Assembly: GCA_963748815.1 (NCBI GenBank)
Contig: CAVVKJ010000010.1
Location: 192,001 to 256,000 of the forward strand
DNA length: 64,000 nucleotides
Direction of reading: 5' to 3'
Source of the DNA: an uncultured Gemmatimonadales bacterium
GTDB lineage: Bacteria; Gemmatimonadota; Gemmatimonadetes; Gemmatimonadales; GWC2-71-9
The notes under the pieces: generated by a model
Told to the model about the DNA's origin: nothing
The model's database searches: none
Seen by the model: the letters and a program-made list of their open reading frames with translations, nothing else
Part shown: positions 1-64,000 of the stretch, piece by piece
Layout of the letters: the number at the start of each line of letters is the position of its first letter
Position numbering within the stretch: the first letter of the stretch is position 1
Program-made: the position numbers and the translations under genes

Positions 1-30
1 CCTGACCGGCCCGCTGACCGTGGCGGCACG

Positions 31-252
31 ATGAACCGCTCCGTGAGCCTGGCCGTCGGCGTCGCCCTCATCGTCCTCGGCGCGTTTGTCTTCTTCCGGG
101 GCGCCAACGTCTCCTCCCGGAAGGATGTGCTGACCGTGGGCGATGTGAAGCTCACCGCCCAGGAATCGCGTGCAGTCCCCCCGTGGGCGGCGGGGATCGC
201 CATCGCAGCCGGAGTCGTGCTGGTCGTGGCCGGCGCGCGGCAGCGGTCGTGA
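31..252 (+). CDS. Small two-TM membrane protein (DUF3185-like)
   Basis: 73 aa; two hydrophobic helices around a short loop (SRKDVLTVGDVKLTAQESRAVPPW). Confidence 0.65.
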   Translation: MNRSVSLAVGVALIVLGAFVFFRGANVSSRKDVLTVGDVKLTAQESRAVPPWAAGIAIAAGVVLVVAGARQRS

Positions 253-410
253 AACCAGCCAAGCAGGCCAAGAAGGCACTCCGGACGGCGCGGAAAGCGG
301 TGGCCCCTGCGGTGGAGCTGACGCGGAACGCGGCCCGCGAGGTCTTCAAGAAGGTCAAGGCGGCCCACAAGGCCTCCACGAAGGCCGTCAAGAAGGGGCT
401 CGCCTCGTGA
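249..410 (+). CDS. Small Lys/Ala-rich basic protein
   Basis: GTG at 249 overlaps the upstream TGA (GTGA); 53 aa VKPAKQAKKALRTARK...; codon usage is GC3-rich. Confidence 0.5.
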   Translation: MKPAKQAKKALRTARKAVAPAVELTRNAAREVFKKVKAAHKASTKAVKKGLAS

Positions 411-517
411 TCGAGGGACCAGAGTGGAACCTCGGGTGGACCTGGACGTCGGTCGTCCTCGGCATCCTCGCGGTGCTCTTCCTGGTTCCGGTGATCGGCA
501 AGCTGATCAAGAAGTAG
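407..517 (+). CDS. Very small single-TM protein
   Basis: GTGA overlap with the previous ORF; 36 aa with one TM helix and a KLIKK tail. Confidence 0.45.
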   Translation: MIEGPEWNLGWTWTSVVLGILAVLFLVPVIGKLIKK

Positions 518-551
518 TCTCTCAACGCGGACTCCGGTCCGGGAGTGTCTC

Positions 552-809
552 ATGGACATCGTCACCTGGCTGATCGTCGGCCTCATCGCTGGACTGCTCG
601 CGAGTTTCGCCATCGGAGGTGTGGGGTACGGCATTCTCGGCGATATCGTGGTCGGCATTGTCGGTGCGGTCATCGGCGGGTGGTTGTTCGACCGCCTGGA
701 CATCGCCGCCCCGTGGGGTGGCATGGCCGGCGTGATTTTCGTGGCGTTTATCGGCGCGGTGGTCCTGCTGCTCGGACTGCGTGCCATGCGTCCGATGCGA
801 TCGCGATAG
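552..809 (+). CDS. GlsB/YeaQ/YmgE family (transglycosylase-associated) membrane protein
   Basis: WLIVGLIAGLLA...GILGDIVVGIVGAVIGGWLF...AFIGAVVLL pattern; GGGAG RBS. Confidence 0.9.
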   Translation: MDIVTWLIVGLIAGLLASFAIGGVGYGILGDIVVGIVGAVIGGWLFDRLDIAAPWGGMAGVIFVAFIGAVVLLLGLRAMRPMRSR

Positions 810-868
810 ACAGCGCCGGCGGGTCCCGCCGGGCACACGCACAGCACTCATCTCGAAGGAACAGCCAC

Positions 869-1324
869 ATGACATCACGACGCACCACGCTGGCCCTGAG
901 CCTCCTGTTCGGCCTCATCTTTGCCGGAGCCGCCGAGGCGCAAGACCACTCGCTGCACCTCGGTCCCCGGCTGTCCTACCAGTTCGACGCCGAAGAGCTT
1001 GGTGTGGGTGCGCAGTTCAGCGTGCCGATCGCCAAGCAACTGGAGTTCTACCCGTCGATCGACGTCTTCTTCACGAGTCCCAGTTCGCTCTGGAGCTTCA
1101 ACATCGACCTGAAGTGGCGGGTCGCGCCGGCGTCGGTAAGCTGGCTCTACCTCGGCACCGGGCTCAACGTGATGGACGGCGCCGGGGATTCGAACGCGGG
1201 GCTCAACCTGTTCGGCGGCATCCAATCGGTCACGGGCCGGATTCATCCCTTCGCCGAAATGCGGTTCGTGGTGAGCGACAACTCCACTGCCCAGCTCGCC
1301 GCCGGCCTCAACTTCACGCTCTAG
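869..1324 (+). CDS. Outer-membrane beta-barrel protein
   Basis: AAGGA RBS then ATG 869; signal peptide ending AEA-Q; amphipathic beta strands; ends GLNFTL. Confidence 0.75.
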   Translation: MTSRRTTLALSLLFGLIFAGAAEAQDHSLHLGPRLSYQFDAEELGVGAQFSVPIAKQLEFYPSIDVFFTSPSSLWSFNIDLKWRVAPASVSWLYLGTGLNVMDGAGDSNAGLNLFGGIQSVTGRIHPFAEMRFVVSDNSTAQLAAGLNFTL

Positions 1325-1354
1325 ACCGGTGTCGACCCCGCGGGCGACCGCCTC

Positions 1355-2398
1355 ATGACGACGCCCGGACTGCGGATGCCGACGAGCTTGCTCGTCGGCA
1401 TCTTCCTCATCCTCCTGACCGCGGCGCTGCGCCTCGGCGCGGGCCTCCTGATTCCGATTGCCATTGCCGGGATGTTTGCGATGCTGCTGAACCCCGCCGT
1501 CCGCGGCCTGCGGCGGTGGGGCGTGCCGACCGCTGTCGGGGCCTTCCTGGTGGTGTTTGGGACGGTGGGGGGACTGACGGGCGGGGCGGTCATGGTCGCG
1601 GGCCCGGCATCCGCTTGGGCGGCGTCGGCGCCCGCGGCCCTGACCAAAGCCCAGCGGAAGATCCGGCGCATGCTTCGGCCGATTCAGGAGACGGCACTCC
1701 AGGTCGAAAAGGCGACGGAGCCCGCCCCGCAGGCCGGCGCCCCCACGGTGCAAATCAAGACGCCCAGTTTGCTCCAACGCCTCCGGGTGAGCACCACCAA
1801 CCTCGTCGTCTCGATCGTGACGGTGGTATTCCTGACCTATTTCCTGCTGGCGATGCTGCCGCGATTCCGGAACAAGCTGGCAGACCTGATCGGGGACGTG
1901 GCCGGGAAAGAGAACATGGCGTCGGTCCTGGGAGAAATCGAAACCCAGATGTCGCGGTATCTGCTCCTGAACACGGCGACCAGCGCCGGGGTCGGGATGG
2001 CGACCTGGGCGCTGCTTGCGGCGGCGGGGCTGCCCAATGCCATCACGTGGGGCGTCGTGACCTTCGTCTTCAGCTTCATTCCGTACCTCGGCCCCGTGAT
2101 GGCCACGGTCTTGATCGGGCTCGCCGCCCTGGTCGCGTTCACCGAGACGAGTCAGGCGCTCCTAATCTTCTTCGGCTGTGGCGCGATTCACATGATCGAG
2201 GGGAATTTCGTGACGCCCCACCTGATGGGACGGCACCTCCCCCTGAATCCCGTGGCCGTGTTCCTGTGTTTGCTCTTCTGGGGTTGGGCCTGGGGACCGA
2301 TCGGCGCCATCCTGGCGGTGCCGATCACGGTCAGTTTGCAGGTCGTCTTCCTGCGCGTGGAGCGACTGCGTCCGCTCGCGGTCATGCTCGATCGCTGA
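1355..2398 (+). CDS. AI-2E family transporter
   Basis: Multi-TM; FIPYLGP and EGNFVTPHLMGRHLPLNP...WGPIGAILAVP motifs. Confidence 0.9.
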   Translation: MTTPGLRMPTSLLVGIFLILLTAALRLGAGLLIPIAIAGMFAMLLNPAVRGLRRWGVPTAVGAFLVVFGTVGGLTGGAVMVAGPASAWAASAPAALTKAQRKIRRMLRPIQETALQVEKATEPAPQAGAPTVQIKTPSLLQRLRVSTTNLVVSIVTVVFLTYFLLAMLPRFRNKLADLIGDVAGKENMASVLGEIETQMSRYLLLNTATSAGVGMATWALLAAAGLPNAITWGVVTFVFSFIPYLGPVMATVLIGLAALVAFTETSQALLIFFGCGAIHMIEGNFVTPHLMGRHLPLNPVAVFLCLLFWGWAWGPIGAILAVPITVSLQVVFLRVERLRPLAVMLDR

Positions 2399-2431
2399 GC
2401 GGACGTCGTCGAGTCCGCGGTGACGGCGGGC

Positions 2432-3688
2432 CTACACAAACTGCGCCGTTTCCGTGCTTCCCTCCAGCGCCAGCGTCGAGCTCTGGCCCGCCGACACGAC
2501 CTGCGCCACTGCATCGAAGTACCCGGCTCCCACCTCGCGCTGGTGCTTGGTGGCGGTGTAGCCGTGCGCTTCCGACGCGAACTCGGCCTGCTGCAGCTCG
2601 GAGTACGCCGTCATGGCCCGCTCCCGGTAATCCCGCGCCAGCTCGAACATCGAGTGGTTGATCGAGTGGAAGCCGGCCAGGGTCACGAACTGGAACTTGT
2701 AGCCCATTGCGGCCAGTTCCCGCTGGAACCTGGCGATCGTCGGCTTGTCGAGGTGCTTCTCCCAGTTGAAGGACGGGCTGCAGTTGTAGGCCATCAGCTT
2801 GCCCGGGAACTTCGCGTGCACTCCCTCCGCAAACTGCCGCGCCTCCTCGAGGTCCGGCGTGCTCGTCTCGCACCAGAGCAGGTCGGCGTATGGCGCGTAC
2901 TCGATGGCCCGCGCAATCGCCATGTCCACCCCATTCTTGATGTGATAGAAGCCCTCCGGCGTCCGCGGCTCGTCCTTGATGAACGGATGGTCGCGCGGGT
3001 CGGCGTCGCTGGTGATCAGGGTGGCCGAGTCCGCGTCGGTGCGCGCGATGATGAGCGTCGGCACGTCGGACACGTCCGCGGCCAGCCGCGCCGCCACCAG
3101 CGTCCGGATGAACTGGCTGGTCGGTACCAGCACCTTGCCGCCGAGGTGGCCGCACTTCTTCTCCGAACTGAGCTGGTCCTCGAAGTGCACCCCGGCCGCC
3201 CCCGCCTCGATCATCCCCTTCATCAGCTCGAAGGCGTTGAGCGGGCCACCGAACCCCGCCTCGGCGTCCGCCACGATCGGCGCGAACCAGTGCGTCTTGC
3301 TCGGCTTCCCCTCGGCGCTCTCGATCTGGTCGGCTCGCTGCAGCGCGTTATTGATCCGCCGCACCACCATCGGCACCGAATGCGCCGGATAGAGGCTCTG
3401 GTCGGGGTACATCGAGCAGGCGTCGTTGGCGTCCGCCGCCACCTGCCAGCCTGAGCAGTAGATGGCCGGCAAGCCTGCCCGCACCTGCTGCATCGCCTGG
3501 TTGCCGGTCAGCGCCCCCAGCGACTGCACATACTCCGTGGTGTGCAGCAGGTCCCAGAGCCGCTCCGCGCCGAGTCGGGCCAGGGTGTGCTCCACCCGCA
3601 CGCTGCCGCGAAGACGGGTGACGTCGGCGGGAGTGTAAGGGCGCTTGATGCCTGCCCAGCGGTTGCCGTTGCCATTGGTCGAAGACAT
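2432..3688 (-). CDS. aceA: Isocitrate lyase
   Basis: Catalytic KKCGH motif, [22 protein letters not shown]. Confidence 0.97.
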
Positions 3689-3704
3689 GAGGGCTCTCAG
3701 TCGG

Positions 3705-5329
3705 TCAGGGGGTGTCGAGCATGGGATACGCCGGGAGCGTCAGGAATTCGACGAACACCCTGGCGGTGGACAGTTCTGTGAACAGGTCGCGCGCGTCGGG
3801 ATAGCGCGCCGCGGCGAAGCGCGACGCGCCAATCTCATTCTCGAGGCCGGCGTACTCCTCCGCCACCATTCGGCGGAATGCCGCGTCGGTGAGCGTGGCG
3901 GCCTTTCCATCGGCCATCGTGACATCCACTTCGTTGTGCAGCCACTGCCAGACCTGGGAGCGGCAGATCTCCGCCGTGGCGGCGTCCTCCATGAGGTCGT
4001 AGAGCGGCACGCAGCCGTTGCCTACCAGCCAGGCCGCCAGGTAGTGGATACCGACCCGGATGTTGTGCCGGAGCCCCGCCTCGGTGCGGGTGCCCTCGGG
4101 CACCGCGAGCAGGTCCGCCGCCGACACTTCGCACGTCCTCCCGCATGCACGTCGAGCTGGTTGCGCTTGGTGCCGAGGACGTTCGTGAACACCTCGAGCG
4201 CGATCGGGACCAGCCCCGGATGCGCCACCCAGGTGCCATCGTGCCCGTCTCCGGCCTCGCGTCGTTTGTCCGCGCGCACCTTCTCGAGCGCCGCTTCGTT
4301 CCGCGCGTCGTCGCCCTTGATCGGGATCTGGGCCGCCATCCCGCCCATCGCGAAAGCGCCTCGGCGGTGACAGGTCTTGATGAGCAGGGTGGTGTAGGAG
4401 CGCATGCAGTGCGCCGCCATCGTCACCTGCGCGCGGTCGGGGAGCACGCGCCCCGGGACCGCCTTGAGCGTCTTGATGACGGAGAAGATGTAGTCCCAGC
4501 GGCCGCAGTTGAGTCCCACGATGTGGTCGCGCAGCTCGTACAGGATCTCGTCCATCTCGAACGCCGCCGGCAGCGTCTCGATGAGAATGGTCGCCTTTGC
4601 CGTCCCGACCGGCAGGCCGAGCTTCGTCTCGGCGTGGGTCATGACCTCGTTCCACCACCGCGCCTCGAGATGCCCCTGCAGCTTCGGCAGGTAGTAGTAG
4701 GGGCCCGTCTTCCTCGCGAGCAGCTCCGCCGCGTTGTGGAAGAGGTAGAGCCCGAAGTCCACCAGTGGCGCCGGGGCAGGGGAGCCGTCGACCAGCAGGT
4801 GCCGCTCCTCGAGGTGCAGGCCGCGGGGCCGCACCAGCAGCACGGCAATCTTCTTGTCCAGGCGATAGGACTTGCCGCTGGTTGGGTCGACGTAGTCGAT
4901 CTTCCGCCGCACCGCGTCCATCAGGTTCGCCTGGCCGGAAATCACGTTCTCCCAGGTCGGCGCCAGCGAATCCTCGAAGTCGGCCATGAATACCTGCGCG
5001 CCGGAGTTGAGCGCGTTGATGACCATCTTGCGGTCCACCGGCCCGGTGATCTCCACCCGGCGGTCGAGCAGGTCGGCCGGAATCGGGGCCACCTTCCAGT
5101 TGCCCGCGCGGACCTCCGCCGTCTCCTCCAGGAAGTCGAGCGTCTCGGCGCCGGCATCCAGACGTGCCTGCCGCGCGGCGCGCGATGCCAGCAGCTCCTT
5201 GAGCGGAGCCCGAAAACGGCGGGTCAGCTCTTCAATGAACTCCAGCGCCTCAGGGGTGAGGACGCGATCGAGATCGGCGGGCGCGTGCGCGGCCTGCAGG
5301 GCCATATCGCGGGCTCCGGTAAGAGTCAC
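3705..5329 (-). CDS. aceB: Malate synthase A (reading frame broken near 4130-4150, probably sequencing error)
   Basis: [26 protein letters not shown] in 4022..5329; C-terminal [10 protein letters not shown] and FLTLPAY in 3705..4658. Confidence 0.93.
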
Positions 5330-5559
5330 TCAATAGTGGTATTGGACAGCCGAGGAGACCGTGGGTTTCTCGTGAAAATCCCGTTCGGTCTCCATATGTA
5401 GGAGAGGGGGCAAGAACCGGGCTTGTGGGGGAGGTAGATACAGCGATGGTAAGATCAAATAACCACAAATAGTTACAGAGATCCATCCACCGGGGCTGTT
5501 GCACAGAAGAAACGATTGAATTCAGTCCGATCGCGACATCGCCTGGTCCGCAAAGACCA

Positions 5560-5586
5560 TGGACCCCGGCTCTCGCCGGGGTGACG
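5560..5586. repeat. REP-like palindrome (CGTC-tagged half element)
   Basis: TGGACCCCGGCTCTCGCCGGGGTGACG is the reverse complement of the CGTCACCCCGGCGAAAGCCGGGGTCCA unit with one mismatch. Confidence 0.8.
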
Positions 5587-5596
5587 ACTTGTGCAG

Positions 5597-6664
5597 TTAC
5601 TGCCCCGCGGCTCCGCTGCCCCGCTGCCCCGCCAGTTGCCCACATGCTGCCTTGATGTCGAGTCCTCTGCTCCGCCGCACCACCGCCTCGACCCCGCGCG
5701 CCTGCAGTCGCCCCGCAAACAACTTGATCTTGTTCGACGGGGTCGGCTCCAGCCCCGGCGCTCCGCCCGGGTGCAGCGGCAGCAGGTTCACCAGCGCCCC
5801 ATGCCTGTTCGCCAGCGCAGCGAGCGCATCGGCGTCCTGGTCGCTGTCGTTCTTCCCGGCAATCATCACGTACTCGAAGGTGATCCGCTTCCGGAACGCC
5901 GTCGCCGCGGCCAGCACCGCCTCGAGGTCGTACTTCTTCTCGATCGGCATGATGGCCAGCCGCCGCTCCGCCGTCGGCGCATGCAGCGAGATGGCCAGCC
6001 GGAACTGTTCCGGCCTCGCCGCGAGCTGCTTCATGCCGGGAATGATGCCGACGGTGCTCACCGTGATATGCCGGGCGCCGATGCCCAGCCCTTCGGGATG
6101 GTTGAGAATGCTGAGGGAGACATCCACACCCGGCCAGTTGAGCAGCGGCTCCCCCATCCCCATGAAGACGATGTTGCTCGGCTTGTCGGTCGGGTCGCGC
6201 AGCATCACCTCGCGGACCTGCCCGGCAATCTCAAACGGGCTCAGGTTCCGACGGAACCCCATCAGTCCCGTTGCGCAGAAGACACAACCGAGCGCGCAGC
6301 CGGCCTGCGAGGAAATGCAGAGGGTGCGGCGGCTGCCGGAGGGAATCAGCACCGACTCCACCGCCTCGCCGTCGTCGAGCCGCCAGAGGAACTTCCGGGT
6401 GCCGTCCTGGGAAAGCTCGGACAACTCCTCCTTGAGGCGGCGGAGCGGGAGCGCCGCATCCAGTTCGGCGCGCAGGGGGGCGGGCAGCTCGGTCGCCTCG
6501 CTCCACGCCGCGATCGGCTGGACCCAGAGGCGCCGGTGGAGCTGCTCGGTGCGGTAGCGCGGGAGGCCTCGTCCCTCGACCCACTTCGCGAGGCGTTCGC
6601 GCGCGGCGTCGGGGGTGAGGTCGAGAATCGAATCTGCGGGCGGAGCGACGCGAGGAGATGCCAT
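5597..6664 (-). CDS. rlmN: 23S rRNA m2A2503 / tRNA radical-SAM methyltransferase
   Basis: CISSQAGCALGCVFCATG (CxxxCxxC), FMGMGEP, DIKAACGQL; ATG at 6664. Confidence 0.95.
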   Translation of the reverse strand: MASPRVAPPADSILDLTPDAARERLAKWVEGRGLPRYRTEQLHRRLWVQPIAAWSEATELPAPLRAELDAALPLRRLKEELSELSQDGTRKFLWRLDDGEAVESVLIPSGSRRTLCISSQAGCALGCVFCATGLMGFRRNLSPFEIAGQVREVMLRDPTDKPSNIVFMGMGEPLLNWPGVDVSLSILNHPEGLGIGARHITVSTVGIIPGMKQLAARPEQFRLAISLHAPTAERRLAIMPIEKKYDLEAVLAAATAFRKRITFEYVMIAGKNDSDQDADALAALANRHGALVNLLPLHPGGAPGLEPTPSNKIKLFAGRLQARGVEAVVRRSRGLDIKAACGQLAGQRGSGAAGQ

Positions 6665-6757
6665 GGGGCAAAGATAGTCCTGCTGTCCTTGCGAGGCGTC
6701 CCCGCACGGGGCCGCCGAAGCAATCACTGGCCACCTAAGCCCTTTTGTTTGAATTAC

Positions 6758-6786
6758 TTGCCCCTCCCCCGGGCGGCGGTTACGTT
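6758..6786 (+). promoter_or_regulatory. Putative sigma70 promoter of the aspS operon
   Basis: TTGCCC-N17-TACGTT, ending 53 bp upstream of the aspS ATG. Confidence 0.45.
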
Positions 6787-6839
6787 TCCCGTAGCCGCGG
6801 CTTTCGGCCGCCCTCCCGACTCCGCAAGGAAATCGCCGC

Positions 6840-9570
<2,731 letters not shown>

Positions 9571-9585
9571 GGGTGGACGGGCAGC

Positions 9586-10011
9586 GTGGCCGCGGCCGCT
9601 GAGGTGACGGTGCACGGGCGCGTGATCCCGGTGCCGGCCGCCGCCGTGCGCCGGGCGGTGCGCACGGTGCTCACCGGGGAGCGCCGCCACGCCGCGGTGT
9701 CGGTCACCTTCCTCGGGCGCGAGGCGATGCGCCAGATGAACCTCCGGCACAAGGGGCACGACTTCCCGACCGACGTGATCAGTTTCGCCCTCCCCGATCC
9801 GCGCGGCGGACTGCTCGGCGATCTCTACATCTGCCGCTGGCAGGCGGAGCGCGAGGCCCGCCGTCGCGGGCTGCCGGTGCGCGAGGAACTGCTCCGGCTG
9901 GTCGTGCACGGCACGCTGCACATCCTCGGGTGGGATCACGACGACGGCGCCGGCCGGGAAGCATCCGCGATGTGGGTCCGGCAAGAGCGCTACCTCCGGA
10001 AGATCGCGTGA
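9586..10011 (+). CDS. ybeY: rRNA maturation RNase YbeY
   Basis: PTDVISF and HGTLHILGWDH zinc motif; follows phoH. Confidence 0.93.
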   Translation: MAAAAEVTVHGRVIPVPAAAVRRAVRTVLTGERRHAAVSVTFLGREAMRQMNLRHKGHDFPTDVISFALPDPRGGLLGDLYICRWQAEREARRRGLPVREELLRLVVHGTLHILGWDHDDGAGREASAMWVRQERYLRKIA

Positions 10012-11179
10012 GCGCCTTCTTCCACGGCCTCCTCTCTCCGGCGGCGCTGGTCGGCTTCACCTTCTGGGCGGCGTGGCTCGCCCTCGCCGCGGAGTCGGAA
10101 GGCGACCTGCCCCGGGCCGACGGCGACGCGGCCCTGCCGCTCGCCCGACGTCTCCACATCGCGCACCTCGCGTTGCTCGTCATCGCGGGCGCCGCGGCCG
10201 CGACCTCCGTCGTCTGGTGGGCGTGGCCCCCGCTCCGGGGCGGCCTCTATCTCGCGCTGGCGGTGACGGTGGTGTGGGTGGTCGGCGACCTCCTGCCCCG
10301 GCTCCTCGCCGCCATCGCGCCGGATCTCGCCCGGCTGGTGCGTCCGGGCGCGGCGCGGTCGCTCGCCCTCTTTCGTCCCCTCTTCCACCTGGTGACCCTG
10401 GTCGACCAGCGCGGCATGCGACAGAGCCTCGCCCCGTCGCGCCCGGGGGCGCGGACCCCGCGCGACGCGATGATCGGCGTCTTCTCTCTCGCCGACATGA
10501 CCGTCGCCGAGGTGATGACGCCGCGGATCGACATCGTCGCCGTGGACGTCGCGGACTCGCGGGAAGAGGTGGTGTCCACGCTCAGCCGCGCCGAACACGC
10601 GCGGCTCCCGGTCTTCGAGGGACAGCCCGACGCCGTGGCGGGGGTCGTCTACGCCAAGGACATGCTGGCGCATCTCGACGACGACGCGACCGCCGCGCGG
10701 TGGACCGCGCTGATCCGCCCGGTGCCGTTCGTCCCCGAGGGCAAGACCCTCGACCGCCAGCTCCGCGACTTCCAGCGGGGTCCCAGCCACCTCGCGGTGG
10801 TGGTGGACGAGTTCGGCGGCACGGCGGGGCTCATCACCCTCGAGGACATTCTCGAGCAGGTGGTCGGCGAAATCCACGACGAGTACGACGTCGATGAAGT
10901 GGACCCGGTCGTCGCCGTGGAGGGAAACGCCTTCCGCGTCCTCGGCGGGGTGGCGCTCACCGAGCTCGAGGCCCTCTTCCACCAGGACCTCGGCCACGAG
11001 GATGTGAGCACCGTCGGCGGCCTGGTCCTGGCCCAGCTCGGCCGGGTCCCGCGCGCCGGCGACCAGGTCCGGGTCGGGGAACTCGTGCTGCAGGTGGAAC
11101 AGGTCAGCCGTCGACGCGTACGCCGGGTGCTGGCGCGGCGGGTGCAGGTCGACGACGATCCTGCGCCGGGGGAGGCGGC

Positions 11180-11183
<4 letters not shown>
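10008..11183 (+). CDS. HlyC/CorC family protein (TM region + CBS pair + CorC domain)
   Basis: VMTPRIDI, HARLPV, VVDEFGGTAGLITLEDILEQVVGEIHDEYD. Confidence 0.9.
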
Positions 11184-13717
<2,534 letters not shown>

Positions 13718-13752
13718 CTTGCCCCGGTTCCTCTTCCGGGTGACTTTCCATC

Positions 13753-14796
13753 ATGGATCGTGACGCCCTGCTCGCCGGTCTCCGCGCGCGCCAACCCGCC
13801 GCCCTGGCACGCGCCATTTCGGTGGTCGAAAACGGCCGGGAGGGGTTCGAGCCGCTCCTCAGCGCGCTGCATCCGCAGCCTCGGCCGGGCCCACCGGATC
13901 GGCATCACCGGGCCGCCGGGCGCCGGCAAGTCCACGCTGACCGAACGGCTCGTCGCCGCGCTGCGGGCCCAGGGGCACACGGTGGCGGTGGTGGCGGTGG
14001 ACCCGACCAGCCCCTTCTCCGGCGGCGCCCTGCTCGGCGACCGGATCCGGATGGAGAGCATCGCGCTCGATCCGGGGGTGTTCATCCGCTCGATGGCGAC
14101 ACGCGGCTCGCTCGGCGGCCTCGCCACCTCGACACGCGAGGTGTGCGACGTCCTCGACGCGGCCGGCTTCGACCGGATCCTGGTGGAGACGGTGGGCGTC
14201 GGGCAGTCGGAGCTGGCCGTGTCACGCATGGCGGACACCAGCCTGCTGCTGCTGGTGCCCGAGTCGGGCGACGGCATCCAGACGCTCAAGTCGGGCGTGA
14301 TGGAGGTCGGCCGACCTCTTCGTGGTGAACAAGGCGGACCGGCCGGGGCGCCGACAAGCTGCGGCAGGAAATCGAGATCACCCTCGGCATTCGCCGCGGC
14401 AACGCCTTCCGCCACGTCCCGGCCCACCACGGCTTCAAGGCGCGCGCCAAGGCGGAGGCCGCTGCCGACGCGGCCGAGTCGGGCGAGGCGTGGAAGCACC
14501 CTGTCCTGGCCACGATCGCGGCGAAGGGCGAGGGGGTGGGCGAGGTGGTGGAGGCGCTCGAAGCCCATCGCGCCTGGCTCGAGGCCTCCGGAACGATGCG
14601 GGAACGCCGCCGCCGCCGGCTCGAGGAGCGCACCCGGGAAGTGGTGGACCGCGCGCTGGTCCGCTGGGTCTGGGACGAGACCGCCGCGGAGCAGTCCATC
14701 CGCGATCGGCTGGACGACCTCGAGACGGGGCAGGTGAGCCCGTACGAGCTGGCGGCACAGATACTGGACGCCCTCAAGCAGGGAGCACGCCCATGA
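13753..14796 (+). CDS. meaB: MeaB/ArgK GTPase chaperone of B12 mutase (several frameshifts)
   Basis: LARAISVVEN, GITGPPGAGKST, VDPTSPFSGGALLGDRIRM, ETVGVGQSE, VNKAD. Confidence 0.9.
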
Positions 14797-16500
14797 GTTC
14801 ATCCGAGACGAACGGCTCACCCGACCGCCTGGCCGCCCAGGAGCGCGAACTCGCCGCGCCTCCGTTCCGAGGTCGCGGCCTGGCGCGAACGCTTTGCCAG
14901 GCTGCCGAAGCGCGACGACACCGATTTCACCTCGGTGTCCGGCCGCAGCGTGGATCCGGTGTACACCCCGCTCGACCTCGCACCGGACCTGCTCGGCCAG
15001 GGCATTCTGCCGGGGCAGTACCCCTACACCCGCGGCATCCACCCCAGCGGCGTACCGCGGCAAGCTCTGGACCATGCGGCAGTTCGCCGGCTTCGGCACG
15101 GCCCAGGACACCAACGAGCGCTACAAGTTCCTGCTCTCGCGCGGGCAGACCGGCCTCTCGGTGGCCTTCGACTTCCCGACGCTGATGGGGTACGACGGCG
15201 ACCACCCGCGCTCGGAGGGGGAGGTCGGCAAGTGCGGCGTGGCCATCTCGTCGCTGGCGGACATGGAGACGCTCTTCGACGGGATTCCGCTCGACCAGGT
15301 CTCCACCTCGATGACCATCAACGGCCCCGCGGCGATCATCTTCTGCTTCTACGTGGCCGCCGCGGAGAAGCAGGGGGTGTCCGATCGAGCAGCTGCAGGG
15401 GACGATCCAGAACGACATCCTCAAGGAGTACATGGCGCAGCACGCCTGGATCTTCCCGGCGGAACCGGCGCTCAAGGTCATCGTCGACATGTTCGAGTGG
15501 GCGGCGGAACACACGCCGAAGTGGAACACCATCTCCATCTCCGGGCTATCACATCCGGGAGGCGGGGGCCACGGCGGTGCAGGAGCTGGCGTTCACGCTG
15601 GCCAACGGCTTCTGCTACGTCGAACACGGGATCGCAGCGCGGGCTCGACGTGGACACCTTTGCGCCCCGGCTGTCGTTCTTCTGGGACGTGCACAACGAT
15701 TTCTTCGAGGAAATCGCCAAGATGCGGGCCGCCCGCCGGATCTGGGCCCGCCACCTGCGCGAGCGCTACGGGCCCGCGACCCGCGCAGCTGGATCATGCG
15801 GTTCCACTGCCAGACGGCCGGCGTCACGCTGACGGCGCAGCAGCCGCTCAACAACGTCGTCCGGGTGGCCTACCAGGCGATGGCCGCCGTCCTCGGCGGC
15901 ACCCAGTCGCTGCACACCAACGCCTTCGACGAGACGCTGGCGCTTCCCACCGAGGAGTCGGTGCGGATCGCCCTGCGCACCCAGCAGATCCTCGCCTACG
16001 AGACCGGCGTGCCGAACGTGACCGATCCGCTGGGCGGCAGCTATTACGTCGAGGCGCTGACCGACCAGCTGGAGCGGGAGGCGGAGGCCATCTTCGCGGA
16101 GATCGACGCGCAGGGCGGCGTGGTCAAGGCGATCGAGGCGGGGTGGTCGCAGCGGCAAATCGCGCGCGCCGCGGCGCGGTTCCAGCACGAAGTGGAGCAG
16201 CACCAGCGCACCATCGTCGGCGTCAACGAGTTTGTCGAGGACGACGAGACGGCGGTGGAAATCCTGAAGATCGGCGACGAGGCGGAGGCGTCCCAGCGGG
16301 AGCGGCTCGCCCGGCTGCGCGCCACCCGCGACCAGGCGCTCGTGGACCAGCGACTCGAGGCGCTGCGCCAGGCCGCCGCCGAGGACCGAAACGTGATGCC
16401 CGCCATGCTGGATTGCGCGCGGGCCTATTGCACTCTCTTTGAAATCCGCCACGTGCTCGAAGGGGTCTTCGGAACCTACCGGGAACCGGTGTTCTTCTGA
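14793..16500 (+). CDS. B12-dependent acyl-CoA mutase, large (substrate-binding) subunit, isobutyryl-CoA-mutase-like (several frameshifts)
   Basis: [70 protein letters not shown]. Confidence 0.9.
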
Positions 16501-16528
16501 CCCCTCGGCCGATGGCCAGGAGGAAGTC

Positions 16529-17701
16529 ATGGCACGCAACAGCAAACCCGCCACCGGCAGCATCGTGGCGCAACTCGACCGTCTCAACACGTTCCGTCCC
16601 GGGAAGCATCGCGTCGTCACCTGCTACCTGAAGATCGAGCCGCGCGACCGCGCCCGCGGGAAGTACCTCATCAAGGTGAAGAACCGGGTCCGCGACCTCG
16701 AAGCCGCGCTGCCCGAGCTTGCCCTCGAGCGCGCGACGGTGGAGGCGGTCCGCGCCGACTTCGCCCGCGTCCTCGACTTCCTCAAGCAGCCCGGCAACCT
16801 CCCGCCGTCCCAGGGGCTCGCCATCTTCGCCTGTGGCCCGGAGAAGCTCTGGGAAGTGGTGGCGCTCCCGTTCGTGCACCGCTCCCGGCTGGCGGTGGAC
16901 CGCACCCCGCTGGTGCGCGAGTTGGCGGCCGCCGACGACGAGTTCGGCCGCATCCTGACCGCGGTGCTCGACCGGACCGCCGCCCGCTTCTTCCAGGTCA
17001 CCGCCTTCGGTGCCACGGAGGTGGCCGACCTCACCGCGGACGCCACGCGCGGTGGCCGCTTCACCGGCCCGCAGGACGGCCGCCCAGGCTGGGGGGAGCA
17101 CAACTACAACAACCGCCTCCGGACCGAACGGCAGCGGCATCTCGAGGCGGCGGCGCTGGAACTCCAGGCCCTCGACAAGAAGGAGCCGGTGCGCGGCATC
17201 GTGCTGGCGGGGAACGGCACCGACGCCGGTGTGCTGCAGCCGTACCTGCATCCCTACCTGCTCGATCGCGTCATGGGTGCCGTGCGGCTCAACGCCAAGA
17301 AGGTGACGCCGGCGGAGGTGCTCGAGGCCACGCTGGCGGTCCGCGCCGACTGGGAGCGCACCTCCGAATTGCTGCTGATGCACGATCTCGAGGAGGGACT
17401 CGGGACCGGGTGGGCGGTGGACGGCGTGCACGAGACGCTCAAGGCGCTCGGCCGCGGGCAGGTGCGCACCCTGCTGGTCGATCCCGATGTCGCCGAGTCG
17501 GGGTTCCGGGGCCTCGCGTCCGGCCGGCTGGCGCTGATGGAGGCCGATCTGCGCGGTGAAAGCGACGTGGTGCCCGTCCTGGACGTGATCGACGACGCCA
17601 TTGAAGAGGCGCTCCGGCAGCGCGTCACCGTCAACGTGGTGTTCGAGCCGGCAGCCAAGCAGGCGATCCACGGCCTGGCGGCGCTGCTGCGGTTCCGGTA
17701 G
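16529..17701 (+). CDS. Bacterial eRF1/aRF1-like (baeRF-type) protein
   Basis: AGGAGGA RBS; GLAIFA...TPLVREL, an RNase H-like core ([11 protein letters not shown]) and an eRF1/Pelota-type C-terminus ([16 protein letters not shown]...GLAALLRF). Confidence 0.75.
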
Positions 17702-17733
17702 CCTCGCATCCTCTCAGACAGGAGCTCGCGCGC

Positions 17734-18159
17734 ATGACACGCACCAAGTCGCTGTCCCGGCCCATCCGGGTCCTCGTGGCCAAGCCCGGCCTCGATGGGC
17801 ACGACCGCGGCGCCAAGGTGGTCGCCGCGGCGCTGCGGGATGCCGGGATGGAGGTCATCTACACCGGGCTGCATCAGACTCCGGAGATGATCGCCGCCGC
17901 GGCGGTGCAGGAGGACGTCGATGTGGTGGGGCTGTCGATCCTTTCCGGCGCCCACATGACGCTCTTTCCCCGCGTCCGTCAGATGCTGGACGCCCAGGGC
18001 CGGAAGGATGTCCTCCTCACCGGCGGCGGCATCCTGCCCACGGAAGACGTCGCGGCGCTGGAAAAGCAGGGAACCGGCCGCCTCTTCGGGCCGGGCACGC
18101 CGACCTCCGATCTGGTGGAGTACATCCAGGCGTGGGCCGCCGAACACCTGAAGGACTGA
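17734..18159 (+). CDS. B12-binding (small) subunit of acyl-CoA mutase
   Basis: [13 protein letters not shown] (DxHxxG), [13 protein letters not shown]. Confidence 0.95.
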
Positions 18160-18160
18160 C

Positions 18161-19813
18161 GTGACGCCCTCCCGCAAGGATCCCCCCGCCGGCCGGCTCC
18201 GCACCCTGACCGGCGAATACCTCGAGCTGGCCCGCCGGCTGGAGCAGGGCGGCGGCGCCAAGCGCGTCGCCAAGATGCACGGCAAGGGCCAGCTCTCTCC
18301 CCGCGAACGCGTCGAGCAGCTCCGCGATCCCGGTACGCCCTGGGTGGAGATCGGGCTGCTGATCGCCTACGACCAGTATGACGGCCAGGCGCCGGGTGCC
18401 GGGGTCATCACCGGCGTCGGCGTCGTCGAGGGGCGGGAGGTCGTGATCGTGTCGAACGACGCCACCGTCAAGGCGGGGTCGTGGTGGCCGGAGACGATCA
18501 AGAAGATCCTGCGGGCGCAGGAGGTCGCCATGCGCCAGCGGATCCCGATCATCTATCTGGTGGACAGCGCCGGCGTGAACCTCCCCTACCAGGGCGGGGT
18601 GTTTCCGGGGCAGTACGGGGCGGCGCGGATCTTCTACTACAACTCGATCATGCGTCGCTACCTGCACGTGCCGCAGGTCAGCGCCGTGATGGGGAGCTGT
18701 GTGGCGGGCGGGGCGTACCTGCCGGCGCTGTCCGACGTGATCTTCATGGTGGACGGCACCAGCTTCATGGGGCTCGGCGGCCCGAACCTCGTGAAGGGCG
18801 CCACCGGTCAGACCGTGGATGGCGAGTCCCTGGGCGGGGCGCGCACCCACACCGAGGTCAGCGCCGTGGCGCACTATCGCGCCGCCACCGACGCCGAGTG
18901 CCTGCAGCGCATTCGCGAGTACGTGGGCCGGCTCCCGCGGCTCGACGGCGTGCGGCACAGCCGTGCGCCGCGTCACGCGCGACGCCGAAACGCGATCCCG
19001 GCGGAGCTGTACGACGTCCTCCCGCAGGATCACCGGATGTCGTACGACATGCAGCACCTCCTCGACTGCCTGCTCGACGACGGCGCGCTGGACGAGTTCC
19101 AGCCCGATGTGGCCAAGGAGATGATCTGCGGGCACGCCCACCTCGAGGGGTGGCCGGTGGCGGTCATCGTCAACCGGCGCGGCCTCGTGAAGGGGGCGCC
19201 GGGGACGCGGCCGAAGTTCGGCGGCATCGTCTATACCGAGAGCGCCGAAAAGGTCGCCTACTTCATCGAGACGGCCAGCCGGGAGCGGATCCCGCTCCTC
19301 TTCGTCCAGGACGTCAGCGGGTTCATGGTCGGCCCGGAGGCCGAACACTCCGGCATCATCCGCGCGGGGGCGCGCTTCGTCGAGGCCATGGCCACCGCCG
19401 TCGTCCCGAAGCTCGTGCTGACGGTGAACCACGCCTCTGGTGCCGGGTACTACGCCATGGCGGGGCAGGGGTTCGACCCCGACTTCATCCTCTCCTGGCC
19501 CACCGGCCGCATGGCCGTGATGGAAGGGGAGTCGGCCGTCACGGCGGTGCACGGCCCCGACATCGAGAAGGCCCGGCAGGCCGGGGGTGAGCCTTCCCCC
19601 GCGGTGCAGGCCTCGATGGATTCGATGCGCGAGGACTACGAACACCAGCTCGACGCCAAGTTCGCCGCCGCCCGCGGCTACGTCGACGCGATCATCACCC
19701 CGGAGGAGACCCGCGACCAGCTCGCCTTCCTCCTCCGGACGGTCTCGAACTATGGCGGGCCACACCTCGGTCCGTTCGTCCTTCCCCCGCTTGATTCGGT
19801 CGCCCAGCGCTAA
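18161..19813 (+). CDS. Acyl-CoA carboxylase carboxyltransferase subunit (MCC/geranyl-CoA carboxylase beta-like)
   Basis: SNDATVKAG, YLVDSAG, GSCVAGGAYLPA, QDVSGFMVG, GAGYYAM. Confidence 0.9.
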   Translation: MTPSRKDPPAGRLRTLTGEYLELARRLEQGGGAKRVAKMHGKGQLSPRERVEQLRDPGTPWVEIGLLIAYDQYDGQAPGAGVITGVGVVEGREVVIVSNDATVKAGSWWPETIKKILRAQEVAMRQRIPIIYLVDSAGVNLPYQGGVFPGQYGAARIFYYNSIMRRYLHVPQVSAVMGSCVAGGAYLPALSDVIFMVDGTSFMGLGGPNLVKGATGQTVDGESLGGARTHTEVSAVAHYRAATDAECLQRIREYVGRLPRLDGVRHSRAPRHARRRNAIPAELYDVLPQDHRMSYDMQHLLDCLLDDGALDEFQPDVAKEMICGHAHLEGWPVAVIVNRRGLVKGAPGTRPKFGGIVYTESAEKVAYFIETASRERIPLLFVQDVSGFMVGPEAEHSGIIRAGARFVEAMATAVVPKLVLTVNHASGAGYYAMAGQGFDPDFILSWPTGRMAVMEGESAVTAVHGPDIEKARQAGGEPSPAVQASMDSMREDYEHQLDAKFAAARGYVDAIITPEETRDQLAFLLRTVSNYGGPHLGPFVLPPLDSVAQR

Positions 19814-22644
19814 TGCATACTCGCCCAGCCCTGCTCCTCGCCGGCCTCGTCCTCGGCTGCGCGCCGACTGTCCAGCAGCCCGCGCCGAACGTCGACCCCG
19901 GCCGCATGGATCCGCCCGCCGCCACGGTGCCGGCCACGCCGCCGCCGACCATCCCGCTGGCGCCCGCGGATGCCGCCTACGCCAAGGGGTGGATGCCGCT
20001 CGCGGCCACCGGCGTCCCCGATTTCCTGGCGCTCCATCCGGAGTGGGACGGACGCGGGGTGTTGATCGGCATTCTCGACAGCGGAATCGACGCCGGCGTG
20101 CCGGGGCTGCAGCGGACGCCGAACGGGAGCGCCAAGCTTCTCGACCTCAGGGACTTCTCCGGCGAGGGCGCCGTGGCGCTTGCCGTCCTCACGCCCGTGG
20201 GAGACTCGGTTCGCATCGGAGACCTGGACCTCGGCGGGATGAGCCGGGTGCGGACCGTGAGCGCCGCCGGCCCCTGGTATGGTGGCACGCTGCATGAGCG
20301 TCCGCTCGGCGACCTCCCCGCGTCGGACGTCAACGGCGACGGCGACAACGCCGACCGCCTGGCGGTGCTGGTGACGCGGGCCAGCGACGGCTGGATCGTG
20401 ATGGTGGATGCCGACGGCGACGGCTCGTTCACCGGCGAGCGCGCGGTGCGCGATTACCTCCACGGGCGCGACACCTTCGGCTGGGCGCAGCCCGGCCAGC
20501 CGTCGCCGTTGACGGTGGTGGCGAACATCACGGATCGCGGCGGGGTGCCGAGCCTCGACCTCTTCTTCGACACCAGCGGCCACGGGACCCACGTGGCGGG
20601 CATTGCGGCCGGCAACGACATGTACGGCGTCGGGGGCTTCGACGGCGTGGCGCCCGGCGCCCAGTTGCTCGGGCTCAAGATCGCGAATAACGCGCACGGC
20701 GGGGTCACCGTGACCGGCAGCATGCTGGCCGCGATGGACTACGCGATTCGTTTCGCCAGGGCGCGGAACATCCCCCTGGTGCTGAACATGAGCTTCGGCG
20801 TGGGGAACGAAGTCGAGGGCACCGCGCGGATGGACCAGATCGTGGACTCGGTGCTCTCGGCCAACCCCGACCTGGCCATGGCCATCAGCGCCGGCAATGA
20901 CGGCCCCGGCCTCTCGACCGTGGGGTTCCCCGGATCGGCGGAACGCGCGCTCACCGTCGGCGCCACCTTCCCGCTCCCCTTCCTGGCGGGCGCGCCGGAA
21001 GATGGGCGTCCCGACCCGGTGGCCTATTTCTCCTCGCGCGGCGGCGAGCTGGCCAAGCCGGATCTCGTGACCCCCGGCGTGGCCTTCTCGACGGTGCCGC
21101 GGTGGAACACCGGCGACGAACGGAAGGGGGGCACCAGCATGGCCTCGCCCTACGCCGCCGGGCTGCTGGCCCTTCTCCGGTCGGCGGCCGCCGCCGAAAA
21201 GCTCCCCGTCAACGCACGGCAATTGAAGCAGGCGCTCATGGTGACGGCCCGCCCGCTCGCCGATGCGACCTATCTCGACCAGGGCACGGGCGTGCCCGAC
21301 ATCGGCGCCGGTTGGACTTGGCTGCAGGGTGGGCATGCCGTGCCGGATGTCTCAGTGCACCAATTGAACAGAGGCGGAAGTACCGCAGCGTTTGGCGTGG
21401 AGCGCGATGCGCAACGCCAGTTCTTCGTAAGCATCGGCAAAGAACGCCTCACCATGCCCATCACGCTGCGAAGTGATAGCCCGTGGCTGGTGGCGCCCTC
21501 GAGGATTGACAGCACGCACATCGTCGTCTCCGGGCCGTTAGGGGCCGGGTATCTCGTAGGACTCCGCTACCGAGCGACGGACTTGTCTGCCCCCGGAATA
21601 CACGTCGGCGTTGTCACGGGTTGGGGCCCGGATACCCTGGCCGGCCCGATCTTTCGCCTGGTCAATACGGTGCTCGTGCCAGTGCCCGCCGACACGGCGC
21701 TGGGACCGATCACGCTCGCGGCCGGCGCGACCGACCGGGTGTTCTTCGCGGTGGACTCGGGCCGGCCGTTCTCCGCGCGCCTGACCGCGGAGACCGAAGG
21801 GCCGACCCTCCTCGCCGCGCTCCACGCGCCGCACGGTCGGCCCGGCCCCGATGAGAACATTCTCGGCGCCGGCCCCGGTGCCCCCGCTGACTTTTCCATC
21901 GACGCCGCCGACGCCACACAGGGACTCTGGGAGGTCGACGCCCTCGGGTCGCCGGTGGCCGAGGGGACGGCGGGCATCGCGCTCCAGACGTCGCCGGCGC
22001 GCCTCGGGCTCTCCCGCAACCCGAAGGGCGTCGATCTCTCCCTGGAAAATCTCTCGAACCGGGCGGCCGACCTCCAGGTGGGCGCCGCCCTCATCGGCGC
22101 CGAGCGTGGGGCGGTGGTGCCCGGGTTGGGGAGCCGTGAGGAGTTCCTCGCCTTTGTCGTGCCCGCCTGGGCTCGCGAGCTCGTCATCGACGCGAGCATG
22201 CCGGCGGAGGCCTGGTCCCGCTTTACCGACTTTGCCTTCACCCTCTACGACGCTGCGGGGAACATCGTCGCCGAGGAGCCGTTGAACTACGCCGATGTCC
22301 GCCTGCGAGTCGAGCTGCCGGAGTCGCTCGCGGGAGAGACGCTGACGCTGCGCCTGACCCCGGCGTTTGCCGACAGCACCGACACCGGAGTCTGGACCCT
22401 CACGGCGCGGATCCGATTCCTCGCCGAGGAGGCCTTCCCGCTGGACGTCGCAAGCGACGAGGAGCACCGCACGGTGCACCTGGAGCCGCGCGCGAAGGTC
22501 TCCGTGCGGTTCCTGATGGCCGATGCTCCCTGGACGCTCCCCGACGGGTTCTTCCCGCTCGGGCAGGGCGTCGTGATGGAGGGCGCAACCCGCTGGACAC
22601 GGACGGCGGGACTTCCCGCTCCGATTGGACCGGTGATGCGATGA
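19813..22644 (+). CDS. S8 serine peptidase, tripeptidyl-peptidase II/pyrolysin-like, predicted lipoprotein
   Basis: Lipobox LVLGC; triad ILDSGID / HGTHVAG / GTSMASP; oxyanion SAGNDG; long insert between Asp and His. Confidence 0.88.
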
Positions 22645-24017
22645 GTGGCAAGACGGTACGGATCGCGGGGGGGCAGGGGTTCTGGGGCGACTGGCTCGAG
22701 GCGCCGGTGCGCCAGGTACGGGACGGCCCGATCGACTACCTGATGATGGACTACCTCGCCGAGGTCACGATGTCCATCATGCAGAAGCAGCGGTCGCGGA
22801 ACCCGCGCGCCGGATATGCGCGCGACTTCGTGCCGCTCATGGAGCGCATCCTCCCCGACATCGTCGAGAAAGGCATCCGGGTCACCTCCAACGCCGGCGG
22901 CGTCAATCCGCGCGGCTGCGCGGAGGCGGTGCTCGAGACGGCGCGTAAGCTGGGACTCGGGGGGAAACTCAAGGTCGGGCTCGTCACCGGCGACGACCTC
23001 CTGCCCGACCTGGACGACCTCATCGCGAAGGGTCACGAGCTCCGTGACATGGAGACCGGCCGTCCACTCTCCGACATCCGCGACAAGGTCCTCTCCGCCA
23101 ACGCCTACCTCGGCATGCAGCCAATGGTCGAGGCGCTGGGCCGAGGCGCACAAGTCGTGATCACCGGCCGGGTCACCGACACCGGGCTCACCCTGGCGCC
23201 GATGTTCCACGAGTTCGGATGGGACTTCGAGGACTGGGACAAGGTCGCCGCCGGCACGGTGGCGGGTCACATCATCGAGTGCGGGGCCCAGAGCTCCGGG
23301 GGGAACCTCCTCAAGGACTGGCGCAAGGTGAAGGGGCTCGCGAACCCGGGCTTCCCGATCGTCGAGGCGTCGGCCGACGGCTCGTTCGTCATCACCAAGC
23401 ATCCCGGCACCGGCGGCGTCGTTTCCATTCCCTCGGTCACCGAACAGCTGGTCTACGAGATGGGCGATCCGCACGAGTACATCACGCCGGACGGGGTGGC
23501 GGACTTCACCTCGATCCAGTTGAAGAAGGCGGGGAAGGACCGGGTGCATGTCAGCGGAATCCGGGGCGGGCCCCGCACCGCCATGCTGAAGGTGTCCATC
23601 GCCTACTTCTACGGCTACAAGGCGGTGGGCACGCTGGTCTACGGCTGGCCCGATGCCCACGACAAGGCCCGCGCCGCCGATGCCATCCTCCGGCAGCGGC
23701 TCAAGGACCTCGGCCTCGAGTTCGAACAGATCCTGACCGAGTACGTCGGGGTGGACGCCACCCACGGCAAACTCGCCGGACCGGCCAGTCCCGACCTCCC
23801 CGAGGTCCAGCTCCGGGTGGGCGTCCGGTCGACCGACAAGGCGGCCGTCGAGCGATTCACCCGTGAGATTGCCCCGCTCGTCCTGACCGGGCCGCCCAGC
23901 GTCACCGGCTTCGCGGGCGGACGCCCCCAGGTCGAGGAAATCGTGGCCTACTGGCCCGCCCTCATCGACCGGACCGCCGTCGAACCCGGCGTGCGCGTCG
24001 AAATCCTGGAGGCATGA
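22641..24017 (+). CDS. Acyclic terpene utilization AtuA family protein
   Basis: [53 protein letters not shown]...TPD. Confidence 0.9.
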
Positions 24018-24382
24018 TGCCCACCCAGAAGACGGTCCCGATGCAGCTCAGGTACCTCGCCCACGCGCGCTCGGGCGACAAGGGGAACACTGCGAATGTC
24101 GGCTTGATAGCACTTGAACCAGAATGGTATGATGTTCTGGTAAAACAAGTTACGATGGCACGTGTGAGAAAGCACTTTAAGGGAATGGTCAGCGATGTGG
24201 AAAGATTCGAGCTGCCGAATCTCCACGCCCTGAACTTCCTCCTGCACGATGCGCTCGACGGGGGTGGCACGATTTCGCTCAAGACCGATGCGCAGGGCAA
24301 GGTCTATTCGACGGCACTGCTGCGGATGGAAATCCCGGTGCCGGCTGCCGTGGCACGACAGGCGAAGAAGAGGGCCAGGTGA
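24014..24382 (+). CDS. AtuA-associated small protein (AtuA C-terminal-like domain)
   Basis: [34 protein letters not shown]. Confidence 0.85.
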
Positions 24383-25138
24383 GCGAATCCCTGCTGGTGG
24401 CGCTCGACGCAGGGGTCCTGAGCCTCACGCTCAATCGGCCCGAGAAGCGGAATGCGCTGGACACCCCGACGCTCGATGCCCTCCATACCCAGATCGAGCG
24501 CGCCGATCTCGATGCCCAGGTCCGGGTGGTCGCCATCCGAGGGGCGGGGAAGGACTTCTGTGCCGGGGCCGATCTCGCCGAGCTGCTCGCCAGCGCGGGG
24601 CAGACCGCCGAGGAGAATGAGCGGACCGCCCTCCACCTCGGCGGGCTCTTCGTGAAAATCCGCGAACTGCCCAAGCCGGTGGTCGCCGTGGTGCACGGCC
24701 GCGCCCTGGCCGGCGGCGCGGGGCTGGCCACCGCCTGCGATCTCGTCCTCTCCACCGCCAGCGCGAAGTTCGGCTACCCCGAGATCCAGCGCGGCTTCGT
24801 CCCCGCCATGGTGATGACGCTCCTCCGCCGCCTCACTGGCGAGAAGCTCGCCTTCGACCTGGCCGCGACCGGTCGGATCCTTTCGGCGGCGGAGGCGTGC
24901 GCCGCCGGCCTCGTCTCCCGCGTCATCGCCGATGCCCAGTTCGAGGCGGAGACGGCCGGCATCCTGGCCGGGCTCTCCTCCGCCAGCGGTTCGGCGCTCG
25001 CGCTCACCAAGCGCCAGTTCTACCAGCTCGACGGGATGAGCTTCGGGGAGGGCATCGCCCTCGGGCGCGCAGGTCAACGCCCTCGCCCGCAGTACGCCGG
25101 ACTTCAAGCAGGCCATCGCGGCGTTCCTCGACAAATGA
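24379..25138 (+). CDS. Enoyl-CoA hydratase/isomerase (methylglutaconyl-CoA hydratase-like); frameshift near 25070
   Basis: LNRPEKRNAL, FCAGADL, GGAGLATACD, FGYPEI; C-terminus VNALARSTPDFKQAIAAFLDK* lies in a shifted frame. Confidence 0.85.
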
Positions 25139-25326
25139 ATCCGCTCAGGATCTTCACCGCCCTGATGGGGTTCCTGGTGGCTGTCCTCGCCATCGCGCGG
25201 GACGAGACCACCCTGGGCTGGGTCGCGATCGGCTTCCTCGGCTCCTCCGTCGGCGTCCGCCTCGTGCAGCGTTTCCTTGCCAGGCGGGACCAGGACGACA
25301 CCGACTCGACCGATCCCCGCCCCTGA
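25135..25326 (+). CDS. Small two-TM membrane protein
   Basis: ATGA overlap; MNPLRIFTALMGFLVAVLAIA...GWVAIGFLG. Confidence 0.6.
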   Translation: MNPLRIFTALMGFLVAVLAIARDETTLGWVAIGFLGSSVGVRLVQRFLARRDQDDTDSTDPRP

Positions 25327-25397
25327 TCCGCGCTTTCCTGCCCCGTCGCGCGGGGTTCGGGTGACGCTCCTGGCGCCCTGATTTCCCATCGTGCAGG

Positions 25398-26762
25398 GTG
25401 ACGAACCTTCTCCCCGCGCGCCTCGCCCTGGCTCGTTCGGCACTCCTCAAACACTTTGGCTTCCCCGACTTCCGTCCCGCCCAGCGGCGGGTCATCCAAT
25501 CGGTGCTCGCCGGCCGAGACACCCTTGCCGTCCTCCCGACGGGCGGGGGCAAGTCGGTCTGCTTCCAGGTTCCGGCGCTGGTGCTCGACGGGTTGACGGT
25601 CGTCGTCTCGCCGCTGCTTTCGCTGATGCAGGACCAGGTGGAGGCGGCGCGAAGGCGCGGCCTGGCTGCCGCGGCGCTCAACAGTGCCCAGGACGCCGAG
25701 GCGCAGCGCGCCGTGCTCGACGCGGTCCGGGCCGGCTCGCTGAAGCTGCTCTACGTATCTCCAGAGCGCCTCGAGCGGCTGGCGGGGAGGCTATCCGAAT
25801 TGGATGTGCGGGTCGGACTCCTCGCCGTGGATGAGGCGCACTGCATCAGCGAATGGGGGCACGACTTTCGGCCCAGCTACCGCCTCCTGCTCGCCGCCCG
25901 GATCCGCCTCGGCCGCCCCCCCGTGGTGGCTCTCACCGGCAGCGCCACGCCGGAGGTGCGGCAGGACATTGCCACCTCGCTCCGGCTCGGCGGGGCCGGG
26001 CGCTGGGACCTGCACCTCGATTCCTTCGACCGCACGAACCTCTGGTTCGCGGTCCAGCGGGTGAAGACGGATCGTGACCGGTTCCGCATCCTCCTGTCGC
26101 AACTGGCGCCGAGAGGGGGGACGGCCATCGTCTACGCTCCGACGCGACGCCTCACCGAGGGGCTGGCGCGGTCGATCCACTATGCCGGGTATCGCTGCGC
26201 CGCCTACCATGCGGGGCTGGATCGTGGGCGCCGGGAGCGGGAGCTGCATCGATTCCTGTCGGGCGAACTCGACGTGGTGACCGCCACCAGCGCGTTCGGC
26301 ATGGGCATCGACAAGCCGGACGTGCGGGTGGTCGTGCACTGGATGACGCCTCCCACGCCGGAGTCCTACTACCAGGAGGCGGGAAGGGCGGGGCGGGACG
26401 GGGCGCCGTCCCGCTGCGTGCTGCTCTTTGCGAAGGGAGACGCCAAACTGCACCGGCGGCAACTCGACGTCACCTTTCCGGCGGAGCGGGTCGTCGAAGA
26501 GGCGTGGAGGGATCCGTCGCGTCTCGCACGACTGCCATCAAATGTCAGGGCGTCGGTCGAGCGGCTGCGCAGGGAACTGGACCCGGGGGCTGGACCGGTC
26601 GACTGGGGCCGCGTGCGGATCAGGCGGAGGCGGGCGGAGGCGCGCATCGCGGCGATGGAACGGTATGCGACGACGTCACGCTGCCGTCGCGCCGAATTGC
26701 TGCACTACTTCGGCGAGCGGCTCGGTCAATGCGCCGGTTGTGACCGGCACCCGCGATCCTGA
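25398..26762 (+). CDS. recQ: RecQ family ATP-dependent DNA helicase (short form)
   Basis: PTGGGKS, VDEAHCISEWGHDFRPSY, AFGMGIDKPDVR, QEAGRAGRDG, C-terminal CRR...CAGCD zinc site. Confidence 0.92.
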   Translation: MTNLLPARLALARSALLKHFGFPDFRPAQRRVIQSVLAGRDTLAVLPTGGGKSVCFQVPALVLDGLTVVVSPLLSLMQDQVEAARRRGLAAAALNSAQDAEAQRAVLDAVRAGSLKLLYVSPERLERLAGRLSELDVRVGLLAVDEAHCISEWGHDFRPSYRLLLAARIRLGRPPVVALTGSATPEVRQDIATSLRLGGAGRWDLHLDSFDRTNLWFAVQRVKTDRDRFRILLSQLAPRGGTAIVYAPTRRLTEGLARSIHYAGYRCAAYHAGLDRGRRERELHRFLSGELDVVTATSAFGMGIDKPDVRVVVHWMTPPTPESYYQEAGRAGRDGAPSRCVLLFAKGDAKLHRRQLDVTFPAERVVEEAWRDPSRLARLPSNVRASVERLRRELDPGAGPVDWGRVRIRRRRAEARIAAMERYATTSRCRRAELLHYFGERLGQCAGCDRHPRS

Positions 26763-26763
26763 T

Positions 26764-26790
26764 CGTCACCCCGGCGAAAGCCGGGGTCCA
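26764..26790. repeat. REP-like palindrome (CGTC-tagged)
   Basis: CGTCACCCCGGCGAAAGCCGGGGTCCA immediately after the recQ stop. Confidence 0.85.
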
Positions 26791-26826
26791 TCGTCCTTCG
26801 AGCCAGGTGGGTCCCAGTTGCCCCGC

Positions 26827-27303
26827 CTACTTCAGCGTCAGGGCCACCGAATCCACGCCGCTCGCCAGGAAGACCCCTCGTGCGTCGGTGCCGCCGAGTC
26901 GGACCTGCAGGGTCGTCGCGTCGTCCGGCGTCCGCATCCGGAGCGACGGCGCGCCGCTGCTCTGCAGGTTGAGGGTGACGACCGGTTGGGCGACGGTGTC
27001 AAACAGGAATACCGACGGCCGGCCCATCATGTCCAGCAGGAATCCCGCGCGCCAGCGCCCGGCTTCGTCCTGCAGGTTCAAGCCGATACCGCTCTGGTCG
27101 TAGGCCAGGCTGCCCCGTGCCTTGCCGGATTCGTCGGTCACCACGAACCCCCGCGCCTCGATGACGCCGTTCCGTGGCCACACCCGTCCCCACATCAGGC
27201 TGAGCAGCGACAGCGCCAGCGTGAGGATGACGGTCCACCGCAGGCTGCGGTTGTGTTTTTCCAGCACGCGCACTCGTTGTTCAATCACCTCAAGTTCCGA
27301 CAC
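26827..27303 (-). CDS. Hypothetical membrane-anchored protein with repeated beta-strand units
   Basis: N-terminal coiled coil, one TM, then ~22-aa pseudo-repeats (GLNLQDEAGRWRA / SVFLFDTVAQPVV); AAAGGGGG RBS. Confidence 0.7.
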   Translation of the reverse strand: MSELEVIEQRVRVLEKHNRSLRWTVILTLALSLLSLMWGRVWPRNGVIEARGFVVTDESGKARGSLAYDQSGIGLNLQDEAGRWRAGFLLDMMGRPSVFLFDTVAQPVVTLNLQSSGAPSLRMRTPDDATTLQVRLGGTDARGVFLASGVDSVALTLK

Positions 27304-27344
27304 GTTGCCCCCTTTGGATCTGATGTCATGCCTGCCGTTGGCGG

Positions 27345-27414
27345 GTCACCCCGGCGAAAGCCGGGGTCTATTGGCCGACCCCAAAATGGATCCCGGCTTT
27401 CGCCGGGATGACGG
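27345..27414. repeat. REP doublet (inverted pair, REPIN/BIME-like)
   Basis: GTCACCCCGGCGAAAGCCGGGGTCTA-spacer-TGGATCCCGGCTTTCGCCGGGATGACGG. Confidence 0.85.
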
Positions 27415-27429
27415 CCCTAGCACCTTTGG

Positions 27430-27470
27430 CCCCGCTTCCCCGCTTCCCCGTTCGATCCCCGCTTCCCCGC
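27430..27470. repeat. Short tandem octamer repeats (CCCCGCTT-like)
   Basis: cccgcttccccgcttccccg...ccccgcttccccgc. Confidence 0.7.
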
Positions 27471-27474
27471 TACG

Positions 27475-29031
27475 CTACCCCCAGATCACTCCCTCTCGCT
27501 GCACCAGTGCCCGCAGGTCGACCCGTGGTTTCCGGCACACCCAGATCGGGACTTCCTGCTCCTCGTCCACACCCCACGGATTGCGCGACCACGGCTGCCT
27601 CGGTCGACCTCGTCGAAGATCGCATCGAGCCCGTCGCGCGAGCCGCCGACCACGATCGTCGTGCCCCTCGCCCAGGTTGCCCCATCCCCAGGCGAAGAAA
27701 TCGCCGTGGCGGCTCACGGGATAGGGCAGTCCGAGGCCGGGACCGTAGACCGCCAACGCGCCCGTGCGACCATAGTTGATGCCGAAGATCGTGGTGGTGG
27801 CCCGCTCGCCATCGGGCAGGGAGTGGTAGACCGCCGCGACACCTTGGACCATCTCTTCCCAGCCGGTCATGTCGGCATAGTCCTGCGGGAGTGGAAGCAC
27901 CGTCCCGTAGTTCGTCTCGGTGGCGCGTGTCGCGCCGAGACGGGCTGCGTATTGTGCCATCTGCGGGGGCGGCAGCAGGGGCACTCCAATCGGCAGAAGG
28001 GCAATGCCGAGCAGGGCGAACGCTCCCAGGGTTGCGACGAAGACCGGGCGCGGGATGGGGCGGGCAATCATGGCGGCCATGTAGGCGCACGCTGCGGCGA
28101 GCAGCGCCGGGTGGACCGGGTCGAAGTAGTACGGCTTGCCTCCCACCACGAGGAAGGCGCCGAAGATGGTGCACGCCAGAATTCCGAGTGGCCGGAAGGG
28201 CCGGAGCCGGCGCGAAAGGAGGAGGGCCCCGATCCCGATCAGCCAGAGCAGCGCACCGGGTCCCAACGAGTGAAACTGACCGGTGAAGAACTCCAGGCGG
28301 CTCACGCGCGCCAGTTGCCCGGCCTGCAGCGCCGGCGTCTGGGCCAGGAACGGCCACCCGTTCGCCACCTGCCCGGTCAGGCTCGGCAGGGCCAGCACGC
28401 CGCCGATCGCCGCGGCGAGCCAGGGCCAGCGGGTGGCGAGGTCGCGCCGGAGCGGGGAACAGACGACCGCGACGACCACCCCGAGCCCGAGAAAGGCGAC
28501 GCTGAACTTCGTCATCGCCCCCAGCCCGACTCCGACGCCGAGCGCCAGCCACCAGCGTCGGTCACGGCCGGCGAGCAGCTTCGTCAGGGCCAGCAGCGCG
28601 AGCCCCCACCAGGCTCGCTCGAACACGACCGGCTGGAAGAGCGTCCCCCCTCGCTCGAAGGTGGGCGCGAAGAGAATGGCCGCGGCGGTGAAGAGCTGCG
28701 CGCGTTGGCTCCCGCCGAGTTCGCGGCAGATGAGCGCTGCCACGAGCGTGAGCGAGGCGCCGGCGAGTGACGCCAGCAGGTTGACGGCGGCGAGGAGCGG
28801 CAGCGGAAGCGCGCGGGCCAGTTCCGCCAGGATGGCGATCAGCGGAGGGAACTGCATCCGGAAGAGGTCGAGGTGATCGCCCATCGAGAGATAGAGGAGC
28901 GAGTCCCGGTTGAATCCATACCCCGGCCGGGGCAGGAGGTGCACCGCCATGAAGGCGAGCGCCACGATCCAGACCCCGACCGGCAGGCGTGCCTTTTGGG
29001 CGGCTCGCGTCGCTGCTACGAAATCGGCCAT
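27475..29031 (-). CDS. GT-C/GT39 (ArnT/PMT-like) membrane glycosyltransferase
   Basis: Multi-TM; YGFNRDSLLY, FPPLI, GLGAMTKFS, GGKPYY, DYADMTGWEE; probable compensating indels near 27580-27670. Confidence 0.8.
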   Translation of the reverse strand: MADFVAATRAAQKARLPVGVWIVALAFMAVHLLPRPGYGFNRDSLLYLSMGDHLDLFRMQFPPLIAILAELARALPLPLLAAVNLLASLAGASLTLVAALICRELGGSQRAQLFTAAAILFAPTFERGGTLFQPVVFERAWWGLALLALTKLLAGRDRRWWLALGVGVGLGAMTKFSVAFLGLGVVVAVVCSPLRRDLATRWPWLAAAIGGVLALPSLTGQVANGWPFLAQTPALQAGQLARVSRLEFFTGQFHSLGPGALLWLIGIGALLLSRRLRPFRPLGILACTIFGAFLVVGGKPYYFDPVHPALLAAACAYMAAMIARPIPRPVFVATLGAFALLGIALLPIGVPLLPPPQMAQYAARLGATRATETNYGTVLPLPQDYADMTGWEEMVQGVAAVYHSLPDGERATTTIFGINYGRTGALAVYGPGLGLPYPVSRHGDFFAWGWGNLGEGHDDRGRRLARRARCDLRRGRPRQPWSRNPWGVDEEQEVPIWVCRKPRVDLRALVQREGVIWG

Positions 29032-29078
29032 TGCATCAACGCTTCCCCTTTCGTGCCTTCGCTGCCCCGATCGCGACT

Positions 29079-29236
29079 CCGATCACCACGCCGATCACCA
29101 CGCCGATCGTCACCCCGGCGAAAGCCGGGGTCCATCGCCTTCGGTCAACATGGATCCCGGCTTGCGCCGGGATGACGGCTGTTTGATCGTCCCACTTCCC
29201 CGCTTCCCCACTTCCCCGCTTCCCCGCTTCCCCGCC
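29079..29236. repeat. Composite repeat: 12-mer tandem + REP doublet + octamer tandem
   Basis: (CCGATCACCACG)x2, CGTCACCCCGGCGAAAGCCGGGGTCCA...TGGATCCCGGCTTGCGCCGGGATGACG (29108-29177), then about five CCCC(A/G)CTT units. Confidence 0.85.
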
Positions 29237-30426
29237 TACTCCGCCACTACCTTGTACACCCGCCCACTCGCCATCGCGATGTACACCTCGCCGTCTGCAT
29301 CCTCACCGAAGCCGGCCAGGTTGTCCGCCGGAATGGTCGGCGCCCACACCGTCACGTCGCTCACGGTGCCGGACGACGATCGGGTCAGGCTCCGAAAGGT
29401 GTTGCGGCAGAAGTCGCCGAAGAGGTAGGTCCCCTGCCGCCCGGGAATCGCCGAGCCGCGGTAGACGACGCCGCCGATGACCGAGCACCCCTCGCTGTGC
29501 GAATATTCATGGACGGGCGGTGTGAGCCCCGCCGAAGGGCAGCCGGTCGCCGGGATCCAGCAGGCGTTCCCCTCGCGATACGGCCAGCCGTAATTGAGCC
29601 CGCCTGTACCGGCCGCGGAGAAGTTGATTTCCTCCCAGCTGTCCTCGCCGACGTCGCCCCACCAGAGGTCGCCGGTCTGCCGGTCCACACTCCAACGGTA
29701 CGGATTGCGGAGGCCGACGTGGTAGATCTCGCCTCGCCATCCCGGCCGGCCGACGAATGGGTTGCTGCCCGGGATCGCGTACGGTGCGGCGCCGTCCACG
29801 CCGATGCGCAGCATCTTCCCGAGGAGCGAGGTGCTGTCCTGCGCGGGGCTCGTCGGGACGGCGCCCGTCTCGCCGTCGCCAGTCGCAAGGTAGAGGAGGC
29901 CATCCCGCCCGAAGGTGACCGTCCCGCCGTAGTGAATCGCGTAGCTCGGCTGCGAGAACTGGAGAATCGTACGGACCGGCACCGGGCTCGCGTGATCGAA
30001 GCTCGGCGTGGCGGTCAGCTCGATCAGCCGCGTGTCCTCGTTCTGGTCGATGAGGTAGGCGAAGAGCCGCCGGTTGGTGGCGTACTGCGGATGAAAGGCG
30101 ATGCTGAGCACGCCGTACTCCCGCGCCACGCCCGGGGCGCCGGTCAACCCGGTCAGGTTCACAAAGGCGGAATCGAGCCGGACGCCGTTCTTGCGGAGCA
30201 CCACGCGGCCGCCCCGTTCGAGGACCATGAGCCGGCTGGTGTCGCCCGGCGGCGCGATGACCTGGATGGGAAAGTCGTATCCGCTGTCGATCGCCGCGAG
30301 CGACAGGTTGGGCGGCGGTGCGGACGGACCCGCGGCATCGCTGCCGCAGCCGAGGGCGACTGCCACGAGGCAGGGGAGCGCCAGGTGAAACGCCCGGCGG
30401 GCTGGCTGCTGGGGACCTGCCGACAT
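29236..30426 (-). CDS. PQQ-dependent sugar dehydrogenase (GSDH/sorbosone dehydrogenase-like), predicted lipoprotein
   Basis: Lipobox VALGC; EYGVLSIAFHP, HYGGTVTFGRDGLLYLATGDG, GLRNPYRWS, GDVGEDSWEEIN, NYGWP. Confidence 0.9.
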   Translation of the reverse strand: MSAGPQQPARRAFHLALPCLVAVALGCGSDAAGPSAPPPNLSLAAIDSGYDFPIQVIAPPGDTSRLMVLERGGRVVLRKNGVRLDSAFVNLTGLTGAPGVAREYGVLSIAFHPQYATNRRLFAYLIDQNEDTRLIELTATPSFDHASPVPVRTILQFSQPSYAIHYGGTVTFGRDGLLYLATGDGETGAVPTSPAQDSTSLLGKMLRIGVDGAAPYAIPGSNPFVGRPGWRGEIYHVGLRNPYRWSVDRQTGDLWWGDVGEDSWEEINFSAAGTGGLNYGWPYREGNACWIPATGCPSAGLTPPVHEYSHSEGCSVIGGVVYRGSAIPGRQGTYLFGDFCRNTFRSLTRSSSGTVSDVTVWAPTIPADNLAGFGEDADGEVYIAMASGRVYKVVAE

Positions 30427-30555
30427 CGACACTCCGGCTTCGCGGTGTTGGGGGAGCGCCCGCAGGCGCCGACGGTAATCTAATGGGAGGGCGGGGTGAA
30501 ACCTTGCGCGTCCGGTGGTAGATTGGGGGGAATATTCCTCATGCCGGGACGGCCC

Positions 30556-31773
30556 ATGGACTTGCCCTTCTACTTTGGCGAACAGCATCTGCAGGTGCGC
30601 GACATGGTGCGGGAATTCGCCCGGACCGAGGTCGCTCCTGTCGCCAAGGAACTCGACCGCACCTCCGAATTTCTCTGGGACAGCGTCGCCAAGATGGGGC
30701 CGCTCGGGCTCCTCGGTGTGCCCTGGCCGGAGGAGCTCGGCGGGGCCGGCATGGACCAGCTCTCCTACTACATCGTGCTCCATGAGCTCGCCAAGGTCGA
30801 CGCCAGCCACGCCCTGACCGTCAGCGCCCACACCAACCTCGGCACCTCCCCGATCGTCGAGTTCGGCACCCAGGCCCAGCGGGAGCGCTACGTGCCGCTG
30901 CTCGCGTCCGGCAGGGTGCTCGGCGGGTTTGGCCTGACCGAGCCCGGCGCCGGGAGCGACGCCGGCGGCACCGCGACCACCGCCGTTGACAAGGGCGACC
31001 ACTACGTCCTGAACGGATCGAAGGTCTTCATTACCCACGCCGGGGTCGGCGAGATCTTCTCCGTCACCGCGCGCACCTCGCCCGGCTCGGGGCATCGCGG
31101 AATCACCAGCTTCATCGTCACGAAGGATGCGGTGGACCTGGCCCGATGCAACGCCGTCGGCGTCGGGCACGCGGCCGACCTGCCGAAGACCAAGGGGGTG
31201 CGGGCGGGCAAGAAGGAAGACAAGATGGGGTGGAAGTCCTCCGACACCCGTGAGCTGATTCTCGAGGACGCCATCGTCCCGAAGGAAAACGTGCTCGGCA
31301 CCGTCGGCGAGGGCTTCGTCAACTTTCTCAAGACGCTCGATGCCGGCCGGATCGGGATTGCCGCCGTGTCGCTGGGCATCGCGGAGGGCGCGTACGAGGA
31401 GGCGCTCCGCTACGCCTCGGTCCGGAAGCAGTTCGGGAAGACGATCTCCAGCTTCCAGGGCATCAGCTTCCAGCTGGCCGACATGGCCACGGAAATCCAG
31501 GCGGGCACTCACCTCCTGTATCACGCCGCCTGGCTCAAGCAGAACGGCCGCCCGTTCAAGCAGGAGGCGGCCATGGCCAAGCTCTACTGCTCCGAACTCG
31601 CCATGCGGGCCACCACCAAGGCGGTCCAGATCTTCGGCGGATACGGGTACACGACCGATTATCCGGTCGAGCGGATGATGCGCGACGCCAAGGTCTGCGA
31701 GATCGGCGAAGGGACCAGCGAAATCCAGCGTATCGTCATTGCCAGGAACATCTTGGCTGGCCTGGAAGGGTAG
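30556..31773 (+). CDS. Acyl-CoA dehydrogenase
   Basis: [60 protein letters not shown]; alternative start ATG 30541. Confidence 0.95.
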
Positions 31774-31787
31774 CCCCCGCCGCTCTA

Positions 31788-31816
31788 TTGCCGGAACCGG
31801 GGCCATGTCCTATGAT
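31788..31816 (+). promoter_or_regulatory. Putative sigma70 promoter upstream of the rne/rng leader
   Basis: TTGCCG-N17-TATGAT. Confidence 0.55.
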
Positions 31817-32219
31817 TGTGACATGAAGTCTGCTTCACTCACGCCTATTGCGGTCTTTTTCGCCTCCCGGGTCCGAGCCTGGGGGGCGACTGTGTTTGGT
31901 CTGATGTCTCGGTTGTCCGGCCGTACCTCTCCCCACGATTGCCCCTCACCGGCCGGTCCGGTTGGGCACTCGGGGCAGGGGAGGCCGGAGCTGCATTTTC
32001 GTCGTTTTCAGTCTCTGCTGGCGGGGTCCCCGCCCTCTGTCTTGTCCCACCTGAGTTCGATCCTCACCCTCCACGCCGGGGCGGGCCTGCGGGCCGTCCG
32101 GCGCGGTCTGGGTGAGGGATGGTCGACCCTGTGGGATTCCCTCGTACGGATCGGTGCCGCGTTCGACCAGGCCCTCCAGGGCCCTGCCGCTGCATGGCAG
32201 CCGATCGAGGTTCTCACGC

Positions 32220-33821
32220 GTGAAGCGCGAAATTCTCATCAATGGAGGCCGGCGGGAGACCCGCGTGGCCATCCTCGAGGACGATCGGCTCGTCGAGCTC
32301 CTCTACGACCGTCCTGATCAGCGCCGTTCCCTCGGCGACATCTACCTCGGCCGCGTCGACGCGGTCCTCCCCGGCATCCAGGCCGCCTTTGTAGACATCG
32401 GCCTGGAAAAATCGGCGTTCCTGCACGCCTCCGACCTCCTCGAACCCGAGGAGGACGACGACCCCGACGAAGATGATGTCGCGGACGTCCCCGATACCGA
32501 TGGCGCGGAAGCGTCCGCCGGGAACGGGCGGGACAAGGCCGCCCCGCGCCAGCGCGAGGTCGACCACCGGGCCGCCGTCCCCGACATCTCGGAGCTCCTG
32601 AAGAAGGGGCAGACCATCCTGGTGCAGGTCACCAAGGAGCCGATCAGCACCAAGGGTTCCCGGGTGACCGCGCAGATTTCCCTCCCCGGTCGATTCCTGG
32701 TCTACATGCCCTTCGCGTCCCGCGTGGGCGTCAGCCGCAAAATCGAGAGCCGAGAGGCCCGCTCCAAGCTCCGGGAGATGGTCCGCAAGGCGCTGCCGGA
32801 CGATGCCGGCGGCGTCATCGTCCGCACCGTGGCCGAAGGGGTGACGGAGGAACAGGTCACCCGCGAAATCGAGTCGCTCCTCGGCCTGTGGAAGAAGATC
32901 AACCGGAAAAAGGGGTTCGTGAAGGCGCCGGCCCTGGTGCAGCGGGAAACCAGCCTCACCCGCGGGATCATTCGCGACCTCTTCAGCGCGAAGGTGGACG
33001 CGCTGCACGTCGACTCCAAGGAACTGTTCAACGAGGTGGAGCAGTACCTCGAGCAGGTCGACCCCGACCTGATGCAGCGGGTGCACCACTACACCGGCGA
33101 CCAGCCGCTCTTCGACAAGTTCGACATCGAGTCGGAAATCCGCGACCTCTTCAAGCCGCGCTGCGAGCTCCCCACCGGCGGGTCGATCATCATCCAGCCG
33201 ACGGAAGCGCTCGTCTCCATCGACGTGAACACCGGCCGCTACACCGGCAAGAAGGATCCGGAGAAGACGATCCTCCGCACCAACATGGAGGCGGCCAAGG
33301 AAATCGCGCGGCAGCTCCGGCTGCGGGACGTCGGCGGCATCATCGTCTGCGACTTCATCGACATGGACACCCGGTCCAACCGGGAAAAGGTGCTGCAGGA
33401 GCTGCGGACCCATCTGGCCCGGGACCGGGCCCGGACCAAGGCCTTTGCCGTCTCGGAACTGGGCCTGATCGAGATGACCCGCCAGCGGGTCCGGCCGTCG
33501 CTCTGGGCCTCCCAGACCACCGAGTGCCCCACCTGCGCCGGCAGCGGCCGGGTCTTCAAGCCGGAAATCGTCACCCGCCGGCTGGAGCGGTCGCTCCGTC
33601 GGGCGGGCCACGAGCACCGGGAACGCCAACTGGCCGTCCGGCTCCACCCCGAGGTGGCCATCTACATGCTGGAGGAGGAGCCGAAGCTCCTCCAGGCCCT
33701 GATCCGGGCCACGGGGCTGGAGCTGGAGCTCCGGGACGACCCGATGATGCGGCTCGACGAATTCCGGCTCATGAGCCGGCCCGGGGGCCGGGACGTGACT
33801 GAGCTTTACGCTGTCGCGTGA
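32220..33821 (+). CDS. Rne/Rng family ribonuclease (RNase G-sized)
   Basis: GDIYLGRV...LPGIQAAFVDIG, VQVTKEPISTKG, IDVNTG, ARQLRLRDVGGIIVCDFIDM, CPTCAGSG; GTG start after GAGG. Confidence 0.93.
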   Translation: MKREILINGGRRETRVAILEDDRLVELLYDRPDQRRSLGDIYLGRVDAVLPGIQAAFVDIGLEKSAFLHASDLLEPEEDDDPDEDDVADVPDTDGAEASAGNGRDKAAPRQREVDHRAAVPDISELLKKGQTILVQVTKEPISTKGSRVTAQISLPGRFLVYMPFASRVGVSRKIESREARSKLREMVRKALPDDAGGVIVRTVAEGVTEEQVTREIESLLGLWKKINRKKGFVKAPALVQRETSLTRGIIRDLFSAKVDALHVDSKELFNEVEQYLEQVDPDLMQRVHHYTGDQPLFDKFDIESEIRDLFKPRCELPTGGSIIIQPTEALVSIDVNTGRYTGKKDPEKTILRTNMEAAKEIARQLRLRDVGGIIVCDFIDMDTRSNREKVLQELRTHLARDRARTKAFAVSELGLIEMTRQRVRPSLWASQTTECPTCAGSGRVFKPEIVTRRLERSLRRAGHEHRERQLAVRLHPEVAIYMLEEEPKLLQALIRATGLELELRDDPMMRLDEFRLMSRPGGRDVTELYAVA

Positions 33822-33870
33822 AGCGGCGGGGCCGCAGGGCAGCGGGGCAGGGGGCAGGGCGGCAGAAGAT

Positions 33871-33928
33871 CGTCATTCCCGCGAAAGCGGGAATCCAGAT
33901 GCTGGACCCCCGCTTCCGCGGGGGTGAC
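33871..33928. repeat. REP doublet variant
   Basis: CGTCATTCCCGCGAAAGCGGGAATCCA-GATGC-TGGACCCCCGCTTCCGCGGGGGTGAC, flanked by GGGGCAG-type short repeats. Confidence 0.8.
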
Positions 33929-34022
33929 CTCGCTGGCGAGGGGAAGGGCAGGTTGGCCGAGGGCAGGGGCAGGTTGTCCTCGGGGCGGACTGCCCGGCGT
34001 CCCCGCTGGCCCGCTTCCCCGC

Positions 34023-34051
34023 TTGACCTAACGCCTGCCCCCGGCTAGACT
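34023..34051 (+). promoter_or_regulatory. Putative sigma70 promoter of rplU-rpmA
   Basis: TTGACC-N17-TAGACT. Confidence 0.65.
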
Positions 34052-34094
34052 TCAGGGCTTGCAACGGAACCACCTTTTGGCAACGAGTTGAGTC

Positions 34095-34409
34095 ATGTAC
34101 GCGATTTTCAAGGCGCTGGGAAAGCAATTCCGTGCGGAGAAGGGCAAGGTCGTGCGCCTTCCGCTTATGGAAGCCGAGCCCGGCTCCAAGGTCACCTTTG
34201 ACGAGGTGCTCCTGTCGTCCGATGGTACCACGGTCAAGGCCGGCACCCCGTTGGTCAAGGGCGCCAAGGTCACGGCCGAGGTCGTGGGCGACGGCAAGGA
34301 AAAGAAGATCTACGTCTTCAAGTTCAAGCGGCGGAAGGGCTATCGCCGGAAGACCGGTCACCGCCAGAAGTTCACCGAAGTTCTGATCACCGACGTCAAG
34401 GTAGGGTGA
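34095..34409 (+). CDS. rplU: 50S ribosomal protein L21
   Basis: [13 protein letters not shown]...[16 protein letters not shown]. Confidence 0.97.
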
Positions 34410-34416
34410 GGCTCTC

Positions 34417-34683
34417 ATGGCTCATAAAAAGGGCGTAGGCTCCAGCCGCAACGGCCGCAACAGCAATCCGCAGTACCTCGGCATCAAGAAGTTCGGTGGC
34501 GAGAACGTGATTGCCGGCAACATCCTGGTCCGCCAGCGGGGCACCGTCATCCATGCCGGCAAGAATGTCGGCCAGGGCACCGACGACACCCTCTTCGCCA
34601 AGGTCGATGGCGTGGTCAAGTTCGAGTACCGCGACAAGGGCCGGAAGAAGGTCTCGGTCTACCCGAAGGAAGCCACCGCGTAG
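34417..34683 (+). CDS. rpmA: 50S ribosomal protein L27
   Basis: [14 protein letters not shown]...[10 protein letters not shown]. Confidence 0.98.
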
Positions 34684-34705
34684 GCCAGGGTTTCGGGAAG
34701 CAAAT

Positions 34706-34742
34706 GGGGGATGCGGCCAGCGCCGCATCCCCCTTATTATTG
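34706..34742 (+). terminator. Rho-independent terminator after rpmA
   Basis: 12-bp stem GGGGGATGCGGC / GCCGCATCCCCC with a 4-nt loop, followed by TTATTATT. Confidence 0.8.
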
Positions 34743-34829
34743 CCCTGAATCCACCTGGCAGGGTTCGAAATGAAACATTCCGGGTGCGGCGCCCGTCAGG
34801 TGCGCTGTTCCCGACAACGGAGACCCACC

Positions 34830-35210
34830 ATGTCGTCCATTTTTTCCAGGCTGAACAGCGAACTCGAGAACTTCGGTCGGCGGGCCACCGCCGCCCTCGA
34901 TGAGGGCCGGCTCCAGATCGAGTTGATGCGGGTCAAGCGCCGCCGCGACAACGCCGCCCGCGACCTCGGCATGATCGCCTACCATCGTGAGAAGGGCGTG
35001 GAACAGGACCAGCGGCGGGTGGATGCGCTGGTGCTGAAGATCGGCGACCTGGAGACCCAGATCGCCTCGATCGAGACCCAGATCGCCACGCAGAAGGCCG
35101 AGGTCGTCTCGGTCACCGACACCGTGGAGGACGACGCCGAGTCCGAGCTCGATCCGGAGGAGCCGATCGTGGACGAGGCCGCCGCCGCGCCCCAGGGAAA
35201 CGGGGAGTAG
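34830..35210 (+). CDS. Hypothetical coiled-coil protein with acidic tail
   Basis: GGAG RBS, ATG 34830; helical heptad pattern. Confidence 0.7.
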   Translation: MSSIFSRLNSELENFGRRATAALDEGRLQIELMRVKRRRDNAARDLGMIAYHREKGVEQDQRRVDALVLKIGDLETQIASIETQIATQKAEVVSVTDTVEDDAESELDPEEPIVDEAAAAPQGNGE

Positions 35211-35213
35211 CCG

Positions 35214-35960
35214 CTACAGTCCGGTGCTGGAGACCAGTTCGAACTTCAGCGGGGCGCCGCTCATCTCCACTTTCAGGACGGTGTGCGGCGCCCGCTTGAG
35301 TATCAGGAACTCAACGTTGGTCGCCCCTCCCGACAACCGGGCCCGGTAGGCGTCGAAGGCGCCTGCAGGCACCATGGCGGTCTCTTCCCCCAGCACGTAC
35401 AACACCATCTCCGTCACCGAGTTTGTCCCCGCGCTGTACATCCAGAAATTCCATCCCGCCCCCTTCGCCCACGGGAGGGAGGGGAGCAGGGCCTGGACCG
35501 CGTTGTCGTCGACCGTCCCCGGCGGCACGGTGGTGTCCACCGCAAAGTGATTCGGTCCGGAGGACGTCACCGCCTGGACGTTGCCCGTCACCCGGCCGTC
35601 GGCATAGCTGACGTCGATGCCGCCCTCGATGTCGCGAATCATCCCCGATTGCTTCACCCGCCGGACCTGCCCCTCCTTCGTCATGCTGAGGGTGGTTTCC
35701 TGCAGCATCGCGGTCCCGATCACGGTCAGCTCGTGCACGACGAGGCTGTCGCCCTGTTGCTGCAGCCCCCAGACACTGGTTCCCATCGCCTGGTTGTTGA
35801 CGAGCACCACCATGCTGTCCCGGTGCGGGGTCAGGCGCTTGGTCTCGATCGGCAGCGGCCGGGTGAGCGACGGCCCCGCCGGCGCGGCGGGGTCCTGGGC
35901 GGCGGCGGTGCTGACGGCGACGAGGGCGAGTGCCCCGAGTGCGGCGAGCGTGTGGCGCAT
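35214..35960 (-). CDS. Secreted beta-rich hypothetical protein (DUF3108-like)
   Basis: Signal peptide MRHTLAALGALALVAVSTAAAQ; GEETAMVPAGAFDAY motif; AGGAG RBS. Confidence 0.7.
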   Translation of the reverse strand: MRHTLAALGALALVAVSTAAAQDPAAPAGPSLTRPLPIETKRLTPHRDSMVVLVNNQAMGTSVWGLQQQGDSLVVHELTVIGTAMLQETTLSMTKEGQVRRVKQSGMIRDIEGGIDVSYADGRVTGNVQAVTSSGPNHFAVDTTVPPGTVDDNAVQALLPSLPWAKGAGWNFWMYSAGTNSVTEMVLYVLGEETAMVPAGAFDAYRARLSGGATNVEFLILKRAPHTVLKVEMSGAPLKFELVSSTGL

Positions 35961-35982
35961 CACGGCAGGCTCCTGGTGGTGA

Positions 35983-36846
35983 TCAGCGGGTGATGGTGGG
36001 AAAGAGCCGGAGGCTCGTGTCCGACAGGACGGCCCGCTGCAGCTCGGCGGGAAGGGGAAGCGCACGAAAGGCGTCGAGGTTCTTCCGCAAATCGTGCACG
36101 CCAGGACTCGGCCAATCGGTGCCCCAGATGGTTTTGTGACCGATGTCCGACAGGCGGGGAAAATACTCGAGGAGTCGCGCCGGCGGGATCCCGGAGAGCT
36201 CGAGGTAGACGTTCGGGTGCCGGCGCAGCACGAAGAACGCCTCCTCCATCCAGAGGGGCCGCCCGCCATGGGCCATCACGATCGTCAGGTTCGGATAGTC
36301 GATCGCGACGTCGTCGATTTCCATCGGATTGCCCCACTTGGACCGCGCCCCGGGGAAGATGCTCGTCCCGGTGTGGATCAGCACGGGCAGCCCCCGCTCC
36401 TCGCAACGGCGGTAGATCCGTCCCAGCGCCTCGAGTCCCTCGGTGTAGGCGTTCGCCGGGTACAGCTGGTGTGGCGGATGAATCTTGAGGCAGCGGATGC
36501 CCATCGCGATCAGGCGGTCGACGTCGCCTTCGGGGTCGGTGGTGAACCGCGCGTGGACGCCGCCGTAGGGCAGGATCCGCTCCGGGTCGGCTTCGGCGTA
36601 GCGGGCGGAAAATTCGTTGGTGGAGTCGTCAAACCCCATCAGGTCGGGGCTCGGATAGTTGATGAGCGCCACCCGCCAGACACCGGAGGCGTCCATCACC
36701 TCGAGCAGCGCCTTGGGATCGTCCATCAGGGCGATGAGCCGCTCCCAGTGCGCTTCCTTGCCGACCCGCATGACATCCGCCACCGCCGGCTTCAGTTGCC
36801 GCCACGGCTGGATGTGGATGTGCATGTCGGATATGGGGTAGGTCAT
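35983..36846 (-). CDS. Amidohydrolase family 2 protein
   Basis: DMHIH, LKIHP, LPVLIHTG, VMAHGG, WGTDWP. Confidence 0.9.
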   Translation of the reverse strand: MTYPISDMHIHIQPWRQLKPAVADVMRVGKEAHWERLIALMDDPKALLEVMDASGVWRVALINYPSPDLMGFDDSTNEFSARYAEADPERILPYGGVHARFTTDPEGDVDRLIAMGIRCLKIHPPHQLYPANAYTEGLEALGRIYRRCEERGLPVLIHTGTSIFPGARSKWGNPMEIDDVAIDYPNLTIVMAHGGRPLWMEEAFFVLRRHPNVYLELSGIPPARLLEYFPRLSDIGHKTIWGTDWPSPGVHDLRKNLDAFRALPLPAELQRAVLSDTSLRLFPTITR

Positions 36847-37625
36847 CGACCCTGGAACTCCGCCGGCCGCTTCCCCAGAAACGCCGCGACGCCTTCCGCC
36901 TTGTCCTCGCTCGAGAACGCCAGCCCGAAGAGCGTCGTCTCCTGCCGCAGTCCCTCGTCGAGCGGCATCCGCAGCGAGGCGCGCACCGCCTCCTTGATCA
37001 GCTGCAGCGCCACCGGGCTCTTCTGCGCGATGCTCTCGGCCATCGCCATGGCCCGGGTGCGCAGCTCGGCGGCGGGGACGACTTCGTCCACCAGCCCGAT
37101 CCGGAGTGCCTCGGCGGCGTCGATGAGGTCGCCGGTGAAGAGCAGCTTGTACGCCGCTCCGGTGCCGACCAGGCGCGGGAGTCGCTGGGTGCCGCCGCCG
37201 CCGGGGATGATGCCAAGGTTCACTTCCGGTTGCCCCAGCCTGGCGGTGTCCGACGCGATCCGGATGTCGCAGGCCATCGCGAGTTCACAGCCCCCGCCGA
37301 GGGTGAAGCCGTTGAGCGCCGCGATGACCGGCTTCGGGAAGCTGTCCACCGCGTCAAAGATGGTGCGTCCCGACATTACCCGGAACTGGTCAATCGGGCT
37401 CCGGCCCTCGAATTCCGAGATATCCGCACCGGCCACGAACGCCTTGTCGCCGGCGCCGGTGATCACCACCGCCCGCACGCTGGCGTCGGTGCGGAGCTCG
37501 TCGAGCAGGCCGAGGAGCTGGCAGCGGGTGGCGCCGTCGAGCGCGTTGCGCTTCTCGGGGCGGTTGATGATCAGGAGGGCGACGCGCCCGTGCGTCTCCC
37601 TGAGGACGTTCTGTGGTTCGCTCAT
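36843..37625 (-). CDS. Enoyl-CoA hydratase (PaaF/crotonase-like)
   Basis: INRPEKRNAL, AFVAGADI, GGGCELAMACD, GQPEVNLGIIPGGGGTQRL. Confidence 0.92.
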   Translation of the reverse strand: MSEPQNVLRETHGRVALLIINRPEKRNALDGATRCQLLGLLDELRTDASVRAVVITGAGDKAFVAGADISEFEGRSPIDQFRVMSGRTIFDAVDSFPKPVIAALNGFTLGGGCELAMACDIRIASDTARLGQPEVNLGIIPGGGGTQRLPRLVGTGAAYKLLFTGDLIDAAEALRIGLVDEVVPAAELRTRAMAMAESIAQKSPVALQLIKEAVRASLRMPLDEGLRQETTLFGLAFSSEDKAEGVAAFLGKRPAEFQGR

Positions 37626-38488
37626 GATTGGGACCAGTCGTAGAAGCCGTGGCCGCTCTTCTTCCCGAGCTTTCCCTCGGCGACGAGGCGGCGGAGGATG
37701 GCCGGGGGCGCGAAGCGGTCCGTGCCCAAAGCCTGGTGAAGGTACTCGGCAATGCGGAGCCGGATGTCGAGGCCGACGAGGTCCGTCAGCTTGAGCGGGC
37801 CCATGGGGTGGTTGTATCCCAGCTCCATGGCGCGGTCGATGTCCGCGGCGCTCGCGACCCCCTCCTCGAGCATCCGCATCGCCTCGAGGCCGAGGGCGAT
37901 GCCCAGCCGGCTCGAGGCGAAGCCGGGCGTGTCGCGCACGACGATCGGTTCCTTCCCCATCGCCCGGACCACCGCGAGGGCGTCGGCCTGTGCCGCGTCG
38001 TCCGAGTCGGCGTGGACGACGATCTCGACCAGCTTCATCAGGTGCACGGGATTGAAGAAATGCATCCCGATGAGCCGCTCGGGTCGGGGCAGGTCGGCGG
38101 CGATGGCGCCGATCGACAGCGAGGAGGTGTTGGTGGCGAGAAGCGCCGAGGGTTCGGCCCAGTCGCTGGCCTGGCTCATCACGTCGCGCTTCACGTTCAG
38201 GTCTTCGAGGACGGCTTCGATCACCAGGTCGGCACCCTGGCAGGTGGCGCGCATGTCCGGCGCCGTCCGCAGGCGTCCGAGGATGGCGTCGCGGCCCGCG
38301 GCGTCGAGCTTGCCGCGCTGCACCGCGCCGTCCAGCGTCCTGGCGATCCGGTCGAGCGCCCCCTTGAGGGCGTCCGGGCGGGCGTCGGTCAGGGTAGTGG
38401 GCCACCCTGCCGTGGCGGCCGCCTGGGCAATGCCGGCGCCCATGGTGCCGGCGCCGATCACGGCGACTCGGGTCGGAAAGGCGCTCAT
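37622..38488 (-). CDS. 3-hydroxyacyl-CoA dehydrogenase (PaaH/Hbd-like)
   Basis: VIGAGTMGAGIA, ATNTSSL, GMHFFNP, HPMGPL, GKKSGHGFY. Confidence 0.93.
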   Translation of the reverse strand: MSAFPTRVAVIGAGTMGAGIAQAAATAGWPTTLTDARPDALKGALDRIARTLDGAVQRGKLDAAGRDAILGRLRTAPDMRATCQGADLVIEAVLEDLNVKRDVMSQASDWAEPSALLATNTSSLSIGAIAADLPRPERLIGMHFFNPVHLMKLVEIVVHADSDDAAQADALAVVRAMGKEPIVVRDTPGFASSRLGIALGLEAMRMLEEGVASAADIDRAMELGYNHPMGPLKLTDLVGLDIRLRIAEYLHQALGTDRFAPPAILRRLVAEGKLGKKSGHGFYDWSQS

Positions 38489-39159
38489 GCCGCCACCGCC
38501 AGCCGGTCGGGGAAGTTGCCGCAGAGGCCGTCCACGCCCATGAGACCGAGGCGTGCCGCGGCCACGCGGTCATTAACGGTCCAGGCGATCAGGCGCGCGC
38601 CGGCAGCGTGCACGGCCTCCACGAGTTCCTGGTCGATCATCGTCCATTCCTGCCAGAGCGTCGTAGCCCGCGCGAGGCGAAGGACGCCCGCCGGGTCCAT
38701 CACCCGCGCCGCCAGCAGCGCCCCAAGCGGGAGGCTCGGGCGCCGTCGCGCCAACCGTGCGGTGATGCGGTGGTCGAAGCTGTGGACGGCATAGCGGGCG
38801 GGGAAGGGACCGGCGTCGAGAACGGCGAGGAGCGCCGCGTCGTGCCGAGGCGGCAGCGCCTTGACCTCGACCCAGACGTCCCGGTCGCCGATCAGCTCCA
38901 GCGCGGTCGCGAGCGACGGCACCGGTTCGCCGTTGGAAAGGAGCGCCGCCGAGGCTTCGGCCATGGTCAGCGTCTCCAGGGGACGGCCCCCAGTGAGGAC
39001 GGGATCGTGGTGCACCACGATCCCGCCGTCCGCGGTGGCGTGGACGTCAAGCTCGACGCCGTCCACGCCGCGGGCGACCGCCTCACGGAAGGCGGCCGGT
39101 GAGTTCTCAAACGCGTAGCCGGAGGCGCCCCGATGGGCGATCACCAGCGGCCGCGTCAG
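38485..39159 (-). CDS. Glycerophosphodiester phosphodiesterase family protein
   Basis: IAHRGAS..ENS, VELDV, VVHHD, WTVND; start is either CTG 39159 or GTG 39144. Confidence 0.85.
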   Translation of the reverse strand: MTRPLVIAHRGASGYAFENSPAAFREAVARGVDGVELDVHATADGGIVVHHDPVLTGGRPLETLTMAEASAALLSNGEPVPSLATALELIGDRDVWVEVKALPPRHDAALLAVLDAGPFPARYAVHSFDHRITARLARRRPSLPLGALLAARVMDPAGVLRLARATTLWQEWTMIDQELVEAVHAAGARLIAWTVNDRVAAARLGLMGVDGLCGNFPDRLAVAA

Positions 39160-40286
39160 TTGTTCTCCTCCAGCTTCCGCGCCTCGATCCAGTCCGGCTC
39201 GTCGAGCAGGTCCTTGAGGAGGGTTCGGTCGGCGTCGTTCGGCAAGACCGACTCGAGATACGCCGGGTAATGCTCGGCGGACAGGGGCTCGCCGGTGATC
39301 GTGAAGTGCTGGCGCGCGTACAATCCGATCTTGCGGTTGAACTTCACGTCGGGGACGACCAGGTACTGGTCCTGGTCGGGGATGGCCGTGTTGAGTCGGT
39401 CCACGAGCCGCGTGATTTCCTGCCGGTAGAGTTCGCGGCTGGCTTCGTTGAGGTGCGCCACGTTCGCGCCCTCGGGCGCTTCGCGCTCGTCGAACCGGCC
39501 CTTCAGTCCCCAGACATACGCCCAGTGGGCGCTGGAGGAATTGTCGGTGCCGAAGAGGTCGAACGCGGTGGGCACCCACTTGTTGAAGTAGCGCTGCATC
39601 ACCTCGGGCGGCACGCGGCCGGCCCGGAGGATCCGGCGCAGGCCGTTGTTGCCGGTGCCGAGGTGGAAGCTTTCCTCCTTGAGCATCGGGCCCATCGAAC
39701 GGGCCAGCGGGTGGAACGAGGAGGTGGAGAGCATCTGCAGCTGGAACTTGCCGTCGCGGTCGATGAACTGGGTGTAGGTGAAGAAGTCGAGCCAGTTCTC
39801 CACGATCTCGTTGAACGACCCGAGGAGGCGCTCCCCTTCCTCCGCCCGGCGGTCGAGCAGCTTCTGCGCCTCGCGCTTCCCTTCGTCGCCGAAATGGGTG
39901 CACAGGAGGTAGGACATCTGCCACCCGTGCCGCATCTCCTCGCTCATGACGCGCATCAGGGAGAAGAGGTCGTAGTCGCTCGGGGCCCGCTCCAGCAATT
40001 GCCGCTGCTGCTCCACCGACGCGAATTCGGTGTCGCCCTGGAAGACGATCAGGTTGAGCAGCGCGTCCCGGATCCGCTGGTCGGGAATGTGCATGATCGT
40101 CGGCCACTTGGTCTGGCCCTTGTAGTGACCGAACTCGATCGTCTCGGCTTCCGGCTCGCCGAACTTCGCGTCGAACCCGACCTTCCGGAATGGCGTGCCG
40201 GCCATCTCCTTTTCGGAGATGCCGATCGAATCCTGCCAGTAGCGGAAGTAGTCGATCCAATCGTCGAAGTTGTTCACTTTCCGCAT
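39156..40286 (-). CDS. BoxB-like ferritin-fold di-iron aromatic-CoA epoxidase (short form)
   Basis: QGDTEFASVEQQ, EEMRH, FIDRDGKFQL, EESFH (two ExxH motifs), WGLKGR. Confidence 0.85.
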   Translation of the reverse strand: MRKVNNFDDWIDYFRYWQDSIGISEKEMAGTPFRKVGFDAKFGEPEAETIEFGHYKGQTKWPTIMHIPDQRIRDALLNLIVFQGDTEFASVEQQRQLLERAPSDYDLFSLMRVMSEEMRHGWQMSYLLCTHFGDEGKREAQKLLDRRAEEGERLLGSFNEIVENWLDFFTYTQFIDRDGKFQLQMLSTSSFHPLARSMGPMLKEESFHLGTGNNGLRRILRAGRVPPEVMQRYFNKWVPTAFDLFGTDNSSSAHWAYVWGLKGRFDEREAPEGANVAHLNEASRELYRQEITRLVDRLNTAIPDQDQYLVVPDVKFNRKIGLYARQHFTITGEPLSAEHYPAYLESVLPNDADRTLLKDLLDEPDWIEARKLEENN

Positions 40287-40293
40287 GTCGTCC

Positions 40294-41098
40294 TCACCGT
40301 CCGTGAAATTTGGGAACCCGCCTGGCGTGGTACGCCTCCAGCCCTTCGGCGGCGTCCGTGCTTGAAAAACATTCCTGGCAATGGCGGGCCTCGATGACCA
40401 GCGACTCCGCCAGCGTCGTCGATTCCGCCTCGCGCACCGCCCGCTTGGCCAGCCGCGCGGCGATCGGCGGCAGCGCCGCGAGGCGCGCGGCCCAGAGGGC
40501 CGTCTCGTGCGCGATCAGGTCGTCGGCCACCACCCGGTTGACCAGCCCGATCTCGAGGCAGCGGTCGGCGGGCAGCATCTTCGGCGTCCAGAGCAGTTCG
40601 AGCGCCGCGGCGCTTCCGACCAGGCGAGGCACGAACCAGCTGGTGCCGAAATCGGGATGCAGGCCCAGCCGGTGAAAGACCAGCCCGAGCGACGCGCTCG
40701 CTGCCGCGATCCGGAGGTCACAGGCCAGCGCCAGCCCGACCCCACCACCGGCCGCGGGACCGTTCAGGCTCGCGAGAACCGGCTTGGGGGCCCGATGAAG
40801 CAGCTGCACCACCTCGGAGCCGGTCCGGACCAGGGCCATCGCCTCGGCCTCGTCGATCGATCCCCCCGTCCCGGCGAGGGTATCGAGGTCGGCGCCCGCA
40901 CAAAACCCCCGCCCGCTCCCGGTCAGGACAATCGCGCGCACCCGGCTGTCGGCCGACATCGACCGGACCGCCTCGCCCAGGCTCGGCGAGCATCCCCACG
41001 TCGAACGCGTTGAGCCGCTCCGGGCGGTTGAGCGTGATGGTGCCCACCCCCTCGGCGATCTCCGCCAATACCGCGTCCTTGAGACCCACATCCTGCAT
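40294..41098 (-). CDS. Enoyl-CoA hydratase/isomerase, PaaG-like (frameshift near 40990)
   Basis: TITLNRPERLNAF, FCAGADL, GPAAGGGVGLALACD, GLHPDFG (Asp-type isomerase motif). Confidence 0.85.
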
Positions 41099-41118
41099 AG
41101 GAATCCTCGCCTCAGTCC

Positions 41119-42312
41119 TCAGTCCTCGATCCTCTCAAACACCGTCGCGATCCCTTGCCCCACACCGATGCACATCGTCGCCAGTCCGTATCGGCCGCCG
41201 GTGCGCCTGAGCGCGTGAATGAGCGTCGCCGCCATCCGGGCGCCGCTGGCGCCGAGGGGATGCCCCAGAGCGATCGCACCGCCCGATACGTTGACGCGCC
41301 TGCCGTCGAGGCCGAGTTCGCGGATGCAGGGAACTGCCTGCGCCGCGAACGCCTCGTTGAGTTCGATGAGGTCGAGATCCTTCACCGTCATGTTGAGCCG
41401 GGCCAGGAGCTTCTGCGTCGCCGGGATCGGGCCGAGGCCCATGCAGCTCGGATCCACCCCGGCCACCGCCGTGCCGACGATCCGGGCGATCGGCGTCAGG
41501 CCGTGCGCCTCGACGGCGGCAGCGCTGGCAATGCCGAGGGCGGCCGAGCCGTCGTTGATGCCGCTGGAGTTGCCGGCGGTGGCCGTGCCGCCCTTGGCGA
41601 AGGCCGGCTTGAGCCTGGCCAGTCCGGCTTCGGTCACGTCGGGACGAGGGTGCTCGTCCGCGGTGACGGGATCCTTGGTGCCGGGGCCGGTGACCGCCAC
41701 GAGTTCGTCGTTGAAGTGACCAGCGTCCATGGCCACCTTGGCGCGGCGCTGGCTCTCGGCCGCGAACGCATCCTGCTCCTCGCGGGTGACGCCGTGCAGC
41801 TGCGCAACCTTCTCCGCGGTCTGGCCCAGCGAGATGGTCCACTCCTCCGGCATCGCTGGATTGATGAACCGCCATCCGACGGTGGAGTCCGAGACCTGGG
41901 GAGTGCTCCGGTCCCACGCGCTGCCGCTCTTCAGCGTGATGTAGGGCGCGCGCGTCATGCTTTCGACGCCGCCGGCGACGAACAGGTGTCCCTCGCCCGC
42001 CTTGATGGCATGGGCGGCGCTGGCAATGGCCTGCAGGCCGGAGCCGCAGAGGCGGTTGACCGTCTGCCCCGGCACCTCGATCGGGAGGCCCGCCAGCAGC
42101 AGGGCCATCCGGGCCACGTTGCGATTGTCCTCGCCAGCCTGGTTGGCGCAGCCGAGGATGACATCGTCGATCTTGTCGGCGGGAAGGCCGCCGCGTTCGA
42201 CCGCCGCGCGGATGGCGATGGCGGCCAGGTCGTCGGGTCGGACGCCTGCCAGCGCCCCACCGGCCCGGCCGATGGGGGTCCGCACCGCCGAGACGACGAA
42301 CGCCTCGGTCAC
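41119..42312 (-). CDS. 3-oxoadipyl-CoA thiolase-like (PcaF/PaaJ family)
   Basis: [56 protein letters not shown] overlap. Confidence 0.92.
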
Positions 42313-43742
42313 AGCGCGATCCAGACCGTCTTCGACTCGGTGTACCCCTCGAGGGCGGTGCGTCCGAGATCCCGGCCGAATCCCGACTGCTTGTAGCCGC
42401 CGAACGGCGCCGCCGGGTCGTACATGTTGTAGGTGTTGACCCAGACGGTGCCGGCGCGGATGGCGTGTGCCACCCGGTGGGCGCGGCCGATGTCGCGGCT
42501 CCAGACGCCGGCCGCCAGCCCGTACATCGACTGGTTGGCGAGGGCGACGGCCTCGTCCTCGTCGTCGAAGCCGAGCACGGCGAGCACGGGGCCGAAGATT
42601 TCCTCGCGCGCGATGGTCATCTCGGGCGTGACGCCGTCGAAGACCGTCGCCTCGACGAAGTAGCCCTTGCCGTTGACCGTGGCGGCGTTGCCGCCGGCGA
42701 CGACCGTGGCGCCCTCTGACTTTCCGATGCCGATGTACTTGAGCACGCTCTCCTGCTGCTGCTTCGAGACGATCGCGCCGAGGCGGGTCGATTTCTCGAA
42801 GGGGTCGCCGGGCACCAGCTTCTTGCTCCGTTCCGCGAGCTGCTCGACCACCTGGTCCTTGACCTTGCGGTGGACCAGCAGACGGCTGCCGGCGGCGCAG
42901 ACTTCGCCCTTGCCGTAGAAGATGCCGGTCTGCGCGCCGCGCACGGCGGCCGCGAGGTCGGCGTCGTCGAAGATGATGTTCGGGCTCTTGCCGCCGAGCT
43001 CGAGGGTCAGCCGCTTCACGGTGTCGGCGGCGTCCTTCATGATCCGCTGGCCGACGGCGGTGGAACCGGTGAAGGAGATCTTGTCCACGCCGGGGTGCCG
43101 CACCAGCGCGGAGCCGGCGGTGGAGCCGTGCCCCGGCACCACGTTGAACGCGCCGGCGGGGAGCCCGGCCTCGGCAAAGATGTCCGCCATCAGCAGCGCC
43201 GTCAGCGGCGTTTCGGAGGCGGGCTTGAGGACGACGGTGCATCCTGCCGCCAGCGCCGGCGCAAACTTCCACCCGGCCAGGTTGAGCGGGAAGTTCCACG
43301 GCACGATGGCGCCGACCACGCCGATCGGCTCATGCCGGATGTAGGTCAGGAAGTTGCCGTCGACCGGGACTGTTTCGCCGCCGAACTTGTCGCACCAGCC
43401 GGCGTAGTAGCGCAGGGTCTCGACGGTGGACGAGACGTCGATCTTCGATTCGAAGAGCGGCTTCCCGTTCTGGCGCGTTTCCAGTTCCGCCATTTCGGGC
43501 AGGCGGGCCGCGAGGAGCTCCGCCGCCTTGTAGAGCATGGCGCCCCGCTTCCGGGCCGACAACCCGCGCCACTCCGCCGACTCGAAACAGGCGCGGGCGG
43601 CCGCCACCGCCCGGTCGACGTCGGCGGCATCGCCTTCCGCCACCGAGGCCAGCACTTCCTCGGTGGCGGGATTGATCACGTCGAACCGCCGGCCGTTCGC
43701 GGCCGGGGCCCAGGCGTTGTCGATGAAGAGGTCGGTCCGCAC
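42309..43742 (-). CDS. Aldehyde dehydrogenase
   Basis: [40 protein letters not shown]. Confidence 0.95.
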
Positions 43743-43745
43743 GGA

Positions 43746-44579
43746 CTACTTGGCCTCGAAGTTGGGCATCCGCTTCTCGACGTACGCGGCCAGCCCCTCC
43801 TTGGCGTCGGACGACTGGAACAGCTGCTGCTGCAGCTCCCGCTCGAGGGTGAGCGCGCTCTCGAAGGGGAGGTCCATGCCGGACTGGACGCTCCGCTTGA
43901 TGGCGCCGACCGCCTTCGAGGCCTTGTTGGGCGGGCAGAACTGCTTGGCGTACATCAGCACCTGGTCCCAGTAGCCGTCCTTCTCGAAGACGTGGTTGAC
44001 CAGCCCCATCTCCTCGGCCTTCTCGAAGGAGAAGGTCTCGCCGGTCACCATGAACTCGATCGACTTGGACTTGCCGATGAGCCGGCAGAGGCGCTGGGTC
44101 CCGCCGGTGCCGGGGAGGACGCCGAGGTTGACCTCCGGGAGCCCGATCTTGCCGGCGTTCCGGCAGGCGATCCGGATGTCGCAGGCCATCGCGATTTCGA
44201 GCCCGCCGCCGACGGTGTGGCCGTTGAGCGCCGCGATGGTCAGCTTGGGGGTCTGCTCGAGGCGGCTCAGCGTCTCGTTGGCATGGAGGCAGAAGAAGTA
44301 CTTGAAACGCGGGGTGACGTTGTTCAGCATCGAGATGTTGGCGCCCGCCGAGAAGAACTTCTCGCCGTGGCCGCGGATCACGATGACGTGCGCCTCGTCG
44401 GCCATGCGGGCGTCGAGGATGGCGGCGTCCATCTGCCGGAACATCTCGTAGGTGTAAGTGTTGGCCGGGGGGTCGTTGAGCGTGATGATGGCGAGCCCGT
44501 CGCGGACCTCGTAGTTGACGAGGACCTTGTCGGTGTGCGCCGGGGCGCCGGGACGTGGGGAGGTCAGGGTAGCGGTCAA
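43746..44579 (-). CDS. Crotonase-family protein resembling the BoxC N-terminal domain
   Basis: GANISML...FKYFFCLHANETL, GGGLEIAMACD, LPEVNLGVLPGTGG; GGAGG 8 nt before TTG 44579. Confidence 0.8.
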   Translation of the reverse strand: MTATLTSPRPGAPAHTDKVLVNYEVRDGLAIITLNDPPANTYTYEMFRQMDAAILDARMADEAHVIVIRGHGEKFFSAGANISMLNNVTPRFKYFFCLHANETLSRLEQTPKLTIAALNGHTVGGGLEIAMACDIRIACRNAGKIGLPEVNLGVLPGTGGTQRLCRLIGKSKSIEFMVTGETFSFEKAEEMGLVNHVFEKDGYWDQVLMYAKQFCPPNKASKAVGAIKRSVQSGMDLPFESALTLERELQQQLFQSSDAKEGLAAYVEKRMPNFEAK

Positions 44580-44583
44580 GGGG

Positions 44584-45189
44584 TCATCCTCCGAGCGTGG
44601 CGACCAGTCGTGGGGTCGCATGGTGAGCAGCGATGAAGCCATCCAGGAAGAGCGAGGCCAGTTCCTCGGCCAGTGTGGCCGGCGAAGTCGGGCCCGCCGG
44701 GTGATACCAGGTGTAGATCCAGTTCATCATGCCGAAGAGCGCGTAGGCCGCGATGTGCGGGTCGGCGTGCGCGCCGGGCACGTCACCCAGGAGCGCTTCG
44801 AGCAGGCCGACATATTCCTTCTTGCGCCGGCGGATCTGCGCCCGCATGGTGCCGGTGAGCTCGGCTTCCTCGTGGGCCAGGACCTTCATCTCGTCCATGT
44901 GCGCGGCGAAGAAGGTCACGTGGTGCTGAATGAAGGCGCGGAGCCGCGATTCCGGGTCGCTGTCGTCGGCGAGCGCCTCGTGGGCTCCTTCGAGCACCAG
45001 CGCGAAGCACCGGTCCTGGATCTGGAAGAGCAACTCCTCCTTGCTCTCCATATAATGGTACATCCCGGCGAGGCTGAACCCGCTGGCCCGGGCCAGGTCG
45101 CGCATGGACGTAGCGTGGTAACCCCGCTCCGCAAAAGTCCTTGCGGCGGCGGCGAGGAGGGTCTCCAGGCGCTGGTCATATGGCTGCAT
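44584..45189 (-). CDS. TetR/AcrR regulator (PaaR/KstR2-like)
   Basis: FAERGYHATSMRDLA..SGFSLAGMYHY..SKEELL HTH; FGMMNWIYTWY. Confidence 0.92.
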   Translation of the reverse strand: MQPYDQRLETLLAAAARTFAERGYHATSMRDLARASGFSLAGMYHYMESKEELLFQIQDRCFALVLEGAHEALADDSDPESRLRAFIQHHVTFFAAHMDEMKVLAHEEAELTGTMRAQIRRRKKEYVGLLEALLGDVPGAHADPHIAAYALFGMMNWIYTWYHPAGPTSPATLAEELASLFLDGFIAAHHATPRLVATLGG

Positions 45190-45197
45190 GTACCGTC

Positions 45198-45211
45198 CGA
45201 ACGATCGTTCG
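45198..45211. promoter_or_regulatory. TetR operator palindrome
   Basis: Perfect 14-bp palindrome CGAACGATCGTTCG lying between the predicted -10 and the tetR ATG. Confidence 0.75.
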
Positions 45212-45215
45212 AAGG

Positions 45216-45244
45216 AAGTTATCCGACTTATTGGGTCGGGTCAA
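45216..45244 (-). promoter_or_regulatory. Sigma70 promoter of the tetR/box-like operon
   Basis: On the minus strand TTGACC-N17-TAACTT. Confidence 0.7.
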
Positions 45245-45284
45245 CGCTTAACACCGGGTGAATCGCGGCGTCCATGCCCACTGA

Positions 45285-45833
45285 ATGCCATCCTTGACCG
45301 GGCTCGACGGGCCAACGGACGCCGCCCTCGCGGCGGCGTGGCGGGCGGGAAGCGAGCAGGCGGCCACCGACCTGGTCCGGCGGCACGCGTCCGCCCTTGC
45401 CCGGTTCCTCGGCGGGGCCGGAGCCGGGCCCAGCGAGGTGGAAGACCTGACCCAGGAAGCGTTCTTCAAGGCCTTCCGGGGGATCGAGGGGTGGCGAGGG
45501 GAGTCCTCGTTTCGGAGCTGGCTGTTCAGCATCGGGTCGAACCTGCTCAAGGACGCCTATCGGAAGCGGAAGGGCAGGGTGGTCTTGTCCATCGAGGACC
45601 ACGATATGCCGGTGCATCGCGATCCGGGTGACGAGATGGTGGCCGAGGAAACGGCGGCGCGGATCCAGGGGGGACTGACGGGCCTGCCCCGCCTCCAGCG
45701 GGAGGTCTTCCTCCTTCGGGTTCAGCAGGACATGGACTACAGGGAGATTGCCGAGTCACTCGGCACGACGGCCGGGGCGGCACGGGTGCACTATCATCAT
45801 GCGGTCAAGCGGTTGAAGGAGCTGGTACCATGA
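45285..45833 (+). CDS. ECF RNA polymerase sigma factor
   Basis: EDLTQEAFFKAF, SFRSWLFSI, LPRLQREVFLL...YREIAESL. Confidence 0.92.
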   Translation: MPSLTGLDGPTDAALAAAWRAGSEQAATDLVRRHASALARFLGGAGAGPSEVEDLTQEAFFKAFRGIEGWRGESSFRSWLFSIGSNLLKDAYRKRKGRVVLSIEDHDMPVHRDPGDEMVAEETAARIQGGLTGLPRLQREVFLLRVQQDMDYREIAESLGTTAGAARVHYHHAVKRLKELVP

Positions 45834-46360
45834 CCTGTCAGGAACTGTCGGACAAAATGCCGGGCGTGGCCAGGGGGGAGACCTCCTGGACCGACGCGGA
45901 GGCCCTGCACCTCGGCTCCTGCGCCGACTGCCGCGCGGAATGGGCGGTCGTCTCGGCGGCGGCGACGCTGGCCGACGAGGTGGCGGTCGACGCCGATGCA
46001 CTGGCGGAGCGAGTCCTCCTGCGGCTGCGCACCGAACCGGTTGTGAAGCGATTCCCCCGCCCACGCTGGATCGCGGGAATCGCGGCAGTCGCGGCCGCAG
46101 TCCTGCTGATCTCGAAAGCGGTCACCACCGCACCGCTGCCCCGCAGCCCCGCGGCCCCGCTGTCAGGCCCTGCTGCCCCGCCGACGACCCTCGGGGCCGT
46201 CGATATCCCCGGCCTCCACGCCCTCGGCGAGGCGGGGCTCGCCGAAGTGCTCGAATCGATGGCCCCGGAATGGACAGATACACCGACGATCGACACACCG
46301 AGCCTCGACGACCTGGATCCCCGGGAACTCGAGCAGGTCCAGCGCCTCTGGGAGAGCTGA
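45830..46360 (+). CDS. Zinc-binding anti-sigma factor (HxxxCxxC) with TM helix
   Basis: MTCQE...HLGSCADC, one TM; ATGA overlap with the sigma gene. Confidence 0.8.
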   Translation: MTCQELSDKMPGVARGETSWTDAEALHLGSCADCRAEWAVVSAAATLADEVAVDADALAERVLLRLRTEPVVKRFPRPRWIAGIAAVAAAVLLISKAVTTAPLPRSPAAPLSGPAAPPTTLGAVDIPGLHALGEAGLAEVLESMAPEWTDTPTIDTPSLDDLDPRELEQVQRLWES

Positions 46361-46875
46361 TGCGACGACTTGGATGGTTCCTCACGGCGGCGTTCCTCCT
46401 GGCGGTGCCGCCCCTTAGCGCACAGGACGCCGGCGACGACTCGCCGCAGGCCGTTCGGATGCGCCAGCAGATCGAGCAGCGCTTTGCGCAGCAGATCCAG
46501 GCCAATCTCGGGCTGACGGACGAGCAGGCGGTCAAGCTGCGGGCCACCTTCAACACCTACGCGCCGAAGCGGCGGGCGATGGAGCAAGAGGAGCGCGCCA
46601 TCAAGCAGGGGCTGCAGGGGCAGCTGCGGCCGGGGATCGCCGCCAACTCCGACAGCGTCGCCAAGCTGGTGGATCGGCTCCTCGAGGTGAAGGTCGCCTA
46701 TGCGCAGAGCTTCGTGGACGAGAACCTGGAGATGGCGAAGTACCTCACGCCGGTGCAGCGGGCCCAGTTCCAGGTGATGCGGGAGCGGCTGATGGCGCGC
46801 ATCGAGGAGGTGCGGCAGCAGCGGCAGCAGCAGTTCCGTCAGCAGCAGGGGGCGCCGGGGGCGCAGCAGCCGTAG
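46360..46875 (+). CDS. Periplasmic Spy/CpxP-like helical protein
   Basis: Signal peptide; LGLTDEQ and YLTPVQ (LTxxQ) motifs; third gene of the ECF trio. Confidence 0.75.
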   Translation: MRRLGWFLTAAFLLAVPPLSAQDAGDDSPQAVRMRQQIEQRFAQQIQANLGLTDEQAVKLRATFNTYAPKRRAMEQEERAIKQGLQGQLRPGIAANSDSVAKLVDRLLEVKVAYAQSFVDENLEMAKYLTPVQRAQFQVMRERLMARIEEVRQQRQQQFRQQQGAPGAQQP

Positions 46876-46932
46876 CCTGACGGCGGCGGTTCTTGCGCCC
46901 TTGCGGCGGTCTGCCCATCTTCCTCCCGCGGC

Positions 46933-47015
46933 GCCCGAGTGGCGGAATGGCAGACGCAACGGACTCAAAATCCGTCGGGGGCAACCCCGTGCGAGTTCGA
47001 CTCTCGCCTCGGGCA
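46933..47015 (+). tRNA. tRNA-Leu (CAA)
   Basis: Acceptor GCCCGAG/CTCGGGC, D-arm GGCGGAATGGCAGACGC, anticodon arm ACGGA-CTCAAAA-TCCGT, long variable arm, T-loop GTTCGAC; CCA not encoded (A-TCA). Confidence 0.95.
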
Positions 47016-47024
47016 TCACAAGCA

Positions 47025-47077
47025 GGACAACGACTTAGCCCCCATCGAGTGATCTGCTCGGTGGGGGCTTGTTGTCC
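47025..47077. terminator. Hairpin between the tRNA and the convergent permease gene
   Basis: AGCCCCCATCGAG / CTCGGTGGGGGCT inner stem plus outer GGACAAC / GTTGTCC. Confidence 0.6.
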
Positions 47078-47095
47078 GCTACTGAATGCGGAACG

Positions 47096-49753
47096 CTATT
47101 CCGCCTGGAGTGCCACCGCCGGGTCGGCGCGCGCCACCCTGCTCGCCGGTATCCACGATGCGGCAAGCGCGGTGACGGTAAGGAGCACTGGCACGAGGAG
47201 AAACGTGACCGGATCGATCGCGCCCACGCCGAAGAGCATGCTTTCCAGTGCACGTGTGGCGACCGCGGCCAGGCAGACGCCGACGACGACGCCGATGGCC
47301 GCAAGCCCGAGACCATGGCGGACCACCAGCCATCGCACTGCCTCGCGCGTTGCCCCGAGCGCGAGGCGGAGGCTCATCTCCCTGGACCGCCGCCGCGCGA
47401 GTTGCGAGATGACTCCGTAGACACCGACCATCGCCAGCACCACCCCGACCCCGGCAAAGGCGAGCAACAGCACCATCATGAAGCGCGGGCGGGCGATCGA
47501 ACTCTGCCGGACATTCATCATGCTCCGCGATCGGAGGATGGCGAGCTCCGGATCCAGCCGTTTCACCACGGCGCGAACCGCCGGTGCCGTGCTCGCCGGG
47601 TCCCCGGCGGTCCGCACCACGAGCGTCATGCCCCGACGCCAATCCTGGGCGAACGGAGCGAGGAATTCCGGTATCGGCTCCTTGTCGAGGCTGGCCTGCC
47701 GCTCACTCCCGACCACCCCGACGATGGTCATCCAATTGGACGTCGAATCCGGGACCCGGTCAAACGCGACGCGGAGTCCGACTGGATCCTCGTCCGGGAA
47801 GTATCGGCTGGCCAACGCCTCGTTGATCAGGACGACGTTTTCCGCTCCCGGCCGGTCCGCTGGTTCGATGCCGCGGCCCTGCACGAGCGGGATGCGCATT
47901 ACCTCGAGGTAGTCGGGTGAGACCTCCCGATGCACCACCTGCATGCCGCCCGGGCTCGGATCGCGACCGGCGACGGAGAAGTCGCTGCTCCACGAGGGCC
48001 CCGTGAGCGGAAGCTGCGAGACGATGGCGGCCGCCCGCACCCCTGGAATCCCCCGCACCTCTTCCTCGAGGCGACGATAGAATCCGAGGACGGCGTCGCG
48101 CGTTTCGTAGGCGGACTCGGGCAACTCAAACTCGGTCGCCAGGACCCCGGTGGGATCAAACCCCGGTTCCACCTGCTGGAGCCGAAGGAGCGAGCGGGTG
48201 AGGAGGCCGGCGCCGAGCGCCAGGAGCAGGGCAAGCGCCACCTCGCCGACAATGACCGCGTCGCTGAGGCGCCGGCTCCGCCGGCTCAAGCCGCCGCTCC
48301 TGCCGCCGGCCTGCAGCCCCTGCGCGGGCGGGCGCGCGGCTCCCCACAACGCCGAGGGCATGCCGAAGAGGATGCCGCTCAACAGGGCAATCAGTCCCGT
48401 GGCAGCCAGCACCCGCCCATCCATCCCGACGTCGGAGACCGGCAACATCCCCTGGGGCTGGAGCGCGAGGAGGAGGCGTGTCCCGATCCACCCGACCGCC
48501 AGTCCACCGAGACCACCGAGGACCGAGAGGACGAGCGAGCCCGTCAGCCCTTGCCGCACCAGGCGCAGGCGCCCGGCGCCGAGGGCGATCCGGACCGCCG
48601 TCTCGCGGTCGCGAGAGGCGGCCTGCACCAGGAGCAGGTTGCCGACGTTGGCGCAGGCAATGAGCAGCAGCGCCGCGACCGCCGCGAGCAGGATGAGGAG
48701 GGGGGTCCGGGTGGAGCCGGACCGAAATTCGTGCAGCGGCGTCAGGCCGGCCCCCATGTGGGTGTTCGTGGCCGGGTAGTCCTGCTCAAGCCGGGCCGCC
48801 ACCGTTTGCAATTCTGCGTTCGCCGCCTCGGGGGAGACTCCGGGACGAAGCCTGGCAATGACGCGCATCCAGTGCGCCCGCCGAAAGAAAACTTGCGCAC
48901 GGTTGGCCGGATCCATCGCCCACGGCGTCCAGAGGTCGGTGCCGTCGAAGGGGAAGTCGAAGCCGGGCGGCGCAACGCCGACGATGACGACCGGACGTCG
49001 ATTGATGCTGACACTCGAGCCGACGACCGCCGGGTCGGAGCGGAAGCGCTCCGTCCAGACACGGTGACTGATGATCGCCACCGCCTCACCCGTCGCCCAG
49101 GATTCGCGGTCGGTGAAGGTGCGGCCCAACTCGGCGGGCACGCCCAGCACGCGAAAGAAGTTGCCGGTGACCGTCGCCGCGGTGAGCAGCAGCGGATCAC
49201 CGTCGCCGCTCAGGGTCACCTGGTCGGAAAAGGAGGGGTATCCGGCCACATCGGCGAACCCCGTGACCTGCTCCTGCCAGTCGAGCATGTTGGCCGGCGC
49301 GGCGTCCGCCTGGTACCAGCCGCGGTCGGCGTTCTGTTCCCAGACCGCGACCAGCTCCTCGGGGTGCGCAAAGGGCAGGGGCCGGAGGAGGACCGCGTTG
49401 ACCGCCGTAAAGATGGCTGTGGTCGCCCCGATGCCGAGCGCCAGCGTCACGATCGCGGTGAGGGCCAGGGCGGGGTTGCGCCGCAACGTGCGCAGGGCGT
49501 AACGGACGTCGGCGGCGAAGTCGCGCATCCATCGCAGCCCTCGACCATCGCGATGGTCCTCGCGGACGGCGTCGAGGCCACCGAACGCAGCGCGCGCCTG
49601 CCGGTGCGCCTCCTCCGGCGTCATTCCCTCCGCGAGCCGCTTAGCCGTCTCCATCTCCAGGTGCATCGCGATCTCGGCCTCGAGTTCGGCGTCGACCGCC
49701 TGAGACCTGAAGACCCCATGGAGCCACCGGGTAGCCCCTCGGAGCGCGCTCAC
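47096..49753 (-). CDS. ADOP-type duplicated MacB/FtsX ABC permease
   Basis: Prefix ELEAEIAMHLEME...ARAAFGG, TLALGIGATTAIF, LLLIACANVGNLLL, R..LGA motifs in both halves, PASRVARADP; GTG 49753. Confidence 0.92.
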   Translation of the reverse strand: MSALRGATRWLHGVFRSQAVDAELEAEIAMHLEMETAKRLAEGMTPEEAHRQARAAFGGLDAVREDHRDGRGLRWMRDFAADVRYALRTLRRNPALALTAIVTLALGIGATTAIFTAVNAVLLRPLPFAHPEELVAVWEQNADRGWYQADAAPANMLDWQEQVTGFADVAGYPSFSDQVTLSGDGDPLLLTAATVTGNFFRVLGVPAELGRTFTDRESWATGEAVAIISHRVWTERFRSDPAVVGSSVSINRRPVVIVGVAPPGFDFPFDGTDLWTPWAMDPANRAQVFFRRAHWMRVIARLRPGVSPEAANAELQTVAARLEQDYPATNTHMGAGLTPLHEFRSGSTRTPLLILLAAVAALLLIACANVGNLLLVQAASRDRETAVRIALGAGRLRLVRQGLTGSLVLSVLGGLGGLAVGWIGTRLLLALQPQGMLPVSDVGMDGRVLAATGLIALLSGILFGMPSALWGAARPPAQGLQAGGRSGGLSRRSRRLSDAVIVGEVALALLLALGAGLLTRSLLRLQQVEPGFDPTGVLATEFELPESAYETRDAVLGFYRRLEEEVRGIPGVRAAAIVSQLPLTGPSWSSDFSVAGRDPSPGGMQVVHREVSPDYLEVMRIPLVQGRGIEPADRPGAENVVLINEALASRYFPDEDPVGLRVAFDRVPDSTSNWMTIVGVVGSERQASLDKEPIPEFLAPFAQDWRRGMTLVVRTAGDPASTAPAVRAVVKRLDPELAILRSRSMMNVRQSSIARPRFMMVLLLAFAGVGVVLAMVGVYGVISQLARRRSREMSLRLALGATREAVRWLVVRHGLGLAAIGVVVGVCLAAVATRALESMLFGVGAIDPVTFLLVPVLLTVTALAASWIPASRVARADPAVALQAE

Positions 49754-50100
49754 CTTGGGGCGTCCGCGAGGATGAGGTCCACCGCCGAGACGTACCGTCG
49801 CCACTGCTCGGTCTCCTCGCCGAGCGCGCGTCGCCCGGACTTCGTGAGCCGATAGTACTTGGCACGGCGGTTGTTCTCGGTGGTGCGCCACTCACTGTCG
49901 ACCCAGCCACGGTGCTCCAGCCGCTGGAGGGCGGGGTAGAGCGATCCCTGGTTGACGTCGAGGACGCCGCGCGAGACCTGCTGGAGGCGCTGCGAGAGGC
50001 CCCACCCGTGGTGCGGCTCGAGTGTCAGTGTCTGCAGGATGAGGAGGTCGAGCGTCCCGCGAAGGACATCGGCGGGCACCGGGGGGACGTCGGACGGCAT
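49750..50100 (-). CDS. PadR family transcriptional regulator
   Basis: LRGTLDLLIL, GSLYPALQRLE, NNRRAKYYRLT. Confidence 0.95.
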   Translation of the reverse strand: MPSDVPPVPADVLRGTLDLLILQTLTLEPHHGWGLSQRLQQVSRGVLDVNQGSLYPALQRLEHRGWVDSEWRTTENNRRAKYYRLTKSGRRALGEETEQWRRYVSAVDLILADAPR

Positions 50101-50107
50101 GCGGCCT

Positions 50108-50162
50108 CTTCTGTCGGGTTCCAACAGAAGATCCTGTCGCTTCTGTCGAAAGTCAAGAGAAG
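50108..50162. promoter_or_regulatory. Two 23-bp imperfect palindromes (putative PadR operators) overlapping a promoter
   Basis: CTTCTGTCGGGTTCCAACAGAAG (50108-50130) and CTTCTGTCGAAAGTCAAGAGAAG (50140-50162); minus-strand TTGACT-N17-GATCTT. Confidence 0.6.
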
Positions 50163-50199
50163 AGGCCGAAGGTGGCGGGTGAGGCCGGCCGCCTGGCGT

Positions 50200-51384
50200 C
50201 TACTTCTTTACCAGCTCCACCCTCCGGTTCTGCTGTCGCCCCTCGGGCGTCGTGTTTGGCGCCGCTGGTACCGTGTCGCCGAACCCGATGGTCGTCAGGC
50301 GATTGCCGTCGATCTTGTAGGTGTCGATCAGGATCTGCCTCACGGCGGCCGCGCGCCGGTCGGAGAGTGCCAGGTTCGAGGCGGCGCCGCCGACGTTGTC
50401 AGTGTGGCCCTCGATCAGGAGGTCGAGGTCGGTGTGCTGCTTCAGCATGTCGGCAATCTCGACCAGCGTCGGGGTCGATTCCGGCTGGATCTTGTCCGAG
50501 CCGGAAGCGAAGTAGATGCCCTGGGTTGCCACCCTCCCATTCTCTTCGAGGGCATCGTAGAGCTCCCGCCCGCCCGCCAGCACGCTGAAATTGCCGATGA
50601 AGACCGGCTTGTCCGCCGATCCCGAGTAGTCGACGATGATCTTGGTCGACCGCCCAAGCTCGGCATTCGGCACGTTGGCCACGCGGGTGTCGTTGATGTA
50701 CACCTTCACGTACTTGCCGTCGGCCATCACCCGGAAGCGGAAGAGGTCCGCCAGCGCACTCGGCGAGGTCGTCGCCCCGAGCGCCTTCGGCCCGCGACCC
50801 TCGATGCCCCCCCGTCATCCGGTCGTTGAAGTAGTAGAAGGCCACGTGGCTCGGCGCGTCGTCGGCGAACGTCAGCGTGGAGGCGATGTTGCTGATGGAG
50901 GCGGTCGCGTCGAACTCGATGGTGAAGCGCTCGGTGAGCGTGTCGGGGAGGAGGATCGCGAACTTGGAGGCCCGCGTCGTGGCGCGGAGGTATCGGGCAC
51001 CGTTCCACTCCGCGACTCTCCATGTTGCCGGAAATGAACTCCAGTCGCTTCGGGAAGTTGCCGACCCGGTCCCGGCTGAAAGTCGTCCACGTAGAGCGGG
51101 ATCTCGCCCGGCTGGAAGTCGTAATTGACCCAGACGCCTGAACCGGGGGCCTCGCTCTTGGCCGGGGCCGCTGGTTGGCCGCCCGCCGGCTGGGCGGCCG
51201 CCGGTTCCGCCGCCGGCGCCGGGTCGCTGCTCGCCGGCGCAGTGGACGGGGTCGACACCGTCGGCACGGACGGTACCGTCGGGACCTTCGGCTTCTTGAT
51301 GCCGGGAATTTGCGCCGCGGCCGAGTGCGGCAGGACGAAGAGCGCCAGGGTCAGGATAAGAGCCAGCCGGGACAGTCGAAGCAT
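50200..51384 (-). CDS. OmpA-family protein (several frameshifts)
   Basis: Signal peptide and Pro-rich linker, NYDFQPGE..; C-terminal IEGHTDNVG...NLALSDRRAAAV...NRRVEL. Confidence 0.85.
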
Positions 51385-51526
51385 CGTCGCCCTCCTGGGT
51401 TGCAGCCCGTGTCGCCGCCGCCGCTGTGCCTTCAGCTGGTGAATGGCACCCCACCCGCCCAATCCCGCCAATAGACACGCCGGTACAGCCCTCCGCCAGT
51501 GGGGACGGGTTGGTCGCCGGAGGGGT

Positions 51527-51898
51527 CTACCGGGCCCCCAGAATCAGCCCCGTCACGAAGGGAACCAACCAGATCAGCCACACCACGAGGCTGGTCCGGT
51601 GGAAGGCGCGGAGCCGAGATGCGGACCCGCGCACCAGCACCACGGTGGCCCACACTGCGTGCAGCAGCATGAGCAGGAGCGCCAATCCGCCCGTCACCGT
51701 GTGAAATCCCCACCGAAAGCCTCCCGCCAGTTGCCGCATCATCTCCGTGCCGGCGGTGTCAGCGGTGAAGCCAAGCCAGAAGAACAGGTCGTGCCACGGT
51801 TTCAGGCGGCGGGAGAGCACTGCCGACCAGACGCCGACGGTGTAGAGGGCGAAGGCGGCGAACATGAGGGAGACGGCAGCCCTGACAAGCGGAGGCAT
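51527..51898 (-). CDS. HsmA/TIGR03987-like small membrane protein
   Basis: YTVGVWS...LKPWH..FFWLGFTADTAGT.MM, FHTVTG, LHAVWAT, WLIWLVPF. Confidence 0.75.
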   Translation of the reverse strand: MPPLVRAAVSLMFAAFALYTVGVWSAVLSRRLKPWHDLFFWLGFTADTAGTEMMRQLAGGFRWGFHTVTGGLALLLMLLHAVWATVVLVRGSASRLRAFHRTSLVVWLIWLVPFVTGLILGAR

Positions 51899-52037
51899 CA
51901 GGCCACAAAGCTATGGAGTGAGGGAGGGAAGTTCCTGAAGCCTCTCTCACAATGGCGCGCGACCCCCGGTGAAGCGGAGTCGTCGCAAGGTCGGAAGAGC
52001 GGCGGCCGGGGGGCACACGCCCGCCATCGGGTCGCCC

Positions 52038-52409
52038 CTAGGGGGTGACGGAGTACGTGACCGGCGCGGACTCCTCGGTGTTGCCCGCTTTGTCCCGCGC
52101 CACCGCGACCCACTCATAGATGCCAGGGCCGTAGACGGAGGTATCCCAGGCATGCTCGAACGGTGCGACCGAATCTGGCGCCGGGAGCAGGGCAGTGTTC
52201 ACCTTCCAGGTGACGACCGTCACTCCGACCGCATCGGTCGCGTTCGCGGTGATCACAACCGTTCCCGTGACGGCGCCTGCGGCTGGTGAAACGATCGAGA
52301 CGAGCGGGGCGACGGTGTCTGGCGCGGACCGCGATGGGTCCGTGCTGTCGGAGCATCCAGCAATGGTCACCAGCAGAAGGACCAGGCACGAGCGCTTGGC
52401 GAGCTGCAT
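52038..52409 (-). CDS. Lipoprotein with bacterial Ig-like domain
   Basis: Lipobox IAGC; DTVAPLVSIVSP, ANATDAVGV, AVARDKAGN. Confidence 0.8.
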   Translation of the reverse strand: MQLAKRSCLVLLLVTIAGCSDSTDPSRSAPDTVAPLVSIVSPAAGAVTGTVVITANATDAVGVTVVTWKVNTALLPAPDSVAPFEHAWDTSVYGPGIYEWVAVARDKAGNTEESAPVTYSVTP

Positions 52410-52446
52410 ATCCGCTCCAGGTGAAGGATGCCTTGCGTCCACCGAC

Positions 52447-53418
52447 TCACGATCGCAGTAACATGACGATATAGGTTCCGTAGCAGGTGAGCAAGACGCT
52501 CCCCTCGAGCCGCGAAATCTTCCTGCCCGTCCACATCATCGGGAACAGGACTACCGCAAACGCCAGCATCCACCAGGCGTCAGTCTGAACGATGCCTTCG
52601 GCGATCGGGATCGGATGCACGAGCGCGGTGATCCCGAGGATGCCCAGAATATTGAAGATGTTCGAGCCGATGATATTGGCAAGCGCCAGGTCGGTTCGGC
52701 CGCGGTAGGCCGCGACGAGACTGGCCGCCAGTTCGGGGGCGCTGGTCCCAGCGGCCACGATGGTCAGGCCGATAACGCGCTCCGTCATGCCCGCGTACCG
52801 CGCGATCGCCACCGATCCGTCCACCAGGAACTTTCCGCCGAGCACCAGCAGGCCGGACCCGATGAGGACCGCCAGGATGCTGAGCCCGAGCTCCCGGGTG
52901 CGGGGATGCAGCGACCGGCCCGCCGTCTCGCTCGCGTAGTCGGTCGCTTCGGCCTGGCTGACCTCGTGCCGGGCGATGTAGACCGAATACGCCGTGAAGA
53001 CCACCAGCGATGCGACGAAAAACCCGCCTTCCATGCGGTCGAGGCCGAGGTCCCGCATCAGCAGGAATCCGATCCAGCTCGCGAGGAACATGACGGGCCA
53101 CTCCAGGCGGACCGCCGCGCCGTGTACGGCGAGCGGAGTGACCAGCGCCGCGGCGCCCAGCACCATGCCGATGTTGAAGATGTTCGAGCCGACCACGTTG
53201 CCGACGGCGATGTCCGGCGTGCCGTGCAGGGCGGCGAGAATGCTAACCACGAGCTCAGGAAGGGAGGTACCGGCGGCGACGACGGTCAGTCCGATGACGG
53301 CGGGTGTGAGTCCGGCGATCCGGGCGATGGTCGTCGCGCCGCGGACCAGCGCCTCGCCGCCACCCGCCAGGAGGCCGAGGCCGAGGATCACGAGGAGCAC
53401 TGAGGGAAGGAGTTCCAT
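52447..53418 (-). CDS. Calcium/sodium antiporter (YrbG/CaCA family)
   Basis: Duplicated GTSLPEL / GTSAPEL and GSNIFNI alpha-repeats. Confidence 0.95.
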   Translation of the reverse strand: MELLPSVLLVILGLGLLAGGGEALVRGATTIARIAGLTPAVIGLTVVAAGTSLPELVVSILAALHGTPDIAVGNVVGSNIFNIGMVLGAAALVTPLAVHGAAVRLEWPVMFLASWIGFLLMRDLGLDRMEGGFFVASLVVFTAYSVYIARHEVSQAEATDYASETAGRSLHPRTRELGLSILAVLIGSGLLVLGGKFLVDGSVAIARYAGMTERVIGLTIVAAGTSAPELAASLVAAYRGRTDLALANIIGSNIFNILGILGITALVHPIPIAEGIVQTDAWWMLAFAVVLFPMMWTGRKISRLEGSVLLTCYGTYIVMLLRS

Positions 53419-53545
53419 GGCCTCCAATATAGTCGCCACCGTGGTTCGGGCCTGTGCGGAGCGGCCCATCCCTGTACCTTTCCCGCCGTTCTGCCGACCG
53501 GAATTCCCCGGATCGGCGGGTGACCGTTGAGCGCAGGGGCGGGTC

Positions 53546-53895
53546 GTGGCGATCGAGGTACAGGTCTTTGGGACAAAGAAATGTCAGGACACGCGCAAGG
53601 CGCTTCGGTTCTTCGCGGAGCGGCGGGTGAAGACCCACTTCGTGGACCTGCAGGTCAAGGCCGCTTCCCCGGGGGAACTGCGCCGGTTTGCCCAGAAGTT
53701 CGGGGTGACGGCGCTGGTGGACCGTGACGGGAAGCGCTTCGCCGATCTCGGCCTTCGAAGCGCCGCACTCTCCGACACTCGCTGGCTCGACCGCCTCGCC
53801 GAGGACCCGCTGCTGCTGCGGACCCCGCTCGTGCGACACCAGCAGCGGCTCACGATCGGCCCCGCGGAAGCGACCTGGAAGGATTGGGTGACGGC

Positions 53896-53899
<4 letters not shown>
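53546..53899 (+). CDS. ArsC/Spx/MgsR family protein
   Basis: VQVFGTKKCQDTRKALRFF...DPLLLRTPLV. Confidence 0.85.
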
Positions 53900-55826
<1,927 letters not shown>

Positions 55827-55830
<4 letters not shown>

Positions 55831-57287
55831 TACCCCGGCGGTGGCTGGAACGGCCCCAGGATCTGCGACACCCGGTCCGCGACGGCAAGCAGGGCGTCGT
55901 CGTCCCACCGCCGCCCCACCAGCTGCACCCCGACCGGCAGCCCCTCCGCCGTCTTTCCCGCCGGAACGACCACCGCAGGACTCCCCGTCAGGTTGAACGG
56001 CGCGGCGTAGGCGCCCACCGCCGTTGTGTATGCCACCTTTGCCCCGTTGATGACGATGGGCTTCCCGGAGCGCATGTGCGGGAAGGCGACCGTGGGCGCC
56101 ACCGGGAGCATCCATGCGTCGAACCCGCCGAGGAACCGTTCCAGCGCGGCGATCTTCTCGTCTCGCGCCGCCAGCGCGCGGACGAACCGCCTCGGGTCCA
56201 TCGCGAGTCCGCCGCGCAGGCCGCGTGTCCAACGAGTTCGACCCAGCCCGAAGTAGGTGCCGTGCCGGAGCAGGAGCCGGATCGGTGCCGGGGTCATCAG
56301 CCCCATCTCGAATCCGTTGATCTCCCCCCACAATTCCAGGGCATCGTGCAGGTCGAAGCCCGAAGGAGCCGCCCGCTCCACGGTGCAACCAGCCGCTGCG
56401 AGCGAGACAGCGGCGGCGCGCACCGCGTCGGCGGTGTCCGTCGACACGGGACCCTGGGGGAGGGAGTCGGTCCAGGCGATCCGGAGCGTGGCGGCGCCGG
56501 GCGCCTCGCGCGCCGCGGCGATCGGCGGGACAGGCGGCACTTCCGAGTGCTGGCCGTCCGGCCCCTCCAGCAGCGTCATCGCGAGACGGAGGTCCGCTAC
56601 CGAGCGGGCCAGCGGTCCGAAGCTCACCATGTGCCGGAGGCCGCGCGGCGGGCCGCCGGGCAGTTCGCCGTGCCCGGCGCCCGACACCCGGTGCTCCGTG
56701 GGCTTGAATCCGAAGACGCCGCAGAAGTGGGCCGGGATGCGAATGGACCCGGCGGCGTCGCTTCCGATTTCCAGGGGGGTGAGGCCGGCCGCGACCGCCG
56801 CCGCGCCGCCGCCGGTGCTGCCGCCGGGGGTCCGGCCGAGATTCCAGGGATTGTTGGTGCGACCAAAGATGGGACTGATGCACTGCCAGTCGTAGCAGAG
56901 CAGGGGAACGTTCGTCTTGCCGACGATCACGGCCCCGGCGTCGAGGACGCGCTGCACGACCGTGGCGTTGGTGGTGGAAATATTGTCGCGGGCGGGGGCG
57001 TAGCCGGCGGTGTTCCGCAGTCCGCGCACATCGAAGATGTCCTTGATGGTGACGGGGACGCCGTGCAGCGGACCCCACCACTCGCCGCGCGCCCAGGCCT
57101 CGTCGGCGGCCACCGCGCGTTCGCGGGCCTGCGGATTGGGAATGACGATGGCGTTGAGCGGCGGGTTGAATCGGTTGATGCGGCTGGCGTAGAGGTCGAA
57201 GGCGTCCACGGCACTCCAGCGGCGCGCGCGGATCGCCTCTGCGATGTCGGCGGCAGTCGCAAAGCCGGACCCGAGATCGGCGGTCAC
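55827..57287 (-). CDS. Amidase-signature family amidase
   Basis: GPLHGVPVTIKD, GKTNVP, TPGGSTGG, GSDAAGSIRIPAHFCG; GTGA overlap with the upstream gene. Confidence 0.92.
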
Positions 57288-59011
57288 TCCGGGAGCGGCC
57301 TCCCGGCCGTCCACCGCTCCGCGGCGAGTCGCTGCAGGTAACGGAGCACCGTGTCGCGATCGGCGTGCACCGTGAGGAGCAGCAAGTCGCCGTCGCGCGC
57401 CCAGGCGAGCGCCTGCCGAGCCGACTGCAGTTCGCCTTCGGCGAGGTCGATCTGGTCATCGTGCGCGCCGAGGCGGCGGAGTTCCTCGATCAGCATGCCC
57501 GACACCTCTCCCGCCGCCCGCCCGCGGAGGTAGGACGGCATCTCCTTTACCAGCACCCGGTCGGGCTTCCCGAGCCAGGCGGTCCGCGCCAGTTCGCGAA
57601 TCGCATGGTCGTCCCGGTCGCCGGCCTGCCCGATCACCACGAGGCGGCGGGCGGCCGGGAGCGCGCGCGCCATCTCCATCAGCGCCGTGAGCCCGTGCGG
57701 GTTGTGGGCAAAGTCCACGAACAGGCGCACCCCGCCGAACTCGAACCCGTTGAGGCGGCCGAGATTGCCCGCCGGCGTATTGGTCAGCGAAGCCAGGCCC
57801 TTGGCGATGGATGCGTCGTCGAGGCCGAGCACGACGCCGACCAGCGTCGCCGCGAGGGCGTTGGCAACGTTGTAGCGGGCCGCCCCGCCGATCGTGATCG
57901 GCACCCGGGCCACGGTCGTGATGTCCCGCTCGGTGCGCCCCGTACCGAAGCTGATGCGGTCGCCCCGCAGGGTCGCGGTGAGCCCACCCGCACAGCGGGC
58001 CGCTGCCAGTACCGCATGGTCGGGGTCAAGCGAAAACCAGGCGACGGGGGAGGCGAGGCCGTGCGAGGCCGCGACAAGGGCAGGATCGTCGGCGTTGAGC
58101 ACCAGGGGCCGGAGGCCGCCCAGCGCCCGGGCGACTACCAGCTTCGCCTCGGCGAGGTCGGCGAGCGAGTACACCGCCGATTCACCGAGGTGGTCCTCGG
58201 CGATGTTGGTCACGAGCGCGACATCGGCCCGGTCGACCGCGAGGCCCCGGCGGAGCAGCCCGCCGCGGGCGGTTTCGAGGACCGCCATGTCCACCCGCCG
58301 ATCCCGCAGCAGGCGGCGCGCGCCCCCCGGCCCGGAGAAGTCGCCGGCCTCGAGCGTCTCGCCGCCGACCATGACGCCGTCAGTGGAGGTATGCCCCGCG
58401 GTCTTGCCCGCGGCGGAGATCATGCCGCTCACCAGGCGGGTGACCGTCGTCTTGCCGTTACTGCCGGTGATGAGCGCGACCGGGATGTTGCGGAGCGCGG
58501 GCCACGGCACGGCGGTCGGGGCGGGGAGGGCGTCCATCGGCCAGGTCGCGGACCCCGCCCCGGTTCCGATCGAGACGGATTCGTCATCCCAGAGGAACCG
58601 GAGGTCGCGCGCCGCCGCCGCCGCCTCGAGCGCCAGCAGGGTCGGCTTCCGCTCCTCGGCAACGATGGCGCGAAGCCTGTCGATGGCGGCGTCGCGGTCG
58701 ATCGCGTCGCAATGAAAGCGCGCGCTGGCGGCCGCCCACGCCCATTCGTTGACTTCGGTGGCCGCGTAGAGCGCGTCGATCGGCGCGGTAAGCGCGAGGC
58801 TGGCGCCGCCCGGATAGCGGCGGACGGCGAGCGTCTCCCCGGTCCATCCCAGCGCGTCCAGCGCGAGCCGCGCTTCCTCGCCCCAGAACCGCACGAGCTC
58901 ATCCGCGGCGGGGTCGGCCAGCTCGACCTCCAGCACCGCCCCCGGCCGGTCGGTCACCAGGTTGGGACCGGTGAGCCGCCGGGAGTCGCGGATGGTTTCC
59001 GGAAGGACCAT
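57284..59011 (-). CDS. CphA-related Mur-ligase protein lacking the ATP-grasp domain
   Basis: CphA-like N-terminus (RRLTGPNL), then directly ITGSNGKTT, VLETARGGLLRRGL, DHLG, DFAHNPHG, GDRDD; 575 aa. Confidence 0.8.
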   Translation of the reverse strand: MVLPETIRDSRRLTGPNLVTDRPGAVLEVELADPAADELVRFWGEEARLALDALGWTGETLAVRRYPGGASLALTAPIDALYAATEVNEWAWAAASARFHCDAIDRDAAIDRLRAIVAEERKPTLLALEAAAAARDLRFLWDDESVSIGTGAGSATWPMDALPAPTAVPWPALRNIPVALITGSNGKTTVTRLVSGMISAAGKTAGHTSTDGVMVGGETLEAGDFSGPGGARRLLRDRRVDMAVLETARGGLLRRGLAVDRADVALVTNIAEDHLGESAVYSLADLAEAKLVVARALGGLRPLVLNADDPALVAASHGLASPVAWFSLDPDHAVLAAARCAGGLTATLRGDRISFGTGRTERDITTVARVPITIGGAARYNVANALAATLVGVVLGLDDASIAKGLASLTNTPAGNLGRLNGFEFGGVRLFVDFAHNPHGLTALMEMARALPAARRLVVIGQAGDRDDHAIRELARTAWLGKPDRVLVKEMPSYLRGRAAGEVSGMLIEELRRLGAHDDQIDLAEGELQSARQALAWARDGDLLLLTVHADRDTVLRYLQRLAAERWTAGRPLPE

Positions 59012-61800
59012 CAGTCGTCGGCTTCCCGGGCGAGGCGGACGCCGCGATCGTCACGGATGATCTGGTCGGAATCGGGAAGCTCGGCGCCGGCCGAGGGGGC
59101 GGTCACCTCCAGCCTGGCGGCGGGTGCGGGTGTCGTCGCCGCGCCGCGGCCGCTGGGGCTGAAATGAATGATCTGCTTCCAGGTCCGCGCGATCGAGTCG
59201 CCGAAGATGAGCAGCAGGTCTCCCTGCCGGGCCATCCGGAGCGCCGCCTCCACCGCGCGCTGCTCGTCGGCGATCACCGTGATCTGCTTGTCTGGCACAC
59301 CCGCCGCCAGCAGCGTCTCGCGGAGCAGGCGGGGCACCTCTTCGTCGGTGCGCCCGCGGAGGGAGTCGTCCCGCCGGCAGAAGTAATGGGCGAACCGTCC
59401 CGCGGCCCGGTGGGCGATGTCGCGGATGTCCTCGTCGCGGCGGTCGCCCGGTCCGGCCAGCACCACCAGCTTCTTCCCCTTCACCTCGATGCGGTCGGTG
59501 AGCTGGCACATCACCTCGACCGCGTCGGGGTTGTGGCCGTAGTCGAGGATGACCTTGAAGCCGTGCTCGTCGAAGACGTTCATCCGGCCCGGCGCCTGGA
59601 AGAAGCTGGTGTCGAAGGTACGGAGCCCGTGCCGGATGTCCTCCAGCTTGACCCCCATGCTGAACGCCATCGCCGCGGCGAACATCGCGTTCTGCACGTT
59701 GTGCATCGCGCGCCCCTCGAGGGTGGCCGGGATCAGGTGGGTCCAGAGCAGGGGAATGTGGCCGCCACGATCGTAGATCGTGATCATCTGTCCGTTCACG
59801 CCGGCCTCGAGTGCCAGCGCGCGGCCCCCGGCCCGGATGTGCTCGCGCACCAACTGGTGCTCCGGGTTGAGCGTGACGTAGCAGATGACCTTGGCCTCGG
59901 TGTAGTCGGCCATCGCGAGACAGAGGGGATCGTCGGCGTTGAGCACCGCCGTGTCGCGCGCCACCTCGATCGGAATCCGCTTGACCTTGGCCAGTTCCTC
60001 GAGGGTCTCGACGCCCCGGAGCCCGAGGTGGTCGGACTTCACGTTGAGGCAGGCGGCCACGTCGCAGTGGCGGAAGCCCATCCCGGCGCGCAGCAGCCCG
60101 CCGCGTGCCGTTTCCAGCACCGCCACGTCGACATGGGGATCGCCGAGGACCATCCGCGCGGCGATCGGTCCGGTCATGTCGCCCTCGACCGTGCGATTGC
60201 CGTCGATGTACACGCCGTCGGTGGTGGTCAGGCCGACCGTGCGCCCGGCCAGCTTGTGGATGTGCGCCAGCATGCGGGAGGTCGTGGTCTTGCCGTTGGT
60301 GCCGGTGATGGCCGCGATCGGAATGCGCGACGGCGATCCCGGCGGGAAGAGCATGTCCAGCACCGGGCCCGCCACGTCGCGGGGCTTTCCCTCGCTCGGC
60401 GCCATGTGCATCCGGAAGCCGGGCGCCGCGTTGACTTCGCAGATCGCGCCGCCGCCGTGCTCCCGGTAGGACAGGCTGATGTCGGGCGTCAGGAAGTCCA
60501 CCCCGCCGACGTCGAGGCCGATCGCCTCGACGGTCCGGACCGCCATTTCCCGGTTGTCGGGATGGACGATGTCGGTCACGTCAACGGAGGTGCCGCCGGT
60601 CGAGAGGTTGCCCGTCGAGCGGAGGTACACGACTTCGCCCGCGGCCGGGACGGTGGCCCGGGTGTAATTCTGCCGTGCCAGCAGCCGGTCCGCCTGCGCG
60701 TCGAACTCGATGCGCGTCAGCACCTTCTCGTGGCCGATGCCCCGCCGGGGGTCGGCGTTGACGGAGGCGACCAGCGCCTCGATGGTGCGGATGCCGTCCC
60801 CGACGACGTGCCCCGGGACCCGCTTGGCCACCGCCACCAGCTCGCCGTCGATCACCAGCATCCGGTGATCGTGCCCCTCGATGAACGACTCGACGATGAC
60901 GCTGCGGCTGATCGCCTGCGCCTGCCGGAAGGCCACGGCCACCGACTCGTCGTCCTGGAGGTTGATCGCCACCCCGCGTCCATGGTTGGCGTTGTACGGC
61001 TTGAGCACCACCGGAAACCCGATACGCCGCGCGGCGTCGATCGCCTCGTCCTCGCGCTGGACCAGCCGCTGCTTCGGCACCGGGAGCCCGAGTCGCGTCA
61101 ACAGCTTGTTGGTCTCTTCCTTGTCCGAGGCGATCTCCACCGCGATGTGCGGCGTCTTGCTGGTGATGGTCGCCTGCACCCGCTGCTGGAATCGGCCCAT
61201 CCCGAGCTGGATCAGGCTGTAGTCGTTCAACCGCATCCAGGGAATGCCACGGTCCTCGGCCGCGTGCACCAGCGCGCCGGTGCTTGGCCCGAGCGCGCGG
61301 CGCTGGGCGAACCGGATGAAGGCGTCCCGCTCCTCGGCGAAATCGAACCCGTCCGGCACGCTGCCCTTGGGGCGCAGCGCCTCCGGGAGGAGGGAATGGA
61401 GCAGGGTGAGCGCCAGCCGGCCGGCCTCGAGTCCCACTTCTTCCTGCTCATACTGGAACACGACGTGGTAGCGGCCCGGGACGTCGGTCGAGCGGGTCTT
61501 CCCGAAGGTGACCGTGGCGCCCGCGACGTTTTGCAATTCGATCGCGACGTGCTCAAGCACGTGACCGAGCCAGGTGCCCTCGTCTTCCAGCACCCGGCGC
61601 TGGAATCCCCCCGCGTCGCCGTAGGAGCAGCCGTGCTCGAGCAGGCCCGGCAGCGCGGCGAAGAGGGCATCGCTGAACGCGGGCCCCAGGCGGCTGGTGG
61701 GCCACTCTTCCACCGGCCCGAGGTCCAGGTCGAAGCGGATGACGGGGAAATGGGCGTACAGGCTCGGTCCGAGGTAGACCGAGGTCTCGATGATGCGCAT
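59011..61800 (-). CDS. cphA: Cyanophycin synthetase (CphA1)
   Basis: N domain EHGCS...GTWLGHVLEHVAIELQ; ATP-grasp VLKP..ANHGRGV and EVNAAPGFRMH; Mur domain ITGTNGKTTT and DYGHNP. Confidence 0.96.
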   Translation of the reverse strand: MRIIETSVYLGPSLYAHFPVIRFDLDLGPVEEWPTSRLGPAFSDALFAALPGLLEHGCSYGDAGGFQRRVLEDEGTWLGHVLEHVAIELQNVAGATVTFGKTRSTDVPGRYHVVFQYEQEEVGLEAGRLALTLLHSLLPEALRPKGSVPDGFDFAEERDAFIRFAQRRALGPSTGALVHAAEDRGIPWMRLNDYSLIQLGMGRFQQRVQATITSKTPHIAVEIASDKEETNKLLTRLGLPVPKQRLVQREDEAIDAARRIGFPVVLKPYNANHGRGVAINLQDDESVAVAFRQAQAISRSVIVESFIEGHDHRMLVIDGELVAVAKRVPGHVVGDGIRTIEALVASVNADPRRGIGHEKVLTRIEFDAQADRLLARQNYTRATVPAAGEVVYLRSTGNLSTGGTSVDVTDIVHPDNREMAVRTVEAIGLDVGGVDFLTPDISLSYREHGGGAICEVNAAPGFRMHMAPSEGKPRDVAGPVLDMLFPPGSPSRIPIAAITGTNGKTTTSRMLAHIHKLAGRTVGLTTTDGVYIDGNRTVEGDMTGPIAARMVLGDPHVDVAVLETARGGLLRAGMGFRHCDVAACLNVKSDHLGLRGVETLEELAKVKRIPIEVARDTAVLNADDPLCLAMADYTEAKVICYVTLNPEHQLVREHIRAGGRALALEAGVNGQMITIYDRGGHIPLLWTHLIPATLEGRAMHNVQNAMFAAAMAFSMGVKLEDIRHGLRTFDTSFFQAPGRMNVFDEHGFKVILDYGHNPDAVEVMCQLTDRIEVKGKKLVVLAGPGDRRDEDIRDIAHRAAGRFAHYFCRRDDSLRGRTDEEVPRLLRETLLAAGVPDKQITVIADEQRAVEAALRMARQGDLLLIFGDSIARTWKQIIHFSPSGRGAATTPAPAARLEVTAPSAGAELPDSDQIIRDDRGVRLAREADD

Positions 61801-61823
61801 AGGCCTCCCGGGAGGGACCGGGG

Positions 61824-62666
61824 TCAGGGCTGGGCGGCGGCGGCGTTGGGCGCCGTGGCCACGCGGGTGTGAAGATTGAAGGTGGCGCCGGCGGTCAGGA
61901 TGTGCAGCCGCAGACCGATGAGGCAGACCGGTTCATGGTCGCCGACCTGGTCCATCGACGAATACTCCACGTTGGCGCAGTCGACAATCGTGATGCCGCC
62001 GCTGCCGACCACCTCGAGCGTCTCGTCGGGGCCGATGAACGCGGCGGTGTCCTCGTCGAGTCCGACCCCGATCGCAAAGGGGTTGTACGCGAGCGCGGTG
62101 AGCAGCCGGCCAAGGCGGTCGCGCTGCCGGAAGTGCTGGTCGATGACGACGCGATTGGTCAGTCCGAGCCCCGGCGCCAGCGTCACGATGTTGGCGCGCG
62201 GCACGGCGCCGTCCTCACCGTTGGCGATCATGTGCTCGGACAGGAACGCTGCGCCGGCGGAGGTGCCGGCCACCGGCACGCCCGCGGCGTTGAGGGTGCG
62301 GATGGTGCGGGCCACGTCGGTCCCGCCGAGGGTCGTGGCCAGGCGCAGCTGGTTGCCGCCGGTCATGAAGACGCCCGTCGCGGTCACCAGCTTGTTCAGG
62401 AGCTCCGCCCGGTCGCAGTCCGCGCGCGTCTCGAACGGCAGCGACCGGACCCGTCCGGCGCCCAGCTCGGTGAACAGCGTTTCGTACCGTTCGCCCGTGT
62501 CGGCGAGCTGGGACGCCGTCGGGATGACGGCGATGCGCGCGTCCTTCCCGCCGGCGATCTCCACAAAGCGTCGCAGGATCCTGGCGTCGCTCATCTTTTC
62601 TTCGGCGCCGCCGACGGGGATGATCACCCCGCGTTCGGCGCCCTCGGGCGGGCGGGCCGGGCTCAT
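61824..62666 (-). CDS. cphB: Cyanophycinase
   Basis: GGAEEK, IPTAS, TGGNQLRL, GTSAGA, DQHFRQRDRLGRL, GLDEDT; no signal peptide. Confidence 0.95.
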   Translation of the reverse strand: MSPARPPEGAERGVIIPVGGAEEKMSDARILRRFVEIAGGKDARIAVIPTASQLADTGERYETLFTELGAGRVRSLPFETRADCDRAELLNKLVTATGVFMTGGNQLRLATTLGGTDVARTIRTLNAAGVPVAGTSAGAAFLSEHMIANGEDGAVPRANIVTLAPGLGLTNRVVIDQHFRQRDRLGRLLTALAYNPFAIGVGLDEDTAAFIGPDETLEVVGSGGITIVDCANVEYSSMDQVGDHEPVCLIGLRLHILTAGATFNLHTRVATAPNAAAAQP

Positions 62667-63832
62667 TGCAAATCCTCAAAAGTGCCGCGGACGACGGCGC
62701 GGCCGTCCACCAGGTGCCAGCGTCCCATGGCCATCACGTCGGTCAGGTCCCCGTTGGGGTTGAGGATCACGAGGTCGGCGTCGCCACCGGCCTCGATCCG
62801 CCCCTTGTCGGGAAGGCGGAGGAGATCGGCGGGATTCGAGGTGAAGGCGGGGAGCACTCGCTCGAGCGGCTGCCCCCGGTCCAGCAGCTCGCGCAACGCC
62901 GCCGCCAGCGCGCCCGGACTGCCGACATCCATGTCGGTCACGCGACCGTCGGCATCGAAGACGGGGAGGCATCCGCCGCCGTCCGAGCTCACGGTAATCC
63001 GCTCCGGCGGCAATCCGGCGCCGAGATACTGGAGCAGCGCGTCCTCGGCGGACCAGGCATCCTCCTCCGGGCCGACGGGGAACGCGGTCAGGTCGATCCA
63101 GCCGCCGCGCTCGGCGAACTGCATCGCCTCCTCGAAGAGGGCGCGGCGGCGGTTCACATGGGTGGGATTGAAAACGCGGGGGGGAAGTTCACTGGCGTCG
63201 AGTGCCTCGTCGATCAACTGGAGGCCGCGGGCGCCGTCGCCAAGGTGGAGGTGGACGATGCCGGCCTTGCCGGTCATCAGTCCCGCAACGTGCGCCTCGC
63301 TCGCAAGCCGGAGCAGCTCGTCGCGCGTCGGCTGGCTGGATCGGTGGTCGCTCAGGGCGACTTCGCCGATCCCGATGACGCGGTCGATGTGCACGATGTC
63401 GCCGCGGACCGATCCGGTGAGCGTGGTCGGCGGGAGGTGGTAGCCACCGGTATGGCACCAGGCGCTCAACCCTTCCGCGACCAGCCCCCGCGCCGCCGCC
63501 ACCAGCGACGCGGTGCTGCGGGTCACGTCATCGGTGCCGAGGACACCGACCACCGTCGTGACGCCGCCGCGCGTGAAGCGCGTCAACGGCACCGGCGGGA
63601 CGCGGCTCTCCGGTCCGGACTCGCCGCCCCCGCCGGTCAGGTGGACATGGCCATCCACGAGGCCCGGAATGACACGGCGGCCGCCGAAATCGCGCTCCAC
63701 GACCCCGAGTGACGCCGGGAGCGCCGGGACCTCGCGCCCCAGCCAGAGCACCTTGCCGCCGCCGACCAGGATGTGGCGGGCGTCGCGAGGCTCCGGTGCG
63801 TAGATCTCGACGTTTCTCAGCAGCGTCAACAT
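62663..63832 (-). CDS. iadA: Isoaspartyl dipeptidase (beta-aspartyl peptidase)
   Basis: PGLVDGHVHLTGGGGESG, GVLGTD, GEVALSDHRSSQP, HLHLGDG, PTHVNR, SSDGGG. Confidence 0.95.
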   Translation of the reverse strand: MLTLLRNVEIYAPEPRDARHILVGGGKVLWLGREVPALPASLGVVERDFGGRRVIPGLVDGHVHLTGGGGESGPESRVPPVPLTRFTRGGVTTVVGVLGTDDVTRSTASLVAAARGLVAEGLSAWCHTGGYHLPPTTLTGSVRGDIVHIDRVIGIGEVALSDHRSSQPTRDELLRLASEAHVAGLMTGKAGIVHLHLGDGARGLQLIDEALDASELPPRVFNPTHVNRRRALFEEAMQFAERGGWIDLTAFPVGPEEDAWSAEDALLQYLGAGLPPERITVSSDGGGCLPVFDADGRVTDMDVGSPGALAAALRELLDRGQPLERVLPAFTSNPADLLRLPDKGRIEAGGDADLVILNPNGDLTDVMAMGRWHLVDGRAVVRGTFEDLQ

Positions 63833-63901
63833 GCGTCGGAATGACTCCGTCAGCGCAGGGGGGAGCGGGATAATACCGCCGATGAGGCGTATATTGGAAG
63901 G

Positions 63902-64000
63902 ATGAAAACCCCTTCATTCCTCCCGGTGACGCTCACCGGCACAGCGGTCGTGCTCGAGCCGCTCGGCGAACGCCACTGGCCCGGTTTGCTGGCCGTCGGA
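63902..64000 (+). CDS. Partial ORF, probably a RimJ/RimL-like GNAT acetyltransferase
   Basis: MKTPSFLPVTLTGTAVVLEPLGERHWPGLLAV resembles GNAT N-termini; truncated by the window end. Confidence 0.5.
   Translation, partial: MKTPSFLPVTLTGTAVVLEPLGERHWPGLLAVG

Follow-up and report, generated by a model that had tools for sequence, protein, structure and literature searches.

The operon at positions 35983..45244 of the window (the whole 64,000-nucleotide stretch that was analysed, from an uncultured Gemmatimonadales bacterium) probably encodes a compact, BoxA-less aerobic benzoyl-CoA epoxide pathway that would be fed by ferredoxin. The canonical Box pathway consists of the di-iron epoxidase BoxB, the reductase BoxA, the two-domain BoxC and a BoxR/BzdR regulator, and the Paa pathway uses PaaABCE. 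The operon comprises ten genes on the minus strand, as are all features located below, with neighbours overlapping or nearly abutting. Their order is tetR, ECH1 crotonase, aldehyde dehydrogenase (ALDH), thiolase, ECH2, di-iron protein, GDPD, hydroxyacyl-CoA dehydrogenase, ECH3 and amidohydrolase, with domain calls, in the same order, of TetR_N plus TetR_C_24, ECH_1, Aldedh, PcaF-type thiolase, ECH_1, PaaA_PaaC, GDPD, 3HCDH, ECH_1 and Amidohydro_2. Coordinates and family calls agree with the packing and order given in a preliminary description of the locus and, as it also stated, none of the ten genes encodes a reductase, PaaB, PaaC, PaaE or a CoA ligase. Its proposal of a minimal Box variant gains support as well, since the di-iron protein does not fall within the canonical BoxB clade and is distant from PaaA, and neither boxA nor a full boxC was found in the source genome (86% complete). 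A literature search found no published description of this operon type.

The operon is kept across Gemmatimonadales, and its conservation is not due to chance. A synteny survey covered 75 Gemmatimonadota loci, related genomes that count as kin rather than as independent cases. In the 52 loci whose sequence extends sufficiently upstream, tetR, ech1, aldh and the thiolase gene were each present in 52 and ech2 in 51 (it is missing from one relative, L005); in the 63 with sufficient downstream sequence, gdpd was found in 63, hcdh in 62, the amidohydrolase gene in 61 and ech3 in 32. The short-BoxB variant was detected in 44/200 Gemmatimonadota genomes, its PaaABCD-like counterpart in a further 50, and short BoxB forms in 8/151 Acidobacteriota. 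A DUF3108 gene (35214..35963, PF11306), whose position varies in relatives or which is absent from them, is probably a neighbour rather than a member of the pathway.

The di-iron protein (376 aa; 39156..40286; PaaA_PaaC, TIGR03225) is a predicted short BoxB-type aryl-CoA epoxidase that would act on benzoyl-CoA. The BoxB-type motifs noticed earlier, QGDTEFASVEQQ and DRDGKFQL, are both there, and the protein is indeed shorter than typical BoxB (about 470 aa), to which it is 38% identical. It scored 227 bits with the BoxB profile TIGR03225 (cut-off 499) and 44 bits with the PaaA profile TIGR02156 (cut-off 280). Its AF2 model (pLDDT 91.5) matched ten BoxB chains with TM values of 0.85-0.90 (E about 1e-21), reaching 0.90 with benzoyl-CoA-bound BoxB, against 0.53-0.54 for PaaA and 0.34-0.41 for R2lox and desaturase. 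The six BoxB iron ligands listed in PMC5489048 (E120, E150, H153, D211, E240 and H243) are all kept, as E87, E117, H120, D176, E205 and H208. The same text gives Q116, T119, S123, F193, F203, F206 and T210 as the benzoyl pocket, of which the first five are kept (Q83, T86, S90, F158 and F168) and the last two differ (Y171, F206Y; I175, T210I); F206Y and T210I/V are fixed across the short clade. Among the 120 best homologues, at least 70% identical, the ligands are near-invariant, and 119/120 keep all six together with the Q/T/S/F/F residues. In a quick tree with SH-aLRT values only, the canonical BoxB rows formed a group with support 99 and all short forms fell outside it. Canonical PaaA has H, S and G at the positions of Q116, T119 and S123 in 4/4 rows, whereas the short BoxB has Q, T and S. 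PaaA was also considered as the identity of the protein and was rejected on its profile score and on the lack of the H-x-x-S-E-x-x-G helix. The idea of a hybrid with Paa gains no support for the oxygenase, which is BoxB-type.

Ring cleavage with release of formate would fall to ECH1 (43746..44579), a single-domain crotonase that resembles the N-terminal domain of BoxC and is a putative epoxide dihydrolase. ECH1 is 38% identical to residues 76-221 of M. rhizoxinica BoxC and keeps the equivalents of Cys111, which we take to be catalytic, Glu146 and Glu168. According to PMC4498308, these two glutamates are the catalytic ones and the N-terminal domain is the sole active domain of BoxC. The K..FC...NE motif and both glutamates occur in 67/68 homologues, and ECH1 groups with BoxC domains (SH-aLRT 98). 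It is the best match to the BoxC model TIGR03222 in the source genome (76 bits, cut-off 712), as are its counterparts in 15/15 other genomes; a full two-domain BoxC was found neither in the 86%-complete source genome nor in these 15, six of which are single-contig. Motif identity and the lack of a closer BoxC relative lead us to read ECH1 as the epoxide hydrolase. ECH1 is also present in 18/25 Acidobacteriota carrying canonical-length BoxB, in some Acidobacteriota it adjoins full-length BoxC, and it lies near a full BoxC in loci L177, L179, L180 and L181, so that its part as a BoxC substitute is putative and it may do something other than cleave the ring. Of the half-size BoxC proposed earlier, the match to the catalytic N-terminal half stands, and substitution for BoxC is a suggestion from sequence. 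The closest solved sequence, 2PPY, is annotated merely as an enoyl-CoA hydratase. The preliminary description did not remark on the start of ECH1, which is probably TTG 44579 (277 aa) and not the ATG inside tetR (298 aa).

In the proposed route, the short BoxB, with its BoxB fold and iron ligands, would use O2 and two electrons at the di-iron centre to form 2,3-epoxybenzoyl-CoA, from which ECH1 would make 3,4-dehydroadipyl-CoA semialdehyde and formate. The semialdehyde would be oxidised by the ALDH (477 aa; 42309..43742; PF00171) in a putative BoxD role; its best NCBIfam matches, StyD and BADH, are both below cut-off, and no BoxD/PaaN model is among the best 25 of its 44 matches. Judging from the enzyme families, the double bond would then be moved by ECH2 and hydrated by ECH3 or another crotonase, and the hydroxyacyl-CoA dehydrogenase and thiolase would yield succinyl-CoA and acetyl-CoA. 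ECH2 (40294..41098; ECH_1) is a PaaG-like enoyl-CoA isomerase without either of the two hydratase glutamates; the optional ECH3 (36843..37625) is a PaaF/crotonase-like hydratase with both; the dehydrogenase (288 aa; 37622..38488; 3HCDH) is PaaH-like; and the PcaF/PaaJ-type 3-oxoadipyl-CoA thiolase (397 aa; 41119..42312) scored 552 bits with PRK09050 (cut-off 605) and 540 bits with TIGR02430 (cut-off 597). The GDPD-family phosphodiesterase (38485..39159; PF03009), which probably starts at a CTG and would then have about 224 aa, was not seen in Acidobacteriota versions of the operon. The Amidohydro_2 protein (287 aa; 35983..36846; PF04909) may be a lactonase or may hydrolyse a pathway intermediate in another way: in Nonomuraea, boxC is followed by a 34% relative, and this locus gave no match to the alpha/beta-hydrolase that other box clusters have. 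For the lower Box steps, absent from the box clusters described so far according to PMC6449761, the operon supplies candidate genes. A separate observation, missed in the preliminary description, is one extra base at 40985 that shifts the ECH2 frame in this assembly. It is absent from two public contigs (runs X1, X3), and ECH2 is in frame without it in four close relatives (L002, L003, L004 and L006); the frameshift is probably an assembly error.

The earlier claim of TetR control is borne out: a TetR-family repressor (201 aa; 44584..45189; TetR_N + TetR_C_24) heads the operon, and a conserved palindrome is its putative binding site. It would bind over the promoter and be released by an aryl-CoA. 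Promoter-like boxes were recognised by eye (45216..45244; -35 TTGACC and -10 TAACTT, 17 nt apart); they stay under the threshold of a consensus promoter scan, which returned 0 sites, and a similar TTGAC...TAnnnT layout lies upstream of tetR in many relatives. The palindrome, at 45196..45213 with the consensus TTCGAACG-N2-CGTTCGAA, had not been noted before. With at most 3 mismatches it was found upstream of tetR in 60/67 loci, some of them duplicates. The source genome has a single strong site, which scored 32 where the runner-up reached 17.3 and the weakest training site 17.9, and none ahead of hcr, bcr or ligase genes. The operator also precedes the canonical boxCB clusters L127, L128, L177, L180 and L181; such clusters are headed by the same operator and TetR subfamily (47% identity to the operon TetR in L177/L180), and one has a 721-bit benzoate-CoA ligase. 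A BoxR/BzdR XRE-shikimate-kinase regulator was not found in the source genome, which gave a kinase-domain match only (residues 132-292).

In line with the preliminary description, no BoxA was found and the electron donor would be unlinked. In the 86%-complete source genome, searches for BoxA (2x[4Fe-4S] + FNR) returned ferredoxin-domain matches only, PaaE and PaaK were not found (no TIGR02155 match), and the whole assembly had no PF00175 domain; full BoxA was found in 0/200 Gemmatimonadota and 0/44 Acidobacteriota/Rokubacteria genomes. Open reading frames for a stand-alone ferredoxin, PFOR, 2-oxoacid oxidoreductase and Rnf are present, and the electrons would most likely come from the cellular [4Fe-4S] ferredoxin pool and not from an FNR-type reductase. 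Benzoyl-CoA would be made off-operon, either by a benzoate/aminobenzoate ligase encoded elsewhere in the genome or by a CoA transferase. The search for aryl-CoA ligases found one such enzyme (C8:65743-67224; TIGR02262 481 bits, cut-off 375), situated in an aminobenzoyl-CoA monooxygenase cluster. A ligase above the TIGR02262 cut-off occurs in 59/94 module genomes, and 30/89 genomes with ECH1 and an HcrA-like protein have none.

A second source of benzoyl-CoA would most likely be 4-hydroxybenzoyl-CoA, reduced by a Mo enzyme resembling 4-hydroxybenzoyl-CoA reductase (HcrCAB) that accompanies the module in 89/95 genomes. Its genes are unlinked to the operon in the source genome (G000:C5:88532-92809). 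HcrA-like proteins were found in 41/44 short-BoxB genomes and 47/50 genomes with a PaaA/D/B/C-like epoxidase, against 11/104 with neither, and in 20/25 Acidobacteriota with canonical BoxA-less BoxB, as well as in 29/107 Acidobacteriota without a BoxB match. The genes are co-operonic in loci L074, L080, L168, L170, L171 and L172, and Acidobacteriota show this arrangement. The complex scored below the TIGR03193/4/5 cut-offs (181/258, 812/995 and 291/405 bits). Gln replaces the catalytic Glu (Glu726 position, presumably catalytic in 4-HBCR itself) in 14/14 Gemmatimonadales/Rokubacteria HcrA-like proteins, including that of the source genome, and this weakens a feeder role; the active-site glutamate is important across the whole Mo-enzyme family according to PMC11760930. 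We give production of benzoyl-CoA by this enzyme about an even chance.

The same complex could instead replace BoxA through the [4Fe-4S] cluster of its beta subunit, or remove excess epoxide or phenolics. Such a role is compatible with benzoyl-CoA as substrate. It would suit the association with both epoxidase types and with BoxA-less canonical BoxB, the 52/89 carriers without a class I benzoyl-CoA reductase to consume the expected product anaerobically, the position of the genes directly before boxC-boxB-ligase in the boxA-less Rokubacteria locus L183, their own TetR and the same operator in G065, and the invariance of C123, C139, C147 and C156 of the [4Fe-4S] loop (46 rows), with Gln in place of the catalytic Glu in this clade. 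We nevertheless hold it doubtful: according to PMC11760930, 4-HBCR acts as a sink for electrons rather than as their source; Glu is kept in Acidobacteriota and other Gemmatimonadota clades (16/16 rows), several of these proteins passing the TIGR03194 cut-off; some BoxA-less Box clusters lack the complex, namely in G144, G186, three of the genomes with short BoxB and five Acidobacteriota of the canonical type; and in the source genome the genes are unlinked and have no operator.

Action on a substituted benzoyl-CoA (for example hydroxy-, amino- or methyl-) as the real substrate, or epoxide formation at a different ring bond, with the Hcr-like enzyme handling a related substituted thioester, is unlikely: BoxC-type cleavage suits an unsubstituted 2,3-epoxide, and the operator is that of canonical boxCB clusters. 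The sub-cut-off scores of the Hcr-like and Bcr-like enzymes, the aminobenzoate setting of the only aryl ligase and the two fixed pocket changes speak for it. PMC5489048 also ties BoxB regioselectivity to the Thr210-Asp211 peptide, but that effect is one of the peptide backbone, and the other five pocket residues are kept. The evidence favours plain benzoyl-CoA over the different substrate suggested earlier, an alternative that the two pocket changes keep alive. Degradation of phenylacetyl-CoA, with the short BoxB standing in for PaaABCE and ECH1 plus ALDH for PaaZ, would fit the PaaG/F/H/J-like lower genes and a TetR regulator such as PaaR. In sister genera, a PaaA/D/B/C-like epoxidase takes the place of short BoxB in the same operon (50 genomes against 44, never both), as in G035 and G066. 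These PaaA-like proteins, however, stay at 112-132 bits where the cut-off is 280, make up a clade of their own and have a BoxB-type Q-x-D-T-E-x-x-S helix, and a Thermus relative adjoins a benzoate-CoA ligase family gene. Moreover, a PaaK-like ligase (at least 530 bits) occurs in only 2/94 module genomes, ECH1 is BoxC-like and not a hotdog-fold hydrolase, and BoxB is inactive on phenylacetyl-CoA according to PMC4498308, which together make this reading very unlikely. Hardly credible is a hydroxylase or desaturase of non-aromatic, perhaps lipid-derived, acyl-CoA, or an inactive relic. The constant presence of GDPD, the general acyl-CoA character of the three crotonases, dehydrogenase and thiolase, and the absence of a linked reductase would agree with it; the structural match to BoxB over R2lox and desaturase, the near-invariant ligands, the BoxC-specific motif of ECH1 and the shared operator do not.

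The cluster points to an as yet unstudied form of the pathway in bacteria that are common in the environment. To our knowledge, Box chemistry has been characterised almost only in Betaproteobacteria. Most family members carry the label 'phenylacetic acid catabolic protein' or score below HMM cut-offs, so that counts of aerobic benzoyl-CoA breakdown in these groups are probably too low, with part of it wrongly credited to phenylacetate. With the operon comes a minimal di-iron arene epoxidase, and the single-chain and hetero-complex enzymes found in one operon type form a natural pair for studying the divergence of BoxB and PaaABC. It also makes testable what reduces BoxB without BoxA and why an oxygenase is accompanied by an 'anaerobic' Mo enzyme. 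As speculation, which we think unlikely to hold as a whole, abundant uncultured phyla might epoxidise benzoyl-CoA FNR-free with a Glu-less Hcr-like complex as redox partner, the short BoxB and the PaaA/D/B/C-like complex being interchangeable, and short BoxB with half-size BoxC being ancestral to canonical BoxB and two-domain BoxC.

Among known systems, the A. evansii (Azoarcus/Aromatoleum) Box pathway is laid out in the same way, with a hydrolase, an ALDH and beta-oxidation enzymes. Its BoxB (BoxAB structures 3PER, 3PM5, 3PF7 and 3Q1G; TIGR03225) shares with the short form the single-chain di-iron fold, the six ligands, Q116/T119/S123/F193/F203 and the lack of a structural subunit. The short BoxB differs in being about 100 aa shorter (its N-terminus is both shorter and different, stretches of about 19 and 26-30 aa are deleted internally, and the C-terminal tail is missing), in F206Y and T210I, and in lying outside the canonical clade; the operon differs in having no BoxA, TetR in place of BoxR/BzdR and no linked ligase or transporter. 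ECH1 has FSAGANI.ML......K..FC...NET, both glutamates and the cysteine in common with the BoxC N-terminal domain, but is 277 aa long against 556, with a single crotonase domain, and sometimes adjoins full BoxC. With PaaABC(D)E of E. coli, Klebsiella and Thermus the operon shares the PF05138 family, PaaG/F/H/J-like lower enzymes and TetR control, and sister genera hold PaaA/D/B/C-like genes within this same operon; it lacks PaaB, C, D, E, K and Z, the single PF05138 match of the source genome leaving no separate PaaC, and its oxygenase has low structural similarity to PaaA and a BoxB-type substrate helix. Finally, T. aromatica HcrCAB (1RM6) is the best PDB match for the alpha and beta subunits of the Hcr-like complex (E 1.6e-176 and 3.4e-59) and shares the beta [4Fe-4S] loop, whereas the Hcr-like enzyme has Gln at Glu726 and is tied to oxygenases, often without benzoyl-CoA reductase.

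The ten minus-strand genes at 35983..45244 are closely spaced and run in the order tetR, ech1, aldh, thiolase, ech2, di-iron gene, gdpd, hcdh, ech3 and amidohydrolase. The tight packing reported in the preliminary description is real, and family profile scans bore out its gene family calls. A genome scan matched at least 592 relatives, of which the best 80 loci, 75 of them titled Gemmatimonadota, were used. As the proposed synteny survey revealed, the gene set is conserved across Gemmatimonadota: tetR, ech1, aldh and thiolase were found in 52/52 loci reaching far enough upstream and ech2 in 51/52, while the 63 loci reaching far enough downstream carried gdpd (63), hcdh (62), amidohydrolase (61) and ech3 (32). 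None of the 75 Gemmatimonadota loci had a match to BoxA, full BoxC, PaaE or a ligase, and neither ORF clustering of the 80 loci nor tblastn detected a linked reductase. At 40985 in the window, ech2 carries a surplus base, probably through an assembly error, because the base is absent from a near-identical contig of sequencing run X1 and a more distant contig of run X3, the frame is intact in four relatives, and further genes of the G000 assembly (the genome of the window) are broken by single-base shifts.

The gdpd gene (38485-39159), with a probable CTG start preceded by a GGAGG site, is fixed directly behind the oxygenase gene or ech2 in all Gemmatimonadota loci; GDPD has no known role in aryl-CoA breakdown. 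Upstream of the operon (45285-46875) lie divergent ECF sigma factor, anti-sigma-like and Spy/CpxP-like genes, likewise in many relatives. Downstream (30496-34728) are genes for acyl-CoA dehydrogenase and RNase E/G, together with rplU and rpmA; many relatives likewise have the latter pair close to the operon, as would be expected of a stable position in the chromosome.

The 376-aa di-iron protein (39156..40286), here called short BoxB, shares 38% identity with annotated canonical BoxB. Among PDB entries, A. evansii BoxB matches it best (E 2e-54), and PaaA reaches only E 2e-7. A structure model built from a 60-row alignment (pLDDT 91.5; a single-sequence fold with pLDDT 36 was set aside) gave TM scores of 0.85-0.90 when superposed on BoxB and of 0.53-0.54 against PaaA. 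Relative to the six iron ligands and seven pocket residues of BoxB listed in the available part of PMC5489048, short BoxB keeps 6/6 and 5/7, with F206 replaced by Tyr and T210 by Ile. The same residue set was found in 117 of 120 close homologues, two others having Val for Ile and one being gapped at two ligands. The protein is about 100 residues shorter than canonical BoxB: its N-terminus is reduced, two internal stretches are deleted and the C-terminal tail is missing. In the phylogeny that had been suggested, a quick maximum-likelihood tree with 61 rows and SH-aLRT support only (two unpublished loci and five rows that were partial or divergent had been dropped), PaaA and PaaC split from all BoxB-like rows with support 100, and canonical BoxB formed a 99-supported group without the short forms, which branch around it in no resolved order. 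The tree allows short BoxB to be an older form than the canonical one. A third BoxB-like class of 420-450 aa, at about 31% to the window protein, was seen in Acidobacteriota (L173-L176, in G210, G260, G284 and G272); it stands alone, away from ech1, which lies elsewhere in 9/9 such genomes.

ECH1, the single-domain crotonase at 43746..44579, aligned to BoxC residues 76-221 with 38% identity and has in common with BoxC the motif FSAGANI.ML......K..FC...NET and both glutamates, a combination that is incomplete in ECH2, ECH3 and the Thermus crotonases. The motif is present in 67/68 homologues, and a tree grouped ECH1 with BoxC domains against 14 other crotonases (support 98, with a long-branch warning). 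According to the accessible portion of PMC4498308, the N-terminal domain of BoxC alone is active. ECH1 was the best BoxC match in each of G000 and 15 other genomes, and full BoxC was found neither in G000 nor in 15/15 of the others. These data agree with the half-size BoxC of the preliminary description. Counting against that reading, ECH1 also occurs in 18/25 Acidobacteriota with canonical-length BoxB and lies near full boxC in four loci, where it may be a remnant since the arrival of boxCB or the enzyme of a separate step. The closest solved sequence to ECH1 is 2PPY, presumably from Geobacillus; Box chemistry has reportedly been demonstrated in Bacillus stearothermophilus PK1.

Six loci with PaaA-like genes (L121-L126) were inspected. 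In G035 and G066, PaaA/D/B/C-like epoxidase genes (L122:7798-10665 and L124:8125-11072) take the place of short BoxB, the order being operator, tetR, paaA-like, paaD-like, paaB-like, paaC-like, ech1, aldh, thiolase, ech2, gdpd, hcdh, ech3 and amidohydrolase, with neither short boxB nor a reductase in the operon. The PaaA-like proteins, at 112-132 bits, fall short of the cut-off (280) and form a separate clade with a Thermus plasmid protein. The BoxB-type Q-x-D-T-E-x-x-S helix is found in 4/4 aligned PaaA-like proteins (Ser for Gln in Thermus), whereas canonical PaaA has H/S/G at the positions of the BoxB-type Q/T/S. We infer that the two epoxidases would form the same epoxide. The PaaC-like subunit of G035 and G066, unlike proteobacterial PaaC, keeps 5/6 iron ligands. 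The Thermus cluster contains a benzoate-CoA ligase family gene; its crotonase (L137) was rejected as a half-size BoxC since the motif is missing, so this locus supports only the link between PaaA-like epoxidase and benzoate ligase.

Our survey covered 200 genomes of Gemmatimonadota with a completeness of 90% or more, G000 excluded and the unpublished G178 and G153 (short BoxB) and G093 (PaaA-like) included. Short BoxB was found in 44, a weak PaaA-like match in 50, canonical BoxB in 2 and no epoxidase in 104; two kinds together occurred in 0/200, at a threshold that can miss canonical PaaA. As kin are not independent, co-occurrence is given as counts, with no statistical test claimed. ECH1 accompanied short BoxB in 43/44 genomes, PaaA-like genes in 50/50 and canonical BoxB in 0/2, and was present in 2/104 with none of these. 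In the same order of classes, a ligase over the cut-off was found in 31/44, 28/50, 2/2 and 13/104, a PaaK-like protein of at least 530 bits in 2/44, 0/50, 2/2 and 13/104, and any BcrB match in 20/44, 16/50, 0/2 and 11/104. Full BoxA was found in 0/200, FNR-only matches being limited to four in one genus.

An HcrA-like subunit, from a Mo enzyme resembling 4-hydroxybenzoyl-CoA reductase, was present in 41/44 genomes with short BoxB, 47/50 with PaaA-like genes (39/42 and 46/49 minus the unpublished genomes), 0/2 with canonical BoxB and 11/104 without epoxidase, 7 of these 11 being higher-scoring copies alongside canonical Bcr. The 151 Acidobacteriota genomes, including the unpublished G228 and G350, comprised 8 with short BoxB, 25 with canonical-length BoxB, 9 with the intermediate 420-450-aa class and 2 with weak matches; HcrA-like proteins occurred in 8/8, 20/25, 4/9 and 2/2 of these, respectively, and in 29/107 others, and full BoxA in 0/44 tested. 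At L074, L080, L168 and L170-L172, hcr genes lie just 3' of short boxB on the same strand, and some of the Acidobacteriota loci of this kind also have CoA-transferase subunits and an amidohydrolase; a Rokubacteria locus (L183) has hcrAB, then boxC, boxB and a ligase. That the enzyme is a feeder supplying the pathway has, in our estimate, about an even chance. A role as redox partner or by-product recycler, the two taken together, appears possible yet less probable, and unrelated co-inheritance is rather unlikely. In a comparison of 32 loci, two of them without a match, the position of T. aromatica Glu726 in the alpha subunit is Gln in 14/14 Gemmatimonadales/Rokubacteria rows and Glu in the other 16; an excerpt of PMC11760930 describes the glutamate at this position as essential in the xanthine dehydrogenase family. 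A MazE/MazF-like pair was seen just upstream of hcrCAB-like genes in G134, in G187 and in G000, where it was the toxin gene that was observed.

A palindrome of consensus TTCGAACG-N2-CGTTCGAA lies upstream of tetR at 60/67 loci, some of them duplicates, with at most 3 mismatches. Five of the seven loci missing it are Acidobacteriota with canonical BoxB, and at L177 and L180 it stands ahead of boxC instead of tetR. The window palindrome (45196-45213) is the only strong site in G000 by a matrix trained on these same sites. In G065, hcrCAB is preceded by its own TetR and the same palindrome. Since none of the 150 of 384 operator matches listed for 40 genomes was near an hcrA match, co-regulation of hcr is apparent in G065 and the Acidobacteriota operons alone. 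Canonical boxCB clusters without boxA but with a TetR_C_24-type regulator and this palindrome were observed at L127, L128, L177, L180 and L181. A scan for sigma-70 promoters and terminators gave nothing above chance.

In line with the absence of BoxA noted earlier, neither BoxA, PaaK nor a second PF05138 gene was found in the 86%-complete G000, which also has no PF00175 (FNR-type NAD-binding) domain, present in 11/14 control genomes. A search for NuoE/NuoF-type reductases returned just one NuoF near nuo genes and a split RnfC. The suggested search for aryl-CoA ligases located a TIGR02262 ligase on another contig than the operon, inside an aminobenzoyl-CoA monooxygenase/reductase-type cluster (C8:59500-67240; L001:4491-12243) that comprises a monooxygenase in pieces, acyl-CoA dehydrogenase, crotonase, SDR, a creatininase-like gene and the aryl-CoA ligase. 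Also unlinked to the operon are hcrCAB-like genes (C5:88532-92809; L084:8533-12810), whose alpha subunit has the Gln of its clade at the active-site Glu position, and a PaaX-headed bcrCBAD-like cluster (C7:93748-101901; L120) that includes Oah-like and Had-like genes and scores below cut-off throughout. G000 further has a stand-alone [4Fe-4S] ferredoxin gene (C5, about 21586-21850) and PFOR, 2-oxoacid oxidoreductase, Rnf and formate-dehydrogenase-like genes, likewise unlinked, these being named by sequence motifs rather than HMMs. BcrB-like matches of the C7-cluster class occur in 36/200 genomes, 33 of these with the epoxidase module. A near-identical AMP-ligase and NYN-like gene pair at C18:24874-27557 and C12:24721-27209 is perhaps an assembly duplicate.

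Our observations extend to the genes and their conservation, the fold and its residues, the operator and the partners that were not found. Beyond these, the step order in the available parts of PMC6449761 and PMC4498308 suggests how the operon would act. Short BoxB would convert benzoyl-CoA, O2 and two electrons to the 2,3-epoxide, ECH1 would hydrolyse this to 3,4-dehydroadipyl-CoA semialdehyde and formate, and ALDH would carry out the following oxidation; isomerisation, hydration, oxidation and thiolysis would then yield succinyl-CoA and acetyl-CoA. The amidohydrolase may replace the lactonase of betaproteobacterial clusters. Small amounts of BoxA suffice, its transfer of electrons being transient (PMC4498308, in part), so a free [4Fe-4S] ferredoxin would be its simplest substitute.

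No description of short BoxB, half-size BoxC or the Hcr link was found in the full-text literature, most subscription papers and supplements lying outside this scope; the available portions of PMC12008989 and PMC9765128 contain nothing specific on them, and that of PMC13186573 mentions neither Gemmatimonadota nor BoxB. Benzoyl-CoA genes of some Gemmatimonadota are mentioned in an excerpt of PMC10581226, which does not name epoxidation, and canonical box clusters without BoxA are on record (PMC10803450, in part). Many homologues are labelled 'benzoyl-CoA 2,3-dioxygenase component B' by JGI, so the short BoxB family is already annotated, by label alone. The operon is not a member of Paa. It would work like Box without belonging to canonical Box, since it fails on BoxA, on two-domain BoxC, on BoxR and on the BoxB cut-off; it is a real, widespread variant of a known pathway.
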